Shown here: piece by piece, positions 1 through 64,000 of the stretch | Position numbering within the stretch: the stretch's first letter is position 1 | Layout: each line of letters opens with the position of its first letter | Notes under the pieces: generated by a model | The model's database searches: none | What the model saw: the letters and a program-made list of their open reading frames with translations, nothing else | What the model was told of the DNA's origin: nothing | Made by a program: the position numbers and the translations under genes | Source: an uncultured Verrucomicrobiae bacterium | Lineage (GTDB): Bacteria > Verrucomicrobiota > Verrucomicrobiia > Palsa-1439 | DNA length: 64,000 nt | Reading direction: 5' to 3' | NCBI GenBank assembly: GCA_963712025.1 | Contig: CAVQGJ010000002.1 | Coordinates: 131,005-195,004 of the forward strand

Positions 1-51
1 CCCGGTATCATCCGCCTGCATTTCGTGCGGGATGAAGTCCTGACCGTGTGA
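1..51 (+). CDS. C-terminal end of an ORF truncated by the window edge (..PGIIRLHFVRDEVLTV*); possible partner of hicA
   Basis: Frame 1 is open from nt 1 to TGA 49-51. The stop overlaps the GTG start of the next gene (GTGA), the translational coupling typical of two-gene toxin-antitoxin cassettes. Too short to identify. Confidence 0.3.
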   Translation, partial: PGIIRLHFVRDEVLTV

Positions 52-266
52 AAACGCCCCGCGACTGCAGCGGGCCGAAACTGGTCCGCTCTCTGCGAAA
101 ATTCGGCTACACGGTATTGCGACAAACCGGCTCCCACATCCGCTTGGCGACACAGCAAGACGGCGAGCATCACGTCACCGTGCCGAATCATGATCCGATC
201 AAAGTCGGCACACTGCACGACATCCTCAAAGATGTGGCCGCCCACCACAACCTCAGCGTTGATTAA
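48..266 (+). CDS. hicA: HicA-family type II toxin (mRNA interferase)
   Basis: 72-aa ORF with a GTG start. LRKFGY..RQTGSHIRL...HHVTVPNHDPIKVGTLHDILKDV fits the HicA/YcfA signature (GSH .. VP.H .. GTL..IL). Confidence 0.8.
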   Translation: MKTPRDCSGPKLVRSLRKFGYTVLRQTGSHIRLATQQDGEHHVTVPNHDPIKVGTLHDILKDVAAHHNLSVD

Positions 267-395
267 CTGCTCCACGAACTTGACTTGTAATTTACTGGCA
301 AAGAACGCCATCGTCTCCAAGTTCATGGAAATCTTGCGGCAGTAGCGCCTGGGTGTGTGGCGGCAGCGGATCTGCCACGAATCAGGCGGTGAGCG

Positions 396-602
396 CTACT
401 CCTCGAAGCACTTCCGTCCAAAAATGCAGGTGCGGATGTGGGCGGGCTTGTCGTCACTGCCGATTTCGCTGAGCGTGCGGTTGCACCAGTAAAAGGCCCC
501 GGCGTCCGGCCCGGGCTGCTCGGTGAGCGCTTCGGCTTCGTGCTCGGGGATGAACATTTTTTTGGTGCGAAGACATTTGCAGACGGGCGGGTTCGTGTTC
601 AT
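396..602 (-). CDS. small Cys-rich hypothetical protein, last gene of the oxidoreductase operon
   Basis: 68 aa with 5 Cys (CKC..C..C..C). Its start lies 3 nt downstream of the FAD-subunit stop, on the same strand. No family recognised. Confidence 0.5.
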   Translation of the reverse strand: MNTNPPVCKCLRTKKMFIPEHEAEALTEQPGPDAGAFYWCNRTLSEIGSDDKPAHIRTCIFGRKCFEE

Positions 603-605
603 CGT

Positions 606-1568
606 TCACCCCACAAGTTGTTTGAGGGTCCGGCGAATGAGCGCCTGGGCAATGGGGACCTTGTAGCCGTTATTGTCCAGCGGCACGGCATCCTTCAAAA
701 TGATTTCGGAGGCGCGCATTGCCACGTCGTCGCTGAGTTCCTTGCCTTCGAGAAACTCGTGCGCGGCCTCGACCTGATACGGAACCGGCGAAACCGCCCC
801 GAGCACCACGCGGACCTTGCTGAGTTTGCCGCCAGCGACCTTCGCCGCCGCTGCGCAACTGACCAGCGCCCAATCGAAGCTCGCCTTCTCGCTGATCTGT
901 TTGTACGCGCTGGTCCGTCCATCGTCCGGAATTTGCACGCGGAGAATCAGGTCCGTCGGCCCCAACGAATGGTGCGCCTGGGGATTGTCCCACGCTTTCG
1001 CGTAAAAATCGGGAATCGTCAGCGTGACCTCGTCCTTCCCGCGACGAACAACAACCTTGGCATCGAGCGCCGCCAGCGCGATGGCGAGATTCGACACGAC
1101 CGGGCTGATGCACGGGTTGCCGGTGAACAAACTGTGGTACCGGTTGTCCCCTTCCCGGGCGTAGCAGGTGTTGCCGCCACGTTTCAGGCACTGAATATCA
1201 CGATGACGGTAGTACCAGCACCGCGAATGTTGCGCGAGATTGCCGCCGACGGTGGCGACATTGCGAATCTGCGGCGAACCGACCTCGGCGGCGGCCTGCT
1301 GGAGGCCGGGGAAAACTCGCTTCAGTTCCGCGTGTTCCTCGATTTCGGAAATGGTGACGTTCGCGCCGATTGTCCACAAGCCGGCCGCCGGCGTGATGTC
1401 GCTCGTGGCGGGCAAACTCTTCACGTTCACCAACAGCCGCGGGCTGGCGATGTATTCCTTCATTTCGCCGAGCACATCGATGCCGCCCGCGAGAAACCGG
1501 CCGTGATCCGCGACGAGGGAAACAGCGTTGTCCACCGTGCGCGGCGTGGTGTATTGGAATGGATTCAT
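606..1568 (-). CDS. xanthine dehydrogenase-family FAD-binding subunit (CoxM/PaoB-like)
   Basis: Starts at ATG 1568 (MNPFQYTTPRTVDNAVSL..). Contains LAGGIDVLGEMK and TVGGNLAQ FAD-binding-type motifs. ATGA overlap with the stop of the Mo subunit. The ORF-track start at 1703 is a spurious upstream extension. Confidence 0.85.
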   Translation of the reverse strand: MNPFQYTTPRTVDNAVSLVADHGRFLAGGIDVLGEMKEYIASPRLLVNVKSLPATSDITPAAGLWTIGANVTISEIEEHAELKRVFPGLQQAAAEVGSPQIRNVATVGGNLAQHSRCWYYRHRDIQCLKRGGNTCYAREGDNRYHSLFTGNPCISPVVSNLAIALAALDAKVVVRRGKDEVTLTIPDFYAKAWDNPQAHHSLGPTDLILRVQIPDDGRTSAYKQISEKASFDWALVSCAAAAKVAGGKLSKVRVVLGAVSPVPYQVEAAHEFLEGKELSDDVAMRASEIILKDAVPLDNNGYKVPIAQALIRRTLKQLVG

Positions 1569-3652
1569 ACCGAAGCTCCCGGTTTGAGGGCCTTGCCGAG
1601 CGCCGCGAGGACGCGGGCGGGCGTGATCGGCAGGCTGCTGACGCGGACGCCGAGCGCGTTGGCCACGGCGTTGGCAATGGCGGAGGCGGTCGGGATCGTG
1701 CACGGTTCGCCCACACCAATCACGCCGCGCTCGGGCATTTCCATCAGGATGACTTCGATGTCCGGAACGTCGGCGAAATTCGGCAGTTTGTACGTTTCAA
1801 AATTCGGGTTCAATACGACGCCGGTAGTGGAATCCATGACGCGTTCCTCGTAGAGCGCGTAACCCATGCCCATGATGATGCCGCCGTTGATGAGCGTCTC
1901 GCATGTCAGCTTGTTGACCACCAATCCGCAATCCTGCACGCACAGAACCTTGCGAACTTTCACAAATCCGGTTTCCGTATCGACTTCGACCTCGGCGAAC
2001 TGAACGCCGCCCACGCCGCTCGAAGACAACCCTTCGTGCCATTCGCCGTGGGCCGTGAGTGGATTGACGCCGAGCTTCTTGCACGCGCCGACCCAGTTCG
2101 CGCCGCGGGCGTCGGCAACGCCGGTCGTTTCCTGCAACTTCTGGAGCGCGTTCGTGCAGGCGTCGAAAACGGCGGGGGAAACCGAGGCGGCGGTGGTGCT
2201 GCCGCCGCTGGCGCCGGAGGGCGGGAATTGCGTGTCGCCAATCTTGGCGGTGATTTGTTCGGGCTTCAGACCGAAAACTTCCGCCGCAACGACAGTCACC
2301 AGCGTACGCGTGCCGGTTCCGAGATCCTGCGTGCCGCAACGGACCTCGACACTGCCGTCGGGATTGATCTGCGCGTCCGCCTGTGACCCGCGGCCTCCGC
2401 CGCCCCACGTCGCGCCCGCGCACCCGACGCCCACTTTGACCAAGCCCGGCGATGAGCCCGGCGTCTTATATTTCTGCTTCCAACCGAACCGTTCCGCTCC
2501 GATCTGATATTCGCGCTGGCGTGTCTTGCTCGGGTCATTCTTGAGGCGAAGTTCGAGCGGATCCATTTTCAGTTTCACCGCCAACTCATCCATGATCGAT
2601 TCCATGCCGAAGGAAGCGATGGGATGACCCGGCGCGCGGAAGGCGCGCGACTGACCCGCATTGACCGCCACCGAGGACTGTTTTACGCGAGTATTGGGAA
2701 CCGCGTAGATATAGGGCGCGGGAAAACCGGACCCGCCACCGCCGCCGGCGGATGCCGCACCCGCGCCGATTCCGGCGGTGCCAAAGGCATCCATGTCGAA
2801 CGCGACGAGCTTTCCATCAGCGCTGGCGCCCAGCCGGATGCGCTGGAAGGACGACGGGCGATTGCCGACCGCAAGCGATTGATCGAAGCGGGTCAGCATC
2901 AATTTGACGGGAGCGCCGGCGGCCTGGGAAAGGCGCGCGGCCAGACCGCCCTCCGCGCCGGGGCCGAATTTCGCCCCGAACCCGCCGCCCATGTAATCGG
3001 TGATGACGCGAACCTTTTCCTGGGGCACATTGAGGTACGAGGCCAGACCGTCGCGCACGCTGAAGATACCCTGGGTCGATGCCCAGCAGGTCACGCCGTC
3101 GTTCGTCGCCGAAACCGTATTGCCATGCGTCTCGAGTGGATGATGAACCTGAACCGGCGTGGTGAAGAAGCCCTCCACGACCGCAGCGGCGTCCGCAAAC
3201 GCCTTGTCCACGTCCCCCTTTTCCTTGACGTTTGGGTCCGCGAGATTGGCCGCGTCCGGCCAGACACGCGGCGAGTCGGGATTCTTGGCGGTCTCCTCCT
3301 TCACGACGAACGGCAGAGGCGTGGCTTCGACCACGATGGCGCGCAACGCGTCGAGACACGCCTGTTTCGACACACCCGCGACGGCGGCCAGTTCCTCGCC
3401 GTAGAACCGAACGGTCCGTGCTCCCTCGCGTTCGACCACGGCGGCCTTGATGCCGGGGACCTGGCGGGCCTTGTCGAGGTTGATGCTCGTCACGTGGGCC
3501 GCCGGCCATCGGGAACGATAGATCATGCCGTACAACCATCCGCTGGGCTGCACATCGGACGGATATTTCGCCGCCCCGGTGACCTTCGCGGGAGCGTCGA
3601 CACGCGTCGTGCTTGCGCCGATCACGTCAGGTTTTGCCGGCCAGCTAAGCAT
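1565..3652 (-). CDS. xanthine dehydrogenase-family molybdopterin-binding large subunit (aldehyde oxidoreductase PaoC/CoxL-like)
   Basis: About 695 aa from ATG 3652 (MLSWPAKPDVIGASTTRVDAPAKVTGAAKY..), the typical N-terminus of the aldehyde oxidase/xanthine dehydrogenase a/b hammerhead domain. Also has GGGFG and a long MoCo-binding region. Overlaps the small-subunit stop by 8 nt. Confidence 0.9.
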   Translation of the reverse strand: MLSWPAKPDVIGASTTRVDAPAKVTGAAKYPSDVQPSGWLYGMIYRSRWPAAHVTSINLDKARQVPGIKAAVVEREGARTVRFYGEELAAVAGVSKQACLDALRAIVVEATPLPFVVKEETAKNPDSPRVWPDAANLADPNVKEKGDVDKAFADAAAVVEGFFTTPVQVHHPLETHGNTVSATNDGVTCWASTQGIFSVRDGLASYLNVPQEKVRVITDYMGGGFGAKFGPGAEGGLAARLSQAAGAPVKLMLTRFDQSLAVGNRPSSFQRIRLGASADGKLVAFDMDAFGTAGIGAGAASAGGGGGSGFPAPYIYAVPNTRVKQSSVAVNAGQSRAFRAPGHPIASFGMESIMDELAVKLKMDPLELRLKNDPSKTRQREYQIGAERFGWKQKYKTPGSSPGLVKVGVGCAGATWGGGGRGSQADAQINPDGSVEVRCGTQDLGTGTRTLVTVVAAEVFGLKPEQITAKIGDTQFPPSGASGGSTTAASVSPAVFDACTNALQKLQETTGVADARGANWVGACKKLGVNPLTAHGEWHEGLSSSGVGGVQFAEVEVDTETGFVKVRKVLCVQDCGLVVNKLTCETLINGGIIMGMGYALYEERVMDSTTGVVLNPNFETYKLPNFADVPDIEVILMEMPERGVIGVGEPCTIPTASAIANAVANALGVRVSSLPITPARVLAALGKALKPGASV

Positions 3653-4310
3653 TGCGAATGACCTCGACTGTTTCCGCGACGGGCGCGCCGGAGGCATGGA
3701 GCACCGCCGCGAGCATGCGGTGTTGCGTGCCGCACCGGCAAATGTTGCCGGAACAGGCCACGCGCACTTCGTCGGCGCTCGGGTGCGGATTGCGTTTGAG
3801 CAGCGAGGTCACGGTCATGACGAAACCGGGCGTGCAGTACCCGCACATCGAGGCGTCGTGATCGACCAGCGACTGTTGCACATGGGTGAGCTTGCCGTCC
3901 GGGGACAACCCTTCGACGGTGGTGATGTCGTGGCCCTGGGCTTCGACGGCCAGCTTCATGCAGGAGTAGACCGGCTTGCCGTCGAGGAGGACCGTGCACG
4001 CGCCGCACGTCGCCCGGTCGCAGACTTCCTTCGTGCCTGTAAGGCCGGAATAATTCCGCAGCGCGTCCAGCAGGGTCACGCGAGGTTCGAGATTCAGTTT
4101 GAGCGCCTTGCCATTGACCTGGAGCGTGACAGGAACCTGTCCCGGGCCGAGAGTTTGGTCGGCCCCCAGTTTGGCGATCTCCTCGGTCCCGGCGGCGACG
4201 GCGCCGACCGGCACCGCCGCGGTCGCGACGACGACCGTGCCCAGTCCTTTCAGGAACGAACGGCGGCTGATTTCTTTATCGAACGGCTCGTTGTGCGGGC
4301 GCTCACTCAT
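3645..4310 (-). CDS. (2Fe-2S)-binding small subunit with twin-arginine (Tat) signal (PaoA-like)
   Basis: From ATG 4310: MSERPHNEPFDKEISRRSFLKGLG (Tat motif RRxFLK). Two 2Fe-2S Cys clusters: C..GACTVL..C and CGYCTPG..C.CG. The ORF-track start at 4475 is an extension. Confidence 0.9.
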   Translation of the reverse strand: MSERPHNEPFDKEISRRSFLKGLGTVVVATAAVPVGAVAAGTEEIAKLGADQTLGPGQVPVTLQVNGKALKLNLEPRVTLLDALRNYSGLTGTKEVCDRATCGACTVLLDGKPVYSCMKLAVEAQGHDITTVEGLSPDGKLTHVQQSLVDHDASMCGYCTPGFVMTVTSLLKRNPHPSADEVRVACSGNICRCGTQHRMLAAVLHASGAPVAETVEVIRNA

Positions 4311-5027
4311 GCGATGGATGACTTGCCACGGCGCAGACGAATGCAGGTGGGACAAAGGCCGCCGAAGCGGTTGCGCCTTCGCCGAATCGGCAGTCAAAGA
4401 TGTTGTTCTTACCGTGGTCAACCCATCGCAAGGCCAGCGCGGGTTCCTGGACGAATGCCTTGCCGGTGACGTCAACGGTGTAGGAAGTCACCGTCGAACG
4501 GGGCGTGTACCAGAGCGATTCGCCGCAACTGATGAGGCCGCAGGGCTCGAAGGGTTTGGTTTCGATCTGGATAAAGTCGCCGGCCGACAAAGGAAACGCC
4601 GCTACCTGTGTGGCTGAGTTCCATGGAGATCGTGCGCGTGCGCAGTTTCGTATGGCTGAGTTCCGGATTCGTGGCGGCCAGCCAGTGGAGGAGCGCCTGG
4701 GATTGAACGGCATCAGCCGACTGCGGCAGGTAGATCATGGACTCGGTCGGCTGCGTCCCTCTCACCGCGAGATTCTGGTCGGCGGCCTCGAGGAGCGCCA
4801 CGTTCAGGCCGCGCAAGGGAGTTCCGTCATACGAGCCGCCCGAAAAACTCCAGACCCGCATCAGATATCGGCCGTCCAGTGTCGCTTCGGACGAGGCGAC
4901 ACATCCGCCGATGTAGAGTTGACACGAATGCAACTCGAGCAAGCTCGCCGCGCGGCGCGTCAGCAGCCCGCAACGAGGTGCTCGCCAAACCAACCAAAGA
5001 AGCGACGACAATGACCCAAGCTTTCAT
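4303..5027 (-). pseudogene. secreted hypothetical protein, apparently split over three frames
   Basis: Signal peptide MKAWVIVVASLVGLASTSLRAA from ATG 5027. Coding-looking sequence continues in the frame of ORF 4472..5011 (..LYIGGCVASSEATLDGRYLMRVWSFSGG..) and then in the frame of ORF 4303..4713 (..FIQIETKPFEPCGLISCGESLWYTPRST..). No family recognised. Confidence 0.4.
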
Positions 5028-5184
5028 ACGCCACCATGCTCCGCTAGCGGTATTGTACGCAAAATGATGACTTCCGCAAGGGCCGGATGAAAAAATTTGC
5101 CTTGCCCTGTCCCCATGCAGTCGATACGCTCGCCGCAGTCTGTGGGTCGCTGTTTTCGCAGCAACATTGGCGTGAGGTTGCGAG

Positions 5185-6752
5185 ATGAAGTGGGTTTCAC
5201 TCAATCTGGTTCGGCACAAACCGCGGGTTGTCCTCGGCATTGCAGTCGTTTGCGGTCTACTCTCGACGGCGCGGGCGCAGAGCATCCGGGTGCCCTGGAG
5301 TGATTACGCACACGACCCGCAGCACAGCGCCCTTTCGCCGGTGGCGTCCCAGCCCTTGGCCAATATTCACTGGCAAACGCCGGTGGACCTGGATCCCCAG
5401 CATGAGGGGGGACAGACCAATGGCGATTTGTATATCCACTATGGTTCGCCGCTGATCACACGCTCCAATACTGTCATTGTCCCGGTAAAGACCGGTGCGT
5501 ATGGCGGGTTCCGCGTCGAGGCGCACGTGGGCACCAACGGCGCGTTGAAGTGGATGCAATCCACCGACTACGTTCTGCCGCCGCATGGCTGGACGCCGAG
5601 CTTTTCCCCGACACTGACACCGAGGAACCGGCTCTATTTCCCCGGCGGCGGCGGGACGGTGTACTACTGCGATTCGCCGGATTCGACGAATGCCCCCGTG
5701 ATCGGCCAGATCGCGTTCTACGGGCTGACGAACTACCTCGCCAACACGAATGCGTATCTTGGGCAACGTCGAGATCGACACGCCGATCACGTCGGACCGG
5801 TACGGCAACATTTTCTTCGGGTTTCAGGTTACCGGTTCGACGCCGCTGAATCTGACGAGCGGCGTTGCGCGGATTGACTACAGCGGGACCGGTGCCTGGA
5901 TTTCCGCCAGCACCGCGGCCGGTCGACCCGAACATTGTCAAAGTCGCTCAGAATTGCACCCCCGCATTGGCCAACGACCACAAGACGTTGTACGTGGCCG
6001 TCAACAGCGCCAATCCCGATGGCGATTTCGGCGTCTACGGGTACCTCTGTGCCCTGGATAGCCGCACGCTCGCGCCTCTGGCCAGCGTTCGGCTCAAAGA
6101 TGTGGCGAATCCGGGGAATGACGCCAACGTGCCCGACGACGGTACGGCTTCGCCCACGGTCGGCCCGGATGGCGACGTTTATTACGGCGTCTTGGAGAAC
6201 CCGTGTTGCGTGAATCACGATCGCGGTTGGTTGCTCCATTTCAACAGCACGTTGAGCCAGACGAAGACGCCGGGCGCATTCGGCTGGGATGACACGGCGT
6301 CCATCGTCCCCGCTTCGCTCGTCGCCTCTTACAGCGGCGGTTCGTCCTATCTGCTGATGACCAAGTACAATAATTATTCCGATCCGGGAATCGGCGGCAA
6401 CGGGTCCAACAAGATCGCCGTTCTGGATCCCATGCATACGGAAATCGATCCCATCACGGGCGCGACGGTGATGAACGAGGTGCTGACCATCGTTGGTCCC
6501 ACACCCAATACGGGCCAACCCGGCGTCCGCGAGTGGTGCATCAATACGGCGGCGGTCGACCCGTTCACCAAGTCGATCCTCGCCAACAGTGAGGACGGCA
6601 GGCTCTACCGCTGGGACCTGACCTCGAACACGCTCTCGGAAACATTCGTGCTGACGACCGGCGTCGGCGAAGCCTACACGCCGACGCTGATCGGAGTCGA
6701 CGGCACCGTGTACGCCGTGAACGACGCCATCTTGTTCGCCATCGGCCGGTGA
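5185..6752 (+). pseudogene. secreted beta-propeller (PQQ-like repeat) protein with two apparent +1 frame changes (near 5745-5765 and 5905-5925)
   Basis: A signal peptide is followed by three consecutive ORFs (5185, 5750, 5865) in frames 1, 2 and 3. Their products read through sensibly: ..LANTNAYL / GNVEIDTPITSDRYGNIFFGF.. / ..DPNIVKVAQNCTPALANDHKTLYVAV... Recurring G.DG.VY motifs. Confidence 0.65.
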
Positions 6753-6761
6753 GGGAGGCAC

Positions 6762-7916
6762 ATGGCGCGCACCCCATCTCTCCTCTGGCTGTTGTGGTTG
6801 GCGTCGGCGCTCGTGCCGGCGGTTTCCCGGGCCGACCTCGCCTTTGTCCTGACGCCGGCGGTTCAATCGGGAGTGGTGAGCAACGAGGTCGCGTTCACCG
6901 GCACATTGAATAATACGAGCACGACGAACGATCTGTTCCTGAACGACATCCAGATCAGTTTCACCGGCTCGGCCACAAATTACCTGGCCGCGGACACGAA
7001 CATGTTCTACGCCAATGTGCCCGGCATCCTGCTGGCGGGCGAGACGTATAGCGACGTTGTTTTCGGCGTGGACATCAACGCGGGCACTCCGCCCGGGGAT
7101 TACTTCGGCGTGGTGACGATCCTCGGCGGCTCGAACATTTTTGCGGAATGCGCCCTCGCCAGCCTGACGTTCCAGATCTCGTCGCCCGCCATCAGCATCA
7201 CCGCCAGCACCGCGGACGCCTACAAACTCGGTGAAATTCCCGGCGCGTTCACCGTCACCCGCGTTGGCGCGACGAATATCGACCAGTCCGTGGCCTACAC
7301 GGTCGGCGGTGCCGCCAGCAACGGCATCGATTACAGTTTGATCGCCAACTCGGTCATCATCCCCGCCGGTTCGGCCTCGGCCACGATCACCATCGCGCCG
7401 ATTGACGACGGCATCGTCGTCGGTGATGTGACGGCGACGTTGACCTTGTCGAATTCGGCCTCCTACAACCTCGGGTCTCCTGCCAGCGCGACCGTAACCG
7501 TCCACGACACGCCGTTCAACGACTGGCGATTGACCGAGTTCGGGACCAATGCGAACAACTCCGCCATCAGCGGCGATCTGGCCGACCCGGATGGTGATGG
7601 CATCGTCAACCTGCTGGAGTACGCCCTGGATTTGAGCCCGAACGCCCCCAACGTTCAGGGTCTGCCCACGCCGCAGATCGATCCGGCCTGTGACTGCCTC
7701 ACATTGACCTATACAAAAGTCCTTTCGGCGATCGACCTGACCTATACCGCCGAAGCCGCCAGCAATCCGGGCGGCCCGTGGAGCACCGACGGCATCATCT
7801 CCACCGTGATTACCAATACCGGCGTGACGCAAACGATCAAGGCCAGCGACGCCGGCAATCCCATCCCCGCCGCCACCGAGAGATTCATGCACCTGAAGGT
7901 GACTCTCCAACCCTGA
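6762..7916 (+). CDS. secreted Calx-beta domain protein with a thrombospondin-type Ca-binding motif
   Basis: Signal peptide MARTPSLLWLLWLASALVPAVSRA. Calx-beta-like segment (FTVTRVG..VAYTVGGAASNGIDYS..ATITIAPIDD). DPDGDGIVNLLEYALDLSP motif. Confidence 0.7.
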   Translation: MARTPSLLWLLWLASALVPAVSRADLAFVLTPAVQSGVVSNEVAFTGTLNNTSTTNDLFLNDIQISFTGSATNYLAADTNMFYANVPGILLAGETYSDVVFGVDINAGTPPGDYFGVVTILGGSNIFAECALASLTFQISSPAISITASTADAYKLGEIPGAFTVTRVGATNIDQSVAYTVGGAASNGIDYSLIANSVIIPAGSASATITIAPIDDGIVVGDVTATLTLSNSASYNLGSPASATVTVHDTPFNDWRLTEFGTNANNSAISGDLADPDGDGIVNLLEYALDLSPNAPNVQGLPTPQIDPACDCLTLTYTKVLSAIDLTYTAEAASNPGGPWSTDGIISTVITNTGVTQTIKASDAGNPIPAATERFMHLKVTLQP

Positions 7917-7977
7917 CACCGGGCCGATCCCAGTCCGATGCACTCCTCTGTCACCCCAGCATTCTGACAGCGTTGCC

Positions 7978-8254
7978 CTACCGCTGCGCGTTCAACCATT
8001 CGATGACCCTGTCCGCTTCTTCGGGAAACAGGACGCGGATGGCGAGCTCCATCTCGGCGCGCGACGCGCCCTTTCGCCGCCAGCGCTGCTTGAGTCGTTC
8101 GACCCATTCGCCGAACGATTCGTCGGCCCCATAGAAAGCGATTTCTTCCCGAACCACCGGGCTCGACGGACCGACGCCCGACAGTTCATCCAGCGTGATC
8201 CCGAGCCGTTTCGCGACGGTGACCGCCGTGCTCAGGTACGGCTCGCTCTTGCCG
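7978..8254 (-). pseudogene. truncated 3' copy of the XRE regulator gene at 10520..10909
   Basis: 277 bp align to 10520..10796 with 9 mismatches by manual alignment. The copy lacks the HTH-encoding 5' part and starts exactly at the stop-codon end. Confidence 0.7.
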
Positions 8255-10281
8255 GCTGGTTCGGGCTGGTGGGCTGTGACAGCCGGCGTGCTTCGGCGGA
8301 CTCGCGCTGCGCTTCGTCGTGGAGTCCTTGGCGCTCCAACACTTCGGCGAGGGCGCTGTGAATTTCGGGCTGTTGCGGGTTGAGGCGGGCCGCTTCGCGG
8401 AAGTGTTCGGTGGCCCGAACCAAGTCCCCGCGGTTGGTCAAAGCGATGGCGATGTTGTTGTGTGCCTCGAACGCGGTTGGATCCACGCGCAGCGCCTCGG
8501 CGTAGGCGGCGATGGCGTTGTCCCAACGGGCCTCTTTGAGGAACAGATTGCCGAGATTGATTTGGATGCGGGGGTCGTTCGGGGTGAGCCGCGCGGCGGC
8601 GGTATAATGCGCGAGGGCCTCACCATCCCGACCGCACTTGGCAAGCAGATTGGCGAGATTGTAGTGGCCGCTGGCGTTGTTCGGGGCGAGGCGCGTTGCT
8701 TGTTCGTAATGGGTAATGGCCTCTGAAACTTTGCCGGCTCGCAATAGTTCGTCGCCTAAGCAGTTGTGTGCCGCGGCATAATCCGGCTCGATCTGCAGCG
8801 CGTGCTCATATTGTTCGATCGCCTGTTGATGTCTCCCCGCAGACCCCAAGTTGAGCCCGCGAAGCGTGTCGGCCTCGGCGTAATGCCCGGCGGTCGCGAG
8901 CAGATTCAACGCTACCGAGAAGGCCAAGAGCAAGCCCCAGCCAAAACGCACGGCGCGCCGCCAGACCGGCCGGTCAGCCAGCCCCGACTCTGCGGTCGGG
9001 GCCAGCGCGCGCTCCAGTCCGAGAATGCCAATCACTGCCAACAGCAGCAGGGACGGCAGGAAGTCCACTTCATAGTCGAAGCTCGAGACGCTGAAAAGTC
9101 CGAGGGTGAACGCGCACGCTCCAAACACCAGCGCTGTGGCCGCCACAAACCAGCGCAAGTTCGATTTCGTCCGACCCGACCGACCCCACCACGCGAGCGG
9201 CGCGGCAAGTGCCAGCCACACCAGCGGAATGTTGGCCAGTATGCCGAAGGGCTGTTTCGTCATCTGTGCACTGTAGCCCGCCGGCAGAGGTGGCACGGGG
9301 GCTACATGCACGAAGGGGAAGCGAGCGCTCCAGCGCGCCGGCTCCAGAAAGTAGCCGCGGAAATTAAACCAGAGAAAATGCGGACTGAAGAATTGCCCGG
9401 TAATCTGCCGCACCCCGTTCAACTGGTAGCGCCAACCGAACTCGAATGGATCATCGAAGCGCAGTTCGTTGTAGAGCATCAGCACCAACCCAATGAGCGT
9501 GATCGGGATAACCGCCGCCGCCAGCACCGCCCACACCTGCCGCCGCTCATGCCGCGCTTGGGCCACCGGCACCAGCAGGGCGACCGCGCCGAACAACAAG
9601 TTTGGCCGCGCCCCCACTGCCAGCCCGTACGCCGCACTCGCAGCGGCCAGCCACCGCCACCCCCGCTCCGTATCGTGTAACGCGCCCCAAATGCCTCCCA
9701 GTGCCAACATCGTCAGCATATACCCGCATGTGCGCGCCACCTGGTAAAAGCTCGCTTGCGTCAATTGCGCCGGGGTACCCGCCGCCAATCCGAGCGCGAC
9801 CGCGCAGGCCGCCACCACTCCGACTCTTACCTCTGCAAAATAACGCCGCCACAGCGCGCGCAGCAGACCCACGCTGACCAGAAAGCCGGGCAGCGCAGAA
9901 AATCGTCACGGCCTGCCAGTGAAACAGGTACCTGCCGGTCAGCACGGTGTATGGCCAGAACAGAATCAAGGCGGGCGTAACCCCGTGGTAGAGGTAGAGC
10001 CGGCCGTTGTAGTAGCTCAGGTCTTGCATCCGGTATGGGGCAGACCGATAGATTTCATTGGCGGCTGGATCGTAGGGGTCGGCGAGGTGTGCGAGCCCGA
10101 CCGGCGCCTCCTTTTTCAGGCTGAGCTGGCCGGCGCGGAAACCCTGCACCAATAAATTGTAGGAAGAGTCAGCCGCATTCTGCGGGCCAAACTTTTCCCA
10201 ATCGCCCGGCAGGCTCATGTATGCGTAGGCCCCGATGACCAGCACGCACACTGCGGCCAGTGATTTCCAGCCCCCGCTCAT
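8232..10281 (-). pseudogene. polytopic membrane protein with C-terminal TPR array, paralog A (putative GT-C-type glycosyltransferase); one apparent extra nucleotide near 9885-9890
   Basis: ORFs 9547..10281 and 8232..9872 together are colinear with the intact paralog at 47236..49371 (MSGGWKSLAAVCVLVIG..DLSYYNGRLYLYHGVTPAL.. / ..LWRRYFAEV..CGYMLTMLALGG..FGILANIPLVWLALAAPLAW.. followed by TPRs). The last 7 codons come from the XRE-fragment repeat. Confidence 0.7.
8255..8840 (-). repeat. in-frame tandem TPR units (about 6 x 102 bp) of paralog A
   Basis: Repeated 34-aa units of the type A...Y..AL...P....AH.NLG..L...G...EA. Confidence 0.7.
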
Positions 10282-10519
10282 TGTGCCGCACCGACCAGCC
10301 CCGGGTAATGTTGTCGCAAAAACATCGTCTGCCTTACGACATTTTACACACTTCTCCAGTCGAACACACGCGCTTTGTCGAGCGAGGAATCTGGGGCACG
10401 ATCAAACCGTAGTCGCTGGCGTATCGCTCGTCGCGTTCCTCAGACGCAAGCGCGCGTAACCCGGGCCGGCGCAGGCGTGCGGCACCGCTCACATCCTACA
10501 AACTCCCCACCCCTTCGTC

Positions 10520-10909
10520 CTACCGTTGCGCGTTCAACCATTCGATGACCCTGTCAGCTTCTTCGGGAAACAGGACGCGGATGGCGAGTTCCATCTCGGC
10601 GCGCGACGCGCCCTTTCGCCGCCAGCGCTGCTTGAGTCGTTCGACCCACTCGCCGAACGATTCGTCGGCCCCGTAGAAAGCGATTTCTTCCCGAACCACC
10701 GGGCTCGACGGGCCGACGCCCGACAGTTCGTCCAGCGTGATCCCGAGCCGTTTCGCGACGGCGACCGCCGTGCTCAGGTAGGGCTCGCTCTTGCCGCTGA
10801 GATAATCGCTGATCTGCGATTGCGTGACGCCGAGTTCGCTGGCCGCCCGCGACTGGTTCCACTGTTTCGCGGTCAGCAGTTTCCGTAATTGGCTGGAGAA
10901 AGTGTCCAT
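10520..10909 (-). CDS. XRE-family (Cro/C1-type HTH) transcriptional regulator
   Basis: From ATG 10909: MDTFSSQLRKLLTAKQWNQSRAASELGVTQSQISDYLSGKSEP.. is a classic HTH_3 motif. The C-terminal half is duplicated at 7978..8254. Confidence 0.75.
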   Translation of the reverse strand: MDTFSSQLRKLLTAKQWNQSRAASELGVTQSQISDYLSGKSEPYLSTAVAVAKRLGITLDELSGVGPSSPVVREEIAFYGADESFGEWVERLKQRWRRKGASRAEMELAIRVLFPEEADRVIEWLNAQR

Positions 10910-11697
10910 CAGGAAATATCGGAGTAGAGATTGCTGGCGGTGAAATAATATCGCCAGTCGGATATTTGGAATGGCCTCTTGCGGGCGGTCATGCGCGGGC
11001 GCACATGACCCGGCTCGGTTGACCGCCACCGCGCGCGGCCAGCCATTTGGGGATCACGCAGGCGCACCTGTGCCCTGGGCTCGATGCGGAAACGGGAACC
11101 GCGACCCTGATCCTGATAGCAATCCACCACGCGGCCCGCTCCGTGCGCGAAGCAGACCAAAACCACGCCCCAAACTCAAGCCCGAAAGCGCCGGGCGTCC
11201 CGCTGGCGGTCGCCCCGCCCAGCCGGGCCGCCGTCACACAACCGTGTCCGTCGCGCCATAAAACCGTCACTAAATTGTCACATTTCCGCCGTCGCGATGT
11301 CACCATCACCGGCGAGTATGCTGGTGTAGTCTGAAAGTTTGAGATTCAACCGGCTGGTGCCGGGGCCGAGATGTGAAGGAGTGAGGGAAGGGTTTCAAGG
11401 ATGAGCCGGGTGGGATACGGGCTTTGATGTCCAAGGGAACTGGGGTCAGATTTAGCTCATTCGGGGGTTTATCAGGGCGATCTTCACGTCCGGCCCGGTG
11501 CCGCTGGCTGAAATTCAACGTTCGTCGCCTGCCAATCGGTCACGCCGGCGGTTTTCCCTGCCTGTGCAGAAGCTGACAGGGTCGATCCACGCTCGAATAT
11601 TCCTGTTGACGGCGGTTTTCCCGACCGGACAATATGGGGTTATCACGAATCCGACAACGTGGACTGTCTCCCTGAGCACTCCACCAAACGAAACGCC

Positions 11698-12789
11698 ATG
11701 CCACTGAAACTTCGCGACAAATTCGCATTCGACCAGCTTTCCCTTGGCGAAGTCATGTTGCGGCTCGATCCCGGCGAGGGACGCATCCGCGCGACGCGCG
11801 AGTTCAAGGTCTGGGAAGGCGGCGGCGAATACAACGTCGCGCGCGGATTGCGCAAATGCTTCGGCCTGAAGACGGCAGTGTGCACGGCATTCGTGGACAA
11901 CGAAGTCGGCCATCTCATCGAAGACCTCGTCATGCAGGGCGGTGTCGCCACCGATTACATTCTCTGGCGCGCCGATGACGGCATCGGGCGTTCGGCGCGC
12001 AACGGGCTCAATTTCACCGAACGCGGCTTCGGCATTCGCGGGGCGGTCGGCGTGTCGGACCGCGGTCACACGGCGGCCAGCCAGCTCAAGCCCGGCGATT
12101 TCGATTGGGAGAAGATTTTCGGCCAGGTCGGTGTGCGCTGGTTCCACACCGGCGGCATTTTCGCGGCGTTGAGCGAAAGCACAGCGGCATTGACCATGGA
12201 AGCGGTCAAGGCCGCCGCCAAACACGGGACGATCGTGAGCTACGACCTGAATTATCGCCCCAGCCTGTGGAAGAGCATCGGCGGCCAGGCCCGGGCCCGC
12301 GAGGTCAACCGCGAGATCGCCAAGTACGTGGATGTGATCATCGGCAACGAAGAGGATTTCACCGCGTGCCTCGGCTTCGAGGTCGAAGGCATGGATCGCA
12401 ACATTACGAAAATCGAAACCGACGCCTTCCAGAAGATGATCCAGAAGGCCGTGGGTGAATTCAAGAATTTCAAGGTCGCCGCCACCACATTGCGCAAGGT
12501 CATTACGGCGACCCGGAACGATTGGAGCGCGATTTGCTGGATGGACGGCAGGTTTTACGAGAGCCGCCAGTATCCCGGGTTGGAAATTCTCGACCGCGTT
12601 GGCGGCGGCGACAGTTTCGCCAGCGGCTTGATTTTTGGTTTGCTGAAGACGGGTGACCCGCAACAGGCGGTGGATTATGGCGCGGCGCACGGCGCGCTGG
12701 CCATGACCACCCCCGGCGACACCTCCATGGCCACGCTGAAGGAAGTGGAAAAGGTCATGGGAGGCGGCAGCGCCCGGGTCCAGAGATAA
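11698..12789 (+). CDS. kdgK: 2-dehydro-3-deoxygluconokinase (PfkB family)
   Basis: LSLGEVMLRLDP, GGGEYNVA, and the C-terminal DRVGGGDSF..G ATP-binding motif. First gene of a kdgK-kduI-kduD-exuT row. ATG at 11698. Confidence 0.9.
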   Translation: MPLKLRDKFAFDQLSLGEVMLRLDPGEGRIRATREFKVWEGGGEYNVARGLRKCFGLKTAVCTAFVDNEVGHLIEDLVMQGGVATDYILWRADDGIGRSARNGLNFTERGFGIRGAVGVSDRGHTAASQLKPGDFDWEKIFGQVGVRWFHTGGIFAALSESTAALTMEAVKAAAKHGTIVSYDLNYRPSLWKSIGGQARAREVNREIAKYVDVIIGNEEDFTACLGFEVEGMDRNITKIETDAFQKMIQKAVGEFKNFKVAATTLRKVITATRNDWSAICWMDGRFYESRQYPGLEILDRVGGGDSFASGLIFGLLKTGDPQQAVDYGAAHGALAMTTPGDTSMATLKEVEKVMGGGSARVQR

Positions 12790-12880
12790 AGAATCGGCAG
12801 CGAGGCGCGTGCGGGCCTTACGAGCTTCGGCGCTTGGTATTTGTGCGCGCGGCTGCCATAGTAGAGGGACAGATCGAACC

Positions 12881-13711
12881 ATGGAAGCGAGACACACACC
12901 CGACGCCACACGTTATCCGCGCCTGACCGCCGACGAATTGCGCGGGGGCTACCTCGTGCAAAACCTGTTTCAGCCGGGGACGGTGCAACTTGTCTACACC
13001 GATATCGACCGCGCGATCATCGGCGGGATTGTTCCGACCGCCGAGAAGCTATCGCTCGGGACATCCAAGGAACTCGCGTCGAACTTCTTTGCGGAGCGCC
13101 GCGAAATCGGCGTGATCAACATCGGCGGGAAAGGCGCGATCAGCGTCGATGGCAAGGAGTTCACGCTGGCGAAACGGGATTGCCTGTACATCGGGCGCGG
13201 CAGTAGACAGATCGAATTCAGCAGCGCGAACTCGCGCGAGCCGGCGTGGTTCTATCTGGTGAGCTATCCGGCCCATGCGACGCATCCGACGCGGCTGGCG
13301 ACCGTCGCCGACGCTGAAGCCGTGGCGCTCGGCACGCAGCGTGACGCGAACCAGCGAACCATCCGCAAATACATTCACGGCGGCGGCATACCGAGTTGTC
13401 AATTGGTCATGGGCTTCACCGAATTGAAGGAAGGCAGCATCTGGAACACGATGCCGCCGCACACGCACGCGCGGCGGTCGGAGATCTACCTGTATTTTGA
13501 TGTGCCGGCGGATGCGGCGGTATTTCATTTCATGGGCAGCGCGGCGGAGACGCGGCATCTCGTCGTGCGCAATGGCGAGGCCGTATTGTCGCCGCCGTGG
13601 TCGATTCACTGTGGCGCGGGGACGCGACATTACTGTTTTATCTGGGCGATGGGCGGGGAAAACCAGGAGTTCGCCGACATGGACCAGATTGCGGTCGACG
13701 CGCTGAAGTAA
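12881..13711 (+). CDS. kduI: 5-dehydro-4-deoxy-D-glucuronate isomerase
   Basis: 276 aa from ATG 12881. MPPHTHARRSEIYLYF and SIHCGAGT cupin motifs match KduI along its full length. Confidence 0.92.
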   Translation: MEARHTPDATRYPRLTADELRGGYLVQNLFQPGTVQLVYTDIDRAIIGGIVPTAEKLSLGTSKELASNFFAERREIGVINIGGKGAISVDGKEFTLAKRDCLYIGRGSRQIEFSSANSREPAWFYLVSYPAHATHPTRLATVADAEAVALGTQRDANQRTIRKYIHGGGIPSCQLVMGFTELKEGSIWNTMPPHTHARRSEIYLYFDVPADAAVFHFMGSAAETRHLVVRNGEAVLSPPWSIHCGAGTRHYCFIWAMGGENQEFADMDQIAVDALK

Positions 13712-13737
13712 ACAACATCGAGGAGAGAGAAACGAGC

Positions 13738-14502
13738 ATGGCGATTCTGGATCAATTCAAACTGGACGGCAAAGTGGCCATCGTCACAGGAGCCGGGCGC
13801 GGCCTCGGCCAGGGAATCGCTTTCGGCCTCGCCGAAGCCGGCGCCGACATCGCCGCCGTGGATTTGATCGACCAATCCGAAACCAAGGCCGGCGTGGAAA
13901 AACGCGGGCGGCGTTGCGCCGTCATTCATGCCGATCTCTCGAAGGGCGGTTGCGTCCCGCCCATCATCGACGCCACGCTCGCGGCCTTCGGCCACATCGA
14001 CATTCTTTTCAATAACGCCGGCATCATTCGTCGCGCGCCGCTTGTCGAGTTTTCGGAAAAGGACTGGGACGATGTCATCAACATCAATCTGCGGACGCTG
14101 TTTTTTCTCAGCCAGGCGGTCGCGAAGGTCATGATCAAGCAGGGCAAAGGCGGCAAGATCATCAATACCGCGTCGATGCTCTCGTTCCAGGGCGGCATTC
14201 GCGTGCCGTCGTACACGGCTTCCAAGAGCGCGGTGATGGGATTGACCCGTCTCATGGGCAACGAACTGGCGCCGCACGGCATCAACGTCAACGCCATCGC
14301 ACCGGGGTACATGGCCACGGACAACACGACGGCGTTGCGCGCGGATGAAAACCGCAGCGCCGAGATTCTCGCGCGCATCCCGGCCGGACGCTGGGGCACG
14401 CCGATGGACCTGCAAGGGGCCGCCGTGTTCCTCGCTTCACCCGCGTCGGATTACGTGCAGGCGTACACGATTGCGGTGGATGGCGGCTGGCTGGCGCGGT
14501 AG
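13738..14502 (+). CDS. kduD: 2-dehydro-3-deoxy-D-gluconate 5-dehydrogenase (SDR)
   Basis: MAILDQFKLDGKVAIVTGAGRGLGQG (TGxxxGxG), NNAG, YTASK catalytic motif. Positioned directly after kduI. Confidence 0.9.
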   Translation: MAILDQFKLDGKVAIVTGAGRGLGQGIAFGLAEAGADIAAVDLIDQSETKAGVEKRGRRCAVIHADLSKGGCVPPIIDATLAAFGHIDILFNNAGIIRRAPLVEFSEKDWDDVININLRTLFFLSQAVAKVMIKQGKGGKIINTASMLSFQGGIRVPSYTASKSAVMGLTRLMGNELAPHGINVNAIAPGYMATDNTTALRADENRSAEILARIPAGRWGTPMDLQGAAVFLASPASDYVQAYTIAVDGGWLAR

Positions 14503-14569
14503 GACAACATCACGAGCAAAGGATAAACAATGAGAGGCTGACACGACGACGGCAGCCAACGCGCAGAAG

Positions 14570-15895
14570 ATGACGAACTATCGGTGGGTAATCTGTGCGT
14601 TGCTGTTCTGGGTCACCACCGCCAACTACATCGACCGCAGTGTCTTCGCCAATCTCGCGCCGGAGATGCCGGGTCGGCTGAACGTGGCCAAGGCGGACTG
14701 GGATGTGGCCTACTGGAACATGCAGGTGTTCTTTCAAATCGCGTACGCCATCAGCATGTTGCTCATGGGCCGGTTGATGGACGTTCTCGGTCTGCGCTGG
14801 GGCTTTGCGTTCGCCTGCGCGTTCTGGGGCGTGGCTTCCATGTCACATGCGTTTGCGCCCGAGATTGGCGCGTTGTTCGGTGGCCCCATCGCCGGCTTCC
14901 TCATTTGCCGGATTCTTCTGGGTTTGGGCGAAGGCGGCAACTTTCCCGCAGCCATCAAGACCACCGCCGAATGGTTCCCCAAGCGCGAGCGAGCGCTGGC
15001 CACGGGCCTGTTCAACTCGGGCTCCAACGTTGGCGGGCTTCTCGTGCCGGTCTTGCTTCCCATTGTCATTGCGTTGAACATTGCCGGCCACGTCGTCGGT
15101 TGGCGGGGCGCGTTCTTTATCACGGCCATTGTCGATCTCTCCTGGATTATCGCCTGGCTGTCCATCTATCGAAGACCCGAGGATCATCCCAAGGTGAGCA
15201 AGGAGGAGCTGGCTCTCATTCAAAGCGACGCCGCCGAACCCACGGTCAGGATCCCGTGGAGGAAGCTTCTGCCCCACAAGCAGATGTGGGCGTTTGCGGT
15301 GGGCAAGTTCATGACGGATTGTTTCTGGTGGTTCTACCTCTTTGGCAGCCCCGATTTCTTCAACCGGAAATTCCATCTGGATCCCAAGGGCCGTGAAGTT
15401 ATGATTATGATGATTTATGTGGTCGCGTCCGTGGGCAGCATCGCCGGCGGCTGGCTGGCAGGATCGTTGATGAAGCGAGGATGGTCCATCAACAAGGCCC
15501 GCAAGATCACGATGCTTATCTGTGGGGCGTTTGTGATGCCGGTTGTGTATTCCGCCATGACGGACAACAAGTGGGTGGCAGCGGTGCTGATCACGATCGC
15601 GGCTTCGGCTCACCAGGCATGGTCCGCAAACATGTTCAGCCTGGCGGGTGACATGTTCCCGCGGCGCGTGGTCGGCTCGGTAACAGGCCTGGGCGGCATG
15701 ATCGGCGCCGGTGGCGGCGTGACCCTGTTCTACATCACGGGGAAGGTTCTGAAACAAACGGGCAATTACCTGCCGGTCTTCGTTCTGGCCAGCATGGCGT
15801 ATGTTCTTGCCCTGCTGATTATCCATCTGATCGTGCCAAGATTGGAAACGGCGCAGATTGAGGAACCGACTTCGAGCGGGGCTGCTACCGTTTGA
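14570..15895 (+). CDS. exuT: MFS hexuronate transporter
   Basis: 441 aa, about 12 TM segments. The N-terminus MTNYRWVICALLFWVTTANYIDRSV is typical of ExuT/ACS-family MFS transporters, and the gene sits in a uronate context. Confidence 0.85.
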   Translation: MTNYRWVICALLFWVTTANYIDRSVFANLAPEMPGRLNVAKADWDVAYWNMQVFFQIAYAISMLLMGRLMDVLGLRWGFAFACAFWGVASMSHAFAPEIGALFGGPIAGFLICRILLGLGEGGNFPAAIKTTAEWFPKRERALATGLFNSGSNVGGLLVPVLLPIVIALNIAGHVVGWRGAFFITAIVDLSWIIAWLSIYRRPEDHPKVSKEELALIQSDAAEPTVRIPWRKLLPHKQMWAFAVGKFMTDCFWWFYLFGSPDFFNRKFHLDPKGREVMIMMIYVVASVGSIAGGWLAGSLMKRGWSINKARKITMLICGAFVMPVVYSAMTDNKWVAAVLITIAASAHQAWSANMFSLAGDMFPRRVVGSVTGLGGMIGAGGGVTLFYITGKVLKQTGNYLPVFVLASMAYVLALLIIHLIVPRLETAQIEEPTSSGAATV

Positions 15896-15959
15896 GCTAA
15901 CGACCTTGCTTTTTCCGGCATCGGTACGCGCGACGTGAGATTTAGCCAATCTCACGTGG

Positions 15960-16508
15960 GTGATGAACTTTTCCGGTTCGGCTTGCAACTACACTGAGAG
16001 AGGAGACAATCTCAGGCAGGTGCAATCCGACATCGATACGATTAGCCGGTTGTACGGGCAGCACGCCGGCGAGCTGTACCACTACCTCGCAAGGCGGTGT
16101 CCCGATGCCGCGACCGCGGGCGACCTCTTGCAGGAGACCTTCCTGCAGGTCGTCCGCCAGTCCGATCAACTGGCCAGGGTGACAATGCCCCGCGCCTGGC
16201 TGTTTGCCATCGCCCGCAATATGTTGGCCCGCCACTACCGCCGACAGCGCGATCCGCAACCCGTCGCCCAGCTCTGGTATGAACCCGCTGAGGAGAAGGA
16301 CGACCGCCTCGCCGTCATGCGGGAGGCCATCCGCGGTTTGTCCCCTGAGTTGCGCGACACCCTCGAACTGCGGCTCGAACAGGAATTGTCCTACGAAGAA
16401 ATCGCCCATGTGCTGGATGTCCCGGTCGGGACGGTCCGCTCGCGCTTGCACAACGCCGTCCGCCAGTTGCGCGACCTCATGAATCAGCAGGAGAAGACCA
16501 AGCAATGA
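15960..16508 (+). CDS. ECF-type RNA polymerase sigma-70 family factor
   Basis: Region 2 (LLQETFLQVV..AWLFAIARNMLARHYRR) and region 4 (LSYEEIAHVLDVPVGTVRSRLHNAVRQL). Confidence 0.85.
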   Translation: MMNFSGSACNYTERGDNLRQVQSDIDTISRLYGQHAGELYHYLARRCPDAATAGDLLQETFLQVVRQSDQLARVTMPRAWLFAIARNMLARHYRRQRDPQPVAQLWYEPAEEKDDRLAVMREAIRGLSPELRDTLELRLEQELSYEEIAHVLDVPVGTVRSRLHNAVRQLRDLMNQQEKTKQ

Positions 16509-16990
16509 AACCCGATGTCATCGAACGTTTGCTGCTGGACCGCGCGTTGGGACGTCTCGATCCCGACGTCGATACCTTGCTGGCCGATTACGTGGCCAAC
16601 GACGCGTCCGCCGCGACCCAGGCCCGGGAACTTCAGGAAGTGGTTCATCTGGCCCGCGAGGCCGTTCGCCAACCCGTGCTCGCTATCGAGCCGCCCAATC
16701 AAATCCATCAAATCGTCTGGCGTCATCGCTCCGAACAGGCGCTGGCCCTCGCCGCCTCGTTCGTGATCGGCGTCGGCATCACCGCGTTGGCTCTCCGCAG
16801 CGGCCTCCGTCGCGAGGACAGCACGGTCGCTCTCGCGCCATCGGTCCAAAGCGCGTCGACAGGGTCACGCCAACAAGAGGCCAGCGTGAAAAGCAAAATC
16901 GACTCCCTCCCATTCTGGTCGAACCAACGGTTATACCTGCTGGCATCGGCATCCACCGCCGGCGCCAACGCAAAGGAGATCGTGAAATGA
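16505..16990 (+). CDS. putative anti-sigma factor (single-pass membrane protein)
   Basis: ATGA overlap with the sigma-factor stop. One TM segment (ALALAASFVIGVGITALAL). The call rests on position and topology only. Confidence 0.55.
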   Translation: MKPDVIERLLLDRALGRLDPDVDTLLADYVANDASAATQARELQEVVHLAREAVRQPVLAIEPPNQIHQIVWRHRSEQALALAASFVIGVGITALALRSGLRREDSTVALAPSVQSASTGSRQQEASVKSKIDSLPFWSNQRLYLLASASTAGANAKEIVK

Positions 16991-18420
16991 ATCCTGGCAA
17001 ATGGTTCTCACAACGATTCCTCCTGATAGTCTCCGTCCTTCTCGTGCTCTGCGCCGGCTGCGACCCGCAGGACTGGATCTGTTGGGCGCCGGACGGCGAG
17101 CACGCGTTCGTGCAGGGAGCGGACAACAACACCTTCCTGATTGACCGCTCCGGCAGGGTCCTCGGCAACGCCACCGACGCGCGCGCCTGGCTTCCCGACT
17201 CGCGGCGGGTGATTGCCGTTCACACGGTGAAACCCGTGAGTTGGGATGAATACGCCAAATTACTCGGCCCCGACCGTGCCGAGAGGACAACGAATGCCGC
17301 CGCCAGTTTGGTGCGGTTGATCCAGTCGTATCACGGTGATTGGGCCAAGTTCGGCGATTCGACCGAATACAAGGCGTGGGAAAACAAAGTAGTTGGGCAC
17401 GCATACAGCGCCGAGTGGCTGACACGGGCGATAACGCTGTATCTCGAACAAACGAATCCGCAGGTTCTGGCCCCCATCTTCAACGCCAGTTCCATCTCCG
17501 TAACGAATTTTATCTCCGATATCTACGAACTCAGTACCCGCAACGTCCTGCCGTCCGGCCCCCCTGCCGAAAAGCTATTGGCTCGCTTTCCAGATGAGAT
17601 TATTTCGGTATTTCCTTCGCCGAACGGGCAGGCAATCGCCTTTGCCGTCGGTGAGCCCGTTCACCCGGCTCTTTACGTCATCTCACAATCGACCAACAGT
17701 TCTCCCTTGAAGGTGGATGACGGAGTGACGGAGGCCGCTTGGTCGACGGATGGTCAAGACCTCGTATACGCCAAAACCACGGTTCCATACGACCTGCTTC
17801 AGAGCGGCATGCAACTGGGGACCGTCACCAGACGGCGCGTTTGCGGAACCAATGGACAAGTGCTGGCCACGTTCGATGCTCCCAAGGATCTCGCCGGAGT
17901 AATCCTGGGACAAAGCTCCACACGCGTCGCGTGCCTCCCCGACGGTCGAATTCTCTTCGCGGCGGCCCCCGTTCACCTGCCAGCGGTCACCGCCGACCTG
18001 CCGGGCCACCTGACGCTGTTCGCCATACGACCCGACCCGACGCCGACCCTGGAGTCGATTGTGCGTCCCGCGGACATCGCGCGACTTCCGAATCGTGTGG
18101 ATTGCTTTGCGCTGAGCCCCGACAAAAAGCGTGCGTCCATCGTCGACGAACAGGGGCACGTGAGCATCGTGTCTCTGGACACCGGGGAATTACTGGCGGC
18201 CCAGCCGGCAGTCGTCTATTCCAACACCGACAAATACACGCAACTCATCCCCACCTGGCGAACCACGAACGAAGTCACGTGCCTCATCCCGATCGGCGAT
18301 CCTTCAGGCAGCACCGCGCGTGTGGAGGTTGTCCTGGCGAACCTGAACGGTCAAAAGACCGCCATCAGCCTGTCATGGTCGAACGCATTGATGAAGGGAC
18401 TGCTACAGCCGAGCCAATAA
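16987..18420 (+). CDS. lipoprotein, probable beta-propeller (TolB/WD40-like), co-transcribed with ECF sigma and anti-sigma
   Basis: Lipobox LLVLCAGC. ATGA overlap with the upstream gene. Repeated ..SPDG/..STDG.. strands. Confidence 0.6.
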   Translation: MNPGKWFSQRFLLIVSVLLVLCAGCDPQDWICWAPDGEHAFVQGADNNTFLIDRSGRVLGNATDARAWLPDSRRVIAVHTVKPVSWDEYAKLLGPDRAERTTNAAASLVRLIQSYHGDWAKFGDSTEYKAWENKVVGHAYSAEWLTRAITLYLEQTNPQVLAPIFNASSISVTNFISDIYELSTRNVLPSGPPAEKLLARFPDEIISVFPSPNGQAIAFAVGEPVHPALYVISQSTNSSPLKVDDGVTEAAWSTDGQDLVYAKTTVPYDLLQSGMQLGTVTRRRVCGTNGQVLATFDAPKDLAGVILGQSSTRVACLPDGRILFAAAPVHLPAVTADLPGHLTLFAIRPDPTPTLESIVRPADIARLPNRVDCFALSPDKKRASIVDEQGHVSIVSLDTGELLAAQPAVVYSNTDKYTQLIPTWRTTNEVTCLIPIGDPSGSTARVEVVLANLNGQKTAISLSWSNALMKGLLQPSQ

Positions 18421-18427
18421 TCCCCGC

Positions 18428-19303
18428 TCAACGGGACGCGCTACGCGAGTTCCGGCCCTCGCCAACCGACTTCGGGCTCTTGCCGACGAATTGCTTGAAC
18501 GCGCGGCTGAAGTCGTTCGGATGCTTGTACCCGAGCGCGTACGCGATTTCTTTGACGGAGAAGCGGTCGGTCTCCAACAACTCCTGCGCCCGCGCCATCT
18601 TGAGCCGCTGGTGATACACCGCCGGCGATTCCCCGTGATGCGTTTGAAACATCCGCACGACCGTGGCCGGAGAAATTTGCAGGTATTCGCAAAGCGCCGT
18701 GACCGGGTTCGGCTCGGCCAGGTTCTGGGCCATCCAGCGCACGGCCAACTCCATCCGCAACGACGGTTCGGGCGGCCCCATCTTGCGCTGGACATGCCGG
18801 GCCACGGTGACGTCGATGGCGAGGTGCAACTGCTCGATCGCGAGTTTGGTCAATTCGTCGGGCCGCTCCACTTCCAGGCGGCACAACCCGTGAAGATGTT
18901 CCACCTTGTGCCACAACCGGGTGCCAATCGCCCACTGCCGATACGTGCCCGGTTCCACGGCGCACTCCGAACACCGCGGGCCCGTCCGCCAGATCCAGAC
19001 AAGCAGGTCCGACACCCCATCGGGCCGGTCCGTCCAACCGCTGGCGCAATCGGGATGGATCACCAGAAAGTCGCCGGCATTGAGGTCCCTCTGCTCGCTT
19101 TCGAGGACCAACGTCGGCTTGCCCCGATTCACCAACACATAATGCCAGCCGGGGTGACGGGATACGGGAATCGGGTTCTGGCCATACTGACGATGTCCCC
19201 ACGCCAAATACAGGAGATCAAGTTGTGCGCTCTCCGGGCGGACCCAACGCGGGCGTCCCGGCGGCGGCAAATGCAACGCCTTCGGCAGCAAGCTCATACA
19301 CAC
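18428..19303 (-). CDS. AraC-family transcriptional regulator (cupin N-domain + HTH)
   Basis: The C-terminus ..VKEIAYALGYKHPNDFSRAFKQFVGKSPKS is the AraC HTH signature. Divergent from uxaE. Confidence 0.85.
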   Translation of the reverse strand: MCMSLLPKALHLPPPGRPRWVRPESAQLDLLYLAWGHRQYGQNPIPVSRHPGWHYVLVNRGKPTLVLESEQRDLNAGDFLVIHPDCASGWTDRPDGVSDLLVWIWRTGPRCSECAVEPGTYRQWAIGTRLWHKVEHLHGLCRLEVERPDELTKLAIEQLHLAIDVTVARHVQRKMGPPEPSLRMELAVRWMAQNLAEPNPVTALCEYLQISPATVVRMFQTHHGESPAVYHQRLKMARAQELLETDRFSVKEIAYALGYKHPNDFSRAFKQFVGKSPKSVGEGRNSRSASR

Positions 19304-19415
19304 ATCCAGATAGTCTCAACAATCATGACGCAACAAGATACTCAAATCGCATTGGCGAGTGAACCATTCCGCCGTAGAATCTACTCGAACCGAGACATGT
19401 CCCTCAATTAAACTG

Positions 19416-20666
19416 ATGACAATGAATACGACATCACCTACTGGCCCCGCAACAAGAAAAACAACCTCCGCCGCCCCGTTCGCCGGCAAAACCGTGGCGT
19501 CCCCGACGACGCTCGGTCTGGTGAAATCCTTTGGGTTCGGTGATCGTTTCGGCCTGGCGACGCCGGGGCACCTCGCCGCAGCGCAGAAATTCGATTTCGC
19601 CCCGATCTTCGCGCAGCAATCCATTCGCGAATTGGAACGCACCCAGCGCACGGCCCAGGAGGTCGTCAAGGCCGCAACCACCGCGCTTGCGCAGCATGGC
19701 TACAGCAGCAAGTGGGGAGCCGACGCGGACCACTTGAAAACGACCGAACATGTCGACCGGATGGCGGCGGCCGGCTTCTGCTTCTTCACGATCGATCCCT
19801 CCGAGCACGTCGGCAAGGGCGCGCTTACGCCCGAGTTGGAGTCGGCGTACCTGGGACGCAAATTCGACGTGCCCCATGTCGGGAAGCTGAAATTCGACGC
19901 TGCGTCACTCCGTGGCGCCGCGGTAAAATACGGGCGCGCCCTCGAGCACGTTGGCCTCATGGGCCGTCACATCGCGAAGACGATGGACTCGCGTCCGTTC
20001 GAGATCGAGGTCAGCGTGGACGAGACCAGTGATCCTACGAGCGTGCTGGACCATTTGTTCATTGGCTTGGAACTTCGCCGGCTCGCCGTTCCTCACGTGA
20101 TCAGCGTGGCGCCGCGATTCATCGGCGACTTTGAAAAGGGCATCGATTACAAGGGCGACCTGAAGAAATTCGAGGCCTCCCTGCGCGACCACCTGGAGAT
20201 CGCGCGGTTCTGCGGCCCCTACAAGATCAGCGTTCACAGCGGCTCGGACAAGTTTGCGATCTATCCCATCGTCGGCCGCGTGTGCGGCCAGTTGCTCCAC
20301 GTGAAGACATCGGGAACCAGTTACCTCGAAGGGTTGCGGGTCGTCGCCCGCTCGACACCCCAAGTATTCGCCGAGATCGTCGAGTTCTGCCGCGGCCGAT
20401 TTGAGACGGACCGCCAGAGCTACCATATTTCGACCACGCTGGCGCACGTCAACGCCCTGCCGAAATTCAGCGGGCCCAAGGAAGAGCCCGCGTTTCTCGA
20501 CGAAGTGGCGGGCCGGCAACTGCTGCACGTGACCTTCGGCTCGGTGCTCACGCATCCGACGTTCAAGCCGCGGATCCTGGAGACTCTCGAGAGCCACGCC
20601 GCGTTGCACAAAGAATTGTTGGAGAAACACCTGACCAAGCACCTTTCGCTGCTGGCGAAAGGGTGA
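19416..20666 (+). CDS. uxaE: tagaturonate/fructuronate epimerase
   Basis: SFGFGDRFGLATPGH, WGADADHLK and KISVHSGSDKF are motifs of the UxaE family (Thermotoga TM0440 type). Lies immediately upstream of uxaC. The start is ambiguous (ATG 19416 or 19422; the track starts at 19359). Confidence 0.8.
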   Translation: MTMNTTSPTGPATRKTTSAAPFAGKTVASPTTLGLVKSFGFGDRFGLATPGHLAAAQKFDFAPIFAQQSIRELERTQRTAQEVVKAATTALAQHGYSSKWGADADHLKTTEHVDRMAAAGFCFFTIDPSEHVGKGALTPELESAYLGRKFDVPHVGKLKFDAASLRGAAVKYGRALEHVGLMGRHIAKTMDSRPFEIEVSVDETSDPTSVLDHLFIGLELRRLAVPHVISVAPRFIGDFEKGIDYKGDLKKFEASLRDHLEIARFCGPYKISVHSGSDKFAIYPIVGRVCGQLLHVKTSGTSYLEGLRVVARSTPQVFAEIVEFCRGRFETDRQSYHISTTLAHVNALPKFSGPKEEPAFLDEVAGRQLLHVTFGSVLTHPTFKPRILETLESHAALHKELLEKHLTKHLSLLAKG

Positions 20667-20670
20667 GTCC

Positions 20671-22068
20671 ATGCGGGCGTTTATTACCGAGAATTTTCTC
20701 CTGCAAACCCCGGTCGCCCGCGAGTTGTATCACGAATACGCGGCGAACGAACCGATATTTGACTATCATTGTCATCTCCCCCCCGACCAGATCGCGGCGA
20801 ACAAGCAATTCCGCAACCTGTATGAAGTCTGGCTGGCGGGCGACCATTACAAATGGCGGGCGATGCGCTCGGATGGTGTGCCCGAGAAATACTGCACCGG
20901 CGATGCCAGCGATTTGGAAAAATTTCTCGCCTTCGCCCGCACCGTTCCGCACACACTGCGCAACCCGTTGTATCACTGGACCCACATCGAACTGAAACGC
21001 TTCTTCGGCATCACCAAACTGCTCGACGAAAGCACGGCGAAAGAAATCTGGGACGAGGCCAACGAGAAGCTGGCCTCGATGCCCGTGCAGCGGATTCTCG
21101 AAACCAATCGCGTCGTCGTGGTGTGCACGACCGACGATCCCACCGACTCCCTCGAACATCATCGACGAATCCGCGAGTCGGGCGCCTTGCGCACCCGGGT
21201 GTATCCGGCGTTTCGTCCCGACAAGGCGCTGGCGGTGGACCAGCCGGCCGCGTGGACGGCGTGGGTGAACAAGCTCGGTGAATGCCCGACGTTGTCCGCG
21301 TTCCTCGGCGAACTGGTGAAGCGGCTCGATTTCTTCCACGCGAACGGCTGCCGATTGTCCGACCACGGGCTGAATTACGCCTATGCCGACGATTGCACCG
21401 AAACCGAAGCGGCGCGGGTGTTCGACGCGGCCCGGGCGGGTCGGACCGTGTCGCGCGCGGATGCGGACAAGTTTCGCAGTTTCGTCATGCTCTGGCTCGG
21501 CGAACAATACCAGGCGCGCGGCTGGGTCATGCAACTCCACCTCGGCGCCATGCGCAACAACAACACCCGGATGATGCGCACGCTGGGACCCGACACAGGG
21601 TTTGACTCGATCGGCGACTGGCCGCAGGCGGAGCCGCTGGCCCGCTATCTCGACAAGCTCGACCAGAAAAACCGTTTGCCGAAGACCATCCTGTACAACC
21701 TGAATCCCGCGGACAATTATGCGTTCGCCACGATGCTCGGCAATTTCCAGGACGGAAGCGTCCCGGGCAAACTCCAATTGGGCAGCGGTTGGTGGTTCCT
21801 CGACCAGCAGGAAGGCATGGAGTGGCAAATCAACGCGCTGTCCAACCTCGGCTTGCTCAGCCGGTTTGTCGGGATGATTACCGACTCGCGCAGCTTTCTC
21901 TCCTACTCCCGCCACGAATATTTCCGCCGATTACTCTGCCACCTCATCGGCCGCGACGTGGCCAATGGCCATCTGCCGCACGACATGGAGATGCTCGGCG
22001 ACCTCGTTCGCAACGTTTGCTACCACAACGCGAAGAACTATTTCGGCCTTGAGCCGGGCACGCTGTAG
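20671..22068 (+). CDS. uxaC: glucuronate/galacturonate isomerase
   Basis: MRAFITENFLLQTPVARELYH..PIFDYHCHL..GDHYKWR is a full-length UxaC match. Confidence 0.95.
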   Translation: MRAFITENFLLQTPVARELYHEYAANEPIFDYHCHLPPDQIAANKQFRNLYEVWLAGDHYKWRAMRSDGVPEKYCTGDASDLEKFLAFARTVPHTLRNPLYHWTHIELKRFFGITKLLDESTAKEIWDEANEKLASMPVQRILETNRVVVVCTTDDPTDSLEHHRRIRESGALRTRVYPAFRPDKALAVDQPAAWTAWVNKLGECPTLSAFLGELVKRLDFFHANGCRLSDHGLNYAYADDCTETEAARVFDAARAGRTVSRADADKFRSFVMLWLGEQYQARGWVMQLHLGAMRNNNTRMMRTLGPDTGFDSIGDWPQAEPLARYLDKLDQKNRLPKTILYNLNPADNYAFATMLGNFQDGSVPGKLQLGSGWWFLDQQEGMEWQINALSNLGLLSRFVGMITDSRSFLSYSRHEYFRRLLCHLIGRDVANGHLPHDMEMLGDLVRNVCYHNAKNYFGLEPGTL

Positions 22069-22153
22069 TCTGTTGCTTCGTATACACTCCGGAAGAAACA
22101 AACGTGGGTTCTCGCCGCGCTGGGGTGGCGCGATCACCGCCTGCATCGGGACA

Positions 22154-22273
22154 CGGGAAAATTTGCCAGTAGCACAACTGGCACCTGACGATAGCATCAA
22201 CGGCTTCTGCGTCGCGTTCAAACAGGCCACGAGCATGTCGCCGAAGCAATTTCGCGATAGCGTGGTACACTAG
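22154..22273 (+). pseudogene. remnant of the C-terminal HTH of an AraC-family gene
   Basis: ..LPVAQLAPDDSINGFCVAFKQATSMSPKQFR.. resembles the AraC end motif (IA...GF....F.R.FK...G.SP..FR), but there is no upstream ORF body. Confidence 0.35.
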
Positions 22274-22339
22274 AAACTTGCACGCGGCCGGAGCCACCAG
22301 CCGACACTACACGTTCTCCCCTCGCGCCGAGGGACTGTG

Positions 22340-25300
22340 CTACGGCAACAACACCCGCACGCGGTAGAATCGCGATGGGACATTCGTCGCCCCGCCGGAA
22401 TCGATCATGTTGGTTACCGCGCCAAAGCCGTTCCCTCCGCTGAGGATATTGGTCTGGCCGGTGCTCGCGAAGTTGTTGGCGTAGCTGCCGTTGGCGGCGC
22501 CGGTGGTGAATTCCAGGATATTGGTGCGTGACATGATGTCCAGCGGCGACGTGCTGTCGCCATTGGCGCCGAGATACGTCACGACAACGTCCGTGCCATT
22601 GGCTTCGGCGATGCTAATCACGCGCAGGTACGTCGCGCTATTGGTGGGATTGAAGCCCGCCAGGAACTTGTTGGTGTTGCTCATGCCGTCGCCCGTGTAG
22701 GAGGAATTCCCATCACAGAGCGCGCAGTTGGTGATGCCGTAGATTTGTTCCCAGCACGTAAACGGTTCCCCCGTCGTCACACTCGCGCTGCCGGTCATCG
22801 TCGCCGTGCACCCGCTGGTCACATTGGACGCAATCACCGTGTACGTGCCTGCCGCTGTCTGGCCCGAGAACGAAATCGCGCTGCCCGTGCCCCCGACCGG
22901 CGCACCAGTGGGATTGCCGTTCAGTTCCAACTGGTAATCCGCGGTCGATTCCGATCCATCCAAGCCGACCGTCACGCCGCCGCTGGCCGCACAGTAGGTA
23001 CCGCCGCCGGTCACATTGAACACCGCGGGACTCGTTAGCGCAACGGACAAACTGGAGCCACTGCCGGCGCATCCGTTGGCATTGGCCGGCGCGACCGTCA
23101 CGTTGCCGGCGGTCGAACCCCAATTGACCGAGATCGACGTGCTGCCCTGTCCACTGGTGATCGTCGCGTCGGACGGCACGGTCCATGTGTAGGTTGTCGC
23201 GCCACTGACGCTGGAAATCGAATAGCCCAAGCCGGTTTGTCCCGGGCAGGCGCCGGTCGGGCCGCCGATCGAGGCTGCCGCGCCCACGCCCGTGACCGTG
23301 ACCGACAGACTACCGGCCGTGCCGGTGCAACTGCCGCTGGAGGGCGTGACCGTTACATCGCCGCCGGTGGCCGCGCACGCGTAGTTGACGGTGATCGAGG
23401 TCGTGCCCTGACCACTGGCAACCGTTGCACCCGATGGCACGGTCCACGTGTAATTGTTTGCGCCGCTGACGCTGGAGATGGAGTATGTGACCCCGCTGTC
23501 GCCCGCGTTGACCGAACTGGAACCGGTGATGGCGCCCGCCGAACCGACGGAGCACCCGGAGGAAGCCTGGAGCACTGCCACGGCGCTCGTGGCGCTACCA
23601 GCCGTGTTATTCACAATAGCCAGGTACGTGCCGAGGTTCGTCGATTGGACGCTGGTGATTGAGAAGGTCGCATTGGTGGCGCCAGATACCGGTGAGCTGG
23701 TGTTGAAATACCATTGGTACGTCAACGGCGCGCTGCCGCCGGCCACGACCGTGAACGAGGCGCCTTGTCCATTGGTCACGGTCAGGCTTTGCGGATCGGC
23801 GGTGATCATCGGCGCCGATGGGGCGTACGAAGTGACCATCCAGTTGGTCTTATTCCACGTAAGCACGCCCGCGCCAGCACCAGCCGTGGGGCTGGTGACG
23901 ATGGCTTGCAGTTGGGCCGGATCATCCGGGTAATACGTGTACGGCAATTGATTGCCCGGCAGATTCCACGAGAACGCGATGACCGGCGCCTGTTTGGGTC
24001 CGAAGTCGGCGAGTCCGATGGTATTCGTGCTGTCGCCCCGGTAATCCGGCGCGGGCGGATTGTCAAAGTGATAGATCGAGTCGAGCGCCATGATCTTGCC
24101 GGTGTATGCCGGATTGTTAGGATTGGTCTGGTTGTTGCGTAGCGGCCAGAGGCAATCAATATACACCGACTTTTCCACCAAAATGGCCCCATTTTCGGTG
24201 GAAATGGTGCCGTTGACGGGTGGATCGAAACTGTAGGTGTTATTCAGTGTGTTTTGGTTGGCGGTGCTCATGGTGGCCGCGACCGCATCGCGCAAACGTT
24301 TGGCCGCCAGCACCGTCGTGTCGTCCACGTAGAGATTGTAATCATGCACGTTGCCGGCCCGCAGGCGCGGCACGCAACGATCCCAAACTCCCAACCACAG
24401 GTGGTGGAACGTCATCGTGATGGTGTCGTTGCCTGAGTCGAGATCATTCTGGCCCGCCAGGTGCGTCTTGTCATGCGCTTGCATGATGGTGACGATGTTG
24501 GTGGTGCTGTAACCATTCGTGCGGAGGAAGTTGTACATCGCGTAGCTCGATTTGTTTGATTCGAGTGAGTTGATCTGCTGCCAGACCCAACTGTTGGAAT
24601 TGGTGGCGCCATCGTCACCGACGTACCGGCACCAGGAAACGGTGATGGCCGAGCAGCCGGCCTTGGTGTCCATGATTCCGTCGTAGGATTTCGTGAACGT
24701 GCAGTGATCCACCCAGATGTTGCTCACCGCGCCGCCGTCGCCCAGCGTGATGAAGTCCCAGTCGTTTCTGTCGTATTGTCCCTTGGTAGATTCGTCCCAC
24801 TCCCAGTTTTGGTCGAACTTCAGGTTGCGGACAATGATGTTGCTGCAACTCTTAATGTTGAACTTGCAGTGGCAGATGCTCGAGGCGTTGGCCGAGAAGA
24901 TCGTCAAGCCATTCTTCTTTTGGATGTCAACGTCACTTTCGCCGGTCACCAGCAACACGGGATGAAGCAGTGGTGTTGCGCCCGAGCGGAACGGTTCGCT
25001 GTTGGCTTTCGCCGACGCTTCGATTTCATTATATCCAAGATTGAGGTTGGTCATGACCTCAATGACCTTCACGGTCTTGCTGTTGAGCGCGTTGGCGAGG
25101 TCGGTCGCGGTATAAACCTTGGCGTAGTTGGGATCCGTGTCCGCCAGGACACCGCCGCCGGTGGTTCCCTGGGCAAAGCCGGTCAGGTTATACGCGCTGT
25201 TCGGCACGAACACCGACGCCGTCACGGTAAGCTGGGCCGGGTCGCTGGTTGCGGTTCCTACGCTGTTGGAGGCCGTAACATAGTAGCTGCCATCGGCGGA

Positions 25301-26824
25301 GGTTTGGACGTTTGGCAGGGTCAACGTGGACGAGGTCGCGCCCGAAACCGGCACGTTATTGCTATACCACTGGTAGCTGATGGGCGCCGTGCCGTCGGCG
25401 AACGCCGTTAGCGTAGCCGTGCTGCCCGACAAAACCACTTGTGATGCGGGTTGCGAGGTAAAGACGGGCGCCACGGCGTTGGTGCTGACGTTGAGCATTG
25501 CGTTGGAGCTGGTAATGGTGCCCGCGAGGTTGCTGACGATGACGGAGTACAGGCCCGCTTCCCCGGGTTGAACATTGGTCAATATCAACGTGCTGTCGGT
25601 AGCGCCGTCCACGAGCGTGTTCGTATTGTAGTACCACTGATAGCTGAACGGCTCGGAGCCGCCGGCTTCGACTGTAAAGCTCGCGGTGTCTCCGGCGGAA
25701 ACGGTCTGGTCCTGCGGTTGGGTGATGATTGAGGGCGCATCGGGAGTGCTCACGGTCAACTGGGCCACCGCACTGGTGACCACTCCGTACGTGTTGGACA
25801 CGACAACGGAGTACCCGCCGGCATCCGTCAACTGCGCGTTCGTGATCGTCAACGACGAACTGGTATCATTGGTCAGAAGCGAGTCGGTGTTGTAATACCA
25901 TTGATAGAACAGCGGCGACGTGCCGCTGGCCAGCACGCTGAACGAGGCCGTCTGGCTCACAAGGATTTGTTGGTCCTGCGGATCGGCCGTGATCGATGGA
26001 GGGGTGCTCCCCGGGATGTATTCGACCTTCGCCTCGCTGAAAATGATCGCACCAGCCGTAGAACCATTGCCTGACGGACGGAGGGCGATTCCGTCGAAAT
26101 TGAAGTTGGCGGCTCCCGTGTCGGTGAAGGACGTCGTCAGGCTCGCGTTGTTCCCAATATTCAGCCAGGAAATGGTAACCGCGAGGGAACTTGTATCCGT
26201 CCGTTGCAGGGTAATCTGCAGGACATAATTGGTGGTATTGGCGAATCCGGGAAAGGTGCTGATGTTCCCGGGGCCGCTGGTCAGGGTTGTCCAGTCTCCA
26301 CTGGTTCCCAGCAACGCGCTGTCCGAGATGGTGGTGCGCTTCATGACACCGATGGGGTTGGCGTTGTTGAACGTAGCCCCCATGTTTCCAAACAGCGCAT
26401 ACCCTGGCACTCCGGCACCCTGACCGTTGTTGCCGCTGAAGTCCGCGCTGACCCTGTTGCTGCCAAAATAGAACAACCCGAGCCGGAAGCCCTGTGAAGT
26501 GTTCTCAGCCGCCACGCTGGTGAGGCTCAGGTTGAGGGTAGTGACCAGTGAGTCCCCGACGCCCAATTGCACCGGGGCGGCGGGATTGGTGGTAAAATAC
26601 GTGAGCGCCAGGATGGCTCCGTTGGGGACGCCAAGAGTCATGGAACCTGTTGTGGCAGTGAGGGAACCGCTGCTCGAAGTATACCACGCCGAATTGGTCG
26701 GCAAACTGGTGTTGCTGCGGTTTCCGTCAGCCCAAGTATCGTCCAAGATGACGTCGGCATGGCTGGGGGCCGCAAGGCCGATCAGGGTGGCAAAAACAAG
26801 GAAACTACGAAAGAAATGCTTCAT
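22340..26824 (-). CDS. secreted multidomain pectate lyase (PL1 catalytic domain flanked by Ig-like and PKD-like repeats)
   Basis: 1494 aa with a signal peptide. PL1 motifs WVDHCTF, DGIMD, RCVPRLRAGNVHDYNLY. Four Ig-like units (.QPQDQ.V..G..A.F.V.A.G..P..YQWY.N). PKD-like units (Y.WTVP.GA.I.SGQG..SI.V). C-terminal sorting-type domain. Confidence 0.9.
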   Translation of the reverse strand: MKHFFRSFLVFATLIGLAAPSHADVILDDTWADGNRSNTSLPTNSAWYTSSSGSLTATTGSMTLGVPNGAILALTYFTTNPAAPVQLGVGDSLVTTLNLSLTSVAAENTSQGFRLGLFYFGSNRVSADFSGNNGQGAGVPGYALFGNMGATFNNANPIGVMKRTTISDSALLGTSGDWTTLTSGPGNISTFPGFANTTNYVLQITLQRTDTSSLAVTISWLNIGNNASLTTSFTDTGAANFNFDGIALRPSGNGSTAGAIIFSEAKVEYIPGSTPPSITADPQDQQILVSQTASFSVLASGTSPLFYQWYYNTDSLLTNDTSSSLTITNAQLTDAGGYSVVVSNTYGVVTSAVAQLTVSTPDAPSIITQPQDQTVSAGDTASFTVEAGGSEPFSYQWYYNTNTLVDGATDSTLILTNVQPGEAGLYSVIVSNLAGTITSSNAMLNVSTNAVAPVFTSQPASQVVLSGSTATLTAFADGTAPISYQWYSNNVPVSGATSSTLTLPNVQTSADGSYYVTASNSVGTATSDPAQLTVTASVFVPNSAYNLTGFAQGTTGGGVLADTDPNYAKVYTATDLANALNSKTVKVIEVMTNLNLGYNEIEASAKANSEPFRSGATPLLHPVLLVTGESDVDIQKKNGLTIFSANASSICHCKFNIKSCSNIIVRNLKFDQNWEWDESTKGQYDRNDWDFITLGDGGAVSNIWVDHCTFTKSYDGIMDTKAGCSAITVSWCRYVGDDGATNSNSWVWQQINSLESNKSSYAMYNFLRTNGYSTTNIVTIMQAHDKTHLAGQNDLDSGNDTITMTFHHLWLGVWDRCVPRLRAGNVHDYNLYVDDTTVLAAKRLRDAVAATMSTANQNTLNNTYSFDPPVNGTISTENGAILVEKSVYIDCLWPLRNNQTNPNNPAYTGKIMALDSIYHFDNPPAPDYRGDSTNTIGLADFGPKQAPVIAFSWNLPGNQLPYTYYPDDPAQLQAIVTSPTAGAGAGVLTWNKTNWMVTSYAPSAPMITADPQSLTVTNGQGASFTVVAGGSAPLTYQWYFNTSSPVSGATNATFSITSVQSTNLGTYLAIVNNTAGSATSAVAVLQASSGCSVGSAGAITGSSSVNAGDSGVTYSISSVSGANNYTWTVPSGATVASGQGTTSITVNYACAATGGDVTVTPSSGSCTGTAGSLSVTVTGVGAAASIGGPTGACPGQTGLGYSISSVSGATTYTWTVPSDATITSGQGSTSISVNWGSTAGNVTVAPANANGCAGSGSSLSVALTSPAVFNVTGGGTYCAASGGVTVGLDGSESTADYQLELNGNPTGAPVGGTGSAISFSGQTAAGTYTVIASNVTSGCTATMTGSASVTTGEPFTCWEQIYGITNCALCDGNSSYTGDGMSNTNKFLAGFNPTNSATYLRVISIAEANGTDVVVTYLGANGDSTSPLDIMSRTNILEFTTGAANGSYANNFASTGQTNILSGGNGFGAVTNMIDSGGATNVPSRFYRVRVLLP
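25220..26002 (-). repeat. three tandem Ig-like (I-set type) coding repeats inside the pectate lyase gene
   Basis: aa ~275-535: ITADPQDQQILVSQTASFSV..YQWYYN; IITQPQDQTVSAGDTASFTV..YQWYYN; VFTSQPASQVVLSGSTATLT..YQWYSN. A fourth copy follows the catalytic domain. Confidence 0.75.
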
Positions 26825-27085
26825 GGAAAACCCTTCTACATTGTATGCAAACTTGACATACGTTACGTGTTACACTGTTGCATCCCGCCGCAAGTGGCTT
26901 TCCTGACGATAGTTCTACCCGAGACTACTGCGAAAAGTCTACCTTACGTATGGGCTTGTTATGCCACAATTCGTTGCCCAAAGTCAATATAAATGCTCCG
27001 CAACCCCATCCATGGATGAGTGAATAGGCTCGATTGCGCGAATCGTGCCAACAACTGCCGCCGCATTTCCCACGGCTGCATGTAC

Positions 27086-28345
27086 TTACCGTATGTCGGG
27101 AGGAATTCCCAGGCTGGTTGTCGCGCGACCGGGTGAAGTGAGCATGTTCTGCACTTCGATTCCCGCAAGGATGAACGGGCCGACGCCTTTGAGGTCGTTC
27201 TCCACAATCGGTTCCTTGAGGTAATACTCGTAGGAACCGTCCCGACCAGCGCCAAGGCCGGCCACGAGGCAGCAGTGCGTCAGGGAAACGCTCCCCTTGT
27301 CGTCCACCGTAACGAGTTTCTCAATGATGCCGCGGTAGCCTCTCACAATCGCGGGCACATAGTCGCGCGGCACATACCCACGGTTCACGCTTTTGGCCAG
27401 CGTGTACACGAACATGCTCGAAGCCGATGCTTCGAGATAATTGCCCGGGCGTCCCCCCTGATCGACCACCTGATACCACAGCCCGCTCGCCGGGTCTTGG
27501 TGCTTCACGACGCCGGCGCAAAGTTTCCGCAGCGTGGCGATGATCTCCGGCCGCCCCGGGTGATCCTTCGGAAAATAGTCCAGCACGTCCACCAACGCCA
27601 TTCCGTACCAGCCGATGGCCCGACCCCAAAAGTTCGGGGACGCCCCCGTCTCCTTGTTGGCCCATGCTTGTTGTTTGCTCTCATCCCAGCCGTGATAAAA
27701 CAGGCCGCTGGCCGGGTCGTATGTGTGCGCCGCCACCAGGCGAATTTGCCTCGCAACGTCGTCAAATGACGCGGTTGGTCCGTGGAAAAGGCTCGCGTAT
27801 TCCGTGTAAAACGGCGATCCCATGTACAATCCATCCAACCACATCTGGTGCGAGTATCGCTGTTTGTGCCAAAAACCACCTTCGCTCGTGCGTGGCTGGA
27901 CATCCAATTGCTGACGCAGCCGATCCGCAGCCTTTCGGTACCGCTCGTCCCCGGTCAACTGATATAAATCGAGCACCGTCCGGCCCGGATTGATATTGTC
28001 GAGACTGTACTCCTCGGGCCGGTATCCGCGTATACTGCCGTCCGTCATGATAAACGACCCGATGGCGGTAGCGGCAAATGCCGCATATCGCGGATCGTGA
28101 ACCCGCTCGTCGAGCCTCAGCAACGACAGCGTGAACAAGCCCGTCGTGTAGTCCCACTTGGCGCTGCCGCCTTCCGTCCACACCAGCTTGTCGCCGCGCC
28201 GGGCCATTTCCGAGTCGGCCATCCGGACCGACCATTGCAAGGGAGTAACGCCCGCAAATCGCCGCGGCGATGGCGCGACCGTGCTACAACCGTTCAAGCC
28301 GACCAAGGCCAACGCCGCGATGATTCCGGTCGACCGCGCCGTCAC
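27086..28345 (-). CDS. GH105 unsaturated rhamnogalacturonyl/glucuronyl hydrolase, lipoprotein
   Basis: Lipobox LVGLNGC. GFWHKQRYSHQMWLDGLYMG and NFWGRAIGWYGMALVDVL are YteR/YesR-family motifs. Confidence 0.85.
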   Translation of the reverse strand: MTARSTGIIAALALVGLNGCSTVAPSPRRFAGVTPLQWSVRMADSEMARRGDKLVWTEGGSAKWDYTTGLFTLSLLRLDERVHDPRYAAFAATAIGSFIMTDGSIRGYRPEEYSLDNINPGRTVLDLYQLTGDERYRKAADRLRQQLDVQPRTSEGGFWHKQRYSHQMWLDGLYMGSPFYTEYASLFHGPTASFDDVARQIRLVAAHTYDPASGLFYHGWDESKQQAWANKETGASPNFWGRAIGWYGMALVDVLDYFPKDHPGRPEIIATLRKLCAGVVKHQDPASGLWYQVVDQGGRPGNYLEASASSMFVYTLAKSVNRGYVPRDYVPAIVRGYRGIIEKLVTVDDKGSVSLTHCCLVAGLGAGRDGSYEYYLKEPIVENDLKGVGPFILAGIEVQNMLTSPGRATTSLGIPPDIR

Positions 28346-29613
28346 GGATGCGCCGCCTCCTTCGCGCCATTCATACCGGTCACCTGCGCGTTTTCGATGA
28401 TGAACGGCGGGCCTTCCTTGGGAGTGACCTGGACGTTCTTGAGCTGAATTCCCTTGGCGTCTTCCACCCTCAAGCCTTTGGCAGCAGCGGTGATGTGGAC
28501 GTTTTCCAGGACGACGTCCGTAATCTGGCTCTCCGGCAATCCGAGAATAACGCCCGCCGATTTCTGGCAGGTGGCGGTCAGATTGCTGATGTGGATGTTG
28601 CGGTAGATCGGCGTGGTGTCGGTAACGGGCTGTGGCGCCGCGTCTTTGGGAGCCGTTTTCTGCGCGGGATCACCCGCCGAATTGCTCATGTAATAGCACG
28701 TCAATGAGATCGCGGGGTTCACGTTTTTCATGGTGATATCGGTGTAACGAATGTTCTCCACCAGGCCGCCCCGGCGCCGGTCCGATTTGATCCGAATCCC
28801 GTTCTCGGTGTCTTGAAACGTGCAATTCGTCACCAGCACGTTGTGCACGCCGCCCGCCGTCTCGCTGCCGATCGACATGCCATGCCCGTGTTGGAAAATG
28901 CAATCGCTCACCGTGATATTCTCGGTGGCAAACTCGCGCCCCGGGATTTTCCGGCCCGATTTGATGGCGACGTTGTCGTCACCGACGTCGATCCGGCACT
29001 TGGTGATCAGGACGTTCCGGCATGCGCCGGGATCGATCGCGTCGGTGTTCGCCGCACCGGCCGGGGCCAGTATCGTCACGTTTGAGATCACCACGCCATC
29101 GCAATCGTTGGGGACGAGGTGGAACTTGGGCGAGTTTTGGAGTGTGATGTTCTCCACTCGCAGGTTCTGGCAACCCGTCAACACAATCAGATTCGGCCGG
29201 GGCAGCGTGTATCCCGGTGTCTTGATGCGCGCGTCTTCGGCAGCCCCCCACCAATTTGCGCCCGCGCCGTCGATCGTCCCGCTGCCGGTGATTGTCACAT
29301 CGACCAGGTTCTTGCCGCCGATAAAGGGAATGAAGTCACCGCTACTCCTGGCTGCGAGCCAGTTCGTGCCCGATTTCAAAAAGGCCGACTGATCCGCCGT
29401 CGCCTGCAACGTCGTCCCTTCGTCGAGTTGCACGGCCGTTTTGGTGCGCACGGTGATCGGTTTGCTGAGATACGTGCCTGCGGGAAACCGGACAATCCCG
29501 CCCCCGGCGTTTCCGCATTCATCGAGCGCTTTCTGGATCGCCGCGGTGTCCAGCGTCTTGCCATCGCCTTTGGCGCCAAACTCCCGGACGTCAAACACCT
29601 TGCCCGGATGCAT
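28342..29613 (-). CDS. GH28 polygalacturonase (copy 1); its signal peptide lies upstream in another frame
   Basis: FGAKGDGKTLDTAAIQKALDEC, NTDAIDP, GDDNVAIKSG, HGHGMSIGSE, RIKS are GH28 motifs. A signal peptide MKTVNNSMRRKPVFRPVLCVLLSLACL.. starts at ATG 29725 but is out of frame. Confidence 0.85.
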   Translation of the reverse strand: MHPGKVFDVREFGAKGDGKTLDTAAIQKALDECGNAGGGIVRFPAGTYLSKPITVRTKTAVQLDEGTTLQATADQSAFLKSGTNWLAARSSGDFIPFIGGKNLVDVTITGSGTIDGAGANWWGAAEDARIKTPGYTLPRPNLIVLTGCQNLRVENITLQNSPKFHLVPNDCDGVVISNVTILAPAGAANTDAIDPGACRNVLITKCRIDVGDDNVAIKSGRKIPGREFATENITVSDCIFQHGHGMSIGSETAGGVHNVLVTNCTFQDTENGIRIKSDRRRGGLVENIRYTDITMKNVNPAISLTCYYMSNSAGDPAQKTAPKDAAPQPVTDTTPIYRNIHISNLTATCQKSAGVILGLPESQITDVVLENVHITAAAKGLRVEDAKGIQLKNVQVTPKEGPPFIIENAQVTGMNGAKEAAHP

Positions 29614-29838
29614 TGGCGTCCGCTGCCCAACCGCTACGGACAGGTAGACAGGCCAATGACAGCAGCACGCACAGAACCGGGCGGAAGACCGGCTTCCGCC
29701 TCATTGAATTGTTCACGGTTTTCATTTCTTACTACTGACTCCTTTCATTCAAATCAGCGTCGCCCTGAATGAACAGCAATGGCGGCAGGCCCGCCGCGTC
29801 GTTCGGTGTCGGCTACCCAAGCGGGCTGGTGCCCCCCG

Positions 29839-31205
29839 TCATTTCTGGGCGGGATCTTTCCAACCGATCACCTCGGCGTTATCGGTGATGACCGCGGGGC
29901 CTTCCTTGTTGGTCAACTGGACGTTCTTGAATTGAATCCCTTTGGCGTTCCTGACCAGAAAGCCGGTCGTGGCGGCGCTGATCTGGACATTTTCCAGGAA
30001 CACATTCGAGATGTAGCTCTCGGGCAGTCCGACGATGATGCCGGTCGATTTCTGACACGTAGCCTGCACGTTATTGAAGTAGATATTGCGAAAGACCGGC
30101 GTGTGTTCCGACTTCGCCTGCGTGGGATCGACCAACGGCGGCGGCCGCGGGACAGGATCGCCCGACGAGTTGTTCATATAATAGCAGGTCAGCGTGATCG
30201 CCGGGTCGACGTTATTCATGATGATATCGCTGTAGTGGATGTTTTCCACCACCCCGCCCCGCGCCGGTCCGATTTGATCCGAATCCCGTTTTCGGTGTCC
30301 TGAAACGTACAGTTCTTCACCACCACGTCATGCACACCGCCGCGCACCGCGCTGCCAATTGACATGCCGTGTCCGTGCAGAAACGTACAATCCGTCACCG
30401 TAATATTCTCGCAGGAAAACTCGCGGCTCGCCGCTTTGTGGTCCGACTTGATGGCGATGTCGTCGTCGCCCACGTCGAGCCGGCACTTGGTAATCAGCAC
30501 GTTCCGGCAATCAGTGGGATCAATGGCATCCGTGTTCGGTGAATGCGCCGGCGCCACAACCGTCACGTTCGAGATGATGACGTCTTCGCAATCCGTCGGG
30601 TCCAAATGCATACAGGGGCCGTTCTGCAACGTGACATCGCGTACGGTCAGGTTTTTGCATCCGGTGATGACCACCAGCTTCGGTCGGGGCTGCGTATACC
30701 CGGGTGTCTTGCGCCGCGCTTCCTCGGCGGAAGGCCACCATCTGCCGCCCGACCCGTCAATCGTGCCGGGGCCAACGATCGCCACATCGTGAATGTCTCT
30801 CCCACCCACAAACGGGATGAAGGAATTCGTGTGCTCGGGGTTCACGAAATCCTCCCGCTCATCCGTCGCCTTCAGGACCGCGCCCGCATCCAGTTTCATG
30901 GTCGTGCTGCTGCGCATGACAATCGGCTTGCTCAGGTATGTACCCGACGAAAACTCCACGGTGCCGCCGCCGGAGGTGCCGCACTCGTCGAGCGTTTTCT
31001 GGATCGCCGCGGTGTCGAGCGTCTTGCCGTCACCCTTGGCGCCAAACTCCCGGACATTGAATACTTTGCTGGATGCGCTGGCGGCCGGCGCGGTGGTATC
31101 CGCCGCCCAACTGCTACTGATGGCCAGACAGGCCCACGACAGCAGCACGCACAGGACCGGATGGAAGGCCGGCTTCCGCCTCATTGAATCATTCACGCGT
31201 TTCAT
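29839..31205 (-). pseudogene. GH28 polygalacturonase (copy 2) with an apparent 1-nt deletion near 30258-30265
   Basis: ORFs 30216..31205 (signal peptide plus catalytic core: NTDAIDP, GDDDIAIKSD, HGHGMSIGS) and 29839..30252 (C-terminal part). Copy 1 reads cgg cgc cgg ggc ggc where copy 2 reads cggcgcggggcgggg. Confidence 0.75.
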
Positions 31206-31241
31206 TCTTGCTTCTGACTCCTTTCAGTCAAATGGATTGAA

Positions 31242-32090
31242 TCACTTCTTCACAGCCAACTTCTGTTCCAGCCATGCGACCAACTTCTCTTTGTAGCTCG
31301 GGTCGAATTTGTCCCATTCGGTGATTCGATGCGGCGCGCCTTTGATCGTGACGATGTCGTTCGCGACGCCGTTATCCTTGAGCTTCGACATGAAGGCGAG
31401 GGTTTGGTCGTAGGGGACCGTCTTGTCAGCATCGCCCTGCACGAACAGAAATGGCGGCAGGCCCGGTTTGACGTAGTTGATTGCGGACATTTCCATCAAA
31501 AGCGCTCTCGTCGAATCGTCCGCCGTCTCGCGGCCAAACAGGGCTTGCAGCGATTTACTGAGGCCGCCGCGTCGTTCGGTGTCGGCCACCATATCCGTCG
31601 GTGGCGAAAAACCGACCACGGCTTGTACGCGTGTATCTTCCTTCGCCTGTACCGCGGCCAGACAGGCCAGTTGTCCGCCAGCGGAGTATCCCATCAGGGC
31701 CATGCGCTGCGGGTCGCCCTTGTACTCCGCGGCGTGGGCCTTGGCCCAGCGAATGGCGGTCTGCACGTCCTCGAAGCACGCCGGCCAGTGATTCGTCGGC
31801 GCCAGGCGGTAGTTGATCGAGAACCACGTAAACTCTCCGGACTTTGTCAGAGGCTCCAAGACCACGGTGATGTCCTTGTGTTTGTCACCAGTCATCCAAC
31901 CGCCGCCGTGCACCATGACGACCATCGGGAACGGCCCGGTGCCATCCGGGATATGCGCATCCAGCCGCAGGCTCTCACCCGACGCCCGGCCGTATTCGAT
32001 ATCCGGTTTGTCCTCGGCGAAGACAACGCCCGCGAACAAGGCGACCAGGGACAGCACTGCTCGAAACGTTCTAATGGAAGCTCCCGTCAT
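31242..32090 (-). CDS. secreted alpha/beta-hydrolase carbohydrate esterase (pectin acetyl/methyl-esterase candidate)
   Basis: From ATG 32090: signal peptide, HGGGW oxyanion motif, GYSAGG nucleophile elbow, C-terminal GDADKTVP..H. The specificity is inferred from the pectin context. Confidence 0.75.
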   Translation of the reverse strand: MTGASIRTFRAVLSLVALFAGVVFAEDKPDIEYGRASGESLRLDAHIPDGTGPFPMVVMVHGGGWMTGDKHKDITVVLEPLTKSGEFTWFSINYRLAPTNHWPACFEDVQTAIRWAKAHAAEYKGDPQRMALMGYSAGGQLACLAAVQAKEDTRVQAVVGFSPPTDMVADTERRGGLSKSLQALFGRETADDSTRALLMEMSAINYVKPGLPPFLFVQGDADKTVPYDQTLAFMSKLKDNGVANDIVTIKGAPHRITEWDKFDPSYKEKLVAWLEQKLAVKK

Positions 32091-32162
32091 CCGACGATTT
32101 CTCTTGCGCCAAATCAAAACCCTTCCCAGACTGTTTGGGAAGTTGAATCGAGGAGCATTTTC

Positions 32163-32795
32163 GTGCAGCCGATTCTTGAGAAACGAATCGTTCCCGTGGT
32201 CGTCATCGACAAGGCGGAAGACGCCGTGCCGCTGGCCGAGGCACTGCTCGCCAGTGGCCTCAACGTGATGGAGGTCACATTTCGGACGACCGCAGCCGCG
32301 GCGGCAATCCGCAACGTTCGCGAGGCGTTCCCGGCGATGTTCGTGGGCGCGGGTACGATCCTCGACCAGGACCAACTTCGTCGCGCCATCGATGCGGGCG
32401 CGCAATTCGGCGTCGCACCGGGCCTGAACGAGACAATCGTCTCAAAGGCGCTGGCCTTGGAACTGCCGTTCGTCCCCGGCGTGATGACGCCCTCCGACGT
32501 CGAACGCGGGCTGGCCCTGGGCTGCAAGCTCCAGAAGTTCTTCCCCGCCGAAGCCGCCGGCGGGGTGAAGATGCTCCAGGCGTTCGCGGGTCCGTTCGGG
32601 CCGGCCGGAGTGAAGTTCATTCCCTTGGGCGGCATCAACACCGGCAATGCCCGTGATTATCTGGCGCTGCCGATTGTCGCGGCCATCGGCGGATCGTGGA
32701 TGGTGGATCGCAAACTGATTGCACAGAGGAACTGGAAGACCATCCGCGAGTTGACTGCCGAAGCTGTGCGAATCGCGGCTGCATCTGCCGTTTGA
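32163..32795 (+). CDS. eda: 2-dehydro-3-deoxy-6-phosphogluconate (KDPG) / 4-hydroxy-2-oxoglutarate aldolase
   Basis: GTG 32163: VQPILEKRIVPVVVIDKAEDAVPLAEALLASGLNVMEVTFRT..GAGTI..KFFPAEAAGG is a full-length Eda match. The 5' part of ORF 31329..32795 is antisense to the esterase. Confidence 0.9.
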   Translation: MQPILEKRIVPVVVIDKAEDAVPLAEALLASGLNVMEVTFRTTAAAAAIRNVREAFPAMFVGAGTILDQDQLRRAIDAGAQFGVAPGLNETIVSKALALELPFVPGVMTPSDVERGLALGCKLQKFFPAEAAGGVKMLQAFAGPFGPAGVKFIPLGGINTGNARDYLALPIVAAIGGSWMVDRKLIAQRNWKTIRELTAEAVRIAAASAV

Positions 32796-33137
32796 CCGGA
32801 ATAATCTGCCGCGTTCCCGCGTTGGGCTTGGCCGACGATGTTAACTGCAAGAACCGAAGACAATCGCCCACCCATTCGATCCGGGCTTCTGGATGACGTG
32901 GTTACCACATCTTTGCCCATGGAAGTTACCATCACTGACCAACTTCGGGACACTTTACCCTGATTTGTTCCATGAAATAATTCCCGAGAAGCAAGGAAAA
33001 AAAGCGATTTGCCGTTGCGCCGAGCGCATTTCCTTGGTATCATTAAATCTGACAGGGAAGGGCGAGAGAGCGTGAGACGATCAGATGTATTGAACCCTGG
33101 AGGGCTTGTCGTCCTCTAATGACCAGTTTTCACTTGG

Positions 33138-35078
33138 TTGGAAAATCAATTTGCCCGTCAATACATCGCCATTTGGATTATGAGTAACATGATAATGCGC
33201 GCGGCACCCGGCGGCGACTCCACGGCCACTCGTGCCGCGGTGAAATCCGTGGCCGAGCTTGTGGCCCTGCAAGCGGCTGGCAAACCTGCTGCGGTGGCCG
33301 TGGCATCTGCCACCCGCGTCTTGAGCTACGGGGAACTGGATGCCAGAGCCGATGCACTGGCCGCCCAACTCCGTGGTCTGGGTGTCGGCCCGGACGTCGT
33401 GGTTGGACTGTGCATTCCCCGTTCGCCGGCCATGGTCGTTGCGGCGCTCGCGATTCTTAAAGCCGGCGGAGCGTATCTGCCGCTGGATCCATCCTATCCC
33501 GTGGCCCGGTTGGCATTCATGTTGGATGATGCGCAGGTTCCGGTGTTGATCACCGCGCATTGCGCGAAGGACCAAGCCCCTACCGGTGCGTACCAAGTCA
33601 TCACACTGGATGATTCAGGGCGCATCGTCGAATCCCCACCCCTGTTGCCTCCCGCTCGCCCGGAGCCGGAGTTTTCACTCAAGAACCTCGCCTACGTGAT
33701 CTACACGTCAGGTTCAACGGGCCAGCCGAAGGGTGTCGAGATTACACACGAAAGCTTGTTGAATTTGGTGCACTGGCATCAGCACGCGTTCCGCGTCACG
33801 CCGGCAGATCGCGCCAGCCAGGTCGCCAAGGTGGGATTCGATGCCGCCGTATGGGAAGTCTGGCCGTATTTGACCGTCGGCGCCAGCCTCTACACGGTCG
33901 ACGAAGAAACGGTGGGCGACCCGGAGTCACTGCGCGATTGGCTGGTAGCGCAGAGCATCACCATTGGTTTCATTCCCACGCCAATGGCGGAACAGCTCTT
34001 GATGTTGCCGTGGCCGGCAAAGACCGCGTTGCGCACGATGCTCACGGGAGCCGATACACTCCACTATTACCCGCCCGCCGCACTTCCATTCGAGTTGATC
34101 AACAATTACGGCCCGACCGAATGTACGGTGGTGACCACGTCGGGGCCGGTGCATGCGAACGGCACGACGGATCGTCTTCCCGCCATCGGGCGGCCAATCG
34201 AAAAAATGCAGGTCTACATTTTGGACGAATCCGGCCAGCCGGTATCGTCGGGTGTGCCGGGCGAACTTTACATCGGCGGCGTTGGGCTGGCACGGGGCTA
34301 CCGGAACCGGCCCGAGTTGACCGCGGCGCGGTTCGTGTCGAGTCCGGTTGGCGCCGAACCAAAGGGACGACTCTTCAAAACGGGTGACATGGCCAAGTTT
34401 CTCCCCGACGGGCAAATCGCCTTCCTGGGGCGCACCGATGAGCAGGTTAAGGTGCGCGGCCACCGCGTCGAACCCAACGAAGTCACCGCGGTGCTGAACG
34501 GACATCCACAGGTGCGGCAAAGCACCGTTGTCGCTCGTGAACTCGCCCCGGGCGATGTCCAACTGATCGGCTATTTCGTTGCCGCGCCCGAGTCGCAACC
34601 CACACCCGGTGAGTTGCGCGATTTCCTCGGCGCCCGTCTGCCGGATTACATGATCCCGGCCATGTACGTGCGGTTGGAGAAACTGCCGTTGACCCCGAAC
34701 GGGAAGGTGGATCGAGCGGCCCTGCCCGTGCCGGACGACACCAACACCCTGCGGGACAGCGCGTTCACCGCCCCCCGGACCGACATGGAAAAAGCCGTGG
34801 CCGGCATCCTGGGTCGTCTCCTGGGACTCGAAAAAGTGGACGTGGAAGAGAACTTCTTTGCGCTTGGGGGTCACTCGCTTCTGGGAGCGCAACTCATGGC
34901 CCGTGTGCGCGACACCTTCGGGGTCGAAGTGCCCCTGAGGATGCTGTTCGAGTCTCCCACGGTGGCCGAATTGTCCGCCGAAATCGAACGACTGCTTGTC
35001 GCCAAACTTCAGGCGACGAGCGAAAGCGACGTACAGCGCCTTCTCGATTCGACCCCGCAGACGGAAGCCGGAGCCTAG
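33138..35078 (+). CDS. NRPS adenylation + peptidyl-carrier didomain protein (A-T)
   Basis: A3 LAYVIYTSGSTGQPKGV, A4 FDAAVWE, A5 NNYGPTE, A7 FKTGD, A8 GRTDEQVKVRGHRVE, A10 PNGKVDR. PCP motif FFALGGHSLL. Start is TTG 33138 or ATG 33180. Confidence 0.9.
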   Translation: MENQFARQYIAIWIMSNMIMRAAPGGDSTATRAAVKSVAELVALQAAGKPAAVAVASATRVLSYGELDARADALAAQLRGLGVGPDVVVGLCIPRSPAMVVAALAILKAGGAYLPLDPSYPVARLAFMLDDAQVPVLITAHCAKDQAPTGAYQVITLDDSGRIVESPPLLPPARPEPEFSLKNLAYVIYTSGSTGQPKGVEITHESLLNLVHWHQHAFRVTPADRASQVAKVGFDAAVWEVWPYLTVGASLYTVDEETVGDPESLRDWLVAQSITIGFIPTPMAEQLLMLPWPAKTALRTMLTGADTLHYYPPAALPFELINNYGPTECTVVTTSGPVHANGTTDRLPAIGRPIEKMQVYILDESGQPVSSGVPGELYIGGVGLARGYRNRPELTAARFVSSPVGAEPKGRLFKTGDMAKFLPDGQIAFLGRTDEQVKVRGHRVEPNEVTAVLNGHPQVRQSTVVARELAPGDVQLIGYFVAAPESQPTPGELRDFLGARLPDYMIPAMYVRLEKLPLTPNGKVDRAALPVPDDTNTLRDSAFTAPRTDMEKAVAGILGRLLGLEKVDVEENFFALGGHSLLGAQLMARVRDTFGVEVPLRMLFESPTVAELSAEIERLLVAKLQATSESDVQRLLDSTPQTEAGA

Positions 35079-35083
35079 TCACC

Positions 35084-36352
35084 GTGACCGCCAAACCGCA
35101 CGTTTCGGCCGGTGAGAGGAAGAAGGCTTCGGACCTGAGCTTGTTTCAACTGCTTGACCCCGAGGTCCTCGCCGACCCCTATCCGTTGTACCACCGGCTC
35201 CGCCGCGAAGACCCGGTGCATTGGGACCCGTACCTGCATTCCTGGGTCGTCACGCGCTACGATGACGTGGTCCGGGTGTTGCGCGATTTTTCCGCCGACC
35301 GCACGCCGACCGCCGAGCAATTGACCGCCATGGATCTTTCGGCGATGAACCCCATCGCCAAAGTCATGGTCAAGCAGATGTTATTTCTGGATCCTCCGTC
35401 CCATACGCGCATCCGCGCCCTGGCGTCCGCCGCGTTCACCCCGCAACGGGTGGAAGTCCTGCGGTCGCACATTCGGGACATTGTCCGGGATTTGCTGGGC
35501 AAGGTGAAGCAGAAGGGACGCGCCGACCTGATCGCCGATCTGGCCGAGCCGCTCCCGTGCATTGTGACGGCGGAAATGCTCGGGGTACCGGTCGAAGACC
35601 ATCGCCAATTGAAGTTGTGGTCGCAGGATTTCGCCGAGATGCTCGGCAACTTCCAGCACAACCCCGACCGCGTCCCGAAGATCCTGAAGAGCACGCAGGA
35701 AATGACCGCCTATTTTCACCGGGCCATGCACTGGGACAAGTTGCGGCCGGATGGTTTGGTCGCTTCGTTGATGAACGCCCGGGTGCAGGGAGATCGTTTG
35801 ACCGAGGAAGAAGTGGTCGCCAATTCCATCGTGACCATGATCGGCGGACAGGAAACCACGACCAACCTCATCGGCAACGGCACGCTCTCGCTGTTGCGCA
35901 ATCCCGACCAGCTCGAGAAGCTTCGCGGAGACCTTTCCCTGATTCCCTTCGCAACGGAAGAGTTGCTGCGGTATGAGAGCCCCAGCCAGCACACCGCGCG
36001 GCTCACCCCGGAAGACACCGAGCTGGGAGGCAAACAGATTCGCAAACGCCAGGCGGTCATGGCGATCATGGCGGCGGCAAACCGCGATCCGGACCGGTTC
36101 CCCGATCCCGATCGACTGGACATTACCCGCCAGGACAACCGGCATGTGGCCTTCGGATACGGCGCCCATTACTGTTTCGGCGCGCCGTTGGCGCGGATCG
36201 AGGGCCAGATTGCTTTCGAGGAGATGATCCGCTTCTTCCCGCATTGGTCGCTGGAGCCCGGGCTGCTGACGTGGCGGACCAATTCGGGCCTGCGCGGCTT
36301 GACGTCGTTGGGGGTAAACTTTACCGGTAACAACCGTCCGCAACAGACATGA
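35084..36352 (+). CDS. cytochrome P450
   Basis: I-helix GGQETT, EELLRYE (ExxR), heme ligand loop FGYGAHYCFGAPLAR. Starts 6 nt after the A-T gene. Confidence 0.9.
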   Translation: MTAKPHVSAGERKKASDLSLFQLLDPEVLADPYPLYHRLRREDPVHWDPYLHSWVVTRYDDVVRVLRDFSADRTPTAEQLTAMDLSAMNPIAKVMVKQMLFLDPPSHTRIRALASAAFTPQRVEVLRSHIRDIVRDLLGKVKQKGRADLIADLAEPLPCIVTAEMLGVPVEDHRQLKLWSQDFAEMLGNFQHNPDRVPKILKSTQEMTAYFHRAMHWDKLRPDGLVASLMNARVQGDRLTEEEVVANSIVTMIGGQETTTNLIGNGTLSLLRNPDQLEKLRGDLSLIPFATEELLRYESPSQHTARLTPEDTELGGKQIRKRQAVMAIMAAANRDPDRFPDPDRLDITRQDNRHVAFGYGAHYCFGAPLARIEGQIAFEEMIRFFPHWSLEPGLLTWRTNSGLRGLTSLGVNFTGNNRPQQT

Positions 36353-36473
36353 CCAAAGCCGAATCCATTCCGAACACGGGGTCGCTCTCCACGGCCAGGC
36401 AACGGCTGTTGGAAAAGCGATCGCGTGGAGGTCAGACTGCGCGCCACGCCGAATTACCACCCGCGAGGGCCTC

Positions 36474-39071
36474 ATGAGCGGTAGTAGCCTCCAGCGGGCC
36501 GTGCCGGCCAATCCGACGGGATCTCAGCCACCCGCCGCCGGCCCTAAATCTTCACACAGGTCGAAAGTCTTGCTGGGTCAGGTCCAAAAGGAGAACCCGG
36601 AATTGCGGGCTGAAGACGCGTTTATCGTGCCGGCATGGTTTTCGGAACAGAAAGTATGGTTGCGAGACCCACTGCGCTCGGACAGCTACGTGTACAACTT
36701 CCCGGTTCTCCTCCGCCTGCGCGGGCCACTCAACGAAAGAGCGTTGCGGGGCGGGCTTCAGCAGATCGTACGACGCCACGAAGTGTTGCGCTCCGTCTTC
36801 CGCATCTTGGATGGAGAACTCGTGCAGATTGTCGTGCCCGCCCCAGAGCTGTCCCTCCCGGTCACAGACCTGAGTGATTTGCCCGAGTCCGCGCGCGATG
36901 CGCGAGTGCGGGAACTCGCCCTCGAAGAGGCCAATCGTCCCTTCGATCTGGCGCAAGGCCCGGTGTTTCGTGGCCGGCTCATTCGTCGGACGACAGGCGA
37001 TCACATCCTGCAACTCACGACCCACCAACTCGTGTACGACGAGTGGTGCACGGGCGTCTTGATCCGCGAGTTATCCGCGTCGTATCAAGCGTTCGCAGCA
37101 GGGACGACGCCGACCGAACCGGGCCCGGCGCATCCGTATGGCGATTTCGTGCGCTGGCAGGAGGCGCGGTTCCAAGGCGCCGCGTTGGAATCAGAGTTGG
37201 CCTACTGGAAACAGCAGCTCGACAGCCCGACCGGCTTCCAACACCTGCCAACCGACCACGCGCGTCCGGCGGTGCCCACGCACCGGGGCGCGAGGGAAAC
37301 GGCTGCGCTGCCGGCCGACCTGGCGAACTCGCTGAAGGTGATGAGCCGGCAGGAGCGGGTCAGCCTGTTCATGGTCTTGCTCGCCGGATTCCAGTGTCTG
37401 CTGCACCGTTATTCGAACGACGAGGAGATCGGCGTGGCCTCGTGCGTGGCGAACCGCGCCTTGCTGGAGGTTGAAGGATCAATCGGCCGGTTCGCCAACC
37501 ACACGGTCCTCCGCACCAGTCTGTCCGGGAACCCCAGCTTTCGCGAGTTGCTCAAGCGCGTGCGGGAGGTTGCCCTGAGCGTCTATTCGCACCAGGAACT
37601 GCCGTTCGCCGCAGTGTTGGAGAAGGCGGGCAACGGCTCGGGTCCCACCCGTCACCCGCCATTTCAAACGATGTTCATCCTGCAAAACGCGCCCAAGGAA
37701 ACCTGGCAACTTCCGGGACTGGAGGCAACCTGGCTGCCGCTGTACCCGGGGACCACGACGCATGACTTGATCGTCTGGCTGACGAGCGAGCCCGCGCTCG
37801 AAGTTACCCTGGAGTACAGCACCGACTTGCTCAACGCGGCGACGATGAGACGGATCCTCGACGACTACCAGTCGATCCTGGCGGCAATGGCGAAGGACCC
37901 CGGGGCGCTCGTCAACGCCATACCGATTTCCGCCGCGCCGGTTCCCAAGCCCGATCACGCACAGCCACCCCTCTCAACATCGAGCAACGGCACGAGATCC
38001 GGGGACAACGCTCGCGTCGAATCACGGTTGATCGAACTCTGGGAAGCGGCATTCGGGTTGCATCCAATTCGCGCGGACCAAAACTTCTTCGAACTGGGTG
38101 GAGATTCTCTCCTCGCGGCGCGGTTGTTCACGCAAATCGAGAAAGTCTTCAAGACAAAACTGCCGTTGGCCACGCTCGTGGAGTCGCCCACGATCGGGCA
38201 ACTGGCGGAGATTCTTTCCGCACCGGCAACGCATTCGCCGAGTTCCTGCCTGGTCGCGGTCCAGCCCAAGGGAACGCAGCCTCCGCTGTTTTGCGTCCAC
38301 GGGCACGCGGGCGAAATCTTCTACTGCTGGAACCTGTCCCGATGCCTGGGAATGGACCAGCCGCTTTTCGGGTTGAGGGCCAAGGGCCTCAGCGAGAAGA
38401 CCGCTCATTACACCGTCGAGGAGATGGCCGCCCATTATCTCCAGGAGATTCTCGCCGTTCAGCCACACGGGCCGTATTACCTCGGCGGCTACTGCTTTGG
38501 CGGCCTGGTGGCGTACGACATGGCCCGGCTGTTGAGCGCCCAGGGCGAAACCGTGGCACTCCTCGCCTTGTTCAATACCCCGGCCCCAAGATCCCTGGAT
38601 GGTTGGCCGTTGCAGCAGACGTATCTCACGAAGAGAATCGCCCACGAGTTGCGGAAGCTCGGCGAACTCGGCATCCGCGACAAGCTGGAGGCTCTCGGCG
38701 CGAAGACGGCGGGGCTCGGCCGGCTCGCTCTCGGTACCATCAAGGAAACCGTCTGGAAGATTTCCGTCAAATACCCGCTCGGCCGCGCCGAGAAATGGAC
38801 GCAGCGATTGTTGGACATCCCCGATATCAACATTGCCGCGGCCAAGGCCTACGCTCCCGGTCCCTACCCGGGCCGGGGCATCCTGTTCCTCACGGAAGAA
38901 GCACCGTCGCTCTACAGCATCGACCCGAAGTCCGGCTGGACTCCCCTGATCAAAGGCGGAATCGAGGCGTACGACGTCGAAGGGGACAACATTTCCATGT
39001 TTGACACGCGCTACATCGAGGTCCTGGCCGGGAAATTGAAGTCCTGCATCAACCGCGCGCACAACGCCTAG
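36474..39071 (+). CDS. NRPS condensation-like + carrier + thioesterase-like protein (C*-T-TE*) with atypical catalytic motifs
   Basis: C2 RRHEVLRSVF, C4 YGDFVRW, C5 IGRFANHTVLRT are present, but C3 reads THQLVYDEW. PCP motif FFELGGDSLL. TE region LFCVHGHAGE..GGYCFGG..LALFNT..GDNISMF. Confidence 0.9.
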   Translation: MSGSSLQRAVPANPTGSQPPAAGPKSSHRSKVLLGQVQKENPELRAEDAFIVPAWFSEQKVWLRDPLRSDSYVYNFPVLLRLRGPLNERALRGGLQQIVRRHEVLRSVFRILDGELVQIVVPAPELSLPVTDLSDLPESARDARVRELALEEANRPFDLAQGPVFRGRLIRRTTGDHILQLTTHQLVYDEWCTGVLIRELSASYQAFAAGTTPTEPGPAHPYGDFVRWQEARFQGAALESELAYWKQQLDSPTGFQHLPTDHARPAVPTHRGARETAALPADLANSLKVMSRQERVSLFMVLLAGFQCLLHRYSNDEEIGVASCVANRALLEVEGSIGRFANHTVLRTSLSGNPSFRELLKRVREVALSVYSHQELPFAAVLEKAGNGSGPTRHPPFQTMFILQNAPKETWQLPGLEATWLPLYPGTTTHDLIVWLTSEPALEVTLEYSTDLLNAATMRRILDDYQSILAAMAKDPGALVNAIPISAAPVPKPDHAQPPLSTSSNGTRSGDNARVESRLIELWEAAFGLHPIRADQNFFELGGDSLLAARLFTQIEKVFKTKLPLATLVESPTIGQLAEILSAPATHSPSSCLVAVQPKGTQPPLFCVHGHAGEIFYCWNLSRCLGMDQPLFGLRAKGLSEKTAHYTVEEMAAHYLQEILAVQPHGPYYLGGYCFGGLVAYDMARLLSAQGETVALLALFNTPAPRSLDGWPLQQTYLTKRIAHELRKLGELGIRDKLEALGAKTAGLGRLALGTIKETVWKISVKYPLGRAEKWTQRLLDIPDINIAAAKAYAPGPYPGRGILFLTEEAPSLYSIDPKSGWTPLIKGGIEAYDVEGDNISMFDTRYIEVLAGKLKSCINRAHNA

Positions 39072-39811
39072 CCAATCTCCCACTGGAAACATTGGAACGC
39101 GACGTTGTCGGTTTCGACCGCTGCCGCCCCCAAGTAGCCCGGTGCCGGCGTCAGATGCTCGAGGGTCCAGTGTCGGGAAACATCGGGGTCGTCGAAGGCG
39201 CGCAAAATGGCGGCCGGTTCGCCGGGAGACAAACTCACTTCCACTCGATCCAACCCGTACGACACACCTTCGCCCCGTCCCTTCAGGTACGCTTCCTTGC
39301 GGGTCCAACAACAAAAGAACGCTTCCAACCGCCGGTCGGAAGACAGTGCGCGAAGCTTCTGGAATTCGTTCGGGGAAAAATGGCCCTTCGCCAGATTTTC
39401 AACGTCGATATCCTCGCGGACGCGCTCGATATCGACTCCGATCCTGCGCCCCCGCGCAAAGCCGAAAAGCCCCACGTCCGCGGAATGGGAAACGCTGAAG
39501 CGCGCGGAAGCGGCCTGCGCCCCGCCGTCGAGGCCGGGTTTGCCGAACTTGTCGTAAGTGAAACGGAGTTGGCCCGGTTCGGTTTCCACATACGCCCCCA
39601 ACAAGGTCCGCAACGATGCCCGAGCGGCCATGTACCGCCGGGCATCCACACCGCTCAAGAATTGGCTGGCGCGGGCTCGTTCGTCGGGCGACAGAATCGA
39701 CCGGAAGCCCGGCAATTGCTCCGGCACGAGGTCGAGAGCAACGACCCATAGATGCGCCTCGGCATTGCCCAGGTCGCCCGGCTGTGTGCGGGATGGCCAC
39801 GGACTTGTCAT
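39068..39811 (-). CDS. Sfp-type 4'-phosphopantetheinyl transferase
   Basis: From ATG 39811: ..FSVSHSADVGLFGFA..IGVDIE..WTRKEAYLKGRGEG.. (PPTase motifs). Convergent with the C-T-TE gene; the two stop codons share the palindrome CTAG at 39068-39071. Confidence 0.85.
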   Translation of the reverse strand: MTSPWPSRTQPGDLGNAEAHLWVVALDLVPEQLPGFRSILSPDERARASQFLSGVDARRYMAARASLRTLLGAYVETEPGQLRFTYDKFGKPGLDGGAQAASARFSVSHSADVGLFGFARGRRIGVDIERVREDIDVENLAKGHFSPNEFQKLRALSSDRRLEAFFCCWTRKEAYLKGRGEGVSYGLDRVEVSLSPGEPAAILRAFDDPDVSRHWTLEHLTPAPGYLGAAAVETDNVAFQCFQWEIG

Positions 39812-39915
39812 GGTTGGATCCTCTCTATACCATTGACCTGACCGTGAGAGAAAGGTTAGAAGTCGCTCCGGTCGTAGCGGATGAAGGGGCGAAGGCAATC
39901 AGCGATACGAGATTC

Positions 39916-41164
39916 ATGACGATGCGCGACGCGGCATCGCCGTGGCACCACGCGTTCCGCAGGTGGGCCAGGTCATCGGTGCTTGTCATGGCTGCCGTGT
40001 TGGTCATCGGGCTGGGAGTGGTGACCGTCTATCGTGCCGCCTACTCGCCCGATCACCGGTCTGATTTCACCGTGTATACCGCCGCCGGCGATGCTGCTCT
40101 CGCCGGCGCGGACCTCTACAAGGCGCAAAACCCCCGCAGGTTATCCTACGTGTATCCGCCTCCGTTTGCCATCCTCATGGTCCCATTCTCCCTGCTGCCA
40201 GTGTCCCTGGGTTCGCTCGCGTGGTATGTCCTCTCGGTGTTGCTTACGTTCTGGTCGCTGCGAATGTGCGTCGCCATGGTGCAAGAGGAGCGGCGCTTCG
40301 ACGGCGATACATTCTGGATGGCGGTATTGGCGGCCGTGCTGGTGCTGCCGTGGTTCATCCAGGGAACGGCGGAAGGCCAGGCAACATTGTTGATGTCGTG
40401 GCTGGTGGTGGCGGCGTTATATTGGCAGACCAAGAACCGTCCTGATCCTCGGCGCAACCTGTCTGGCCGGCGCAATCCTGGTGAAAGTGTTCCCGGCAGT
40501 GTTGCTCGCCTATTTCGGCTGGCGTCAGAAGTGGCGGTTTGTCGTCGCCACGCTCGTGCTGGTTGTCATCGGCGCCCTCGTGCCACCCGCCATGGTATTC
40601 GGCTGGAGCAGAACCTTGACCTACTGGCGCGAATGGGCCGCCGTGGTCGGAGGGCCATCGCTAGGCAACGAGCAGCAGCGTCGCGGAAGTCCCGTGGACG
40701 GTCAGTTGCTCAGCCCGTACAAGGTGCGAAGCCAGACGTTGGAGGCCGTTTGCTGGCGGCTGACGGGCGCCGGGCACGCGCGGGAGATCGCCGTGACGAC
40801 CGCCGTCGCCATGCTGTTGATCATCGGGCGCATCGGATGGCGGTCGCAACCGCAGAGCGAATCCCTGATCGTGTCAGCGATATTGGTCTGGATGATCCTG
40901 GCGGCGCCACTTTCGGAGTTTCATTATCTCCTTGTCTTATTGCTCCCAATGATGGCAATGGTCTTTGTGGCAGTCCATGAGCCGGACGGGGTGACCCGCT
41001 GGCTGGTGCGCGTGACGTTGGCCGTGTTTGCCGTGGCCAGCCTGCTGACGGTGGGGTTTGTGCCGCTGCAGCAAATGGGGCTGCTGTGTTGGGCAATGAT
41101 CGGGTTGTGGGGCGTGCTGTTGACGGTTGTGGTCCGTCAGGCACGAATGAACGGTTCGGAATGA
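39916..41164 (+). pseudogene. GT87/DUF2029-like polytopic GT-C glycosyltransferase with an apparent frame change near 40435-40445
   Basis: ATG 39916: MTMRDAASPW.. followed by TM segments. DFTVYTAAGDAALAGADLY..YVYPPPFAILMVP is the PimE/DUF2029-type N-terminal loop. The sequence continues in frame 2 (..LILGATCLAGAILVKVFPAVLLAYFGW..). Confidence 0.65.
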
Positions 41165-42069
41165 CCCGTGTGGCTGGCCGGCGACGCCCAGGCCGATCCA
41201 CGCGGGAAACAGCAAGGAGGGTTATGCGCCAGGTGAAGGATCAGGGCCAGAGTCAGATCACCATGCCGTTTGCCGACGAAACGATGGTACACGATGACAG
41301 CCGCGGGAGCGGAACCGATTCACAATGGTTCGGTTCCCTCGTTTCCACGCCGATTTCGCTGGTGCTGCCGATGTTCAATGAAGGTCCGGCCGTCGACGTC
41401 ACGTTGAAACACGCGATCGAAGGTCTCGAACGCAAGTTCGCGGATTTCGAGATTGTTGTGGCCGACGACGCCAGCACCGACGGGTGCGCCGAGAAAGTGG
41501 AACAGTGGACCCGCAGCGACCCGCGAATCCGACTGGTGCGCCTCCCGCACAACCAACGATTTGGGGGCGCGCTGTGCGCCGGTTTCCAGGCCGCTTCGAA
41601 AGATTTTCTCGTGTACACCGATTTCGATCTGCCGATCCGGTTGGACAGCCTGCCGCGCCTGCTGGAAGCGTTTTCGGACGCGGATGTGTTGACCGGTTAT
41701 TCCGATGCGGGCGCCAAATACGCCAATTGGAAATCGAGGGTGATCTCCCTCGGCTACAATTCGATGGTGCGCGCGTTATTCGGGTTGCGGCTGCGCGACA
41801 TCAATTTCGGATTCAAGGCGGTGCGGCGGTCGGTTTGGGAGAAAATGCGGCTCCGTTCCCGCAGCCCATTTGTCGATGCCGAGTTGTTCGTGCAGGCCGA
41901 GCACCTCGGCTACCGCGTGAAAGAGGTCCCCGTGCCCTTTGTGCAACGGCAGTTGGGAGCGTCCCACATCCGCCGACTGGATGTCATCGCCGCCACCATG
42001 TTCGACATGGCGAAACTGCGCCTGACGTTGTCGCGCCGGCTGGGGCGGCGCGCCGACCCCCGCGCCTAG
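41161..42069 (+). CDS. GT2 glycosyltransferase, polyprenyl-phosphate sugar synthase type (Dpm1/ArnC/GtrB-like)
   Basis: ISLVLPMFNEGP..FEIVVADDASTDG..YTDFDLP (DxD). ATGA overlap with the preceding GT-C gene. Confidence 0.85.
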   Translation: MTRVAGRRRPGRSTRETARRVMRQVKDQGQSQITMPFADETMVHDDSRGSGTDSQWFGSLVSTPISLVLPMFNEGPAVDVTLKHAIEGLERKFADFEIVVADDASTDGCAEKVEQWTRSDPRIRLVRLPHNQRFGGALCAGFQAASKDFLVYTDFDLPIRLDSLPRLLEAFSDADVLTGYSDAGAKYANWKSRVISLGYNSMVRALFGLRLRDINFGFKAVRRSVWEKMRLRSRSPFVDAELFVQAEHLGYRVKEVPVPFVQRQLGASHIRRLDVIAATMFDMAKLRLTLSRRLGRRADPRA

Positions 42070-42070
42070 A

Positions 42071-42892
42071 TTGTTCGTGAAGCTCCTGATCGTCAACGCC
42101 GACGATTTCGGGCTCGACCCGGCCGTCAACGCCGCAATCACAAAAGCCCACACCGACGGTCTGTTGACCAGCGCCAGTTTGTTGATCGCCGCGCCTCATG
42201 CGGCGGAGGCAGTCGAGTTTGCCCGGTCCCACCCGGAACTTGGTGTCGGCCTTCATCTTTGCCTGGTGGACGGTCGCTCTGCGGCGCTTTCGGATAAAAT
42301 CCCCGCGCTGGCAACCGAGGCGGGAGAATTGCCGTCGAGTCCGTTCGCTCTCAGCGCCCGATTGTTGTCCAACAAGAAACTGGATACAGACATCGAAATC
42401 GAACTGCGGGCGCAAATCAGCCGGTTCATGGCCACGGGTCTGCGTCCGACCCACCTCGACACGCACCAGCATATGCACTTGCACCCGCGTGTGTTGGCGG
42501 TTGTCACCCGTCTGGCGCGCGAGCACGGCATCACCTTCATCCGCGCCCCGGTCGAGCCCCTCTGGCCGGCGATCCACTGCGGCTGGCAACGGTTGCCGCG
42601 GAAACTTGCCCGCTGGACGATATTCGCTGCGCTTGGTTCGTGGACGAAGCAACAACTGCGCCGCCAGGGCTTTCATACGGTCGATCGCGCGGTCGGCGTG
42701 CTTGACCCCGGGCATCTGACCGAGCCGTTCCTCGCGTCGTATCTCCCGGAATTGCCGGACGGACTCACGGAAATGTTCTTCCACCCCGCCGACCGCCCGG
42801 CCGAACCCCTGCTCCGGATGCAGCGCGGCTACGAGCACGCCGCCGAATTGCAGGCCCTCTGCAGTCCGCGCCTGCGGCAAGCTCATCAATGA
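42071..42892 (+). CDS. YdjC/ChbG/HpnK-family carbohydrate deacetylase
   Basis: KLLIVNADDFGLDPAVN and LDTHQHMHLHP are metal-site motifs of the YdjC family. Start is TTG 42071 or GTG 42077; it lies 2 nt after the GT2 stop. Confidence 0.85.
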   Translation: MFVKLLIVNADDFGLDPAVNAAITKAHTDGLLTSASLLIAAPHAAEAVEFARSHPELGVGLHLCLVDGRSAALSDKIPALATEAGELPSSPFALSARLLSNKKLDTDIEIELRAQISRFMATGLRPTHLDTHQHMHLHPRVLAVVTRLAREHGITFIRAPVEPLWPAIHCGWQRLPRKLARWTIFAALGSWTKQQLRRQGFHTVDRAVGVLDPGHLTEPFLASYLPELPDGLTEMFFHPADRPAEPLLRMQRGYEHAAELQALCSPRLRQAHQ

Positions 42893-43085
42893 GTCCGGGA
42901 TTCATCTCACCAATTTTCGGGAGTTGTCACTCCCCGGCTCCTGACTTCTGACTCCCGTTGCCGCCATCCACGGCGATTCGCATCCATGGTTCGCCGTTCT
43001 GTGGTTGACAGCTACTGTGCAGCGGACAAAAATCGGTACCGTAAAAATAGCCGCGCTGGCACCCAACTCGACGCCCAAGCATGAC

Positions 43086-43799
43086 GTGAAAAAGAATTCT
43101 GTGAACCTGAAGGCACTACTATTCGGTCTTGGCTTCTCCCTGCTGCTGGTTGAACAAACGCTCCACGGCCAGCAAGGCGATGTTGACCGTAATCGACTCG
43201 CCGAACTCCGCGCCAACGCGGAAACAGGCGATGCCAAAGTCCAGAATGAACTGGGCCTCCGCTATGCCAACGGCCAGGGCATAACGACGAATGTGGCGGA
43301 GGCGGTGAAGTGGTTTCACAAGGCTGCCGACCAGAATTTCGCCGCGGCTGAATTTAATCTGGGCGTCTCCTACGCCACCGGCCAGGGCATAACGACAAAT
43401 GTGGCGGAGGCGGTGAAATGGTTTCGCAAGGCCGCCGACCAGAATCTCGCCAAGGCCCAATTCAATCTGGGCCTCTGCTACGAGGAAGGCCGCGGCGTGA
43501 CCAAAGATGAGGCAGAGGCGGTGGCATGGTTTCACAGAGCCGCCAGCCAGAATCTCGCCGTGGCTCAATACCTACTGGGCGACTGCTACGCCAGGGGCCG
43601 CGGCGTGACGAAGGATGAGACGGAGTCGGTGAAATGGATCGCTCTGGCGGCGGCGCAAGGCATGGCGGAAGCGAAGGCGGACATTCCCTGGATTGAAAGC
43701 CACGTGCCGGAGAAGCAAATAGCGGAGGGGAAACAGCGGGCGATGGATTGGCTCGAAAGGCAGCGGAGGATGTCCTCCACAAGCGATTTCAATCCTTGA
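43086..43799 (+). CDS. secreted Sel1-like repeat (SLR) protein
   Basis: GTG 43086 gives the signal peptide (M)KKNSVNLKALLFGLGFSLLLV. Five units of ..A.(K)W(F/I).KAA.Q....A.(F/Y)NLG..Y..G.G... Confidence 0.8.
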   Translation: MKKNSVNLKALLFGLGFSLLLVEQTLHGQQGDVDRNRLAELRANAETGDAKVQNELGLRYANGQGITTNVAEAVKWFHKAADQNFAAAEFNLGVSYATGQGITTNVAEAVKWFRKAADQNLAKAQFNLGLCYEEGRGVTKDEAEAVAWFHRAASQNLAVAQYLLGDCYARGRGVTKDETESVKWIALAAAQGMAEAKADIPWIESHVPEKQIAEGKQRAMDWLERQRRMSSTSDFNP

Positions 43800-43878
43800 C
43801 TCATTTTTCCCAGCCCCTGTTGCACCCGGCATTTGTGGGGGGGTGCGGCCGGCAACGGAACGTCTCGTCGGACTCGGC

Positions 43879-44925
43879 TTACTGGCGAGCTTGGAGTTGC
43901 GTGAGCGCGCTCCGCGCCTCGGCGTAATCCGGCTTGATCCGCAGGGCCTGCTCGTAGTGCACAATCGCCTCTGGCACCCGGCCCGCCTGCGCCAAAGCGT
44001 TCGCCAGATTGCAGTGCGCCTCGACGGAATCGGGCTTGATCCGCAACGCCCGTTCATAATGCCCGATGGCATCGCTGACCTTGCCCTCCCGCAAGAAGGC
44101 ATTTCCCAAATTGATGTGCGCCTCGGCGTAATCGGGATTGATCCGCAGCGCCTGTTCGTAGTGGTCAATAGCCTCTTCACGCTTGCCGGTGCGATACAAA
44201 GCCAGCCCGAGGTTGCTGTGCGCTTCGGCGTATTGGGGATTGATCCGAAGCGCCTGCTCCAAATGCTCGATCGCTTCCGGCATCCTGCCCAATCTCATCA
44301 AAGCGATCCCCAGATTGTTGTGGGCCGCAGCACTATCGGGTTCGATCCGTAATAGCTGCTCGTAGTGGGCGATGGCTTCGTCGAGCTTTCCCGTTTGCGC
44401 CAACGTCGCCGCCAGATCGTAGTGCGCCTGGGCGTAATCGGGATTAATCCGCAGGGCCTGCTCGTAGTGGGCAATGGCTTCGTCGAGCTTTCCCGTTTGC
44501 GCCAAAACCACCCCCAAACCGGTGTGTGCTTCGGCGTAATCGGGCTTGATCCGCAGGGCCTGCTCGTAGTGGGCGACGGCTTCCCCGATCTTTCCCGCTT
44601 GTGCCAAAACCGCTCCCAGATTGTTGTGCGCCGCGGCGTAATCGGGAGTAATCCGCAGAGCTTGCTCCCAGTGACTGATCGCCTCCGGGAGCCTACCCAG
44701 ACGGGCCAGGGCGAGCCCAAAGTCGTTGTGCGCTTTAGAAGAATCAAGTTTGATCCGCAGGGCCTGCTCGTAGTGCCCTATCGCCTCTTGAATTCTGCCC
44801 GATTGCACCAGGGCATTTCCCAGGTTGATTTGCGCATCGGCCAAATCGGGATAGAGGCGCAGTGCCCGCTCGAACTGCCGAATCGCCTCCTGCACCTGTC
44901 CCGACGCTTGTAGTTGCATCCCCCA
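43879..44925 (-). repeat. in-frame tandem TPR units (about 10 x 102 bp) of paralog B
   Basis: Units of AI.HYEQALRI.PDYAEAH.NLG..L...G...EA are repeated with strong nucleotide-level similarity. Confidence 0.8.
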
Positions 44926-47044
44926 GTCGTTGTCCGCCTCGGCACATCCCTCGACGCTCGCTAACAGGTTAAATGCCACCGAGAAGGCCAGCAGGAGTCC
45001 GTAGCCCCAGCGCAGCACACGCCGCCAGAGCGGTTGACAAGCCATAGCGCGCTCCAAACTCAAGATGCCAACCACCGCCAGCAGTACCAGCGCCGGCACG
45101 AAGTCCACCTCATAGCGAGGGACAACGAAGCGGAACAACCCAAGCGTCAACGCGCACGTCCCAAACAGCAGGGCGACAGTTATCACGAACCCGCGCAAGA
45201 CCGACCTCGCCTGACCCGACCAACCCCGCCACGCCAGCGGCGCCGCCAATGCCAGCCACGCCAGGGGAATGTTGGTCAGCACACCGAAAGCATGTGTGGC
45301 GCGAGGCACGAAAGGAAAACGACCGCTCCAATCCGCCGTCTCAAGAAAATAAGCCCGCAAGTCTGACCAGACATAACGCAAACCGAACTGTTGAACTGCG
45401 AGCTGTGACGCGTGTTGGTCAACATGGTAATGCCAGCCGAACTCAAATGGATTATCGAAACGCAGTTCGTTGTACAGCATCAGCCCCAGTCCGATGAGTG
45501 TGATCGGGAGCGTCGCTGCCGCCAGCACCGCCCACACCTGCCGCCGCTCACGCCACGCTTGGGCCACTGGTACCAGCAGGATAATCGCACCGAACAACAA
45601 ATTTGGTCGCGCCCCCACTGCCAGCCCGTACGCCAGCACTCGCTGCGGCCAGCCATCCCACCCCCGCTCCGTCCCCTGTAACGCACACCAAATGCCTCCC
45701 AGCGCCAGCATCGTCAGCATATACCCGCAACTGATCGCCACTTCCCAAACCTCGCACTGAGCCAAGAGGGGCGGCAGGAATGCAGCCAAGCCAAGCGCCA
45801 GAACGCACGGCGGCCACCACCGCGACGCTGACTTCGGGGAAGTAGCGCCGCCACAGGCCGCGTAGTATCCCCACGCTCGCCAAAAAACCCACGGCGCAAA
45901 AAATCGTCATGGCCTGACGATAGAACAGGTAGTGGCCGGTCAGCGCCACATACGGCCAGAACAGCATCACGGCGGGCGTAACCCCGAAATAAAGGTACAA
46001 CTTGCCCCGGTAATAACTCAGGTCCATCACCCCGTTGGGGCGAAGTAGAGTCGGGGTATAGGGGTCGGCGAGCTGCGCAAGCCCGGGCGGCACTTCTTTC
46101 TTCAGGTTGAGCTGGCCGGCGCGAAAACTTTGCACCAACAAATTGTAGTAGCTGCTGGCCGCATTCAGACTGAGTTGTGTGACAGCCCCTTCGTGGGCCG
46201 TACATGCGTAAACCCCGATAACGAGCAAACACACGGAAGCCAGGACTCCGTGCTGAATCCAGGGAAGTTTCGCTCCGGATGCTTCTGCCTGTTGTCGATG
46301 AGGCTCACCGGGTATGGCCGGTGAGACCTCACCGGGCCGATCTGGCAGCAAGCGCCAAACCCAAGAGAGAGTGAGAAAAGCCAGCCAACTGAGCGTTGCG
46401 GAGATGACAAACGCCACACCGCCAAAACCCAGGCTTCGCCAGATGCGCTCGGCCTTCGTGCAGACGCCAAAGCTGCGCGACGCGAACTCAAAACGATTCT
46501 TCCATTCGTAAGATTCGACAAAGCTGCCCGGATTCACCTCCAGGTATTGCATTGCCCTGGCTTTAAGAATCTGACCGTTCGACGAAGTCAGTCCACGACT
46601 GGCAGCTTCAATGTCTTCCCATTGCCGGATGATGGCAACTTTCTCCGGCGGAAACTTCTTCCGCAACGCCGCCTCGATCTCCTCGGGCTTTGCACCCTCC
46701 GGGTATTCGTCTGTCGTGTTGTACTCTGGAATCTCGACAACAATCTTGTGCTCTCTCTTACCGGGAAAAACATCGAAAACCTTCGCCAACCGTGATTGCG
46801 TGAGAACCGTATGCGCGAAAATCATCATTTGACGACCATCGGGAGACGTCACCGTGTAAAGGGTTCCCTCTGTCTGCTGGCCAAGGCGAAACTGCTCCAG
46901 CAACACGTTGGCCTCGTTGATTTTGGAGGGCTCGTCGCCCGTCGGAGCGCGCCAAACCGAGACCGTCTGCATTAGGAATGCAGTCAAGCCGACAATCGCA
47001 GAGACGACTACCCGCGTCCGGCTACATGGCACAATTATCCTCAT
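43879..47044 (-). pseudogene. membrane-TPR paralog B with a ~258-aa N-terminal extension; one extra nucleotide near 45795-45805
   Basis: ORF 45548..47044 (extension plus ..SSYYNLLVQSFRAGQLNLKKE..DLSYYRGKLYLYFGVTPAV..LWRRYFPEVSV) and ORF 43879..45789 (..CGYMLTMLALGG.. followed by about 10 TPR units) are colinear with the intact paralog C. Confidence 0.7.
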
Positions 47045-47235
47045 GGCAAAGACGCCTCGACTGCGTCGATGACGATTCTAAGCCTGCAAAAAGGATCTGT
47101 CATTGAAGAAACGGCGCATCATTTGGAAGGTCCCGTTGGTTGCACCGTCGGCAAGCCTTCGGCGCGTTTACGCCACCAGCCGGTCCGGGGCGCGTACCGT
47201 TGAACTCGGCTCCAGGGCTACGCTCACGCTTCGGC

Positions 47236-47960
47236 TTATGGGCGAGCTTGCAGTCGCGCGAGCACGCTCTGCGCCTGGATGAAATCGGGCTTGATCCGTA
47301 GCGCCAGTTTTAAATGCTCGATCGCTTCCGGTATCCTCCCCACCTGGCCCAAAGCCACCCCCAGATTGTAGTGCGCGTCCGCGAAATCGGGCTTGATCCG
47401 CAGCGCCTGCTCGAAGTGCTGAATGGCTTCCTCGATCTTTCCCGTTCGCGCCAAAGCGATCGCCAGATCGTCGTGCGCCTCGGCGTAATTGGGATTAATC
47501 CGGAGGGTTTGCTCGAAGTGCTGGATGGCTTCCCCGGTCTTGCCCGTTTGCGCCAGAGTTACCCCAAGATAGTAGTGCACGTCGGCGAAATCGGGGTTGA
47601 TCCGCAGGGCCTGCTCGAAGTGGGCGATGGCTTCCTCGACCCTACCCGTTCGTGCCAAAGTCATCGCCAGATCGTAGTGCGCCTCGGCGTAATCGGGCTT
47701 GATCCGCAGGGCCTGCTCGAAGTGCTGGATGGCTTCCCCGGTCTTGCCCGCTCGCTCCAAGGTTACCCCCAGATTGTTGTGTCCCTCGGCGTGATCGGGC
47801 TTGATCCGCAGGGCTTGCTCTTGGTGCCCAATCGCCTCCGGCAGCTTGCCGAGCTGCATGAAAGCGTTCCCCAGGCACTCGTGAGCGTCGGCGTCATCCG
47901 GGTCGATCTGCAGCGCGTGCTCATACTGCTCGATCGCCTCCTGAAGTCTCCCCGCAGACT
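47236..47960 (-). repeat. in-frame tandem TPR units (about 7 x 102 bp) of paralog C
   Basis: AI.HFEQALRI.PD.A.AH..L...L...G...EA units. Confidence 0.8.
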
Positions 47961-49371
47961 TCAATTTGAGCCCGCGAAGCGTGTCGACCTCGGCGTAATG
48001 GTCGGCGGTCGCGAGCAGATTCAACGCCACCGAGAAGGCCAAGAGCACGCCCCAGCCACCGCGCGCGGCCCGCGGCCAGCCCGGCCGGTCCGCCAGTGCG
48101 CGCTCCAGTCCGAGAATGCCAATCACTGCCAACAGCAGCAGTGACGGCAGGAAGTCCACCTCATAATCGAAGCTCGAGGCATAGAAAAGCCCCAGAGTGA
48201 ACGCGCACGCTCCAAACACCAGCGCTGTGGCCGTCACAAACCGGCGCAAGATCGATGCCGTCTGACCCGACCGACCCCGCCACGCCAGCGGCGCCGCCAG
48301 TGCCAGCCACACCAGCGGAATGTTCGTCAGGATGCCGAAGGGTTGTTTCGTCATCTGTGCATCATAGCCCGCCGGCAAAGGTGGCACGGGGGCTTCATGC
48401 ACGAAAGGGAAGCGGGTACTCCAGCGCGCCGGCTCCAGAAAGTAGCCGCGGAAATTAAACCAGAGAAAATGCGGACTGAAGGCCTGCCGCGCAACCTGCC
48501 GGTCCGTGGCCAACTGGTAGCGCCAGCCGAACTCGAATGGATTATCGAAGCGCAGTTGGTTGTAGAGCATCAGCCCCAACCCAATGAATGTGATCGGGAC
48601 AACCGCCGCTGCCAGCACAGGCCAAATTCGTTGCCGCTCGCGCCACGCCTGGGCCACCGGCACCAGCAGGGCGACCGCGCCGAACAACAGGTTTTGTCGC
48701 GCCGCCACTGCCAGCCCGTACGCCGCACTCGCCGCCGCCAGCCATCGCCACCCCCGCTCCGGCTCGTGTAACGCGCGCCAAATGCCTCCCAGTGCCAACA
48801 TCGTCAACATATACCCGCAACTGCGCGCCACCTGGTAAAAGCTCGCTTGCGTCAACTGCGCCAGGGTACCCGCCGCCAATCCGAGCGCGACCGCGCCGGC
48901 GGCCACCACCCAGACGCTCACCTCGGAGAAATAGCGCCGCCACAGCGCGCACAGCAAGCCCACGCTGGCCAGGAAGCCGATGGCGCAAAATACCACCACG
49001 GCCAGTCGATGAGAAAGGTAGTGGCCGGTCAATGCGACAAACGGCCAAAACAGTATCAACGCCGGTGTCACCCCAAAGTAAACGTAGAGACGGCCCTCGT
49101 AGTAGCTCAGGTCGTGCATCCGGTATGGGGCCGACCGATAGATTTCATTGGCGGCTGGATCGTAGGGGTCGCCGAGTCGTGTGAGCCCGACCGGCACCTC
49201 CTTTTTCAGGTTGAGCTGGCCGGCGCGAAAGCCCTGCACCAATAGATTGTAAGAAGCGTCCGCCGCATTCTCCAAGCCGAACTTCTCCCAATCCCCCGGC
49301 AGGCTCATGTACGCGTCGAGCCCGATGACCAGCGCGCACACGGCGCCCAGTGAGATCCATGCGGTTTTCAT
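47236..49371 (-). CDS. membrane-TPR paralog C, the only intact copy (putative GT-C-type glycosyltransferase with C-terminal TPR domain)
   Basis: 711 aa: about 11 predicted TM segments by eye, a periplasmic loop GDPYDPAANEIYRSAPYRMHDLSYYEGRLYVYFGVTPAL, then about 7 TPR units. The GT-C assignment is architectural inference. Confidence 0.75.
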   Translation of the reverse strand: MKTAWISLGAVCALVIGLDAYMSLPGDWEKFGLENAADASYNLLVQGFRAGQLNLKKEVPVGLTRLGDPYDPAANEIYRSAPYRMHDLSYYEGRLYVYFGVTPALILFWPFVALTGHYLSHRLAVVVFCAIGFLASVGLLCALWRRYFSEVSVWVVAAGAVALGLAAGTLAQLTQASFYQVARSCGYMLTMLALGGIWRALHEPERGWRWLAAASAAYGLAVAARQNLLFGAVALLVPVAQAWRERQRIWPVLAAAVVPITFIGLGLMLYNQLRFDNPFEFGWRYQLATDRQVARQAFSPHFLWFNFRGYFLEPARWSTRFPFVHEAPVPPLPAGYDAQMTKQPFGILTNIPLVWLALAAPLAWRGRSGQTASILRRFVTATALVFGACAFTLGLFYASSFDYEVDFLPSLLLLAVIGILGLERALADRPGWPRAARGGWGVLLAFSVALNLLATADHYAEVDTLRGLKLKSAGRLQEAIEQYEHALQIDPDDADAHECLGNAFMQLGKLPEAIGHQEQALRIKPDHAEGHNNLGVTLERAGKTGEAIQHFEQALRIKPDYAEAHYDLAMTLARTGRVEEAIAHFEQALRINPDFADVHYYLGVTLAQTGKTGEAIQHFEQTLRINPNYAEAHDDLAIALARTGKIEEAIQHFEQALRIKPDFADAHYNLGVALGQVGRIPEAIEHLKLALRIKPDFIQAQSVLARLQARP

Positions 49372-49486
49372 CGTCCCCGCGAGCCTTTCGTCACGAAACT
49401 TCCCTCATTCGGTTGAATAAGCTCTCCCCGTTTGTCAAACGTCAAGTCGAGAATTGGCAATCGGGCCTGCCTTCCCGCTGTGGACG
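49372..49486 (-). promoter_or_regulatory. conserved 5' leader/promoter region of paralog C (shared with paralog D)
   Basis: About 115 bp directly upstream of the start codon align with 52116..52230 (about 85-90% identical by eye). On the sense strand the region contains tandem TTGACgtTTGACA. Confidence 0.35.
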
Positions 49487-49561
49487 ACTTGCGAACCTCG
49501 AGGTTTAACATTCCGAGAGGTGCCGTTGGACTCGGCTCCAGCGCTACCCTCGCGCTTCGGC

Positions 49562-50713
49562 TCACGGGCGAGCTTGCAGTTGCGCGAGCGCGCTCCGTGC
49601 TTGAGTGAAATCGGGCTTGATCCGTAGCGCCTGTTCCAAGTGCCCGATCCCTTCGGCTGTCCTCCCCGCCTGGCCCAAAGCGATCCCCAGATTGTAGTGC
49701 GCTTCGGCATAATCGGGCTTGATCCGCAGGACCTGCTCGAAGTGGGCGATGGCTTCCTCGATCCTTCCCGTTTGTGCCAACGCGATCCCCAGATTGTAGT
49801 GCGCCTCGGCGAAATCGGGCCTGATCCGCAACGCTTGCTCGTAATGCTGGATGGCTTCCTCAAGCTTTCCCGTTTGCGCCAACGCGATCCCCAGATTGTA
49901 GTGCGCCTCGGCGAAATCGGGCTTGATCCGTAGCGCCTGCTCGTCGTGCTGGATGGCTTCCTCGAGCTTTCCCGTTCGTGTCAAAACCGCTCCCAGATCG
50001 GTGTGCGCTTCGGCGTAATCGGGTTTGATTCGTAGCGCCTGTTCCAAGTGCTCGATCCCTTCCGTTATCCTCCCGGCCCGGCCCAAAGCGATACCCAGAT
50101 CGTAGTGCGCTTCGGCGAGATTGGGCTTGAGCCGTAGCGCCTGCTCGTAGTGCTGGATGGCTTCCTCGAGCTTTCCCGTTTTTGCCAACGCGATCCCCAG
50201 ATTGTCGTGCGCCTCGGCGAAATCGGGCTTGAGCCGCAGCGCCTGCTCGTAGTGCTGGATGGCTTCCTCGAGCTTTCCCGTTTGCGCCAACGCGATCCCC
50301 AGATTGTAGTGCGCGTCGGCGTAATCGGGATTAATCCGCAGGGCCTGCTCGTCGTGCTGGATCGCTTCCTCAATCTTTCCCGTTTGCGCCAAAGCCGCTC
50401 CCAGATCAGCGTGCGTTTCGGCGTAATCGGGATGAATCCGTAGCGCCTGCTCGTAGTGGCCGATGGCTTCCTCAATCTTCCCCATTCGCGCCAAAGCCGC
50501 TCCCAGATCGGCGTGCCCTTCGGCGTAATCGGGATGAATCTGTAGCGCTTGCTCGAAGTGGCCGATGGCTTCCTCGATCTTTCCCATTTGCAACAAAGCC
50601 ACCCCCATCTCGATGTGCGCCTCGGCGTAATCGGGATTAATCCGTAGCGCCCGCTGGTAGTGTTCGACCGCCTCTGAGACTTTGCCCGCCTGGAACAATT
50701 GATAGCCCAAGCC
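49562..50713 (-). repeat. in-frame tandem TPR units (about 11 x 102 bp) of paralog D
   Basis: AI.HYEQALRI.PD.AEAH.(N/D)LG.AL...GK.EEA units. Confidence 0.8.
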
Positions 50714-52115
50714 GGTCTGTACCTCGGCATGACGTTCAACGCCCGCCAGCAGGTTAAACGCCACCGAGAAGCCCAACAGCAGACCCCATCCCCAGTGCAG
50801 CGCACGCCGCCGACCCGGCCGGTCAGCCAGCCCCGACTTCGACGTCGGGGCCAGTGCGCGCTCCAATCCGAGGATGCCAATCACGGCCAACAGCAGCAGT
50901 GACGGCAGGAAGTCCACCTCATAGCGGGCAGACGAATCGTAGAAGAGGCCCAAGGTCAAAATGCAGATCGCCGAAAGCAGGGCCACCGACGTTACAAACA
51001 ACCGCAAGACCCGACCCGCCGGTTCCGATCGATCCCGCCACGCCAGCGGCGCCGCCAGCGCCAGCCACACCAGCGGGATGTTCGTCAGGATGCCGAAGGG
51101 TATCCTCGGCCCCAGCGTAACCCGCTGGTGGGGGTGGCATGGCGATTCCCTGCACGAAAGGAGTGCGAGCCGTCCAGCGCACCGGCTCCAGAGAATACAC
51201 CCGGAAATTGAACCAGAGATAGCGAAGACTGAAGTGTTGCCCCGTGTCCATGCGGCACCTCGGCGTGCAACTGGTAATGCCACCCGAATTCGAACGGATT
51301 GCCGAAGCGCAGCGCATTGTAAAGCATCAACCCCAACCCGATGAGTAGGATCGGGATGGTCGCCGCGAGGACTGGAGCGCCCATCTGACGTCCCTCACGC
51401 CGTGCTTGCGCCACGGGCGTCAGCAGGATGACCGCGCCGAACAGCAACGAGGGCCGCGCCCCCACCGCCAGCCCGTAGGCCACACTTGCCGCCACCAGCC
51501 ACCGGTACCTCCGCTCCGGCTCGTGCAACGCGCACCAGACCGCCCCCAGCGCCAGCATCGTCAGCATATAGCCGCAACTGATCGGCACTTCCCATACATC
51601 GGACTGCGACAGCAGCACCGGTACGCCCGTCGCCAAGCCGAGCGCCAGCGCGCAGGCCAGCGACCACCCACACGCTCACCTCGGAGAAGTAGCGCCGCCA
51701 CAACCCACGCAGCAGGCCCACACTGGCCAGAAACCCCACGGCACAGAAGATCGCCACTGCCTGCCGGTGAAACAGGTAGTGACCGGTCAGCGCGGCGAAT
51801 GGCCAGAATAATATCAACGCGGGCGTAACTCCAAAATAAAGATAGAGCCGGCCCTTGTAGTAACTGAGGTTGAGCACCCCGGAATGTCGAACAGACGAGG
51901 GCAGAACGCGCGGGTTAGCGGGTTCCACGAGTACGGGCGGCACCTCTTTTTTCACGCTGAGTTGGCCGGCGCGAAAGCCCTGTACCAACAAATTGTAGTA
52001 AGAGTCCGCCGCATTCGAACTCCCCAGTTCGAGCACCCCCGGTTGGACCACAGACTGCGTATACCCCGATGACCAGCGCGCACACGGCGGCCAATGGGAT
52101 CCATGCGGTTTTCAT
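49562..52115 (-). pseudogene. membrane-TPR paralog D, broken into at least 5 frames (about 4 frame changes)
   Basis: Pieces 51915..52115, 51395..52051, 51085..51636, 50919..51317 and 49562..51283 are colinear with paralog C. Changes lie near 52045-52060, 51645-51660, 51255-51275 and 51100-51125. Has about 11 TPR units. Confidence 0.7.
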
Positions 52116-52230
52116 CGTCCCCGCGAGCCCTTCGTCACGATCCTTCCGTCATTCGGCTGAATAAGCTCCACCCGTCTGTCAAACGTCAAGTCGAGAATTG
52201 GCAATTGGGCCCGCCTTCCCGCTGTGGACG
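52116..52230 (-). promoter_or_regulatory. conserved 5' leader/promoter region of paralog D (copy of 49372..49486)
   Basis: See 49372..49486. Confidence 0.35.
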
Positions 52231-52317
52231 GTTTGCTGACCCGGCGGCTTCAGATTCCGGGCCGGATCAGGATGATCGGCGGCGTAATCGCAGAGCCGCC
52301 AGATGGGAACAGCCGGG

Positions 52318-52716
52318 CTAATGGCTCCATGGATGAGTAATCTTAAGAATGACAGCCAGTATCCACACCAGGATTCCGAAGGCGCCAATAACGATGGCGG
52401 CGATTGCCTTGCCTGAGCCGGTCAGATGGGGATTATAGGCCATTATTTCCCTCGCCTTAAGCGCCTTGTAAATGGCGACTGCCCCAACGACGAAACCAAA
52501 GAAGAAAACGCCTGTAATAGCGCATTTTAACGCTTCGTCTGCCATCTCGCACGGCCGCGGCGTTATCACAGCCGGGTGCTCCTTCCTCGCCGCTGGCACG
52601 CACGCGCTGCAGTATCGCTTGCCCGCAATCACCAGCAAGCAAAAGGCGCAATACGGCTGGCCACACCTTGCACAATTGTCAAGGGCCGATGCGTCTGGAT
52701 GGTTCTTGCATTGCAT
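52318..52716 (-). CDS. membrane protein with N-terminal B-box-like zinc ribbon and two C-terminal TM helices (DUF4190-like)
   Basis: MQCKNHPDASALDNCARCGQPYCAFCL..CSAC, then hydrophobic segments ITGVFFFGFVVGAVAIY and AIAAIVIGAFGILVWILAVIL. Confidence 0.55.
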   Translation of the reverse strand: MQCKNHPDASALDNCARCGQPYCAFCLLVIAGKRYCSACVPAARKEHPAVITPRPCEMADEALKCAITGVFFFGFVVGAVAIYKALKAREIMAYNPHLTGSGKAIAAIVIGAFGILVWILAVILKITHPWSH

Positions 52717-52951
52717 ACTCAGGCTCCTTCGAGGAGCTTCATTCGTGACGGTGACAGATGGGCCCGGCCATCAAACTATATTGGTAAAGTTGGCTCCCCG
52801 CAATACTTGAAAGAAAGAACCTTTCGAGTGGCATTTGAATTGGGCCTTTCCGGTGCTCGGAAGCCACGTTGAATGAACTTGGCGTTTTGCTCGCAATTAA
52901 CTCGCGCGAGGGGATTTCGGTGGATTCAGAAGGGCGTTCCTGCCTGACACG

Positions 52952-53013
52952 GCTTCGTAAAATTCGATTTGCGCCACGCGCTTGACGCGGCGCGACAGGG
53001 TTGGACGTTGGAA
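52952..53013. repeat. 62-nt intergenic repeat, copy 1
   Basis: gcttcgtaaaattcgatttgcgccacgcgcttgacgcggcgcgacagggttggacgttggaaa aligns with 54731..54793 in the same orientation. Confidence 0.6.
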
Positions 53014-53078
53014 ACAATCACCACCGGAACCAAAGGCGCACTTCTGTCAGAGAGGAAAAGTTGATTCGCTGGTGAACT

Positions 53079-53573
53079 TCAGAAGTCACGATTGAGTTTG
53101 TCGAGGCGCTCCTTCTCAGAGGCTTGTCTTGCGGCTTCGAGGTCTTTTACGGCCTGATCGTGCGCCTTCTGCCAGTGAGTGTAAGTGAAGGTAACGCCGC
53201 CGTTATAGCGACTGCCAATCTTCGCAGTGGCCAGCCCGTCGTGCCGCACGTAATCATCCGCTCCTCCGCCTTCAAAGTGCGCCCAAGCAGAAGCACCACC
53301 GTTTGCTTTGAAAAAGATGTCGATTTGATCCTGTGTCAAATTGCCAAAAACTGCGTACTCGATCCGCACACACTTTCCTTTCACGAATTCTGCGCTGACG
53401 CGGATGTCATCTTTCCGGTAGCCAATGGTCTTATCAGAACCGGGAGTAGGAACTTCGGCAAGTCGTGGTTTACCGTACCGCGCTTCGCACTGTTGCTCTG
53501 TGGCGTCGAGCCAGGCCTGCGTTCTCACCGCCGAACACGCCAATATGACCGTAATCAACAGTGTGCGTTTCAT
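53079..53573 (-). CDS. secreted hypothetical protein
   Basis: From ATG 53573: signal peptide MKRTLLITVILACSAVRTQA, 164 aa, no family recognised. The track ORF start at 53837 is an extension. Confidence 0.5.
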   Translation of the reverse strand: MKRTLLITVILACSAVRTQAWLDATEQQCEARYGKPRLAEVPTPGSDKTIGYRKDDIRVSAEFVKGKCVRIEYAVFGNLTQDQIDIFFKANGGASAWAHFEGGGADDYVRHDGLATAKIGSRYNGGVTFTYTHWQKAHDQAVKDLEAARQASEKERLDKLNRDF

Positions 53574-53871
53574 GGCTGCGTAGGTTAGCAGGCCAAAGCA
53601 AACCGGGCAAGCGCGGTTCGTTCGCGCAAGACTGTTTGACACTGTCCCGTGTCCCGCGCTACACGATGCTCCATGACCAGTTACTACGGCTCCGATGGCC
53701 ACGGAATGTTGCCGCGCGGTTCCCCGATGTTCAATCTCGGTGACGGTGGACGGGCGCGCATCGCAGCAGTGACGCGAACGTGGAAGGACGACCGCGCCGC
53801 CGAATTGCGGCGACGGGGTTATGGCGTGCTGCTGCAAATTGTCTTCCCGCGACCGTTGCGGATCGTATCTA

Positions 53872-54551
53872 TTACGCCTTAATCGGCGCGATGTTGCTCG
53901 CCTTGTCCACGGCTGGCGAATTGACTTCCCGCGACACCGGGTAGAACTCCATTTCTTCGGGCGGATACTGTCTCAGCAGCGGCAACAACTTCTCAGGCTC
54001 TTGCGTTTTCGGGTCCAACCAAAGCGCCTCAGCATCCCGCGTCAAAATCACCGGCATCCTATCGTGAACGGTTTTCAGCAGCTCGTTGGCTTCCGTGGTA
54101 ACAATGGTGCAACTCAGCACTTCCTCACCCTCTGGCGACTTCCAATGCTCCCACAGGCCCGCAAACCCGAACGGCTCGCGTGACTTCAACACGATTCGCA
54201 CCGGCTGCTTCACCTTGCCGAGTTTCTGCCACTCGTAAAACCCGTCCGCCGGGATGATGCAGCGCCGTTTCTTCAGCGCGGCGCGGAAGGCGGGCTTCTC
54301 TGCCAACGTCTCGACGCGGGCGTTAATCATCCGGTTGCCGATACCGGGATCTTTCGCCCAGGACGGAATCAGTCCCCAAAGCATCTGCTTCATGTACCGC
54401 TTGCCGTCGTCACCAACCACGATCACCGCTTGCGTTGGGGCGATGTTGTAGCGGGCGGTGCACGCGTGGCCGATTCATCCGGCGGCATCGGTGCGCCGAA
54501 ACGGTCAGCCACTTTCTTCAAGTCAGCGGTTAGGGTGTAGCGGCCACACAT
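53872..54551 (-). pseudogene. SOS-response-associated peptidase (SRAP/YedK, DUF159) with an apparent frame change near 54465-54475
   Basis: ATG 54551 encodes MCGRYTLTADLKKVADRFGAP.. (catalytic Cys2 N-terminus). After ..gcaccgcccgctac.. the frame shifts to RYNIAPTQAVIVV.., which joins ORF 53872..54426 (WGLIPSW..NARVETL..GFYEW). Confidence 0.8.
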
Positions 54552-54730
54552 ACCGCAATGACAATAGCGGGACGTGCGCTCAACCGCAACGCCAAGTCAG
54601 GAGTCGGCAATTACAGGGGACTACGCCGATTGTCACTGCCCTGTATGCCCTCCAGTGCGCCGACGGTGAGGACGTGAACACAGGTGTTCCTTCCGAAAAC
54701 GCCTCTCATAGCCCGTTGCGGATGAAAACA

Positions 54731-54793
54731 GCTTCGTAAAACTCGATTTGCGCCACGATCTCGACGCGGCGCGATAGGCTGGACGTTGGAAAA
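54731..54793. repeat. 62-nt intergenic repeat, copy 2
   Basis: See 52952..53013. Confidence 0.6.
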
Positions 54794-54928
54794 CTCAGCG
54801 CCCGGATATCGTGTCCGCCTTCGGTCAGCGGTGAGAAACAACAAGCGTTAACGCGGTTGACGCGCTTCGATTGCGAATTGCCTTTGCTTCCGTGCTGCCC
54901 TCTAATTATCGCTTCGCGGAATGATCTT

Positions 54929-57357
54929 CTACGGATACTTTAGGGATTGGCCCAAGACTTTGCCCTTAAGCGTGACCAAATTCATTCCCGTGCCATCAGC
55001 GGTGAGTGACAGACTCGTTCCGTGGGCGTCACCCTCGCCGACCAATTTCAGCTTGGATAACTGGCTTCTTGTATTGTAGCTGCCGACAATCTGGTATGTG
55101 AGGACACGACCGTTGGACAGAGTTAAAGTGCCGGTGCCCGTCCGCTTGCTGCCATTAGCAGCAACGCTAATATCCAGTTCCCAGTCTCCGTCCATACCCG
55201 CTGGCAGTGGCAATGAAACGCCTCCGGTCTGCGTCACGCATTTACGACCGACAATGCATTGCTTGTCTGAGTCGCTAAAGAACACTGTCAATGAGGATGG
55301 GACGATTGTTGCAGTTTCCTTTATGCTGTAGGTTCCTGCGATGTCTACGCCACCCTCTACACCCGTTATCACTCCGGTATACTTCACGTTGGCACCGACA
55401 ACCCCAGCCCTTACGAAAGCGGTTCCCGTTATTGGCCCGCTTTCTTCGACGTAATCCGCGCCGTCCACATCCGTTAGGGTTCGCAGCCGGTAATCTTCCC
55501 GTTGGCTTGCTGTTGAAAATCCCCTATCACCACATCGTTGGAATCAACAGTGCTGTTCGTGTAGATGCCGCTCATATCCCACAGCGGCGTGTTCGTGAAG
55601 GCGTAACGTGTTGCCAATAGTGCGTTGATTAAATACTTCCGGTTGGTGTGCCCCAACCCGTGCAGAGATCGTAGCCCGCAGTGGCGGAAAACTGGGAGGG
55701 ACTGTAATAGGTTTCGTTTTTGCCGCTGATGATGTCATGGAAGCAAGCGGTATACGTCACCCCTTTGCCGATCGAGTAGATCGCGGGATTGATAAAGCCA
55801 ACCGCTGGATGGTCATTGGCCTCAGCTTGCTGATTGACCAGCGCCGTAAATCCCGCCCACAACGGCGCGGCACAACTGGTGCCCGACTGCTGAGATCGTT
55901 GAGCCGTTATCGTAAATCACGTAGATGCCGTCTGCAACCATCGCGACATCTGGAACATTGCGCATGGAAGTCGAACCTTGATTGAGTGTCATGTCGATTC
56001 CTTGTTGCCAAGAGGGCATCGTGTAATTGGTGCTGATTCCGCCGCCACTGGCACACTTCGTGTCGCACGGTGCGGTGCCGGTGCATTGGTTCCAAACGGT
56101 TTCCGCAAACCAAGCTTCCTCCTGGCACAGTTGTTGTCAAGGTTGTACCGCCGACCAGTGTGGCGTATGGGCTGTCCGCTTGTGCTTGGCTTGGACAGAG
56201 AGAGGTGTACGCTCCATTGTCCCCAGAAGATTGGAAAAAAGATTGTCCTTGGGCTGCATACTGCTGATAAATCTGCTCTATCGTCGCCTCCATAGCGTAA
56301 GTCCATGATGAACTGATTTGCGAGGCCAGATTGTCCACCGCGATTTGGTTCAAAATGTCGTCCGTATTGCTGTCAGCGGGAGCTTCATAAACGAGCACTT
56401 CTGATAGCCCCGGTGCCATTGCGATTGCCATCTCAATATCCAAAGGCTCCTCACTATCGCTGTCCGTGGCAGGATTGTCGGTGAAGCCATCGACTATCAC
56501 ATTCGTCAGCTTGACGTTTGGCAGATTCGCCAGATTTTCATATTGCGTGATGTCATTTGTGTAGTAGCCACCAAACTCTACGAGCGCGAGTGCCTGCCCA
56601 GCTCCCGTGAGAGACACACCCGGTGCATAGGCAGCCCGGAAATCGTACCCCAAGTAAGAACCAGATGGTCCCGAACCGGTGGCTGGGGCCATATTCGCCG
56701 TCTTGTTTTGAGAGCCGACCCTAATAGTCAAAGGGATGCGGCAGTATGTAGTTGTCCAGCCCGGAGATGTGCAAAATCGGAACTATTTTGTCAAGCGACG
56801 GTTCGATATCCGGTGCGTAGAACTCGCGGGATTCCGTCGGGTGTTGGTACGTGAGAAGCGTCACACGGAAAGTCCGCTCGATTTCCGCTACTGACCCGCG
56901 CACGTCTACCAACGTGCGATTAGAGTGCGTTCCGGTGACGGTGAACCCGTTCGCCTTTGCGAACCCAATGACAGCTTGGTAGTCTTGTTCCGTCGGCCCA
57001 AATTTCGCTAGCGAATTCGTCGGGCGTCAACCAGTGATGGTACTGAGGGCTTGCTGGCGCATATTGCTGTTGCAGCAAATTGGTGAGTGCTTCCTGATTG
57101 CGCAGCGGTAGTCCAATCACCAAATCCAAATTTGTCGAACTCTCAAGCCTGCCCACAGGCTGCAAGTTTAACTCCGAAACCGCCCTTACGACGTGGCCGC
57201 GTAAAACCTGTCTTTCCGCCGCACGCGCGTTCGCAATCAGTACTAGCAACAACATCGCCCAGACTCCCGCAAGAATAACTCTGGATGATAGCCGATGAGA
57301 GGTTGTCATAAATGTTCCACCGTTTACTGTGAGGATAATTGTGACGGAGTTTTTCAT
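54929..57357 (-). pseudogene. S53 (sedolisin/kumamolisin-like) serine peptidase with C-terminal extension, fragmented by about 6 frame changes
   Basis: Colinear pieces: signal plus prodomain (56920..57465, 56721..56912), catalytic region (55907..56731 with EPLDIEMA, SSGDNGA; 55822..56019; 55629..55862 with GTSCAAP-like ..GHQLCRA / WAGFTALVNQ..GWGTPTG), and the C-terminal part (55474..55656, 54929..55468). Confidence 0.7.
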
Positions 57358-57575
57358 GGCTCTTGGGCCGGTCCTTTCCAGCGGAACTTCATCACGGAAA
57401 CAGAAGGGGCGCGAACCTAACGCGCCCCCGTCTGAGGCACCGCGAAGCGCCTTGGAGAGAAGCAACGATAAGCCGCGCCCGGTTGGGCGCGTGCTCGGTC
57501 GGTTCTCTCCATAAAAATTAGCGGTTTTCAGACGAGACCGTAGCCGAAGCTACGCTAAATAGTTTTTAGATTTCC

Positions 57576-58061
57576 CTATGCGATAGTTTTTCTCCCAGTT
57601 GCCGCCAGTCTATGACGCTGCCTAGTTAAAGGCAAGGCGCGTGCTTTCCTGCGATTCAAGTTTATTAGGTGCTCAGAAAAATTTGCAGTCGCGTCTCGAT
57701 TTCTGCGATTTCTTTTTTGAATCGCTTTTTCCGCCAGCGCCATGCTGCCGTCGCCCGTGAGAAATTCCATCAAGCCTTGTTTGTTTTGAACTTCCGCCAG
57801 TTTTGCCTTTAATTCTGCGAGTCGGTTTATCTGCGCGAGTAGATTTGCGACTCCCCCCTGTGCATTAGAAAAATCTACCGTCAAGCCGCTGACAGATCGC
57901 AATAATTTATCGAGTCGAGCAATTCCACTTTCACGGCGGATGAAAACCTGTACGCCGCACGGATCGCAAATGAAGTAGGGCTTGCGGCGCTTGGATGTTC
58001 TTACTTCAAGCCCGTTGCCACACAAGAAACATGGAATCAGTCTCCCGGAATAATTTTTCAT
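57576..58061 (-). CDS. hypothetical zinc-ribbon + coiled-coil protein
   Basis: CFLCGNG..(18)..CDPCG four-Cys ribbon at the N-terminus, then the heptad-like AQINRLAELKAKLAEVQNKQ. No family recognised. Confidence 0.5.
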   Translation of the reverse strand: MKNYSGRLIPCFLCGNGLEVRTSKRRKPYFICDPCGVQVFIRRESGIARLDKLLRSVSGLTVDFSNAQGGVANLLAQINRLAELKAKLAEVQNKQGLMEFLTGDGSMALAEKAIQKRNRRNRDATANFSEHLINLNRRKARALPLTRQRHRLAATGRKTIA

Positions 58062-58072
58062 GCTGATTTTCT

Positions 58073-58093
58073 AACGTTACGTTACGTAACGTT
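58073..58093. promoter_or_regulatory. perfect 10+1+10 palindrome AACGTTACGT-T-ACGTAACGTT, candidate operator
   Basis: Located 12 nt upstream of the start codon (58061) of the zinc-ribbon gene. Confidence 0.4.
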
Positions 58094-58326
58094 GGCGGTT
58101 TCGGCGTGAACTCGCCCAAGGTTTTGAAGTTGTGGGCTCTGGTCTTTTCTGCGGTCAAAGTGTGGCTCACCCATGATTTACCCTCTCCCGTTGTGTTTGA
58201 TCTTTGTCCCCGCCCGTCCCTGTAAGCGACCGAGAGAGAACGACCTGCCGGGCGATGAGCCGAGCCAGTAGCCGCAAACCTCCCGATTCTTGCGGCAAAG
58301 GCGTGACAGGGCTGACGGCGACTCGC

Positions 58327-58551
58327 TCACCTGTCTTGGATGATTGAGAAAACGTCCTCAAACTGTACCCCATTCAGGGCTGCGAGAATCTTTGCCCTTG
58401 TCGCGGGCGACACGTTTCGATCCCCGCGAATCAGTTGGGATACGTGACCGCTTTTCAGGCCCGCGCCGCGAGCCAAGCCGTTCTGTGACATATTCCGAAC
58501 GGCAAGCAATCGCAGGAATGCCTTGCGTTTGATTTTGACTTTAACTGCCAT
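58327..58551 (-). CDS. small XRE-family HTH protein (Cro-like)
   Basis: From ATG 58551, preceded by AGGAGAA: MAVKVKIKRKAFLRLLAVRNMSQNGLARGAGLKSGHVSQLIRGDRNVS.. (HTH_3). Confidence 0.7.
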   Translation of the reverse strand: MAVKVKIKRKAFLRLLAVRNMSQNGLARGAGLKSGHVSQLIRGDRNVSPATRAKILAALNGVQFEDVFSIIQDR

Positions 58552-58627
58552 AAATTGTGTTCTCCTGTTAGCATATTGTTCACGGAAGCGTACAGCTAGG
58601 GAGCACTTGCAGTCAATGACATTGTGC

Positions 58628-58656
58628 TTGCAAGAATTAACACACTGTGCCATGAT
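58628..58656 (+). promoter_or_regulatory. candidate sigma-70-type promoter for the gene at 58674
   Basis: TTGCAA (58628-58633), a 17-nt spacer, CATGAT (58651-58656), then AGAGGTGA Shine-Dalgarno and ATG 58674. Confidence 0.35.
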
Positions 58657-58673
58657 GGAAGAGAGGTGAGACT

Positions 58674-59591
58674 ATGGCTATTGACCTTGAAGAATTCGGG
58701 CTGTATCTGCGGCGACTGAGGGAAAGTCGAGGGCTTTCCCTAAGACGAGCAGCCGCAGAGGCGGGGATTTCGTCCGCCTACCTCTCGCAAGTCGAGGGGG
58801 GCAAACGAGGGAAGCGTAAGAAGGGCGACCAGTTTGCGCCGCACCCGCATATCTTGAAAAAGCTGGCCGACCTCTATCACGTCGAGCCGATGGGCATTTT
58901 AGAGCGCGCGGAATACGTCCAAACGGAAGCGCACTACGATGGCTTCTCAGAAGGACGGGAAATCGACCGCGTGTTTGATTTTGTAATCTGCGATCCCGCG
59001 CTCAAGCACGTCTTTACCGCGCTCGACAAAAGAGCCATCGTCAACCGCTACGAAGCACTCACCGGGCGCAAGCTGATTACATGGGCGGGCGATAGCGCGC
59101 AATCGTCAGCAAAGAAAACGGGATTCGCTGGACTCACGTTATTCGACGGAATCTTGCACGCCGAAACTGTGCACGCCACGCTCAGCCTGCAAGAAGTGGC
59201 GCACGAGTTGGCGTGCGACGTGAGTGTGGTTGAAAAATACGTTGCGAATGGCTGGTTGCACGCAACCAAAGATTCCACAGGGAATCCTTGCGTCGAAAAG
59301 CAAGCTCTGCGAGACTTCAAGGATTACGCGGTCCGGGATGGACTGCGACTGCGAGAAGCCTGCAAGCACGCTCACAAACCGCACACACCCGAAGATTTCG
59401 TCAACGCCGTGATTGCCTTGCACGCTCCGAAACCGCTTCAAACGGTGACATTGAAAGTTATTGAAAGCAGAAAAGCACATCGACGCACACCTGTCGCCAG
59501 CGAAGCACAGCACAGAGGAAAACGCCGCCGTTTTGGAAGAAGTGAAAAAGCACCCGGTTTATCGAAAGGAATTGAAAGAGCATCCGATTAG
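58674..59591 (+). CDS. XRE-family HTH protein with a second C-terminal HTH (cI-like/excisionase-like)
   Basis: N-terminus FGLYLRRLRESRGLSLRRAAAEAGISSAYLSQVEGGKR. A second helix-turn-helix-like segment LSLQEVAHELACDVSVVEKYVANGWLHA. Divergent from 58327..58551. Confidence 0.7.
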   Translation: MAIDLEEFGLYLRRLRESRGLSLRRAAAEAGISSAYLSQVEGGKRGKRKKGDQFAPHPHILKKLADLYHVEPMGILERAEYVQTEAHYDGFSEGREIDRVFDFVICDPALKHVFTALDKRAIVNRYEALTGRKLITWAGDSAQSSAKKTGFAGLTLFDGILHAETVHATLSLQEVAHELACDVSVVEKYVANGWLHATKDSTGNPCVEKQALRDFKDYAVRDGLRLREACKHAHKPHTPEDFVNAVIALHAPKPLQTVTLKVIESRKAHRRTPVASEAQHRGKRRRFGRSEKAPGLSKGIERASD

Positions 59592-59672
59592 AACCGTCTT
59601 TCCCGTTACCGATGATGCGTTAAAGCAGTCGCAAAAATTGAAACGAGCCAAGCGCGAAAGCAGGGGTGAGCG

Positions 59673-61298
59673 ATGAAAGTCGTCCTCTACGCGAGAGTTT
59701 CATCAGAACGCCAAGCCGAAAAGGATATTTCGATCCCCTCGCAACTGAAAGCAATGCGCGAATACGCCGCAAAGCGCGGTTGGGAAGTGCGGGAATCATT
59801 CGTTGACGAAGCGGAAAGCGCACGCTCCGCGAATCGTCCGGCGTTTCAAAAAATGATTAGCTTGGCAAAATCCAAGAATCATCGGTTCGATGCCATTTTG
59901 GTGTGGAAACTATCGCGCTTTGCGCGAAACCGTGAAGATTCCATCATCTACAAGGCACTTCTGCGAAAACATGGGGTGCAGGTGATTTCCGTAAGCGAAC
60001 CGCTCGACGATTCGCCAGCGGGCAAGATGCTGGAAGGCATGATTGAAGTGATTGACGAATTCTATTCCGCCAATCTCGCGCAAGAAACGCTACGCGGCAT
60101 GACCGAAAACGCTTCGCAAGGCTTCTTGAACGGTTCCGTGCCGCCGTTTGGCTATCGGATCGTCAAAGTGAAAATCGGCGAGCAAGAAAAATCCAAGCTC
60201 GCGGTACAGGAAACCGAAGCGGTGATTGCGAAACGCATCTTCAAGATGTCTCTGGACGGCATGGGCACGAAGGAAATTGCCAAAGCCCTGAATGCGGAAG
60301 GGCTGCGAACACGCAAAGGGAAATTGTGGAGCAAGACCGTTCTGTATTCCATGCTCACGAATGAAACCTACACAGGCTATACGCTGTTTAATCGCTACCG
60401 CTATCGTCACATGAAACGCGCTGCCGCGAATCATCCTGTGATTCGTGTAAAGAACACGCACCCGGCCATAATTGACGAAACCCTGTTTCAACGGGTGCAA
60501 GAGATTCTGCGGGAGCGCGCACCGAAGATTCGGCATCCGCGCACAGTGAGCAGTGATTATCTACTGAGCGGCCTTGGATTCTGCAAAGACTGCGGTGCCA
60601 AGCTTATCGGCGCTACCGCCAAGAGCGGAAAATTCTTCTACTACGGCTGCCAGAATTATCTGAAAAAGGGGAAACAAGCGTGCGATTCCGGGTTGGTGAA
60701 TCGGGAGAAATTGGAGCAATCGGTAGTCGCCCGTATCAAAGAGAGAATTTTGACAGACAAGAATCTCACCGACCTTGTGAAAATGGTGAATGAGGAGCTT
60801 GCGCAACTTAAAACCGATTCGTCAGAAATCCTCGCGCAAATCGACGGGCAAATTGACGATTGTAACAAGCGTTTACAGCGATTGTTCGCTGCCGTGGAAA
60901 CCGGCAAAATGGAACTGGATGATTTAGCGCCGCGTATCCGCGAACTAAAACAGCAAATCGAACAACTTCAAAGCAAACGGCGCGGACTCGAAACTGAAAG
61001 CGGGCGTGCCATTCAAATCACGCAATCGGAGATTCAGCATTACGTGGAAGATTTGCGGTCGCTGCTAATGACCGGCACGCTTATTGAGCGAAAATCATTC
61101 CTTCGCAGTTGGATTCGCCGCGTCGAATTTAGCAAGTCCGCTGGCGGGGAAATCGAATACTGTCTGCCGCTCATTTCGACGGGGAAAGATTACGAAAAAG
61201 CGCCGGACCGCGAAGTTCTCTCTATTGGTAAAATTGGCTCCGCAGGAAGGACTCGAACCTTCAACCTAGTGATTAACAGTCACTCGCTCCACCATTGA
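59673..61298 (+). CDS. large serine recombinase (resolvase domain + recombinase domain + zinc ribbon + coiled coil)
   Basis: MKVVLYARVSSERQAEKDISIPSQ (catalytic Ser), VWKLSRFARN, GYR.V.., C..C...(13)..C Zn ribbon, and a long coiled coil. The last ~21 codons and the stop lie inside the tRNA-Asn gene on the opposite strand. Confidence 0.9.
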   Translation: MKVVLYARVSSERQAEKDISIPSQLKAMREYAAKRGWEVRESFVDEAESARSANRPAFQKMISLAKSKNHRFDAILVWKLSRFARNREDSIIYKALLRKHGVQVISVSEPLDDSPAGKMLEGMIEVIDEFYSANLAQETLRGMTENASQGFLNGSVPPFGYRIVKVKIGEQEKSKLAVQETEAVIAKRIFKMSLDGMGTKEIAKALNAEGLRTRKGKLWSKTVLYSMLTNETYTGYTLFNRYRYRHMKRAAANHPVIRVKNTHPAIIDETLFQRVQEILRERAPKIRHPRTVSSDYLLSGLGFCKDCGAKLIGATAKSGKFFYYGCQNYLKKGKQACDSGLVNREKLEQSVVARIKERILTDKNLTDLVKMVNEELAQLKTDSSEILAQIDGQIDDCNKRLQRLFAAVETGKMELDDLAPRIRELKQQIEQLQSKRRGLETESGRAIQITQSEIQHYVEDLRSLLMTGTLIERKSFLRSWIRRVEFSKSAGGEIEYCLPLISTGKDYEKAPDREVLSIGKIGSAGRTRTFNLVINSHSLHH

Positions 61299-61309
61299 GC
61301 TACTGCGGA
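61235..61309 (-). tRNA. tRNA-Asn (anticodon GTT), CCA encoded
   Basis: Manual fold: TCCGCAG-TA-GCTC-AATGGTG-GAGC-G-AGTGA-CTGTTAA-TCACT-AGGTT-GAAGG-TTCGAGT-CCTTC-CTGCGGA-G-CCA. All stems pair, and the TTCGAGT T-loop is present. Confidence 0.9.
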
Positions 61310-61328
61310 ACCTGAAAGTGATGGGTTG

Positions 61329-61940
61329 TTATATAGGCGAGACGCCCAGTTTCGTCAACTCCGCGCGCGCCTGCTCGGGATTCAGGAAATGGATGGCCTG
61401 CATGCCGACGCGGCGGGCGCCCTCGACGTTGGGGGCGAGGTCGTCCAGAAACACCGTGCGTTCCGCCGCCAGGCCGTATTTGTCCAGTGTATAGCGGTAG
61501 ATGGCGGCGTCGGGCTTGAGCAGGCCGACCTCGTGTGAGAGGACGTGCGCGTCGAAATCGTGCAGGAACCCGTATCGTTCGAGGATGAAGTCCATATGGA
61601 TGGCGTTGGTGTTCGACAGCAGCAGGCGCGGCACGAGCGTTTTCAACGATTCCGCCAGCGCGATCATCGGGTCGATCGGGGTGAAAATATCGCTCCAGAT
61701 CAGCGCGAATTCGTCATACGTGCCGTCGAACCCGAGGTCCTTCGCCACCGTATGGAAAAATTGTTTCTTCGAGACTTTGCCCAGGGCCAATTCGTGGCCG
61801 TGGGGCGTGCCGAGCATATATTCCTCGATTTGCTGCCGCGTCTTGCCGGTCCGGGCCGCCATGCGCTCCGCACCGCGCGGTTCATCCACCGCGATCAGCA
61901 CGTTGCCCAAATCAAAAACGACCGCATCAATCCCGTTCAT
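61329..61940 (-). CDS. HAD-superfamily hydrolase (subfamily IA)
   Basis: AVVFDLGNVL (motif I), LLSNTN (motif II), FLDDL (motif IV). Confidence 0.8.
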   Translation of the reverse strand: MNGIDAVVFDLGNVLIAVDEPRGAERMAARTGKTRQQIEEYMLGTPHGHELALGKVSKKQFFHTVAKDLGFDGTYDEFALIWSDIFTPIDPMIALAESLKTLVPRLLLSNTNAIHMDFILERYGFLHDFDAHVLSHEVGLLKPDAAIYRYTLDKYGLAAERTVFLDDLAPNVEGARRVGMQAIHFLNPEQARAELTKLGVSPI

Positions 61941-62500
61941 AGCCGCCCTAAAATCCCTTCCGCTTGTTGTCCCGCTTCTGTCATCGTCGTTCCGAACGAA
62001 ACAAATCCGTGGTTGCGCATAACCACAAGCCGGTGCCCGTCCAGCGCGTCCAAAATCTCCGCGACCAGGTCCGACGTCCCGTACGGCTGTTCGCGCTCGG
62101 TGACCGGCAGCCCCAGCCGCTCCGCTTCGGCCAGCAACCGGTCGCTGTGCCCGTGAAACACCGCGTTGATCTCAGGCCGCGCGGCGTAGATGCCCGCGTG
62201 CATCAGGCTTTCGCTCGATGGCTCGTACAACCCCACAACCGTCAGCTCGGGGCCGCCCGGGTCCGACTGGATCACCTCGACAAATTCCTGGCGCGTGATC
62301 CCGCCCAGGTCGCCCGCCGTGCGGTTGATGAGAAACCCGTTCACCGTGCGGAAACTGAGGTTGCCGACCGTGTCGCCGACCAACCCGAGTGCGGCCCACC
62401 GCCGGCACCACTTCAGTAACTCGCCCAGCCGCTCGTCGCCGGATACGGCGCGCCGCGCGAATACCGTGCGAAATTTCGTCCCGACGTAGACCTCGCCCAT
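61937..62500 (-). CDS. class II aldolase/adducin-family protein, possibly methylthioribulose-1-phosphate dehydratase
   Basis: GNLSFR, PSSESLMHAGIY, FHGH motifs. ATGA-type overlap with the HAD gene. Adjacent to mtnA, so the MtnB assignment is contextual. Confidence 0.7.
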   Translation of the reverse strand: MGEVYVGTKFRTVFARRAVSGDERLGELLKWCRRWAALGLVGDTVGNLSFRTVNGFLINRTAGDLGGITRQEFVEVIQSDPGGPELTVVGLYEPSSESLMHAGIYAARPEINAVFHGHSDRLLAEAERLGLPVTEREQPYGTSDLVAEILDALDGHRLVVMRNHGFVSFGTTMTEAGQQAEGILGRL

Positions 62501-62507
62501 GATCGTG

Positions 62508-63527
62508 CTATTTCCCGAACCGCCGTCGAATCTGTCCCGGCGTCACAATCCCCCGTTCCGTGATAATTCCCGTGATGTACCGGGCCGGCGTGACGTCGAA
62601 GGCCGGATTCCCCGCCGACGCCCGTCGCGGCGTCACGCGGACGCGGACCGGTCTCGATCCGCCAGTGACACCCGAGACGAAGTGTACTTCATCCTCATCG
62701 CGTTCTTCAATCGGGATGTCGTCGCCCGTGCGGCAGGCCAAATCGATGGTCGAGCTTGGCGCGGCCACGTAAAACGGGATGCCGTTCTCGCGCGCCAGCA
62801 CGGCCTTCTGGTACGTCCCGATCTTGTTGGCCACGTCGCCATTGGCCGCGATGCGGTCAGCGCCCACGATGCACAAGTCCACCTCGCCCCGCCGCATGTA
62901 AAAACCGCCGGCGTTGTCCGCGATGATTTTGTGCGGCACGCCTTCCTGGAGGAATTCCCAGCTCGTCAGGTTCGCCCCCTGATTGCGCGGGCGCGTCTCG
63001 TCCACCCACACGAATACTTTCCGCCCACGACGATGCGCCAGATAGATCGGCGCGGGCGCGCTCCCCCAGTCGACCAGCGCCAGCCAACCGGCATTGCAGT
63101 GCGTCAATACGCGTGTCCCGTTTTTGATCAGCGGCAGGCCGAATCTGGCGATCTGTTTCGCGCGGTCGACATATTCGTCGGCAATCGCTTCCGCTTCCGC
63201 CACCGCTTCCTTCACCGACGCGGCGCGGCGGCGAACGCGATCGAGGGCGTGTTTCAGGTCGGCGGCGGTCGGTCGGGTTTCCAGCAACGTGCGATAGGCG
63301 CGGTCGATATCCGCGCCCTCGGCATACGCCTGGGCCAGGCCGTAGGCTGCCGTGGCGCCGATGGTTCCCGCGCCGCGGACAATCATCGTTTGAATCGCGC
63401 GGGCCGTTTCGCGGTGGTTCTTCAACCGCAATAATTTGAACCGGTGGGGAAGCAACGGTTGATTGATGACGACAACGTCGCGACCCTCCATCCAGACCGC
63501 GCGATATTCGCGATGGCCGACTTTCAT
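62508..63527 (-). CDS. mtnA: S-methyl-5-thioribose-1-phosphate isomerase
   Basis: MIVRGAGTIGATAAYGL, CNAGWLA, GADRIAANGDVANKIGTY: a full-length eIF-2B alpha/beta/delta-type MtnA match. Confidence 0.9.
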   Translation of the reverse strand: MKVGHREYRAVWMEGRDVVVINQPLLPHRFKLLRLKNHRETARAIQTMIVRGAGTIGATAAYGLAQAYAEGADIDRAYRTLLETRPTAADLKHALDRVRRRAASVKEAVAEAEAIADEYVDRAKQIARFGLPLIKNGTRVLTHCNAGWLALVDWGSAPAPIYLAHRRGRKVFVWVDETRPRNQGANLTSWEFLQEGVPHKIIADNAGGFYMRRGEVDLCIVGADRIAANGDVANKIGTYQKAVLARENGIPFYVAAPSSTIDLACRTGDDIPIEERDEDEVHFVSGVTGGSRPVRVRVTPRRASAGNPAFDVTPARYITGIITERGIVTPGQIRRRFGK

Positions 63528-63651
63528 ACTCGGCTACTGCTGGGACACACTTGATTTGACGGGTCCAACGCAACACGGGAACAACCGGGACGCAAGGAGG
63601 AATATCCCCTCGCCCCTCCGGTGGGAGCCAAGTCCGTCTTTCTTGACGTTC

Positions 63652-63675
63652 CCCTCTCCCCTCCGGGGGAGAGGG
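63652..63675. other. perfect 10-bp stem / 4-nt loop hairpin within a GC-rich REP-like element
   Basis: ccctctcccc-tccg-ggggagaggg. No flanking T-tract, so it is not a canonical intrinsic terminator. Confidence 0.4.
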
Positions 63676-63753
63676 CGCGCCCGCCGTAGCCTGCTGTCCG
63701 GCGAAGGCGGGTCAGGGTGAGGGGGCCGTCCTCAAATGAATCGTGTCGTTGCA

Positions 63754-64000
63754 CTACAACCGTCGCCGCCCTTCCAGCGCCCGCGCCAGCGTCACTTCGT
63801 CGGCGGTCTCGAGCGCGCTGCCCACCGATAACCCGAGGGCGATGCGGCTGACCGATATGCCGAGCGGTTTGAGCTGATCGATCAAATAGCTGACCGTAGC
63901 CTCGCTCTCAACGTCGGCTCCCAGCGCCAGAATGACCTCGGTCGGTTTGTCGCGCTTCACGCGTTCGAGCAACGCCGCAATGCGGAGTTGTTCCGGTCCC
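63754..64000 (-). CDS. recR: recombination protein RecR, C-terminal (Toprim) part; 5' end beyond the window
   Basis: ..[61 protein letters not shown] matches the RecR C-terminus. The frame stays open to nt 64000. Confidence 0.85.

Follow-up and report, generated by a model that had tools for sequence, protein, structure and literature searches.

The X-domain that recruits Oxy cytochrome P450s in glycopeptide antibiotic synthesis (teicoplanin Tcp12; PDB 4tx2, 4tx3 and 6m7l) has the fold of a condensation (C) domain without the second His of the HHxxxDG (C3) motif and with an acidic residue in place of its Gly, the motif being HRxxxDD (PMC11546977). Its place is after T and before TE, in the order C-A-T-X-TE, and it brings several cross-linking P450s to a heptapeptide. 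In syringomycin synthesis the module is split between SyrB1 (A-T), SyrB2 (a non-heme iron halogenase that tailors the amino acid on T), SyrC (a Cys aminoacyl shuttle) and the A-less C-T-TE of SyrE (PMC8949500). An A-T didomain protein also stands beside a P450 and an alpha/beta-hydrolase in the NovH/NovI, NikP1/NikQ and BpsD/OxyD/Bhp systems for beta-hydroxy amino acids, where release is by a canonical Ser-His-Asp hydrolase and there is neither a C-like domain nor a second carrier. The thioesterase (TE) domains of ObiF (beta-lactone), SulM (beta-lactam) and AB3403 (PDB 4zxh), all in complete C-A-T-TE modules, carry Cys for Ser at the nucleophile elbow, and in those of ObiF and SulM the triad's Asp and His are reportedly intact. 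The streptothricin protein ORF18 is an A-less C-T protein with Gln for the second His (HQxxxDM) and stand-alone adenylating partners; it has demonstrated amide synthase activity towards a soluble amine, and it comes without a TE or a P450 partner (PMC11546977). The interface (I) domains of siderophore and myxoglucamide NRPSs are C-like and non-condensing, and are associated with an oxygenase, an alpha-ketoglutarate/Fe(II) dioxygenase acting on a carrier-bound amino acid in multimodular NRPSs; in myxoglucamide the I domain is dispensable (PMC13638107).

The locus described here lies in a 64-kb window, by which we mean the whole stretch of DNA analysed. It is a real, compact NRPS-like gene set made up of a predicted Leu loader, a P450, a C-T-TE protein and an activating enzyme, and the genes and domains proposed in an earlier sequence-only reading are recovered by Pfam and NCBIfam. 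On the plus strand an A-T didomain protein (33138..35078; AMP-binding, AMP-binding_C and PP-binding) is followed by a cytochrome P450 (35084..36352; Pfam p450, 1.9e-26), a 42-codon mini-ORF (36349..36477) and an A-less C-T-TE protein of 865 aa (36474..39071; Pfam Condensation, PP-binding and Thioesterase), while the Sfp/HetI-type PPTase (39068..39811; Pfam ACPS 1.3e-17, AASDHPPT_N 6e-08; NCBIfam HetI 187 bits, under its cutoff) is encoded on the minus strand. The four genes of the sequence-only reading are thus tightly packed as it had said, but the PPTase gene is convergent with the C-T-TE gene, which it overlaps by 4 nt; the two adjoin in most of those related loci whose sequence extends far enough to include the flank. 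The 64-kb window indeed contains neither a second A domain nor any further NRPS gene, whether as A, C, T or TE homologue.

With X-domain systems the cassette shares a C-fold without the second His and with an acidic residue for Gly, together with what sequence comparison suggests is a functional link to a P450 acting on a carrier-bound substrate, in a terminal unit with T and TE. The motifs are H-x-xxx-D-D in the family to which the cassette belongs and HQxxxDE in the window, a likeness of kind to HRxxxDD and not an identity, and unlike the X-domain the C-like domain here lies upstream of T, has no A domain beside it and has as its predicted substrate a single Leu on a separate A-T protein. 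The stand-alone A-T and the A-less C-T-TE encoded together give the cassette the split layout of syringomycin, and in both a Cys nucleophile in an alpha/beta-hydrolase fold could move aminoacyl groups between carriers. The cassette differs from syringomycin in having a P450 instead of the halogenase, a TE without Asp and His and a C domain without the second His, and there are no upstream peptidyl-donor modules and no separate SyrC in the 64-kb window. The A-T didomain, adjacent P450 and alpha/beta-hydrolase recall NovH/NovI, NikP1/NikQ and BpsD/OxyD/Bhp; the A-less C domain with Gln at the second His and a stand-alone adenylating partner recalls ORF18; and the association of a C-like domain with an oxygenase may be likened to the I domains. 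The TE elbow, GGYCFGG, is almost identical to GGWCFGG of AB3403, which however keeps Asp at the aligned position where the cassette has Asn. As in the ObiF/SulM-type cyclases Cys is present, but the cassette has Asn for both Asp and His and no A domain in the module.

The A-T protein matches AMP-binding (3.4e-77) and PP-binding (8e-17) in Pfam and AA-adenyl-dom in NCBIfam with 413 bits against a cutoff of 317; the coordinates given are those of the maximal ORF, and the true start is probably a later ATG. Extracted by alignment, the ten-residue specificity code of the A domain is DAWFLGNVVK, which begins with the D-A-W read earlier by eye and which we take, from the Stachelhaus code table, to stand for L-Leu; loading of L-Leu is what the code predicts. 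It is identical in 14/14 A-T partners (13 cassette partners and that of locus L174), which are only 51-85% identical overall. Every relative examined pairs the same Leu-code A-T with a P450, a pairing kept in 14 loci, and the earlier proposal of a carrier-protein/P450 system is borne out to this extent. The P450 itself is CYP107-like, and no other protein of the cassette is as conserved: it shares 92-94% identity with its closest relatives and has a dN/dS of 0.05-0.09; its translation shows the heme motif FGYGAHYCFG as well as EELLRY and GGQETT. Its best PDB matches are 8yhn, BioI, PksS, TamI and PikC, so that the nearest solved relatives are CYP107-type enzymes and not OxyD, NikQ or P450sky, and the 60 best PDB sequence matches include no protein described as a hydroxylase of aminoacyl carrier proteins. 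Beta-hydroxylation is not established for this P450.

The fused C domain of the C-T-TE protein (aa 59-481) matches Pfam PF00668 at 1.8e-75, with 254.8 bits against a cutoff of 30.6, and Foldseek places it among condensation domains with TM-scores of 0.74-0.87. Its C3 motif, THQLVYDEW (37020..37046), has Gln185 at the position of the second His, Glu190 at that of Gly and Cys192 for Ser after the Trp, and thus reads HQxxxDE and not the canonical LCL motif HHxxxDG. In a phmmer search of PDB sequences tHQlvyDEw aligns with mHHmivDGw of DhbF, Txo1 and Txo2, and in an AF2 model of the protein (pLDDT 84.6) H184 ends the strand 176-184, ahead of the helix 190-208. The HMM, the family alignment and the model therefore agree with the sequence-only reading on the two replacements, His to Gln and Gly to Glu; as a nuance, the first His (H184) and the Asp (D189) of the motif are retained. 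The C2, C4 and C5 motifs are intact, and so, as reported before, is the carrier motif of T2, FFELGGDSLL, which translates exactly at 38085..38114 (PP-binding aa 518-580, 5.3e-15) and includes the phosphopantetheine attachment site Ser545, at least 90% conserved in the family. No specific closeness to X-domains emerges: the X-domain 4tx2 is matched by phmmer at 6e-36 compared with 1e-67 for DhbF/Txo, and the Foldseek TM-scores for X-domains and ordinary LCL domains are equivalent.

The TE-like alpha/beta-hydrolase domain (38241..39068; aa 604-731 match Pfam PF00975 at 3.5e-22, with 80.2 bits against a cutoff of 26.4) has neither a Ser/Asp/His nor a Cys/Asp/His triad. Cys674 (38493-38495) is the residue of the elbow GGYCFGG (38484-38504), Asn701 (38574-38576) in LALFNT (38562-38579) takes the place of Asp, and Asn839 (38988-38990) in GDNISMF (38982-39002) that of His. 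By phmmer the elbow aligns with GYSLGG of EntF and GGWCFGG of AB3403, LALFNT with GLLDT of EntF and VMIDT of AB3403 and, more weakly, GDNISMF with the His segment of EntF; relatives that have His in this last column (GDH, GTH, GEH) also have Asp at 701, which identifies it as the column of the catalytic His. The order of secondary structure in the AF2 model fits an alpha/beta-hydrolase fold, with C674 at the elbow between strand 668-673 and helix 675-689, N701 directly after strand 694-700, and N839 in the loop leading from strand 830-834 to the last helix, 848-864. All three substitutions noticed from the letters are thus confirmed. They are also characteristic of the family, in which Cys674 is found in 113/119 members, Asn701 in 88/119 and Asn839 in 62/119. 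Conservation is equal in the TE and C domains, and the TE has a dN/dS of 0.08-0.16, which argues that it is non-canonical but functional; of the two options first offered for it, non-canonical or inactive, the former stands and simple inactivity is unlikely.

Searches for relatives of the C-T-TE protein yield an alignment of 119 sequences of 41-80% identity, all metagenomic and uncharacterised, from soil metagenomes of Verrucomicrobiota/Acidobacteriota type; the family is common in uncultured soil members of the two phyla. Three features define it here: the code DAWFLGNVVK, a neighbouring P450 with no less than 64% identity to that of the window, and a His-less C-like domain beside the P450. 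Its core is a Leu-code A-T, a P450 and a stand-alone C-like protein, C1, with the motif HQxxxDG. The window, which is 80-84% identical at the nucleotide level to its intact relatives, belongs to this A(Leu)-T / P450 / HQ-type C1 family, in which a C-T-TE with a Cys-only TE is optional but follows the core in many members. The cassette family is widespread but unstudied, and the unusual active-site residues of the window are typical of it. The arrangement had been thought unlike any described cluster: its relatives are indeed uncharacterised, but with more than 119 members it is not unique. Cys/Asn/Asn occurs family-wide, whereas position 185 varies (H83, T22, D9, Q2, F1, S1) and Gly at position 190 is replaced by Asp in 108/119 relatives, the family motif of the fused C domain being H-[H/T/D/Q/S/F]-xxx-D-D. 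In the closest relatives of the window C3 is HHLVYDDWS, from which the window differs at three places within nine residues (H185Q, D190E and S192C).

C1 is known from 110 stand-alone C-like proteins with the motif H-[Q101/R7/L2]-xxx-D-G, never HH, and it is conserved in the three closest relatives of the window. In the window 446 codons have been removed from it in-frame, leaving the 42-codon mini-ORF: blastn against L086 and L085 is colinear except where window 36417->36449 corresponds to L086 6606->7976, and the N- and C-terminal peptides of the mini-ORF match the ends of C1 in both loci. As both ATGA overlaps are retained, one with the P450 stop codon and the other with the C-T-TE start codon, the deletion preserves the translational coupling of the P450 to the C-T-TE gene. 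Since the usual neighbour of the P450 has been deleted, the window is a derived variant of the family, and its His-less domain is the fused C domain, of HQ type. A C-like domain without the second His always adjoins the P450 in the family, P450-C1 gene fusions have arisen in two separate lineages (L003/L004 and P0197), and in L174 the A-T/P450/C1 triad is present without any C-T-TE; independent comparative evidence thus supports a functional link of the P450 with a degenerate C-like domain. The fused C domain is a paralogue of C1, with which it shares 31% amino-acid identity. Another locus, L156, has an HQxxxDG C domain at the start of a complete C-A-T-TE module.

Whether the fused C domain keeps its second His goes with the presence of C1. 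Loci with C1 have HH in the fused domain in 6/6 cases, and those without it have a non-His residue (T, D, S or Q) in 8/9, the window and seven others (Fisher p = 0.0014 over 15 loci, uncorrected for phylogeny); at least four independent substitutions of the second His are involved, and one relative, L100, has no C1 and yet keeps HH. Four-gene cassettes without C1, with a non-His C3 and with Cys/Asn/Asn, are also found in L169, L171, L172 and L173. All genes and domains are under purifying selection (dN/dS 0.05-0.24), with dN slightly raised in the C and TE domains of the window. The C-T-TE protein of the window has, however, 14 singleton changes where its clade is invariant and the family conserved, compared with 1-5 in each of six sisters (Fisher p = 0.0026), and 12 of the 14 fall in the C domain.

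Our preferred reading, with a rough probability of 0.45, is that the cassette is a derived member of the Leu/P450/His-less-C family in which the P450 oxidises Leu on T1, the C-like domain holds the partners together and the Cys-only TE acts as a relay. The PPTase would prime T1 and T2, the A domain would load L-Leu on T1, and the P450 would oxidise the bound Leu, most likely by hydroxylation. The His-less C-like domain (in the window the fused one, in place of C1) would receive T1, keep P450 and carrier together and hand on the oxidised leucyl group, rather than form a peptide bond in the canonical His-dependent way. The leucyl group would then pass to T2 and Cys674 by thiol-thioester exchange and be released through an amine or another strong nucleophile and not by hydrolysis; we propose a non-hydrolytic relay or holding site because a Cys-only TE has no general base for water. 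As to history, C1 was lost first, and the C domain of the C-T-TE protein lost its second His afterwards (H185Q, with D190E and S192C). Such a scheme has precedents in the HRxxxDD motif of X-domains (PMC11546977) and in syringomycin, whose module is split into A-T, tailoring enzyme and A-less C-T-TE (PMC8949500). Of the docking platform first suggested for the C-like domain, the tie to the P450 finds partial and indirect backing in gene adjacency and in the P450-C1 fusions of relatives; kinship with X-domains is not, nor is deadness, as the HQ-type C domain of ORF18 is active. We speculate further, and consider it unlikely, that His-less HQxxxDG proteins are obligate partners of the Leu P450, that the Cys-only TE is a non-hydrolytic relay, and that C1 and the fused C domain are interchangeable, the window showing an early hand-over: on loss of C1 the fused domain would give up its catalytic His and take over. 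In that case the end product could be a glycoconjugate of the cell envelope decorated with oxidised leucyl groups, and not a free peptide.

The near-invariance of Gln in the 110 C1 proteins could mean a specialised catalytic site rather than a docking scaffold. Possibly, then, although we are doubtful, the C-like domains are active, non-canonical condensation enzymes that join (oxidised) Leu-S-T1 to a nucleophile, as ORF18 does with a soluble amine through a domain in which the Gln matters (PMC11546977). The intact C2, C4 and C5 motifs and the HQxxxDG domain of L156 are in keeping with this, but in the fused domain position 185 can also be T, D, S, Q or F, which is unusual for a catalytic residue, and a docking role would equally predict the P450-C1 fusions. 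The nucleophile might be Leu loaded on T2 in trans by the same A domain, in which case a dipeptide would leave Cys674 as a diketopiperazine by intramolecular aminolysis; that T2 is left without an A domain speaks against this. It might also be a soluble or glycan amine, and an amino sugar could be freed by nearby YdjC or polysaccharide deacetylases: the triad of L174, without a second carrier, lies in a glycan locus (sugar transferase, polysaccharide deacetylase, FemAB-like genes and glycosyltransferases), and GT87, GT2 and YdjC or LpxR genes lie on the downstream side of the cassette, beyond the PPTase gene, in the clade of the window. Such glycan genes are, however, absent from the cassettes of L169, L172, L173 and L087.

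The deletion of C1 here, and its retention in the three closest relatives, may also be read as damage. The pathway would have been broken by it, the cassette would be a decaying remnant, and the active-site changes would be the first mark of relaxed selection and not adaptation. The 14 conserved-site changes, the three changes within C3, the slightly raised dN and a GT87 gene beyond the PPTase gene with a +1 frameshift outside any homopolymer mean that this copy could be losing function. We nevertheless think decay quite improbable: all four genes are intact full-length ORFs, dN/dS still indicates purifying selection at 0.07-0.24, the A-T protein is unchanged at conserved sites, the deletion is in-frame with the coupling kept, the same layout without C1 is stable in at least four other loci, and membership of GT87 in the pathway is unsupported. 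It is very improbable that errors of assembly or sequencing account for the lack of C1 and the GT87 frameshift, in a genome that really has a normal five-gene cassette. The window does come from a metagenome-type contig, and two paralogues could in principle mislead an assembler, but 31% amino-acid identity is far too low for collapse, the fused C domain has its whole N-terminus, which excludes a merger of the two, the junction lies wholly inside C1 with both gene ends and both overlaps intact, and H185Q, D190E and S192C are independent of any indel.

If true, a carrier-dependent Leu P450 with a His-less C-like partner and a Cys-only relay would amount to a new NRPS logic. Should the comparative pattern hold, there would be a second and separate example, outside the glycopeptide antibiotics, of a condensation-like domain turned into a P450 partner, and a conserved alpha/beta-hydrolase "TE" would be operating on a single Cys. 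These points concern NRPS enzymology, namely on the need for the second His of HHxxxDG and on non-hydrolytic release or relay. The window can serve as a natural "C1 knockout" for comparison with intact relatives. As the family is common, compact (four or five genes) and supplied with its own PPTase, it is tractable for heterologous expression, and it may be a source of oxidised-leucine building blocks or tools.

Open reading frame listing and HMM scans place four genes in the cassette: an A-T protein (33138..35078, + strand), a P450 (35084..36352, +), a C-T-TE protein of 865 aa (36474..39071, +) and a PPTase of the Sfp/HetI type (39068..39811, -), the last being convergent with C-T-TE, so that the two genes share 4 nt. 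No further A, C, TE, P450 or PPTase homologue was found in the 64-kb window outside the cassette. The translations show the carrier Ser, the core motifs of the A domain, the P450 motifs (heme, EXXR and I-helix) and those of the PPTase, and the motif strings quoted in the sequence-only reading are exact translations at their positions. That reading had held that the catalytic residues of the C and TE domains are replaced, which alignment bears out: phmmer against PDB sequences pairs T-H-Q-L-V-Y-D-E-W with the HHxxxDG of DhbF, Txo1 and Txo2, GGYCFGG with the nucleophile elbow of EntF (GYSLGG) and AB3403 (GGWCFGG), LALFNT with the Asp segment of the same two proteins and, more weakly, GDNISMF with the His segment of EntF. 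An AlphaFold2 model (119 relatives, pLDDT 84.6) likewise puts all of the C3 and TE residues at canonical topological positions, with H184 at the end of the central strand ahead of a long helix, C674 at a strand/helix elbow, N701 directly past the next strand and N839 in the loop ahead of the last helix. Motif alignments and model together imply that the second His of C3 has become Gln and the Gly Glu, the first His (H184) and the Asp (D189) being kept, and that Ser/Asp/His of the TE have become Cys/Asn/Asn. The canonical positions of both domains are without general-base residues; His609 and His611 of the TE are part of the VHGH oxyanion-hole segment. AB3403 (PDB 4zxh), a solved four-domain NRPS whose Cys-nucleophile elbow is nearly the same as that of the window, is a possible structural template for the Cys-TE.

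These substitutions belong to a family. A protein search returned more than 119 full-length C-T-TE relatives of 41-80% identity, nearly all from soil metagenomes, the few named ones coming from Verrucomicrobiae, Terriglobales, Candidatus Angelobacter or Pyrinomonadaceae. In the family alignment H184 and D189 are invariant. At position 185, that of the second His, 83 members have H, 22 T, 9 D and 2 Q, with F and S once each; at position 190, 108 have Asp, giving a family motif H-x-xxx-D-D that recalls the HRxxxDD motif known from glycopeptide X-domains (PMC11546977). In the TE, 113 members have a Cys nucleophile, the Asp site holds Asn in 88 and Asp in 26, and the His site holds Asn in 62 and His in 16. 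Asp and His tend to co-occur, and there is an HT/Cys/Asp/His clade of eight members and a Ser/Gly/His clade of five. When the window is compared pairwise with its three closest relatives, dN/dS is 0.05-0.24 in each gene and domain, the TE among them; Cys/Asn/Asn is therefore conserved and under selection rather than decayed. The same C-T-TE type is also found fused to an N-terminal KR domain (proteins P0032 and P0051), and in the related locus L170 (protein P0103) it adjoins stand-alone A and T proteins, an ATP-grasp enzyme, an N-oxygenase-like enzyme and PKS parts, implying that the Cys-only C-T-TE is a terminal unit that can be reused outside the Leu/P450 cassette. Acidobacterial loci (L006, L011, L101-L106, L113; P0095, P0097, P0101) carry, after a C-A-T module, C-C-T-TE proteins of 1330-1350 aa with tandem C domains, a Cys TE and no A domain; these are possibly the ancestral form of the arrangement in which a separate C-like gene precedes C-T-TE.

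This separate gene, C1, lies in relatives between the P450 and C-T-TE. Its family comprises at least 110 stand-alone C proteins that are 51-84% identical, and the second position of their H-x-xxx-D-G motif (Q in 101, R in 7, L in 2) is never His in the 110 proteins. Fusion of C1 to the P450 C-terminus is seen in two separate lineages, L003/L004 (from two independent assemblies) and P0197, and in L174 an A-T/P450/C1 triad without any C-T-TE stands inside a glycan-type locus with a sugar transferase, polysaccharide deacetylase, sulfotransferase, FemAB-like genes and GT4s. More distant loci have the same A-T/P450 pair ahead of a complete C-A-T-TE(Ser) module, the C domain reading HQxxxDG in L156 and HH in L164, and elsewhere the pair stands ahead of larger NRPSs. 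GTDB genome and metagenome scans with the family patterns gave mostly generic multimodular NRPS matches, about 25 loci being informative. The specificity code is DAWFLGNVVK in 14/14 A-T partners examined; we take it to be the classical Leu code of the Stachelhaus table, its positions anchored on the GrsA sequence. Across relatives the P450 is thus linked to a His-less C-like domain, and the conserved core of these loci is Leu-A-T, P450 and that domain.

The window has lost its C1. The nearest relatives, L085 and L086 (protein 78-79%, nucleotide 80-84% identity) and L001 (protein 71%), share with it the upstream GH88, GH28, esterase and KDPG aldolase genes and the downstream PPTase, GT87, GT2 and YdjC or LpxR genes, and all three have an additional stand-alone Condensation gene of 488-489 aa, C1, between P450 and C-T-TE. 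In blastn, window 36417->36449 corresponds to L086 6606->7976, the two being otherwise colinear. What is left in the window is a 42-codon ORF (36349..36477) made of ~23 codons from the start of C1 and ~10 from its end; the deletion removed a net 446 codons in frame and kept the ATGA stop/start overlaps of both P450/C1 and C1/C-T-TE. Recombination between C1 and the fused C domain of C-T-TE, or assembly collapse, was rejected as the cause: both C1 ends and the entire N-terminus of the fused domain are intact, and the two are paralogues of only 31% amino-acid identity. Since the junction lies wholly within C1 and the paralogues are so dissimilar, assembly collapse is unlikely. Locus L171 (P0008) occupies the same genomic site (esterase, aldolase, A-T, P450, C-T-TE, PPTase) without a C1 remnant and with a C-T-TE of the HT clade in a neighbour-joining tree, which suggests that, at a conserved site, the cassette was replaced or recombined.

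The presence of C1 was set against the second His of the fused C domain. Fifteen loci with an A(Leu)-T gene alongside an A-less C-T-TE were scored, all with a P450 except L091. Where C1 is present, separate or fused, the fused C domain is HH in 6/6 (L001, L085, L086, L003, L096, L091); where it is absent, the residue is non-His in 8/9, being T in L169, L087, L092, L090 and L171, D in L172, S in L173 and Q in the window, with the distant L100 (HH) as the exception (Fisher p = 0.0014, kinship ignored). The T, D, S and Q states have separate origins in a neighbour-joining tree. Every scored cassette but L100 therefore has one His-less C-like domain directly after the P450, and the window obeys this rule, its C1 (HQ) being lost and its fused C domain reading HQ. 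Elsewhere (L169, L171, L172, L173), cassettes of four genes that have Cys/Asn/Asn and a non-His C3 but no C1 are evidently stable.

Whether the window copy is itself decaying has to be weighed. Its C-T-TE has 14 singleton substitutions at clade-invariant sites conserved in >=80% of the rest of the family, against 1-5 in each of six sisters (14/32 singletons versus 15/97, Fisher p = 0.0026), and 12 of the 14 fall in the C domain, H185Q not being among them. A smaller locus set shows the same excess for C-T-TE (9 vs 2-3) and none for the A-T protein (0 vs 2-6). Downstream, beyond the PPTase, the GT87 gene (39802-41161, +) is split into two frames by a single inserted T (+1) near 40446, outside any homopolymer; it is intact in L085 and L086, and the split is either a pseudogene or a sequencing error. 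The singleton excess and this frameshift speak for general pseudogenisation of the cassette, but none of the four cassette ORFs is disrupted, dN/dS stays well under 1, conserved sites of the A-T protein are under full constraint and the C1 deletion kept translational coupling, so that outright decay is a minority possibility. We read the C domain as having undergone a functional shift or local relaxation following C1 loss.

The GT87 gene is followed by GT2 and YdjC-type (sugar deacetylase-like) genes (41086-42892, +), an order syntenic in L085 and L086, with LpxR in the YdjC place in L001; the cassette loci L003 and L174 also have sulfotransferase, deacetylase and acyltransferase genes. Such neighbours may be a hint that the product of the cassette is attached to a glycoconjugate as a decoration. 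Upstream, a pectin/uronate utilisation block (19359-32795) with UxaE, UxaC, GH88, two GH28 genes, an esterase, KDPG aldolase and a 1494-aa protein with Ig, PKD and pectate-lyase-like domains is syntenic with Verrucomicrobia relatives and probably unrelated to the cassette. Further downstream are a Sel1-repeat protein (43005-43799, +) and, at 43879-51283 (-), three large TPR-repeat proteins (636, 711 and 573 aa) and a 498-aa protein without Pfam match. A low-GC stretch (~52000-61310; 0.53-0.57 versus about 0.61) with HTH and SRAP genes and several ORFs without Pfam match ends at a large serine recombinase gene (59673-61298), which overlaps tRNA-Asn (61235-61309, -) at its 3' end, and looks like an integrated mobile element.

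With a Leu-type code, two carrier Ser sites (T1 in the A-T protein, T2 in C-T-TE), a dedicated PPTase and a motif-intact P450, the domain content points to a route in which T1 would receive Leu and the P450 would oxidise it in place. The His-less C-like domain would act as a partner that joins T1 and P450 and hands the product on, forming no canonical peptide bond, and the Cys-only TE would acquire the acyl group via thiol-thioester exchange and, lacking a base for water, relay or hold it for non-hydrolytic release. The main rival is that HQ-type C domains are active and join oxidised Leu either to a trans-loaded Leu on T2 or to an amine that is soluble or part of a glycan. The HQxxxDM domain of streptothricin ORF18 is active (PMC11546977), Gln is near-invariant in C1, the complete module of L156 has an HQ C domain and several loci have glycan-gene neighbourhoods, all of which speaks for this rival; however, position 185 varies freely in the fused C domain and C1 is found fused to P450s, both of which favour the adaptor reading. 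As to P450 function, solved relatives and NCBIfam gave only generic CYP107-type best matches. A pulcherriminic-acid-like cyclo(Leu-Leu) route gains no specific support, the cyclodipeptide-associated P450 model scoring 187 bits against a cutoff of 500.

In its logic this mechanism has its closest precedents in the X-domain of glycopeptide NRPSs (PMC11546977), the split module of syringomycin, SyrB1/SyrB2/SyrC/SyrE-C-T-TE (PMC8949500), and the I domains found alongside beta-hydroxylases (PMC13638107). The cassette C domain differs from the X-domain in module position and sequence affinity, and Foldseek of the AlphaFold2 model does not separate X-domain, C_T and LCL folds (all TM 0.74-0.87). Unlike Cys-TEs of the ObiF/SulM type, the cassette TE is without Asp and His; compared with NovH/NovI-type systems there is an extra C-T and no hydrolytic TE, the P450 being nearest to BioI, PksS and PikC; and, in contrast to the Syr-type module, there is no upstream assembly line. 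Lactacystin (PMC11730586), hangtaimycin HtmB2-C_T and the myxoglucamide I domain (PMC13638107) were set aside as different systems. The sequence-only reading had recognised the arrangement from no described cluster, and literature searches gave no characterised homologue. The cassette is like each compared system in kind and has the defining features of none; we classify it as trans-acting P450 tailoring with a split NRPS module and a repurposed C-like domain. The family is sizeable and unstudied, and the window is a naturally C1-deleted member of it.

Follow-up and report, generated by a model that had tools for sequence, protein, structure and literature searches.

The window, which is the whole 64,000-nucleotide stretch of DNA from an uncultured Verrucomicrobiae bacterium that was analyzed, contains four adjacent genes on the plus strand and four paralogous genes on the minus strand. 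The plus-strand genes encode a GT87-like (DUF2029) GT-C enzyme (positions 39916..41164), a GT2 of the polyprenyl-phosphate glycosyltransferase type (DPMS/ArnC/GtrB-like; 41224..42069, 281 amino acids), a YdjC-family carbohydrate deacetylase (42071..42892, 273 amino acids), and a Sel1-repeat protein with an N-terminal hydrophobic segment and four repeats (43005..43799; Pfam Sel1 x4, 2.1e-42). These identities and places, which had been proposed in an earlier note on this DNA, agree with the Pfam matches; the GT87-like gene, listed there as one of three coupled genes, proved to be frameshifted. Its Pfam match is split into two halves in different frames (E 8e-15 and 1.8e-4), and DNA alignment with the related loci L082 and L085 traces the +1 frameshift to position 40443, where one T is in excess. 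Once the frame is repaired, the product has 415 amino acids and aligns, at 80–85% identity, end to end with intact homologs of 415–428 amino acids and over 99–100% of its length with intact proteins of 412–443 amino acids that are named "glycosyltransferase family 87". The GT2 (Pfam Glycos_transf_2, E 5.7e-24) is matched among PDB sequences by DPMS (5mlz, 4.7e-15), ArnC (8vxh, 1.8e-13), and GtrB (5ekp, 1e-6), and is 91% identical to a 281-amino-acid gene in L082; its start is most likely the ATG at 41224, which is preceded by an AAGGAGG site and gives the same length as in relatives. The YdjC protein (Pfam YdjC, 1.5e-67) matches NCBIfam ChbG (4e-37), NCBIfam HpnK (TIGR03473; 254 bits, cut-off 232.6), and, in the PDB, EF_3048 and the chitooligosaccharide deacetylase 7vi8. 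The suggestion that all three genes are translationally coupled holds in part: the YdjC start codon (TTG 42071 or GTG 42077) lies 1–8 nt past the GT2 stop (42069), so that these two genes abut, whereas the GT87 stop at 41164 and the GT2 start at 41224 are separated by a 59-nt gap with a Shine-Dalgarno site, and this pair is therefore not coupled.

The four paralogs on the minus strand, each combining a transmembrane (TM) domain with C-terminal TPRs, lie where the earlier note had placed them and carry the loop motif that it described. Paralog C (47236..49371, 711 amino acids) is the sole intact copy and consists of an N-terminal membrane domain (residues 1–460) followed by seven TPRs; the motif GDPYDP...HDLSYYxGRLYxYFG, which is conserved across the family, is located at residues 65–100. 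Paralog A (8232..10281), a GT-C-fold and TPR protein that is the sister of C with 87% nucleotide identity across the membrane domain, is disrupted by one 1-nt insertion near C nucleotide 391 (frames -2 then -3 in tblastn of C) and keeps all invariant residues. Paralog B (43879..~46270) is a pseudogene with a net frameshift near C nucleotide 473 (tblastn frames -1 then -2, and DNA alignment), a compensated -1/+1 pair, the loss of residues 333–335, and the substitution D71T; it has no recognizable start codon of its own, and its ORF continues upstream to 47044. Paralog D (49562..52115) is a decayed pseudogene with at least four frame changes in about 1 kb of the membrane domain (tblastn frames -3, -1, -2, -3, -1) and with the loop acids lost (D68N, D71V, D87N). 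Against the 6–11 TPR units given earlier for each paralog, Pfam counts about 5–6 in A, 9–10 in B, 7 in C, and 11 in D. The description of the paralog set as partly decaying was right and understated, as three of the four copies are broken: within the window, C alone appears to be functional, one indel interrupts A, and both B and D are pseudogenes.

Judged by its sequence matches, paralog C belongs, with its three sisters, to a very large Verrucomicrobia family of membrane proteins that databases leave unannotated. Clustered at 50% identity, the family amounts to at least 4,326 clusters (E<=1e-3); the organism names among the matches listed are all verrucomicrobial, and the source names read just "tetratricopeptide repeat protein" or "hypothetical". 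No Pfam, NCBIfam, or PDB sequence was matched by the membrane domain of C, and DUF1736 and PMT_2 did not match paralog C even at E<=10. Matches to DUF6541 were sub-threshold (22–25 bits, cut-off 29), besides which one PMT_2 match had an E of 0.011, and a profile-profile comparison with PMT_2 proteins returned a probability of 5.5%. Among the residues that do not vary in 125 sequences are N42, P69, D71, D87, G100, R225, N271, F275, F281, and G282; D68 of the first loop is near-invariant. Several copies occur per genome, tandem arrays are common, with two to four copies in 20 of 79 metagenomic loci, and the family loci have no conserved neighbor of any kind and no donor-synthesis gene consistently nearby.

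The AlphaFold2 model of C residues 1–460, based on the 125-sequence alignment, reached a pLDDT of 94.1 and a pTM of 0.93. In a Foldseek comparison with the PDB, ArnT (5f15) ranked top (E 8.7e-4, probability 1.0, TMq 0.48), followed by AglB, Pmt4, STT3, PglB, PIG-U, and DPY19; the best-fold matches (ArnT, AglB/STT3/PglB, and Pmt4) had probabilities of 0.97–1.0, TM scores of about 0.35–0.5, and E values of 1e-3 to 0.1, and an earlier, poorer model of C led to the same fold families. All non-GT-C matches had probabilities <=0.2 and TM scores <=0.19, with no credible transporter or O-antigen ligase among them, the kinds of match that the earlier note had named as refuting its reading. Since the best folds are those of ArnT, AglB/STT3/PglB, and Pmt4, the modeling supports the GT-C reading of this domain advanced in the earlier note, the similarity to solved GT-C enzymes being at the fold level only. 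From the helices of the model and the charge distribution, about 11 TM helices are predicted, and the loop and the TPRs would be periplasmic. D71 and D87 of the first loop may be located at the active site.

The GT87–GT2–YdjC trio is a conserved operon, with 82–91% identity in L082–L084 and about 51% in L165, and L085 contains GT87 and GT2 only; a search with the trio returned 37 homologs. PMT_2–GT2–YdjC modules exist in other bacteria and phyla (L022, L025, L075), which makes the Lgm/Flm–NaxD logic of GT-C, GT2, and YdjC genes plausible, as had been put forward, and the closeness of the GT2 to DPMS, ArnC, and GtrB accords with it. Synteny was compared in the five trio-type loci and 79 family loci (888 kb) from peat and soil metagenomes. 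No family member was found within 6–10 kb of the full trio (L082–L084, L165) or of the GT87–GT2 pair (L085), and no YdjC or Sel1 gene was found around the family members at any of the 79 loci (888 kb), one of which contains a GT87 gene and three a weak GT2 match. Homologs of the Sel1-repeat protein were likewise absent from every trio locus, and its gene is a neighbor without conserved linkage to the trio or to the TM and TPR family. The trio next to TM and TPR genes was thus seen in no related sequence examined, a result that the earlier note had said would refute its proposal.

The locus is probably best explained as a conserved amino-sugar operon and a separate family of GT-C-fold TPR proteins, two independent modules lying side by side that nothing beyond adjacency in one genome joins. 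The earlier note had instead derived from that adjacency a single lipid-linked donor feeding several TPR-guided transferases. Sharing of the amino sugar of the trio between the GT87 enzyme and TPR-bearing paralogs with different (protein) acceptors would suit the neighborhood in the window, the GT-C fold of both gene types, which are of kinds that use lipid-phosphate sugars, and a GT87 homolog of 44% identity located 5.6 kb from a family gene in L141; it appears improbable nonetheless, as the adjacency is missing at all five trio-type loci and 78 of the 79 family loci, YdjC is lacking from the 888 kb around family members, and in JGI sample 3300044801 a trio (L082) is on one contig and a family gene of 82% identity (L001) on another. 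Furthermore, thousands of family members, in several copies per genome, stand against the 37 trio homologs, and the GT87 gene is broken in the window together with three paralogs. A functional link in trans could still exist without synteny, given that GT-C enzymes often draw on donors whose synthesis is encoded at other loci. The breakage itself could be read as assembly indels where single frameshifts are concerned (GT87, A, and possibly B), which would leave the trio, along with two or three of the paralogs, functional in the organism. Frameshifts in two unrelated genes of the window, a second GH28 copy near 30255 and a SRAP gene with its MCGRYTL N-terminus in a different frame, mean that assembly errors may be involved; about 10 indels occur in the 64 kb, the GT87 insertion in CC[T]GATCC is beside a GATC site, and the insertion in A extends a C run in a gene with every invariant residue kept. 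We consider this possible and rather doubtful: long ORFs elsewhere are intact (1494, 865, 710, and 646 amino acids), and the changes in B (D71T, deletion, lost start) and D (clustered frame changes, lost acids) include substitutions and deletions and are therefore no mere indel noise. As for the trio, the 1-nt insertion in GT87 implies that the module is inactive here or that the base is an assembly error.

By analogy with LgmABC and FlmF2/NaxD/FlmK, the DPMS/ArnC-like GT2 would load HexNAc onto polyprenyl phosphate on the cytoplasmic side of the membrane, deacetylation of the polyprenyl-linked HexNAc by the YdjC enzyme would follow, and, after flipping, the GT87-type GT-C enzyme may hand the amino sugar to an envelope acceptor. 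Characterized GT87 members use polyprenyl-phosphate sugars. Instead of such a lipid-carrier pathway, the GT2 and YdjC proteins might serve hopanoid side-chain modification (HpnI/HpnK-type, glucosaminyl-bacteriohopanetetrol), in line with the above-cut-off HpnK score; TIGR03473 is, however, a mere "hypothetical equivalog" model, the GT2 has no HpnI match and is best matched by ArnC, DPMS, and GtrB, no shc or hpnH/G/I/J gene is beside the trio in the window, L082–L085, or L165, and the partner conserved alongside them is a GT-C enzyme of the GT87 type, all of which leave this role very unlikely. Paralogs A–D belong to a family of inner-membrane proteins in which a membrane domain of about 460 residues has the modeled GT-C(A) fold (ArnT, PMT, STT3/PglB) and a long first extracytoplasmic loop, where D71 and D87 are invariant and D68 is nearly so, and is followed by TPRs at the C-terminus with a predicted periplasmic location. 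The family members are most likely glycosyltransferases, presumably dependent on a polyprenyl-phosphate sugar, in which the TPR domain may select the acceptor, as in TMTC1–4 and TfpW. The same fold could belong to a TPR scaffold or chaperone on a GT-C-like lipid- or substrate-binding anchor, comparable to PIG-U in the GPI transamidase. PIG-U (8imx_U, 7wld_U) is among the Foldseek matches at probability 0.97–1.0, donor-synthesis genes are not linked to the family, and catalytic GT-C families show no detectable sequence similarity to it; a non-enzymatic role is nevertheless quite improbable, given that two loop Asp residues plus Arg, Asn, and Glu of other predicted outer loops are invariant in 125 diverse sequences, a pattern that is that of catalytic GT-C(A) enzymes, that the top-ranked folds are enzymes, and that D, the most decayed copy, has all three loop acids among its lost conserved positions.

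In the lipid A hexosamine systems of Bordetella (LgmABC) and Francisella (FlmF2/NaxD/FlmK), a GT2 polyprenyl-phosphate-HexNAc synthase is combined with a YdjC-family deacetylase and a GT-C transferase. NaxD is described in reviews as a YdjC-family deacetylase. The operon here shares this gene logic, whereas its transferase is of the GT87 type (PimE family) and frameshifted in the window, those of Lgm/Flm are ArnT-like GT83 enzymes, and its GT2, unlike ArnC and GtrB, has no C-terminal TM helices. ArnT and PMT_2-type enzymes (GT83/GT39) resemble paralog C in having conserved Asp residues in the first periplasmic loop; they have no significant sequence or profile similarity to it, and ArnT differs in its 13 TM helices and non-TPR periplasmic domain. 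TMTC1–4, the eukaryotic protein O-mannosyltransferases (GT105) of the ER that use Dol-P-Man, have 11 TM helices, a GT-C fold nearest to the ArnT structure, a large outer loop after TM7, non-cytoplasmic (lumenal) C-terminal TPRs, and several paralogs with different acceptors (PMC7801869), and are defined, in contrast to paralog C, by a DUF1736 loop together with recognizable homology in sequence to PMT_2/ArnT. TfpW, the inner-membrane pilin D-arabinofuranosyl transferase of Pseudomonas aeruginosa (about 650 amino acids), has a cytoplasmic N-terminus, 11 predicted TM helices, a first periplasmic loop with a conserved acidic motif, and a C-terminal periplasmic TPR domain, with ArnT as the best template (bioRxiv 10.1101/2020.04.19.049825). 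Its gene is directly downstream of the acceptor gene pilA, whereas the family here has no conserved neighbor, and its acidic motif is DDx rather than DPYDP...HD; by its published description, however, TfpW has the same layout as paralog C, for which ArnT is likewise the best match.

The membrane/TPR family is represented in the window by four minus-strand copies, which were delimited by tblastn with paralog C. Paralog C (47236..49371) is intact in one frame and encodes a protein of 711 aa, whereas paralog A (8232..10281) lies in two frames separated by one frameshift, which in the DNA alignment is a 1-nt insertion, and keeps every invariant residue of the family. Paralog B (43879..~46270) also occupies two frames, with a net frameshift and other lesions that the DNA alignment resolves into one inserted nucleotide, two shifts (-1/+1) that compensate each other and a loss of 34 nt; it carries D71T and is missing residues 333-335. 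Paralog D (49562..52115) is decayed and spread over five segments (frames -3, -1, -2, -3 and -1), with several indels in the DNA alignment and the substitutions L66P, D68N, D71V and D87N. Paralogs A and C are sisters (87% nucleotide identity in the membrane domain), and all other pairs share about 70-73%, so that most of the duplications are old. The number of TPR units recognized by Pfam is about 5-6 in A, 9-10 in B, 7 in C and 11 in D. Paralog B lacks its own start codon, and its frame (45548..47044, minus strand) runs in from an unrelated upstream ORF of 250 aa; this 250-aa region contains one hydrophobic segment, has no Pfam match and has no homolog in any locus examined.

The membrane domain of C (aa 1-460) gave no match in Pfam at E<=10, including DUF1736 and PMT_2, in NCBIfam or among PDB sequences (phmmer), and for C the profile searches suggested in the earlier note did not return PMT_2 or any other Pfam family. 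A profile of 17 family sequences likewise retrieved nothing meaningful from the PDB. When 17 members were scanned singly, DUF6541 was matched by two (E 0.0015) and PMT_2 by one (E 0.011); four further members reached 22-25 bits with DUF6541, under its cut-off of 29, and hhalign of the family against four PMT_2 proteins returned a probability of only 5.5%. With such scores, no sequence-based method bridges the gap to the solved GT-C members. The family is nevertheless large, comprising at least 1,790 sequences in a word-indexed search and, in an exhaustive search, at least 4,326 clusters of 50% identity at E<=1e-3 (731 at 1e-30). All organism names that appear among the family matches listed are verrucomicrobial (Verrucomicrobiia, Verrucomicrobiae, Opitutaceae and Verrucomicrobiota), and the only protein names in the sources are "tetratricopeptide repeat protein", "hypothetical protein" and pilus-assembly labels (TadD/PilF), the last of which are triggered by the TPRs. 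The TPRs are missing in some members, and a few have other C-terminal regions: in P0365, P0402 and P0405, which are about 800 aa long and match no Pfam domain, a long domain-less C-terminal region replaces the TPR tail, and P0405 alone represents 152 member sequences. Two to four tandem copies were found by tblastn in 20 of the 79 metagenomic loci with family members, and arrays are therefore a property of the family itself; same-strand arrays of 3-4 members are common, as at L116, L122/L127, L150, L142 and L160.

A first AlphaFold2 model of the C membrane domain, based on 61 close homologs, had a pLDDT of 63.5, and its top 16 Foldseek matches were all GT-C proteins, but weak. The addition of about 105 more divergent sequences yielded an alignment of 125 sequences down to 35% identity (A4), and the model based on it had a pLDDT of 94.1 and a pTM of 0.93. 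This model and the accompanying Foldseek comparison bear out the GT-C fold that had been proposed for paralog C. GT-C(A) proteins accounted for nine of the first 11 PDB matches (probability 0.97-1.0, TMq 0.35-0.49), namely seven enzyme structures and the non-catalytic PIG-U twice. The enzymes matched were ArnT (5f15; E 8.7e-4, probability 1.00, TMq 0.48), AglB (3wak, 7e9s and 5gmy; E 1.6e-3 to 2.8e-3, probability 1.00, TMq 0.46-0.49), Pmt4 (9i5k; E 2.8e-3, probability 1.00, TMq 0.48), yeast STT3 (8agb; E 8.1e-3, probability 1.00, TMq 0.48) and PglB (6gxc and 5ogl; E 1.6e-2 to 0.12, probability 0.97-0.99, TMq 0.35-0.50); PglB 5ogl stood at rank 13 with a TMq of 0.50, and PIG-U and DPY19 also appeared after the main matches. 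Transporter, receptor and other-fold matches had probabilities of at most 0.2, with TM scores of at most 0.19 for the transporters and receptors. As modelled, the membrane domain of C is a GT-C class A fold that is far from any solved member.

Seventeen positions are invariant in A4 (N42, L66, P69, D71, D87, G100, P103, P110, R225, P238, N271, F275, F281, G282, P333, P352 and G418), and the near-invariant ones include D68 (>=90%), S89, the W-R145-R146-Y-F segment, R274, E280 and N306. In the model, D68, D71 and D87 sit in the 80-residue loop that joins helix 1 (aa 2-22) to helix 2 (aa 102-115). The first extracytoplasmic loop of GT-C(A) enzymes holds the catalytic and metal-binding acids, and the conserved acids in the predicted first extracytoplasmic loop of the family would correspond to this trait; the acidic motif noticed earlier in this loop is indeed present and conserved across the family. 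The YNxLRF..P.EFG cluster comes after the helix modelled at 249-275, at the start of a 70-residue loop that is placed like the large outer loop behind TM7 of ArnT and TMTC (PMC7801869). Since loops 363-378 and 423-439 of C are Arg-rich (+4 each), the latter preceding the last helix, and loop 395-407 is acidic, the last helix would run from inside to outside and the TPRs would be periplasmic. Of the 12 long helices in the model, one probably does not cross the membrane, as would follow if helix 1 also runs from inside to outside, and we infer a topology of 11 TM helices with periplasmic TPRs. By analogy with the GT-C(A) class, the TM+TPR proteins may use a polyprenyl-phosphate-linked sugar donor.

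The trio on the plus strand begins with the GT87-like gene (39916..41164; stop TGA 41162-41164), in which the Pfam GT87 (PF09594) match is split over two frames because of a frameshift caused by an extra T at 40443 (CGTCC[T]GATCC), as seen in the alignment with the homologs from the related loci L082 and L085. The N-terminal half matches profile positions 1-97 with residues 78-177 (E 8e-15, 55.7 bits, cut-off 25), and the C-terminal half, in the other-frame ORF 40481..41164, matches positions 110-237 (E 1.8e-4, 21.8 bits). PF09594 is present in 37 of 37 homologs, and the repaired protein (415 aa), of which 99-100% aligns, shares 80-85% identity with intact proteins of 412-443 aa named "glycosyltransferase family 87". 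The GT2 gene (stop 42069; Glycos_transf_2, 5.7e-24 in Pfam) has its most likely start at ATG 41224, preceded by AAGGAGG, giving a product of 281 aa that matches its relatives and therefore leaving a 59-nt gap after GT87, while the YdjC gene begins at TTG 42071 or GTG 42077. Of the translational coupling described for the three genes, the operon and the abutting of GT2 and YdjC hold, but coupling between GT87 and GT2 does not. The nearest PDB sequences of GT2 are Pyrococcus dolichol-phosphate mannose synthase (5mlz, 4.7e-15), ArnC (1.8e-13) and GtrB (1e-6), all of which load sugar onto polyprenyl phosphate; its top NCBIfam model is ArnC, under its cut-off, and HpnI was not matched. The YdjC protein (Pfam YdjC, 1.5e-67) is, by sequence, a member of the ChbG/NaxD-type deacetylase family. 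It also scores 254.3 bits with the NCBIfam HpnK model TIGR03473, above the cut-off of 232.6, and no hopanoid biosynthesis genes (hpnI/J, shc and others) were found in the window, in the trio-type loci L082-L085 or in L165. A protein with four Sel1 repeats (Pfam Sel1, 2.1e-42) is encoded by the last gene of the plus-strand stretch at 39.9-43.8 kb. Directly upstream of the trio lie an NRPS-like set, A-T (33138..35078), cytochrome P450 (35084..36352) and C-T-TE (36474..39071), and a Sfp-type PPTase gene (39068..39898, minus strand) divergent from the trio.

GT87-GT2-YdjC is a conserved operon. It is kept in L082-L084 (identities to the window genes of 82% for GT87, 91% for GT2 and 81% for YdjC) and in L165, with a GT87 of about 51% identity and with a two-component system and an RND pump as flanks; the GT2-YdjC pair is adjacent in all four. 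L085 has GT87 and GT2 without YdjC, followed by feoAB; this locus is syntenic with the window for the C-T-TE (NRPS) and PPTase genes, without YdjC and the paralog array. All homologs from a scan of GTDB genomes with YdjC were distant (33-42% identity), and at these distant loci, which are not from close relatives, neither a GT87 gene nor a TM+TPR family member is present. GT2 adjoins YdjC in 10 of 80 of them, and in 3/3 examined GT2+YdjC loci one or two PMT_2-type GT-C genes lie directly upstream (L022 2035..5196 and L025 6122..10873 from Verrucomicrobia; L075 8297..11868 from Acidobacteriota). Therefore, the combination of GT-C, GT2 and YdjC genes recurs, and the GT-C family in it varies. An ORF of the size of an NAD-dependent epimerase is located upstream of the L022 and L025 modules, with a Pfam annotation in L025 only. 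Three ORFs at window 15942..18420 (one ECF-sigma-like, the others of 161 and 477 aa with no Pfam match) show 76-80% identity to L082/L084; their counterparts (L082 2954..5429, L084 2..2405) precede the trio by about 5 kb, whereas in the window the distance is 21 kb, with the pectin and NRPS loci between.

The Lgm/Flm-NaxD-like logic suggested for the trio is plausible, in that the module recurs with other GT-C families and GT87 would be a variant transferase. The trio shares with the Lgm/Flm-NaxD systems a polyprenyl-phosphate-type GT2 and a co-encoded YdjC-family deacetylase, but its transferase is of the GT87 type and not ArnT-like (GT83). It fits a variant of this kind with a GT87 transferase; the sugar it would handle, the substrate of its putative deacetylase and the final acceptor are inferred. 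The use of GT87, a different transferase family, suggests that the GT-C part of the three-step logic is interchangeable. Amino-sugar modification pathways akin to the trio give pathogens resistance to cationic peptides. Literature searches on DUF2029 with YdjC, and on Verrucomicrobia with GT-C and TPR, found nothing on either module.

The broken frames may be genuine decay or errors of assembly. Many long genes of the window are intact (ORFs of 1494, 865, 710 and 646 aa; complete UxaC and GH88), and two genes unrelated to the trio and the paralogs are also frameshifted: a second GH28 copy (29863..31067, minus strand; shift near 30255, frames -3 then -2) and a SRAP gene (53872..~54600), whose MCGRYTL N-terminus is in the other frame. 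Because these are also affected, the lesions of the genes with a single one, GT87 and paralog A, may be assembly indels. Paralogs B and D are, judged from their sequences, genuine pseudogenes, since their substitutions hit positions that are invariant in the family. Programmed frameshifting and phase variation came into question, as the shifts of B and D fall at nearly one alignment column, but were rejected: the insertions are at different positions (GCCGCC[G]TGC versus GCTG[G]CCTGC), neither lies in a repeat tract and both copies carry further lesions. The GH28 copy belongs to a pectin/uronate utilization locus with two GH28, GH88, UxaC, UxaE, KduI, SDR, MFS transporter and KDPG aldolase genes, within which the 1494-aa Ig/PKD/pectate-lyase protein is encoded. 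The region at 52000..62000, with a GC content of 53-57% versus about 61% elsewhere, contains a large serine recombinase gene (59673..61298), an HTH protein gene, the frameshifted SRAP gene, part of a pro-kumamolisin activation domain (56920..57465) and several ORFs without Pfam matches; directly next to paralog D, it has the look of an integrated element in decay.

According to the earlier note, one lipid-linked (amino)sugar donor may feed several TPR-guided GT-C transferases. The sole evidence for this shared system is adjacency, which is kept neither at the trio-type loci nor at the 79 family loci. The 6-10 kb around the trio in L082, L083 and L165, and around the GT87-GT2 pair in L085, contain no family member, nor do the approximately 2 kb of contig after the trio in L084. 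Conversely, L001, from the same JGI sample as L082, has a family gene (82% identical) but no trio; the gene is flanked by a MacB/RND-type transporter on one side and an RCC1-repeat gene on the other, and a Wzm/Wzt ABC transporter accompanied by GT4 and GT9 genes lies about 4 kb away. Across the 79 family loci (888 kb, tblastn), GT87 was found in one (L141, 44% identity) and a weak GT2 in three, with no YdjC or Sel1; clustering of all neighbouring ORFs revealed no conserved partner in more than 5 of the 79 loci, and no donor-synthesis gene is consistently linked to the family. PEP-CTERM (exosortase-sorting) small ORFs lie beside the family member in L001 (9643..9759) and near the trio in L082 (1532..1975); these are weak Pfam matches and may be coincidence. 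The co-occurrence survey thus found that the trio is not conserved beside TM+TPR genes, an outcome that the earlier note itself had named as refuting the link, and the pathway-level claim that trio and paralogs form one system is not supported: adjacency in one genome is no evidence of a shared pathway. The family may use in trans a donor made elsewhere in the genome. Overall, the observations of the earlier note are partly confirmed, and its interpretation is partly supported.

What is new is a large, wholly unannotated GT-C family without a family model, while GT-C + TPR proteins as such are already familiar. In contrast to TMTC (GT105), the membrane domain of C matches neither DUF1736 nor PMT_2/ArnT-type sequences, and unlike the PMT_2/GT39/GT83 enzymes (ArnT, PMT) it has no Pfam PMT/PMT_2 or ArnT/PMT sequence match. 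Because sequence-based comparisons placed the family in neither TMTC nor PMT_2/ArnT, it is filed as a new family within the predicted GT-C(A) fold. With the fold and the invariant loop aspartates, this unannotated block of proteins becomes a set of testable candidate envelope or protein glycosyltransferases. It is possible, though we hold it only tentatively, that they constitute, at the CAZy level, a GT-C family that is new and that would be the bacterial counterpart to TMTC and TfpW, consisting of TPR-guided periplasmic protein O-glycosyltransferases with diversified acceptor specificity. If so, the several copies per genome and the tandem arrays in Verrucomicrobia would represent that diversification, the acceptors could be, for example, secreted or PEP-CTERM proteins, of which these bacteria have many, and copies such as D, with all three loop acids lost, would be debris of the turnover of acceptor specificity. 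In architecture, the closest characterized analogues appear to be Pseudomonas TfpW, a pilin-glycosylating protein with 11 TM helices, an acidic motif in its first loop, TPRs in the periplasm and ArnT as its best template (bioRxiv 10.1101/2020.04.19.049825), and eukaryotic TMTC1-4, with 11 TM helices, ArnT as the closest structure and lumenal TPRs (PMC7801869). TfpW differs in that it adjoins its acceptor gene, pilA, whereas beside the family no neighbour recurs in more than 5 of the 79 loci. On present evidence, the family would work like TfpW and TMTC1-4, and it offers a bacterial system for the TPR-guided acceptor selection proposed for the human TMTC enzymes.
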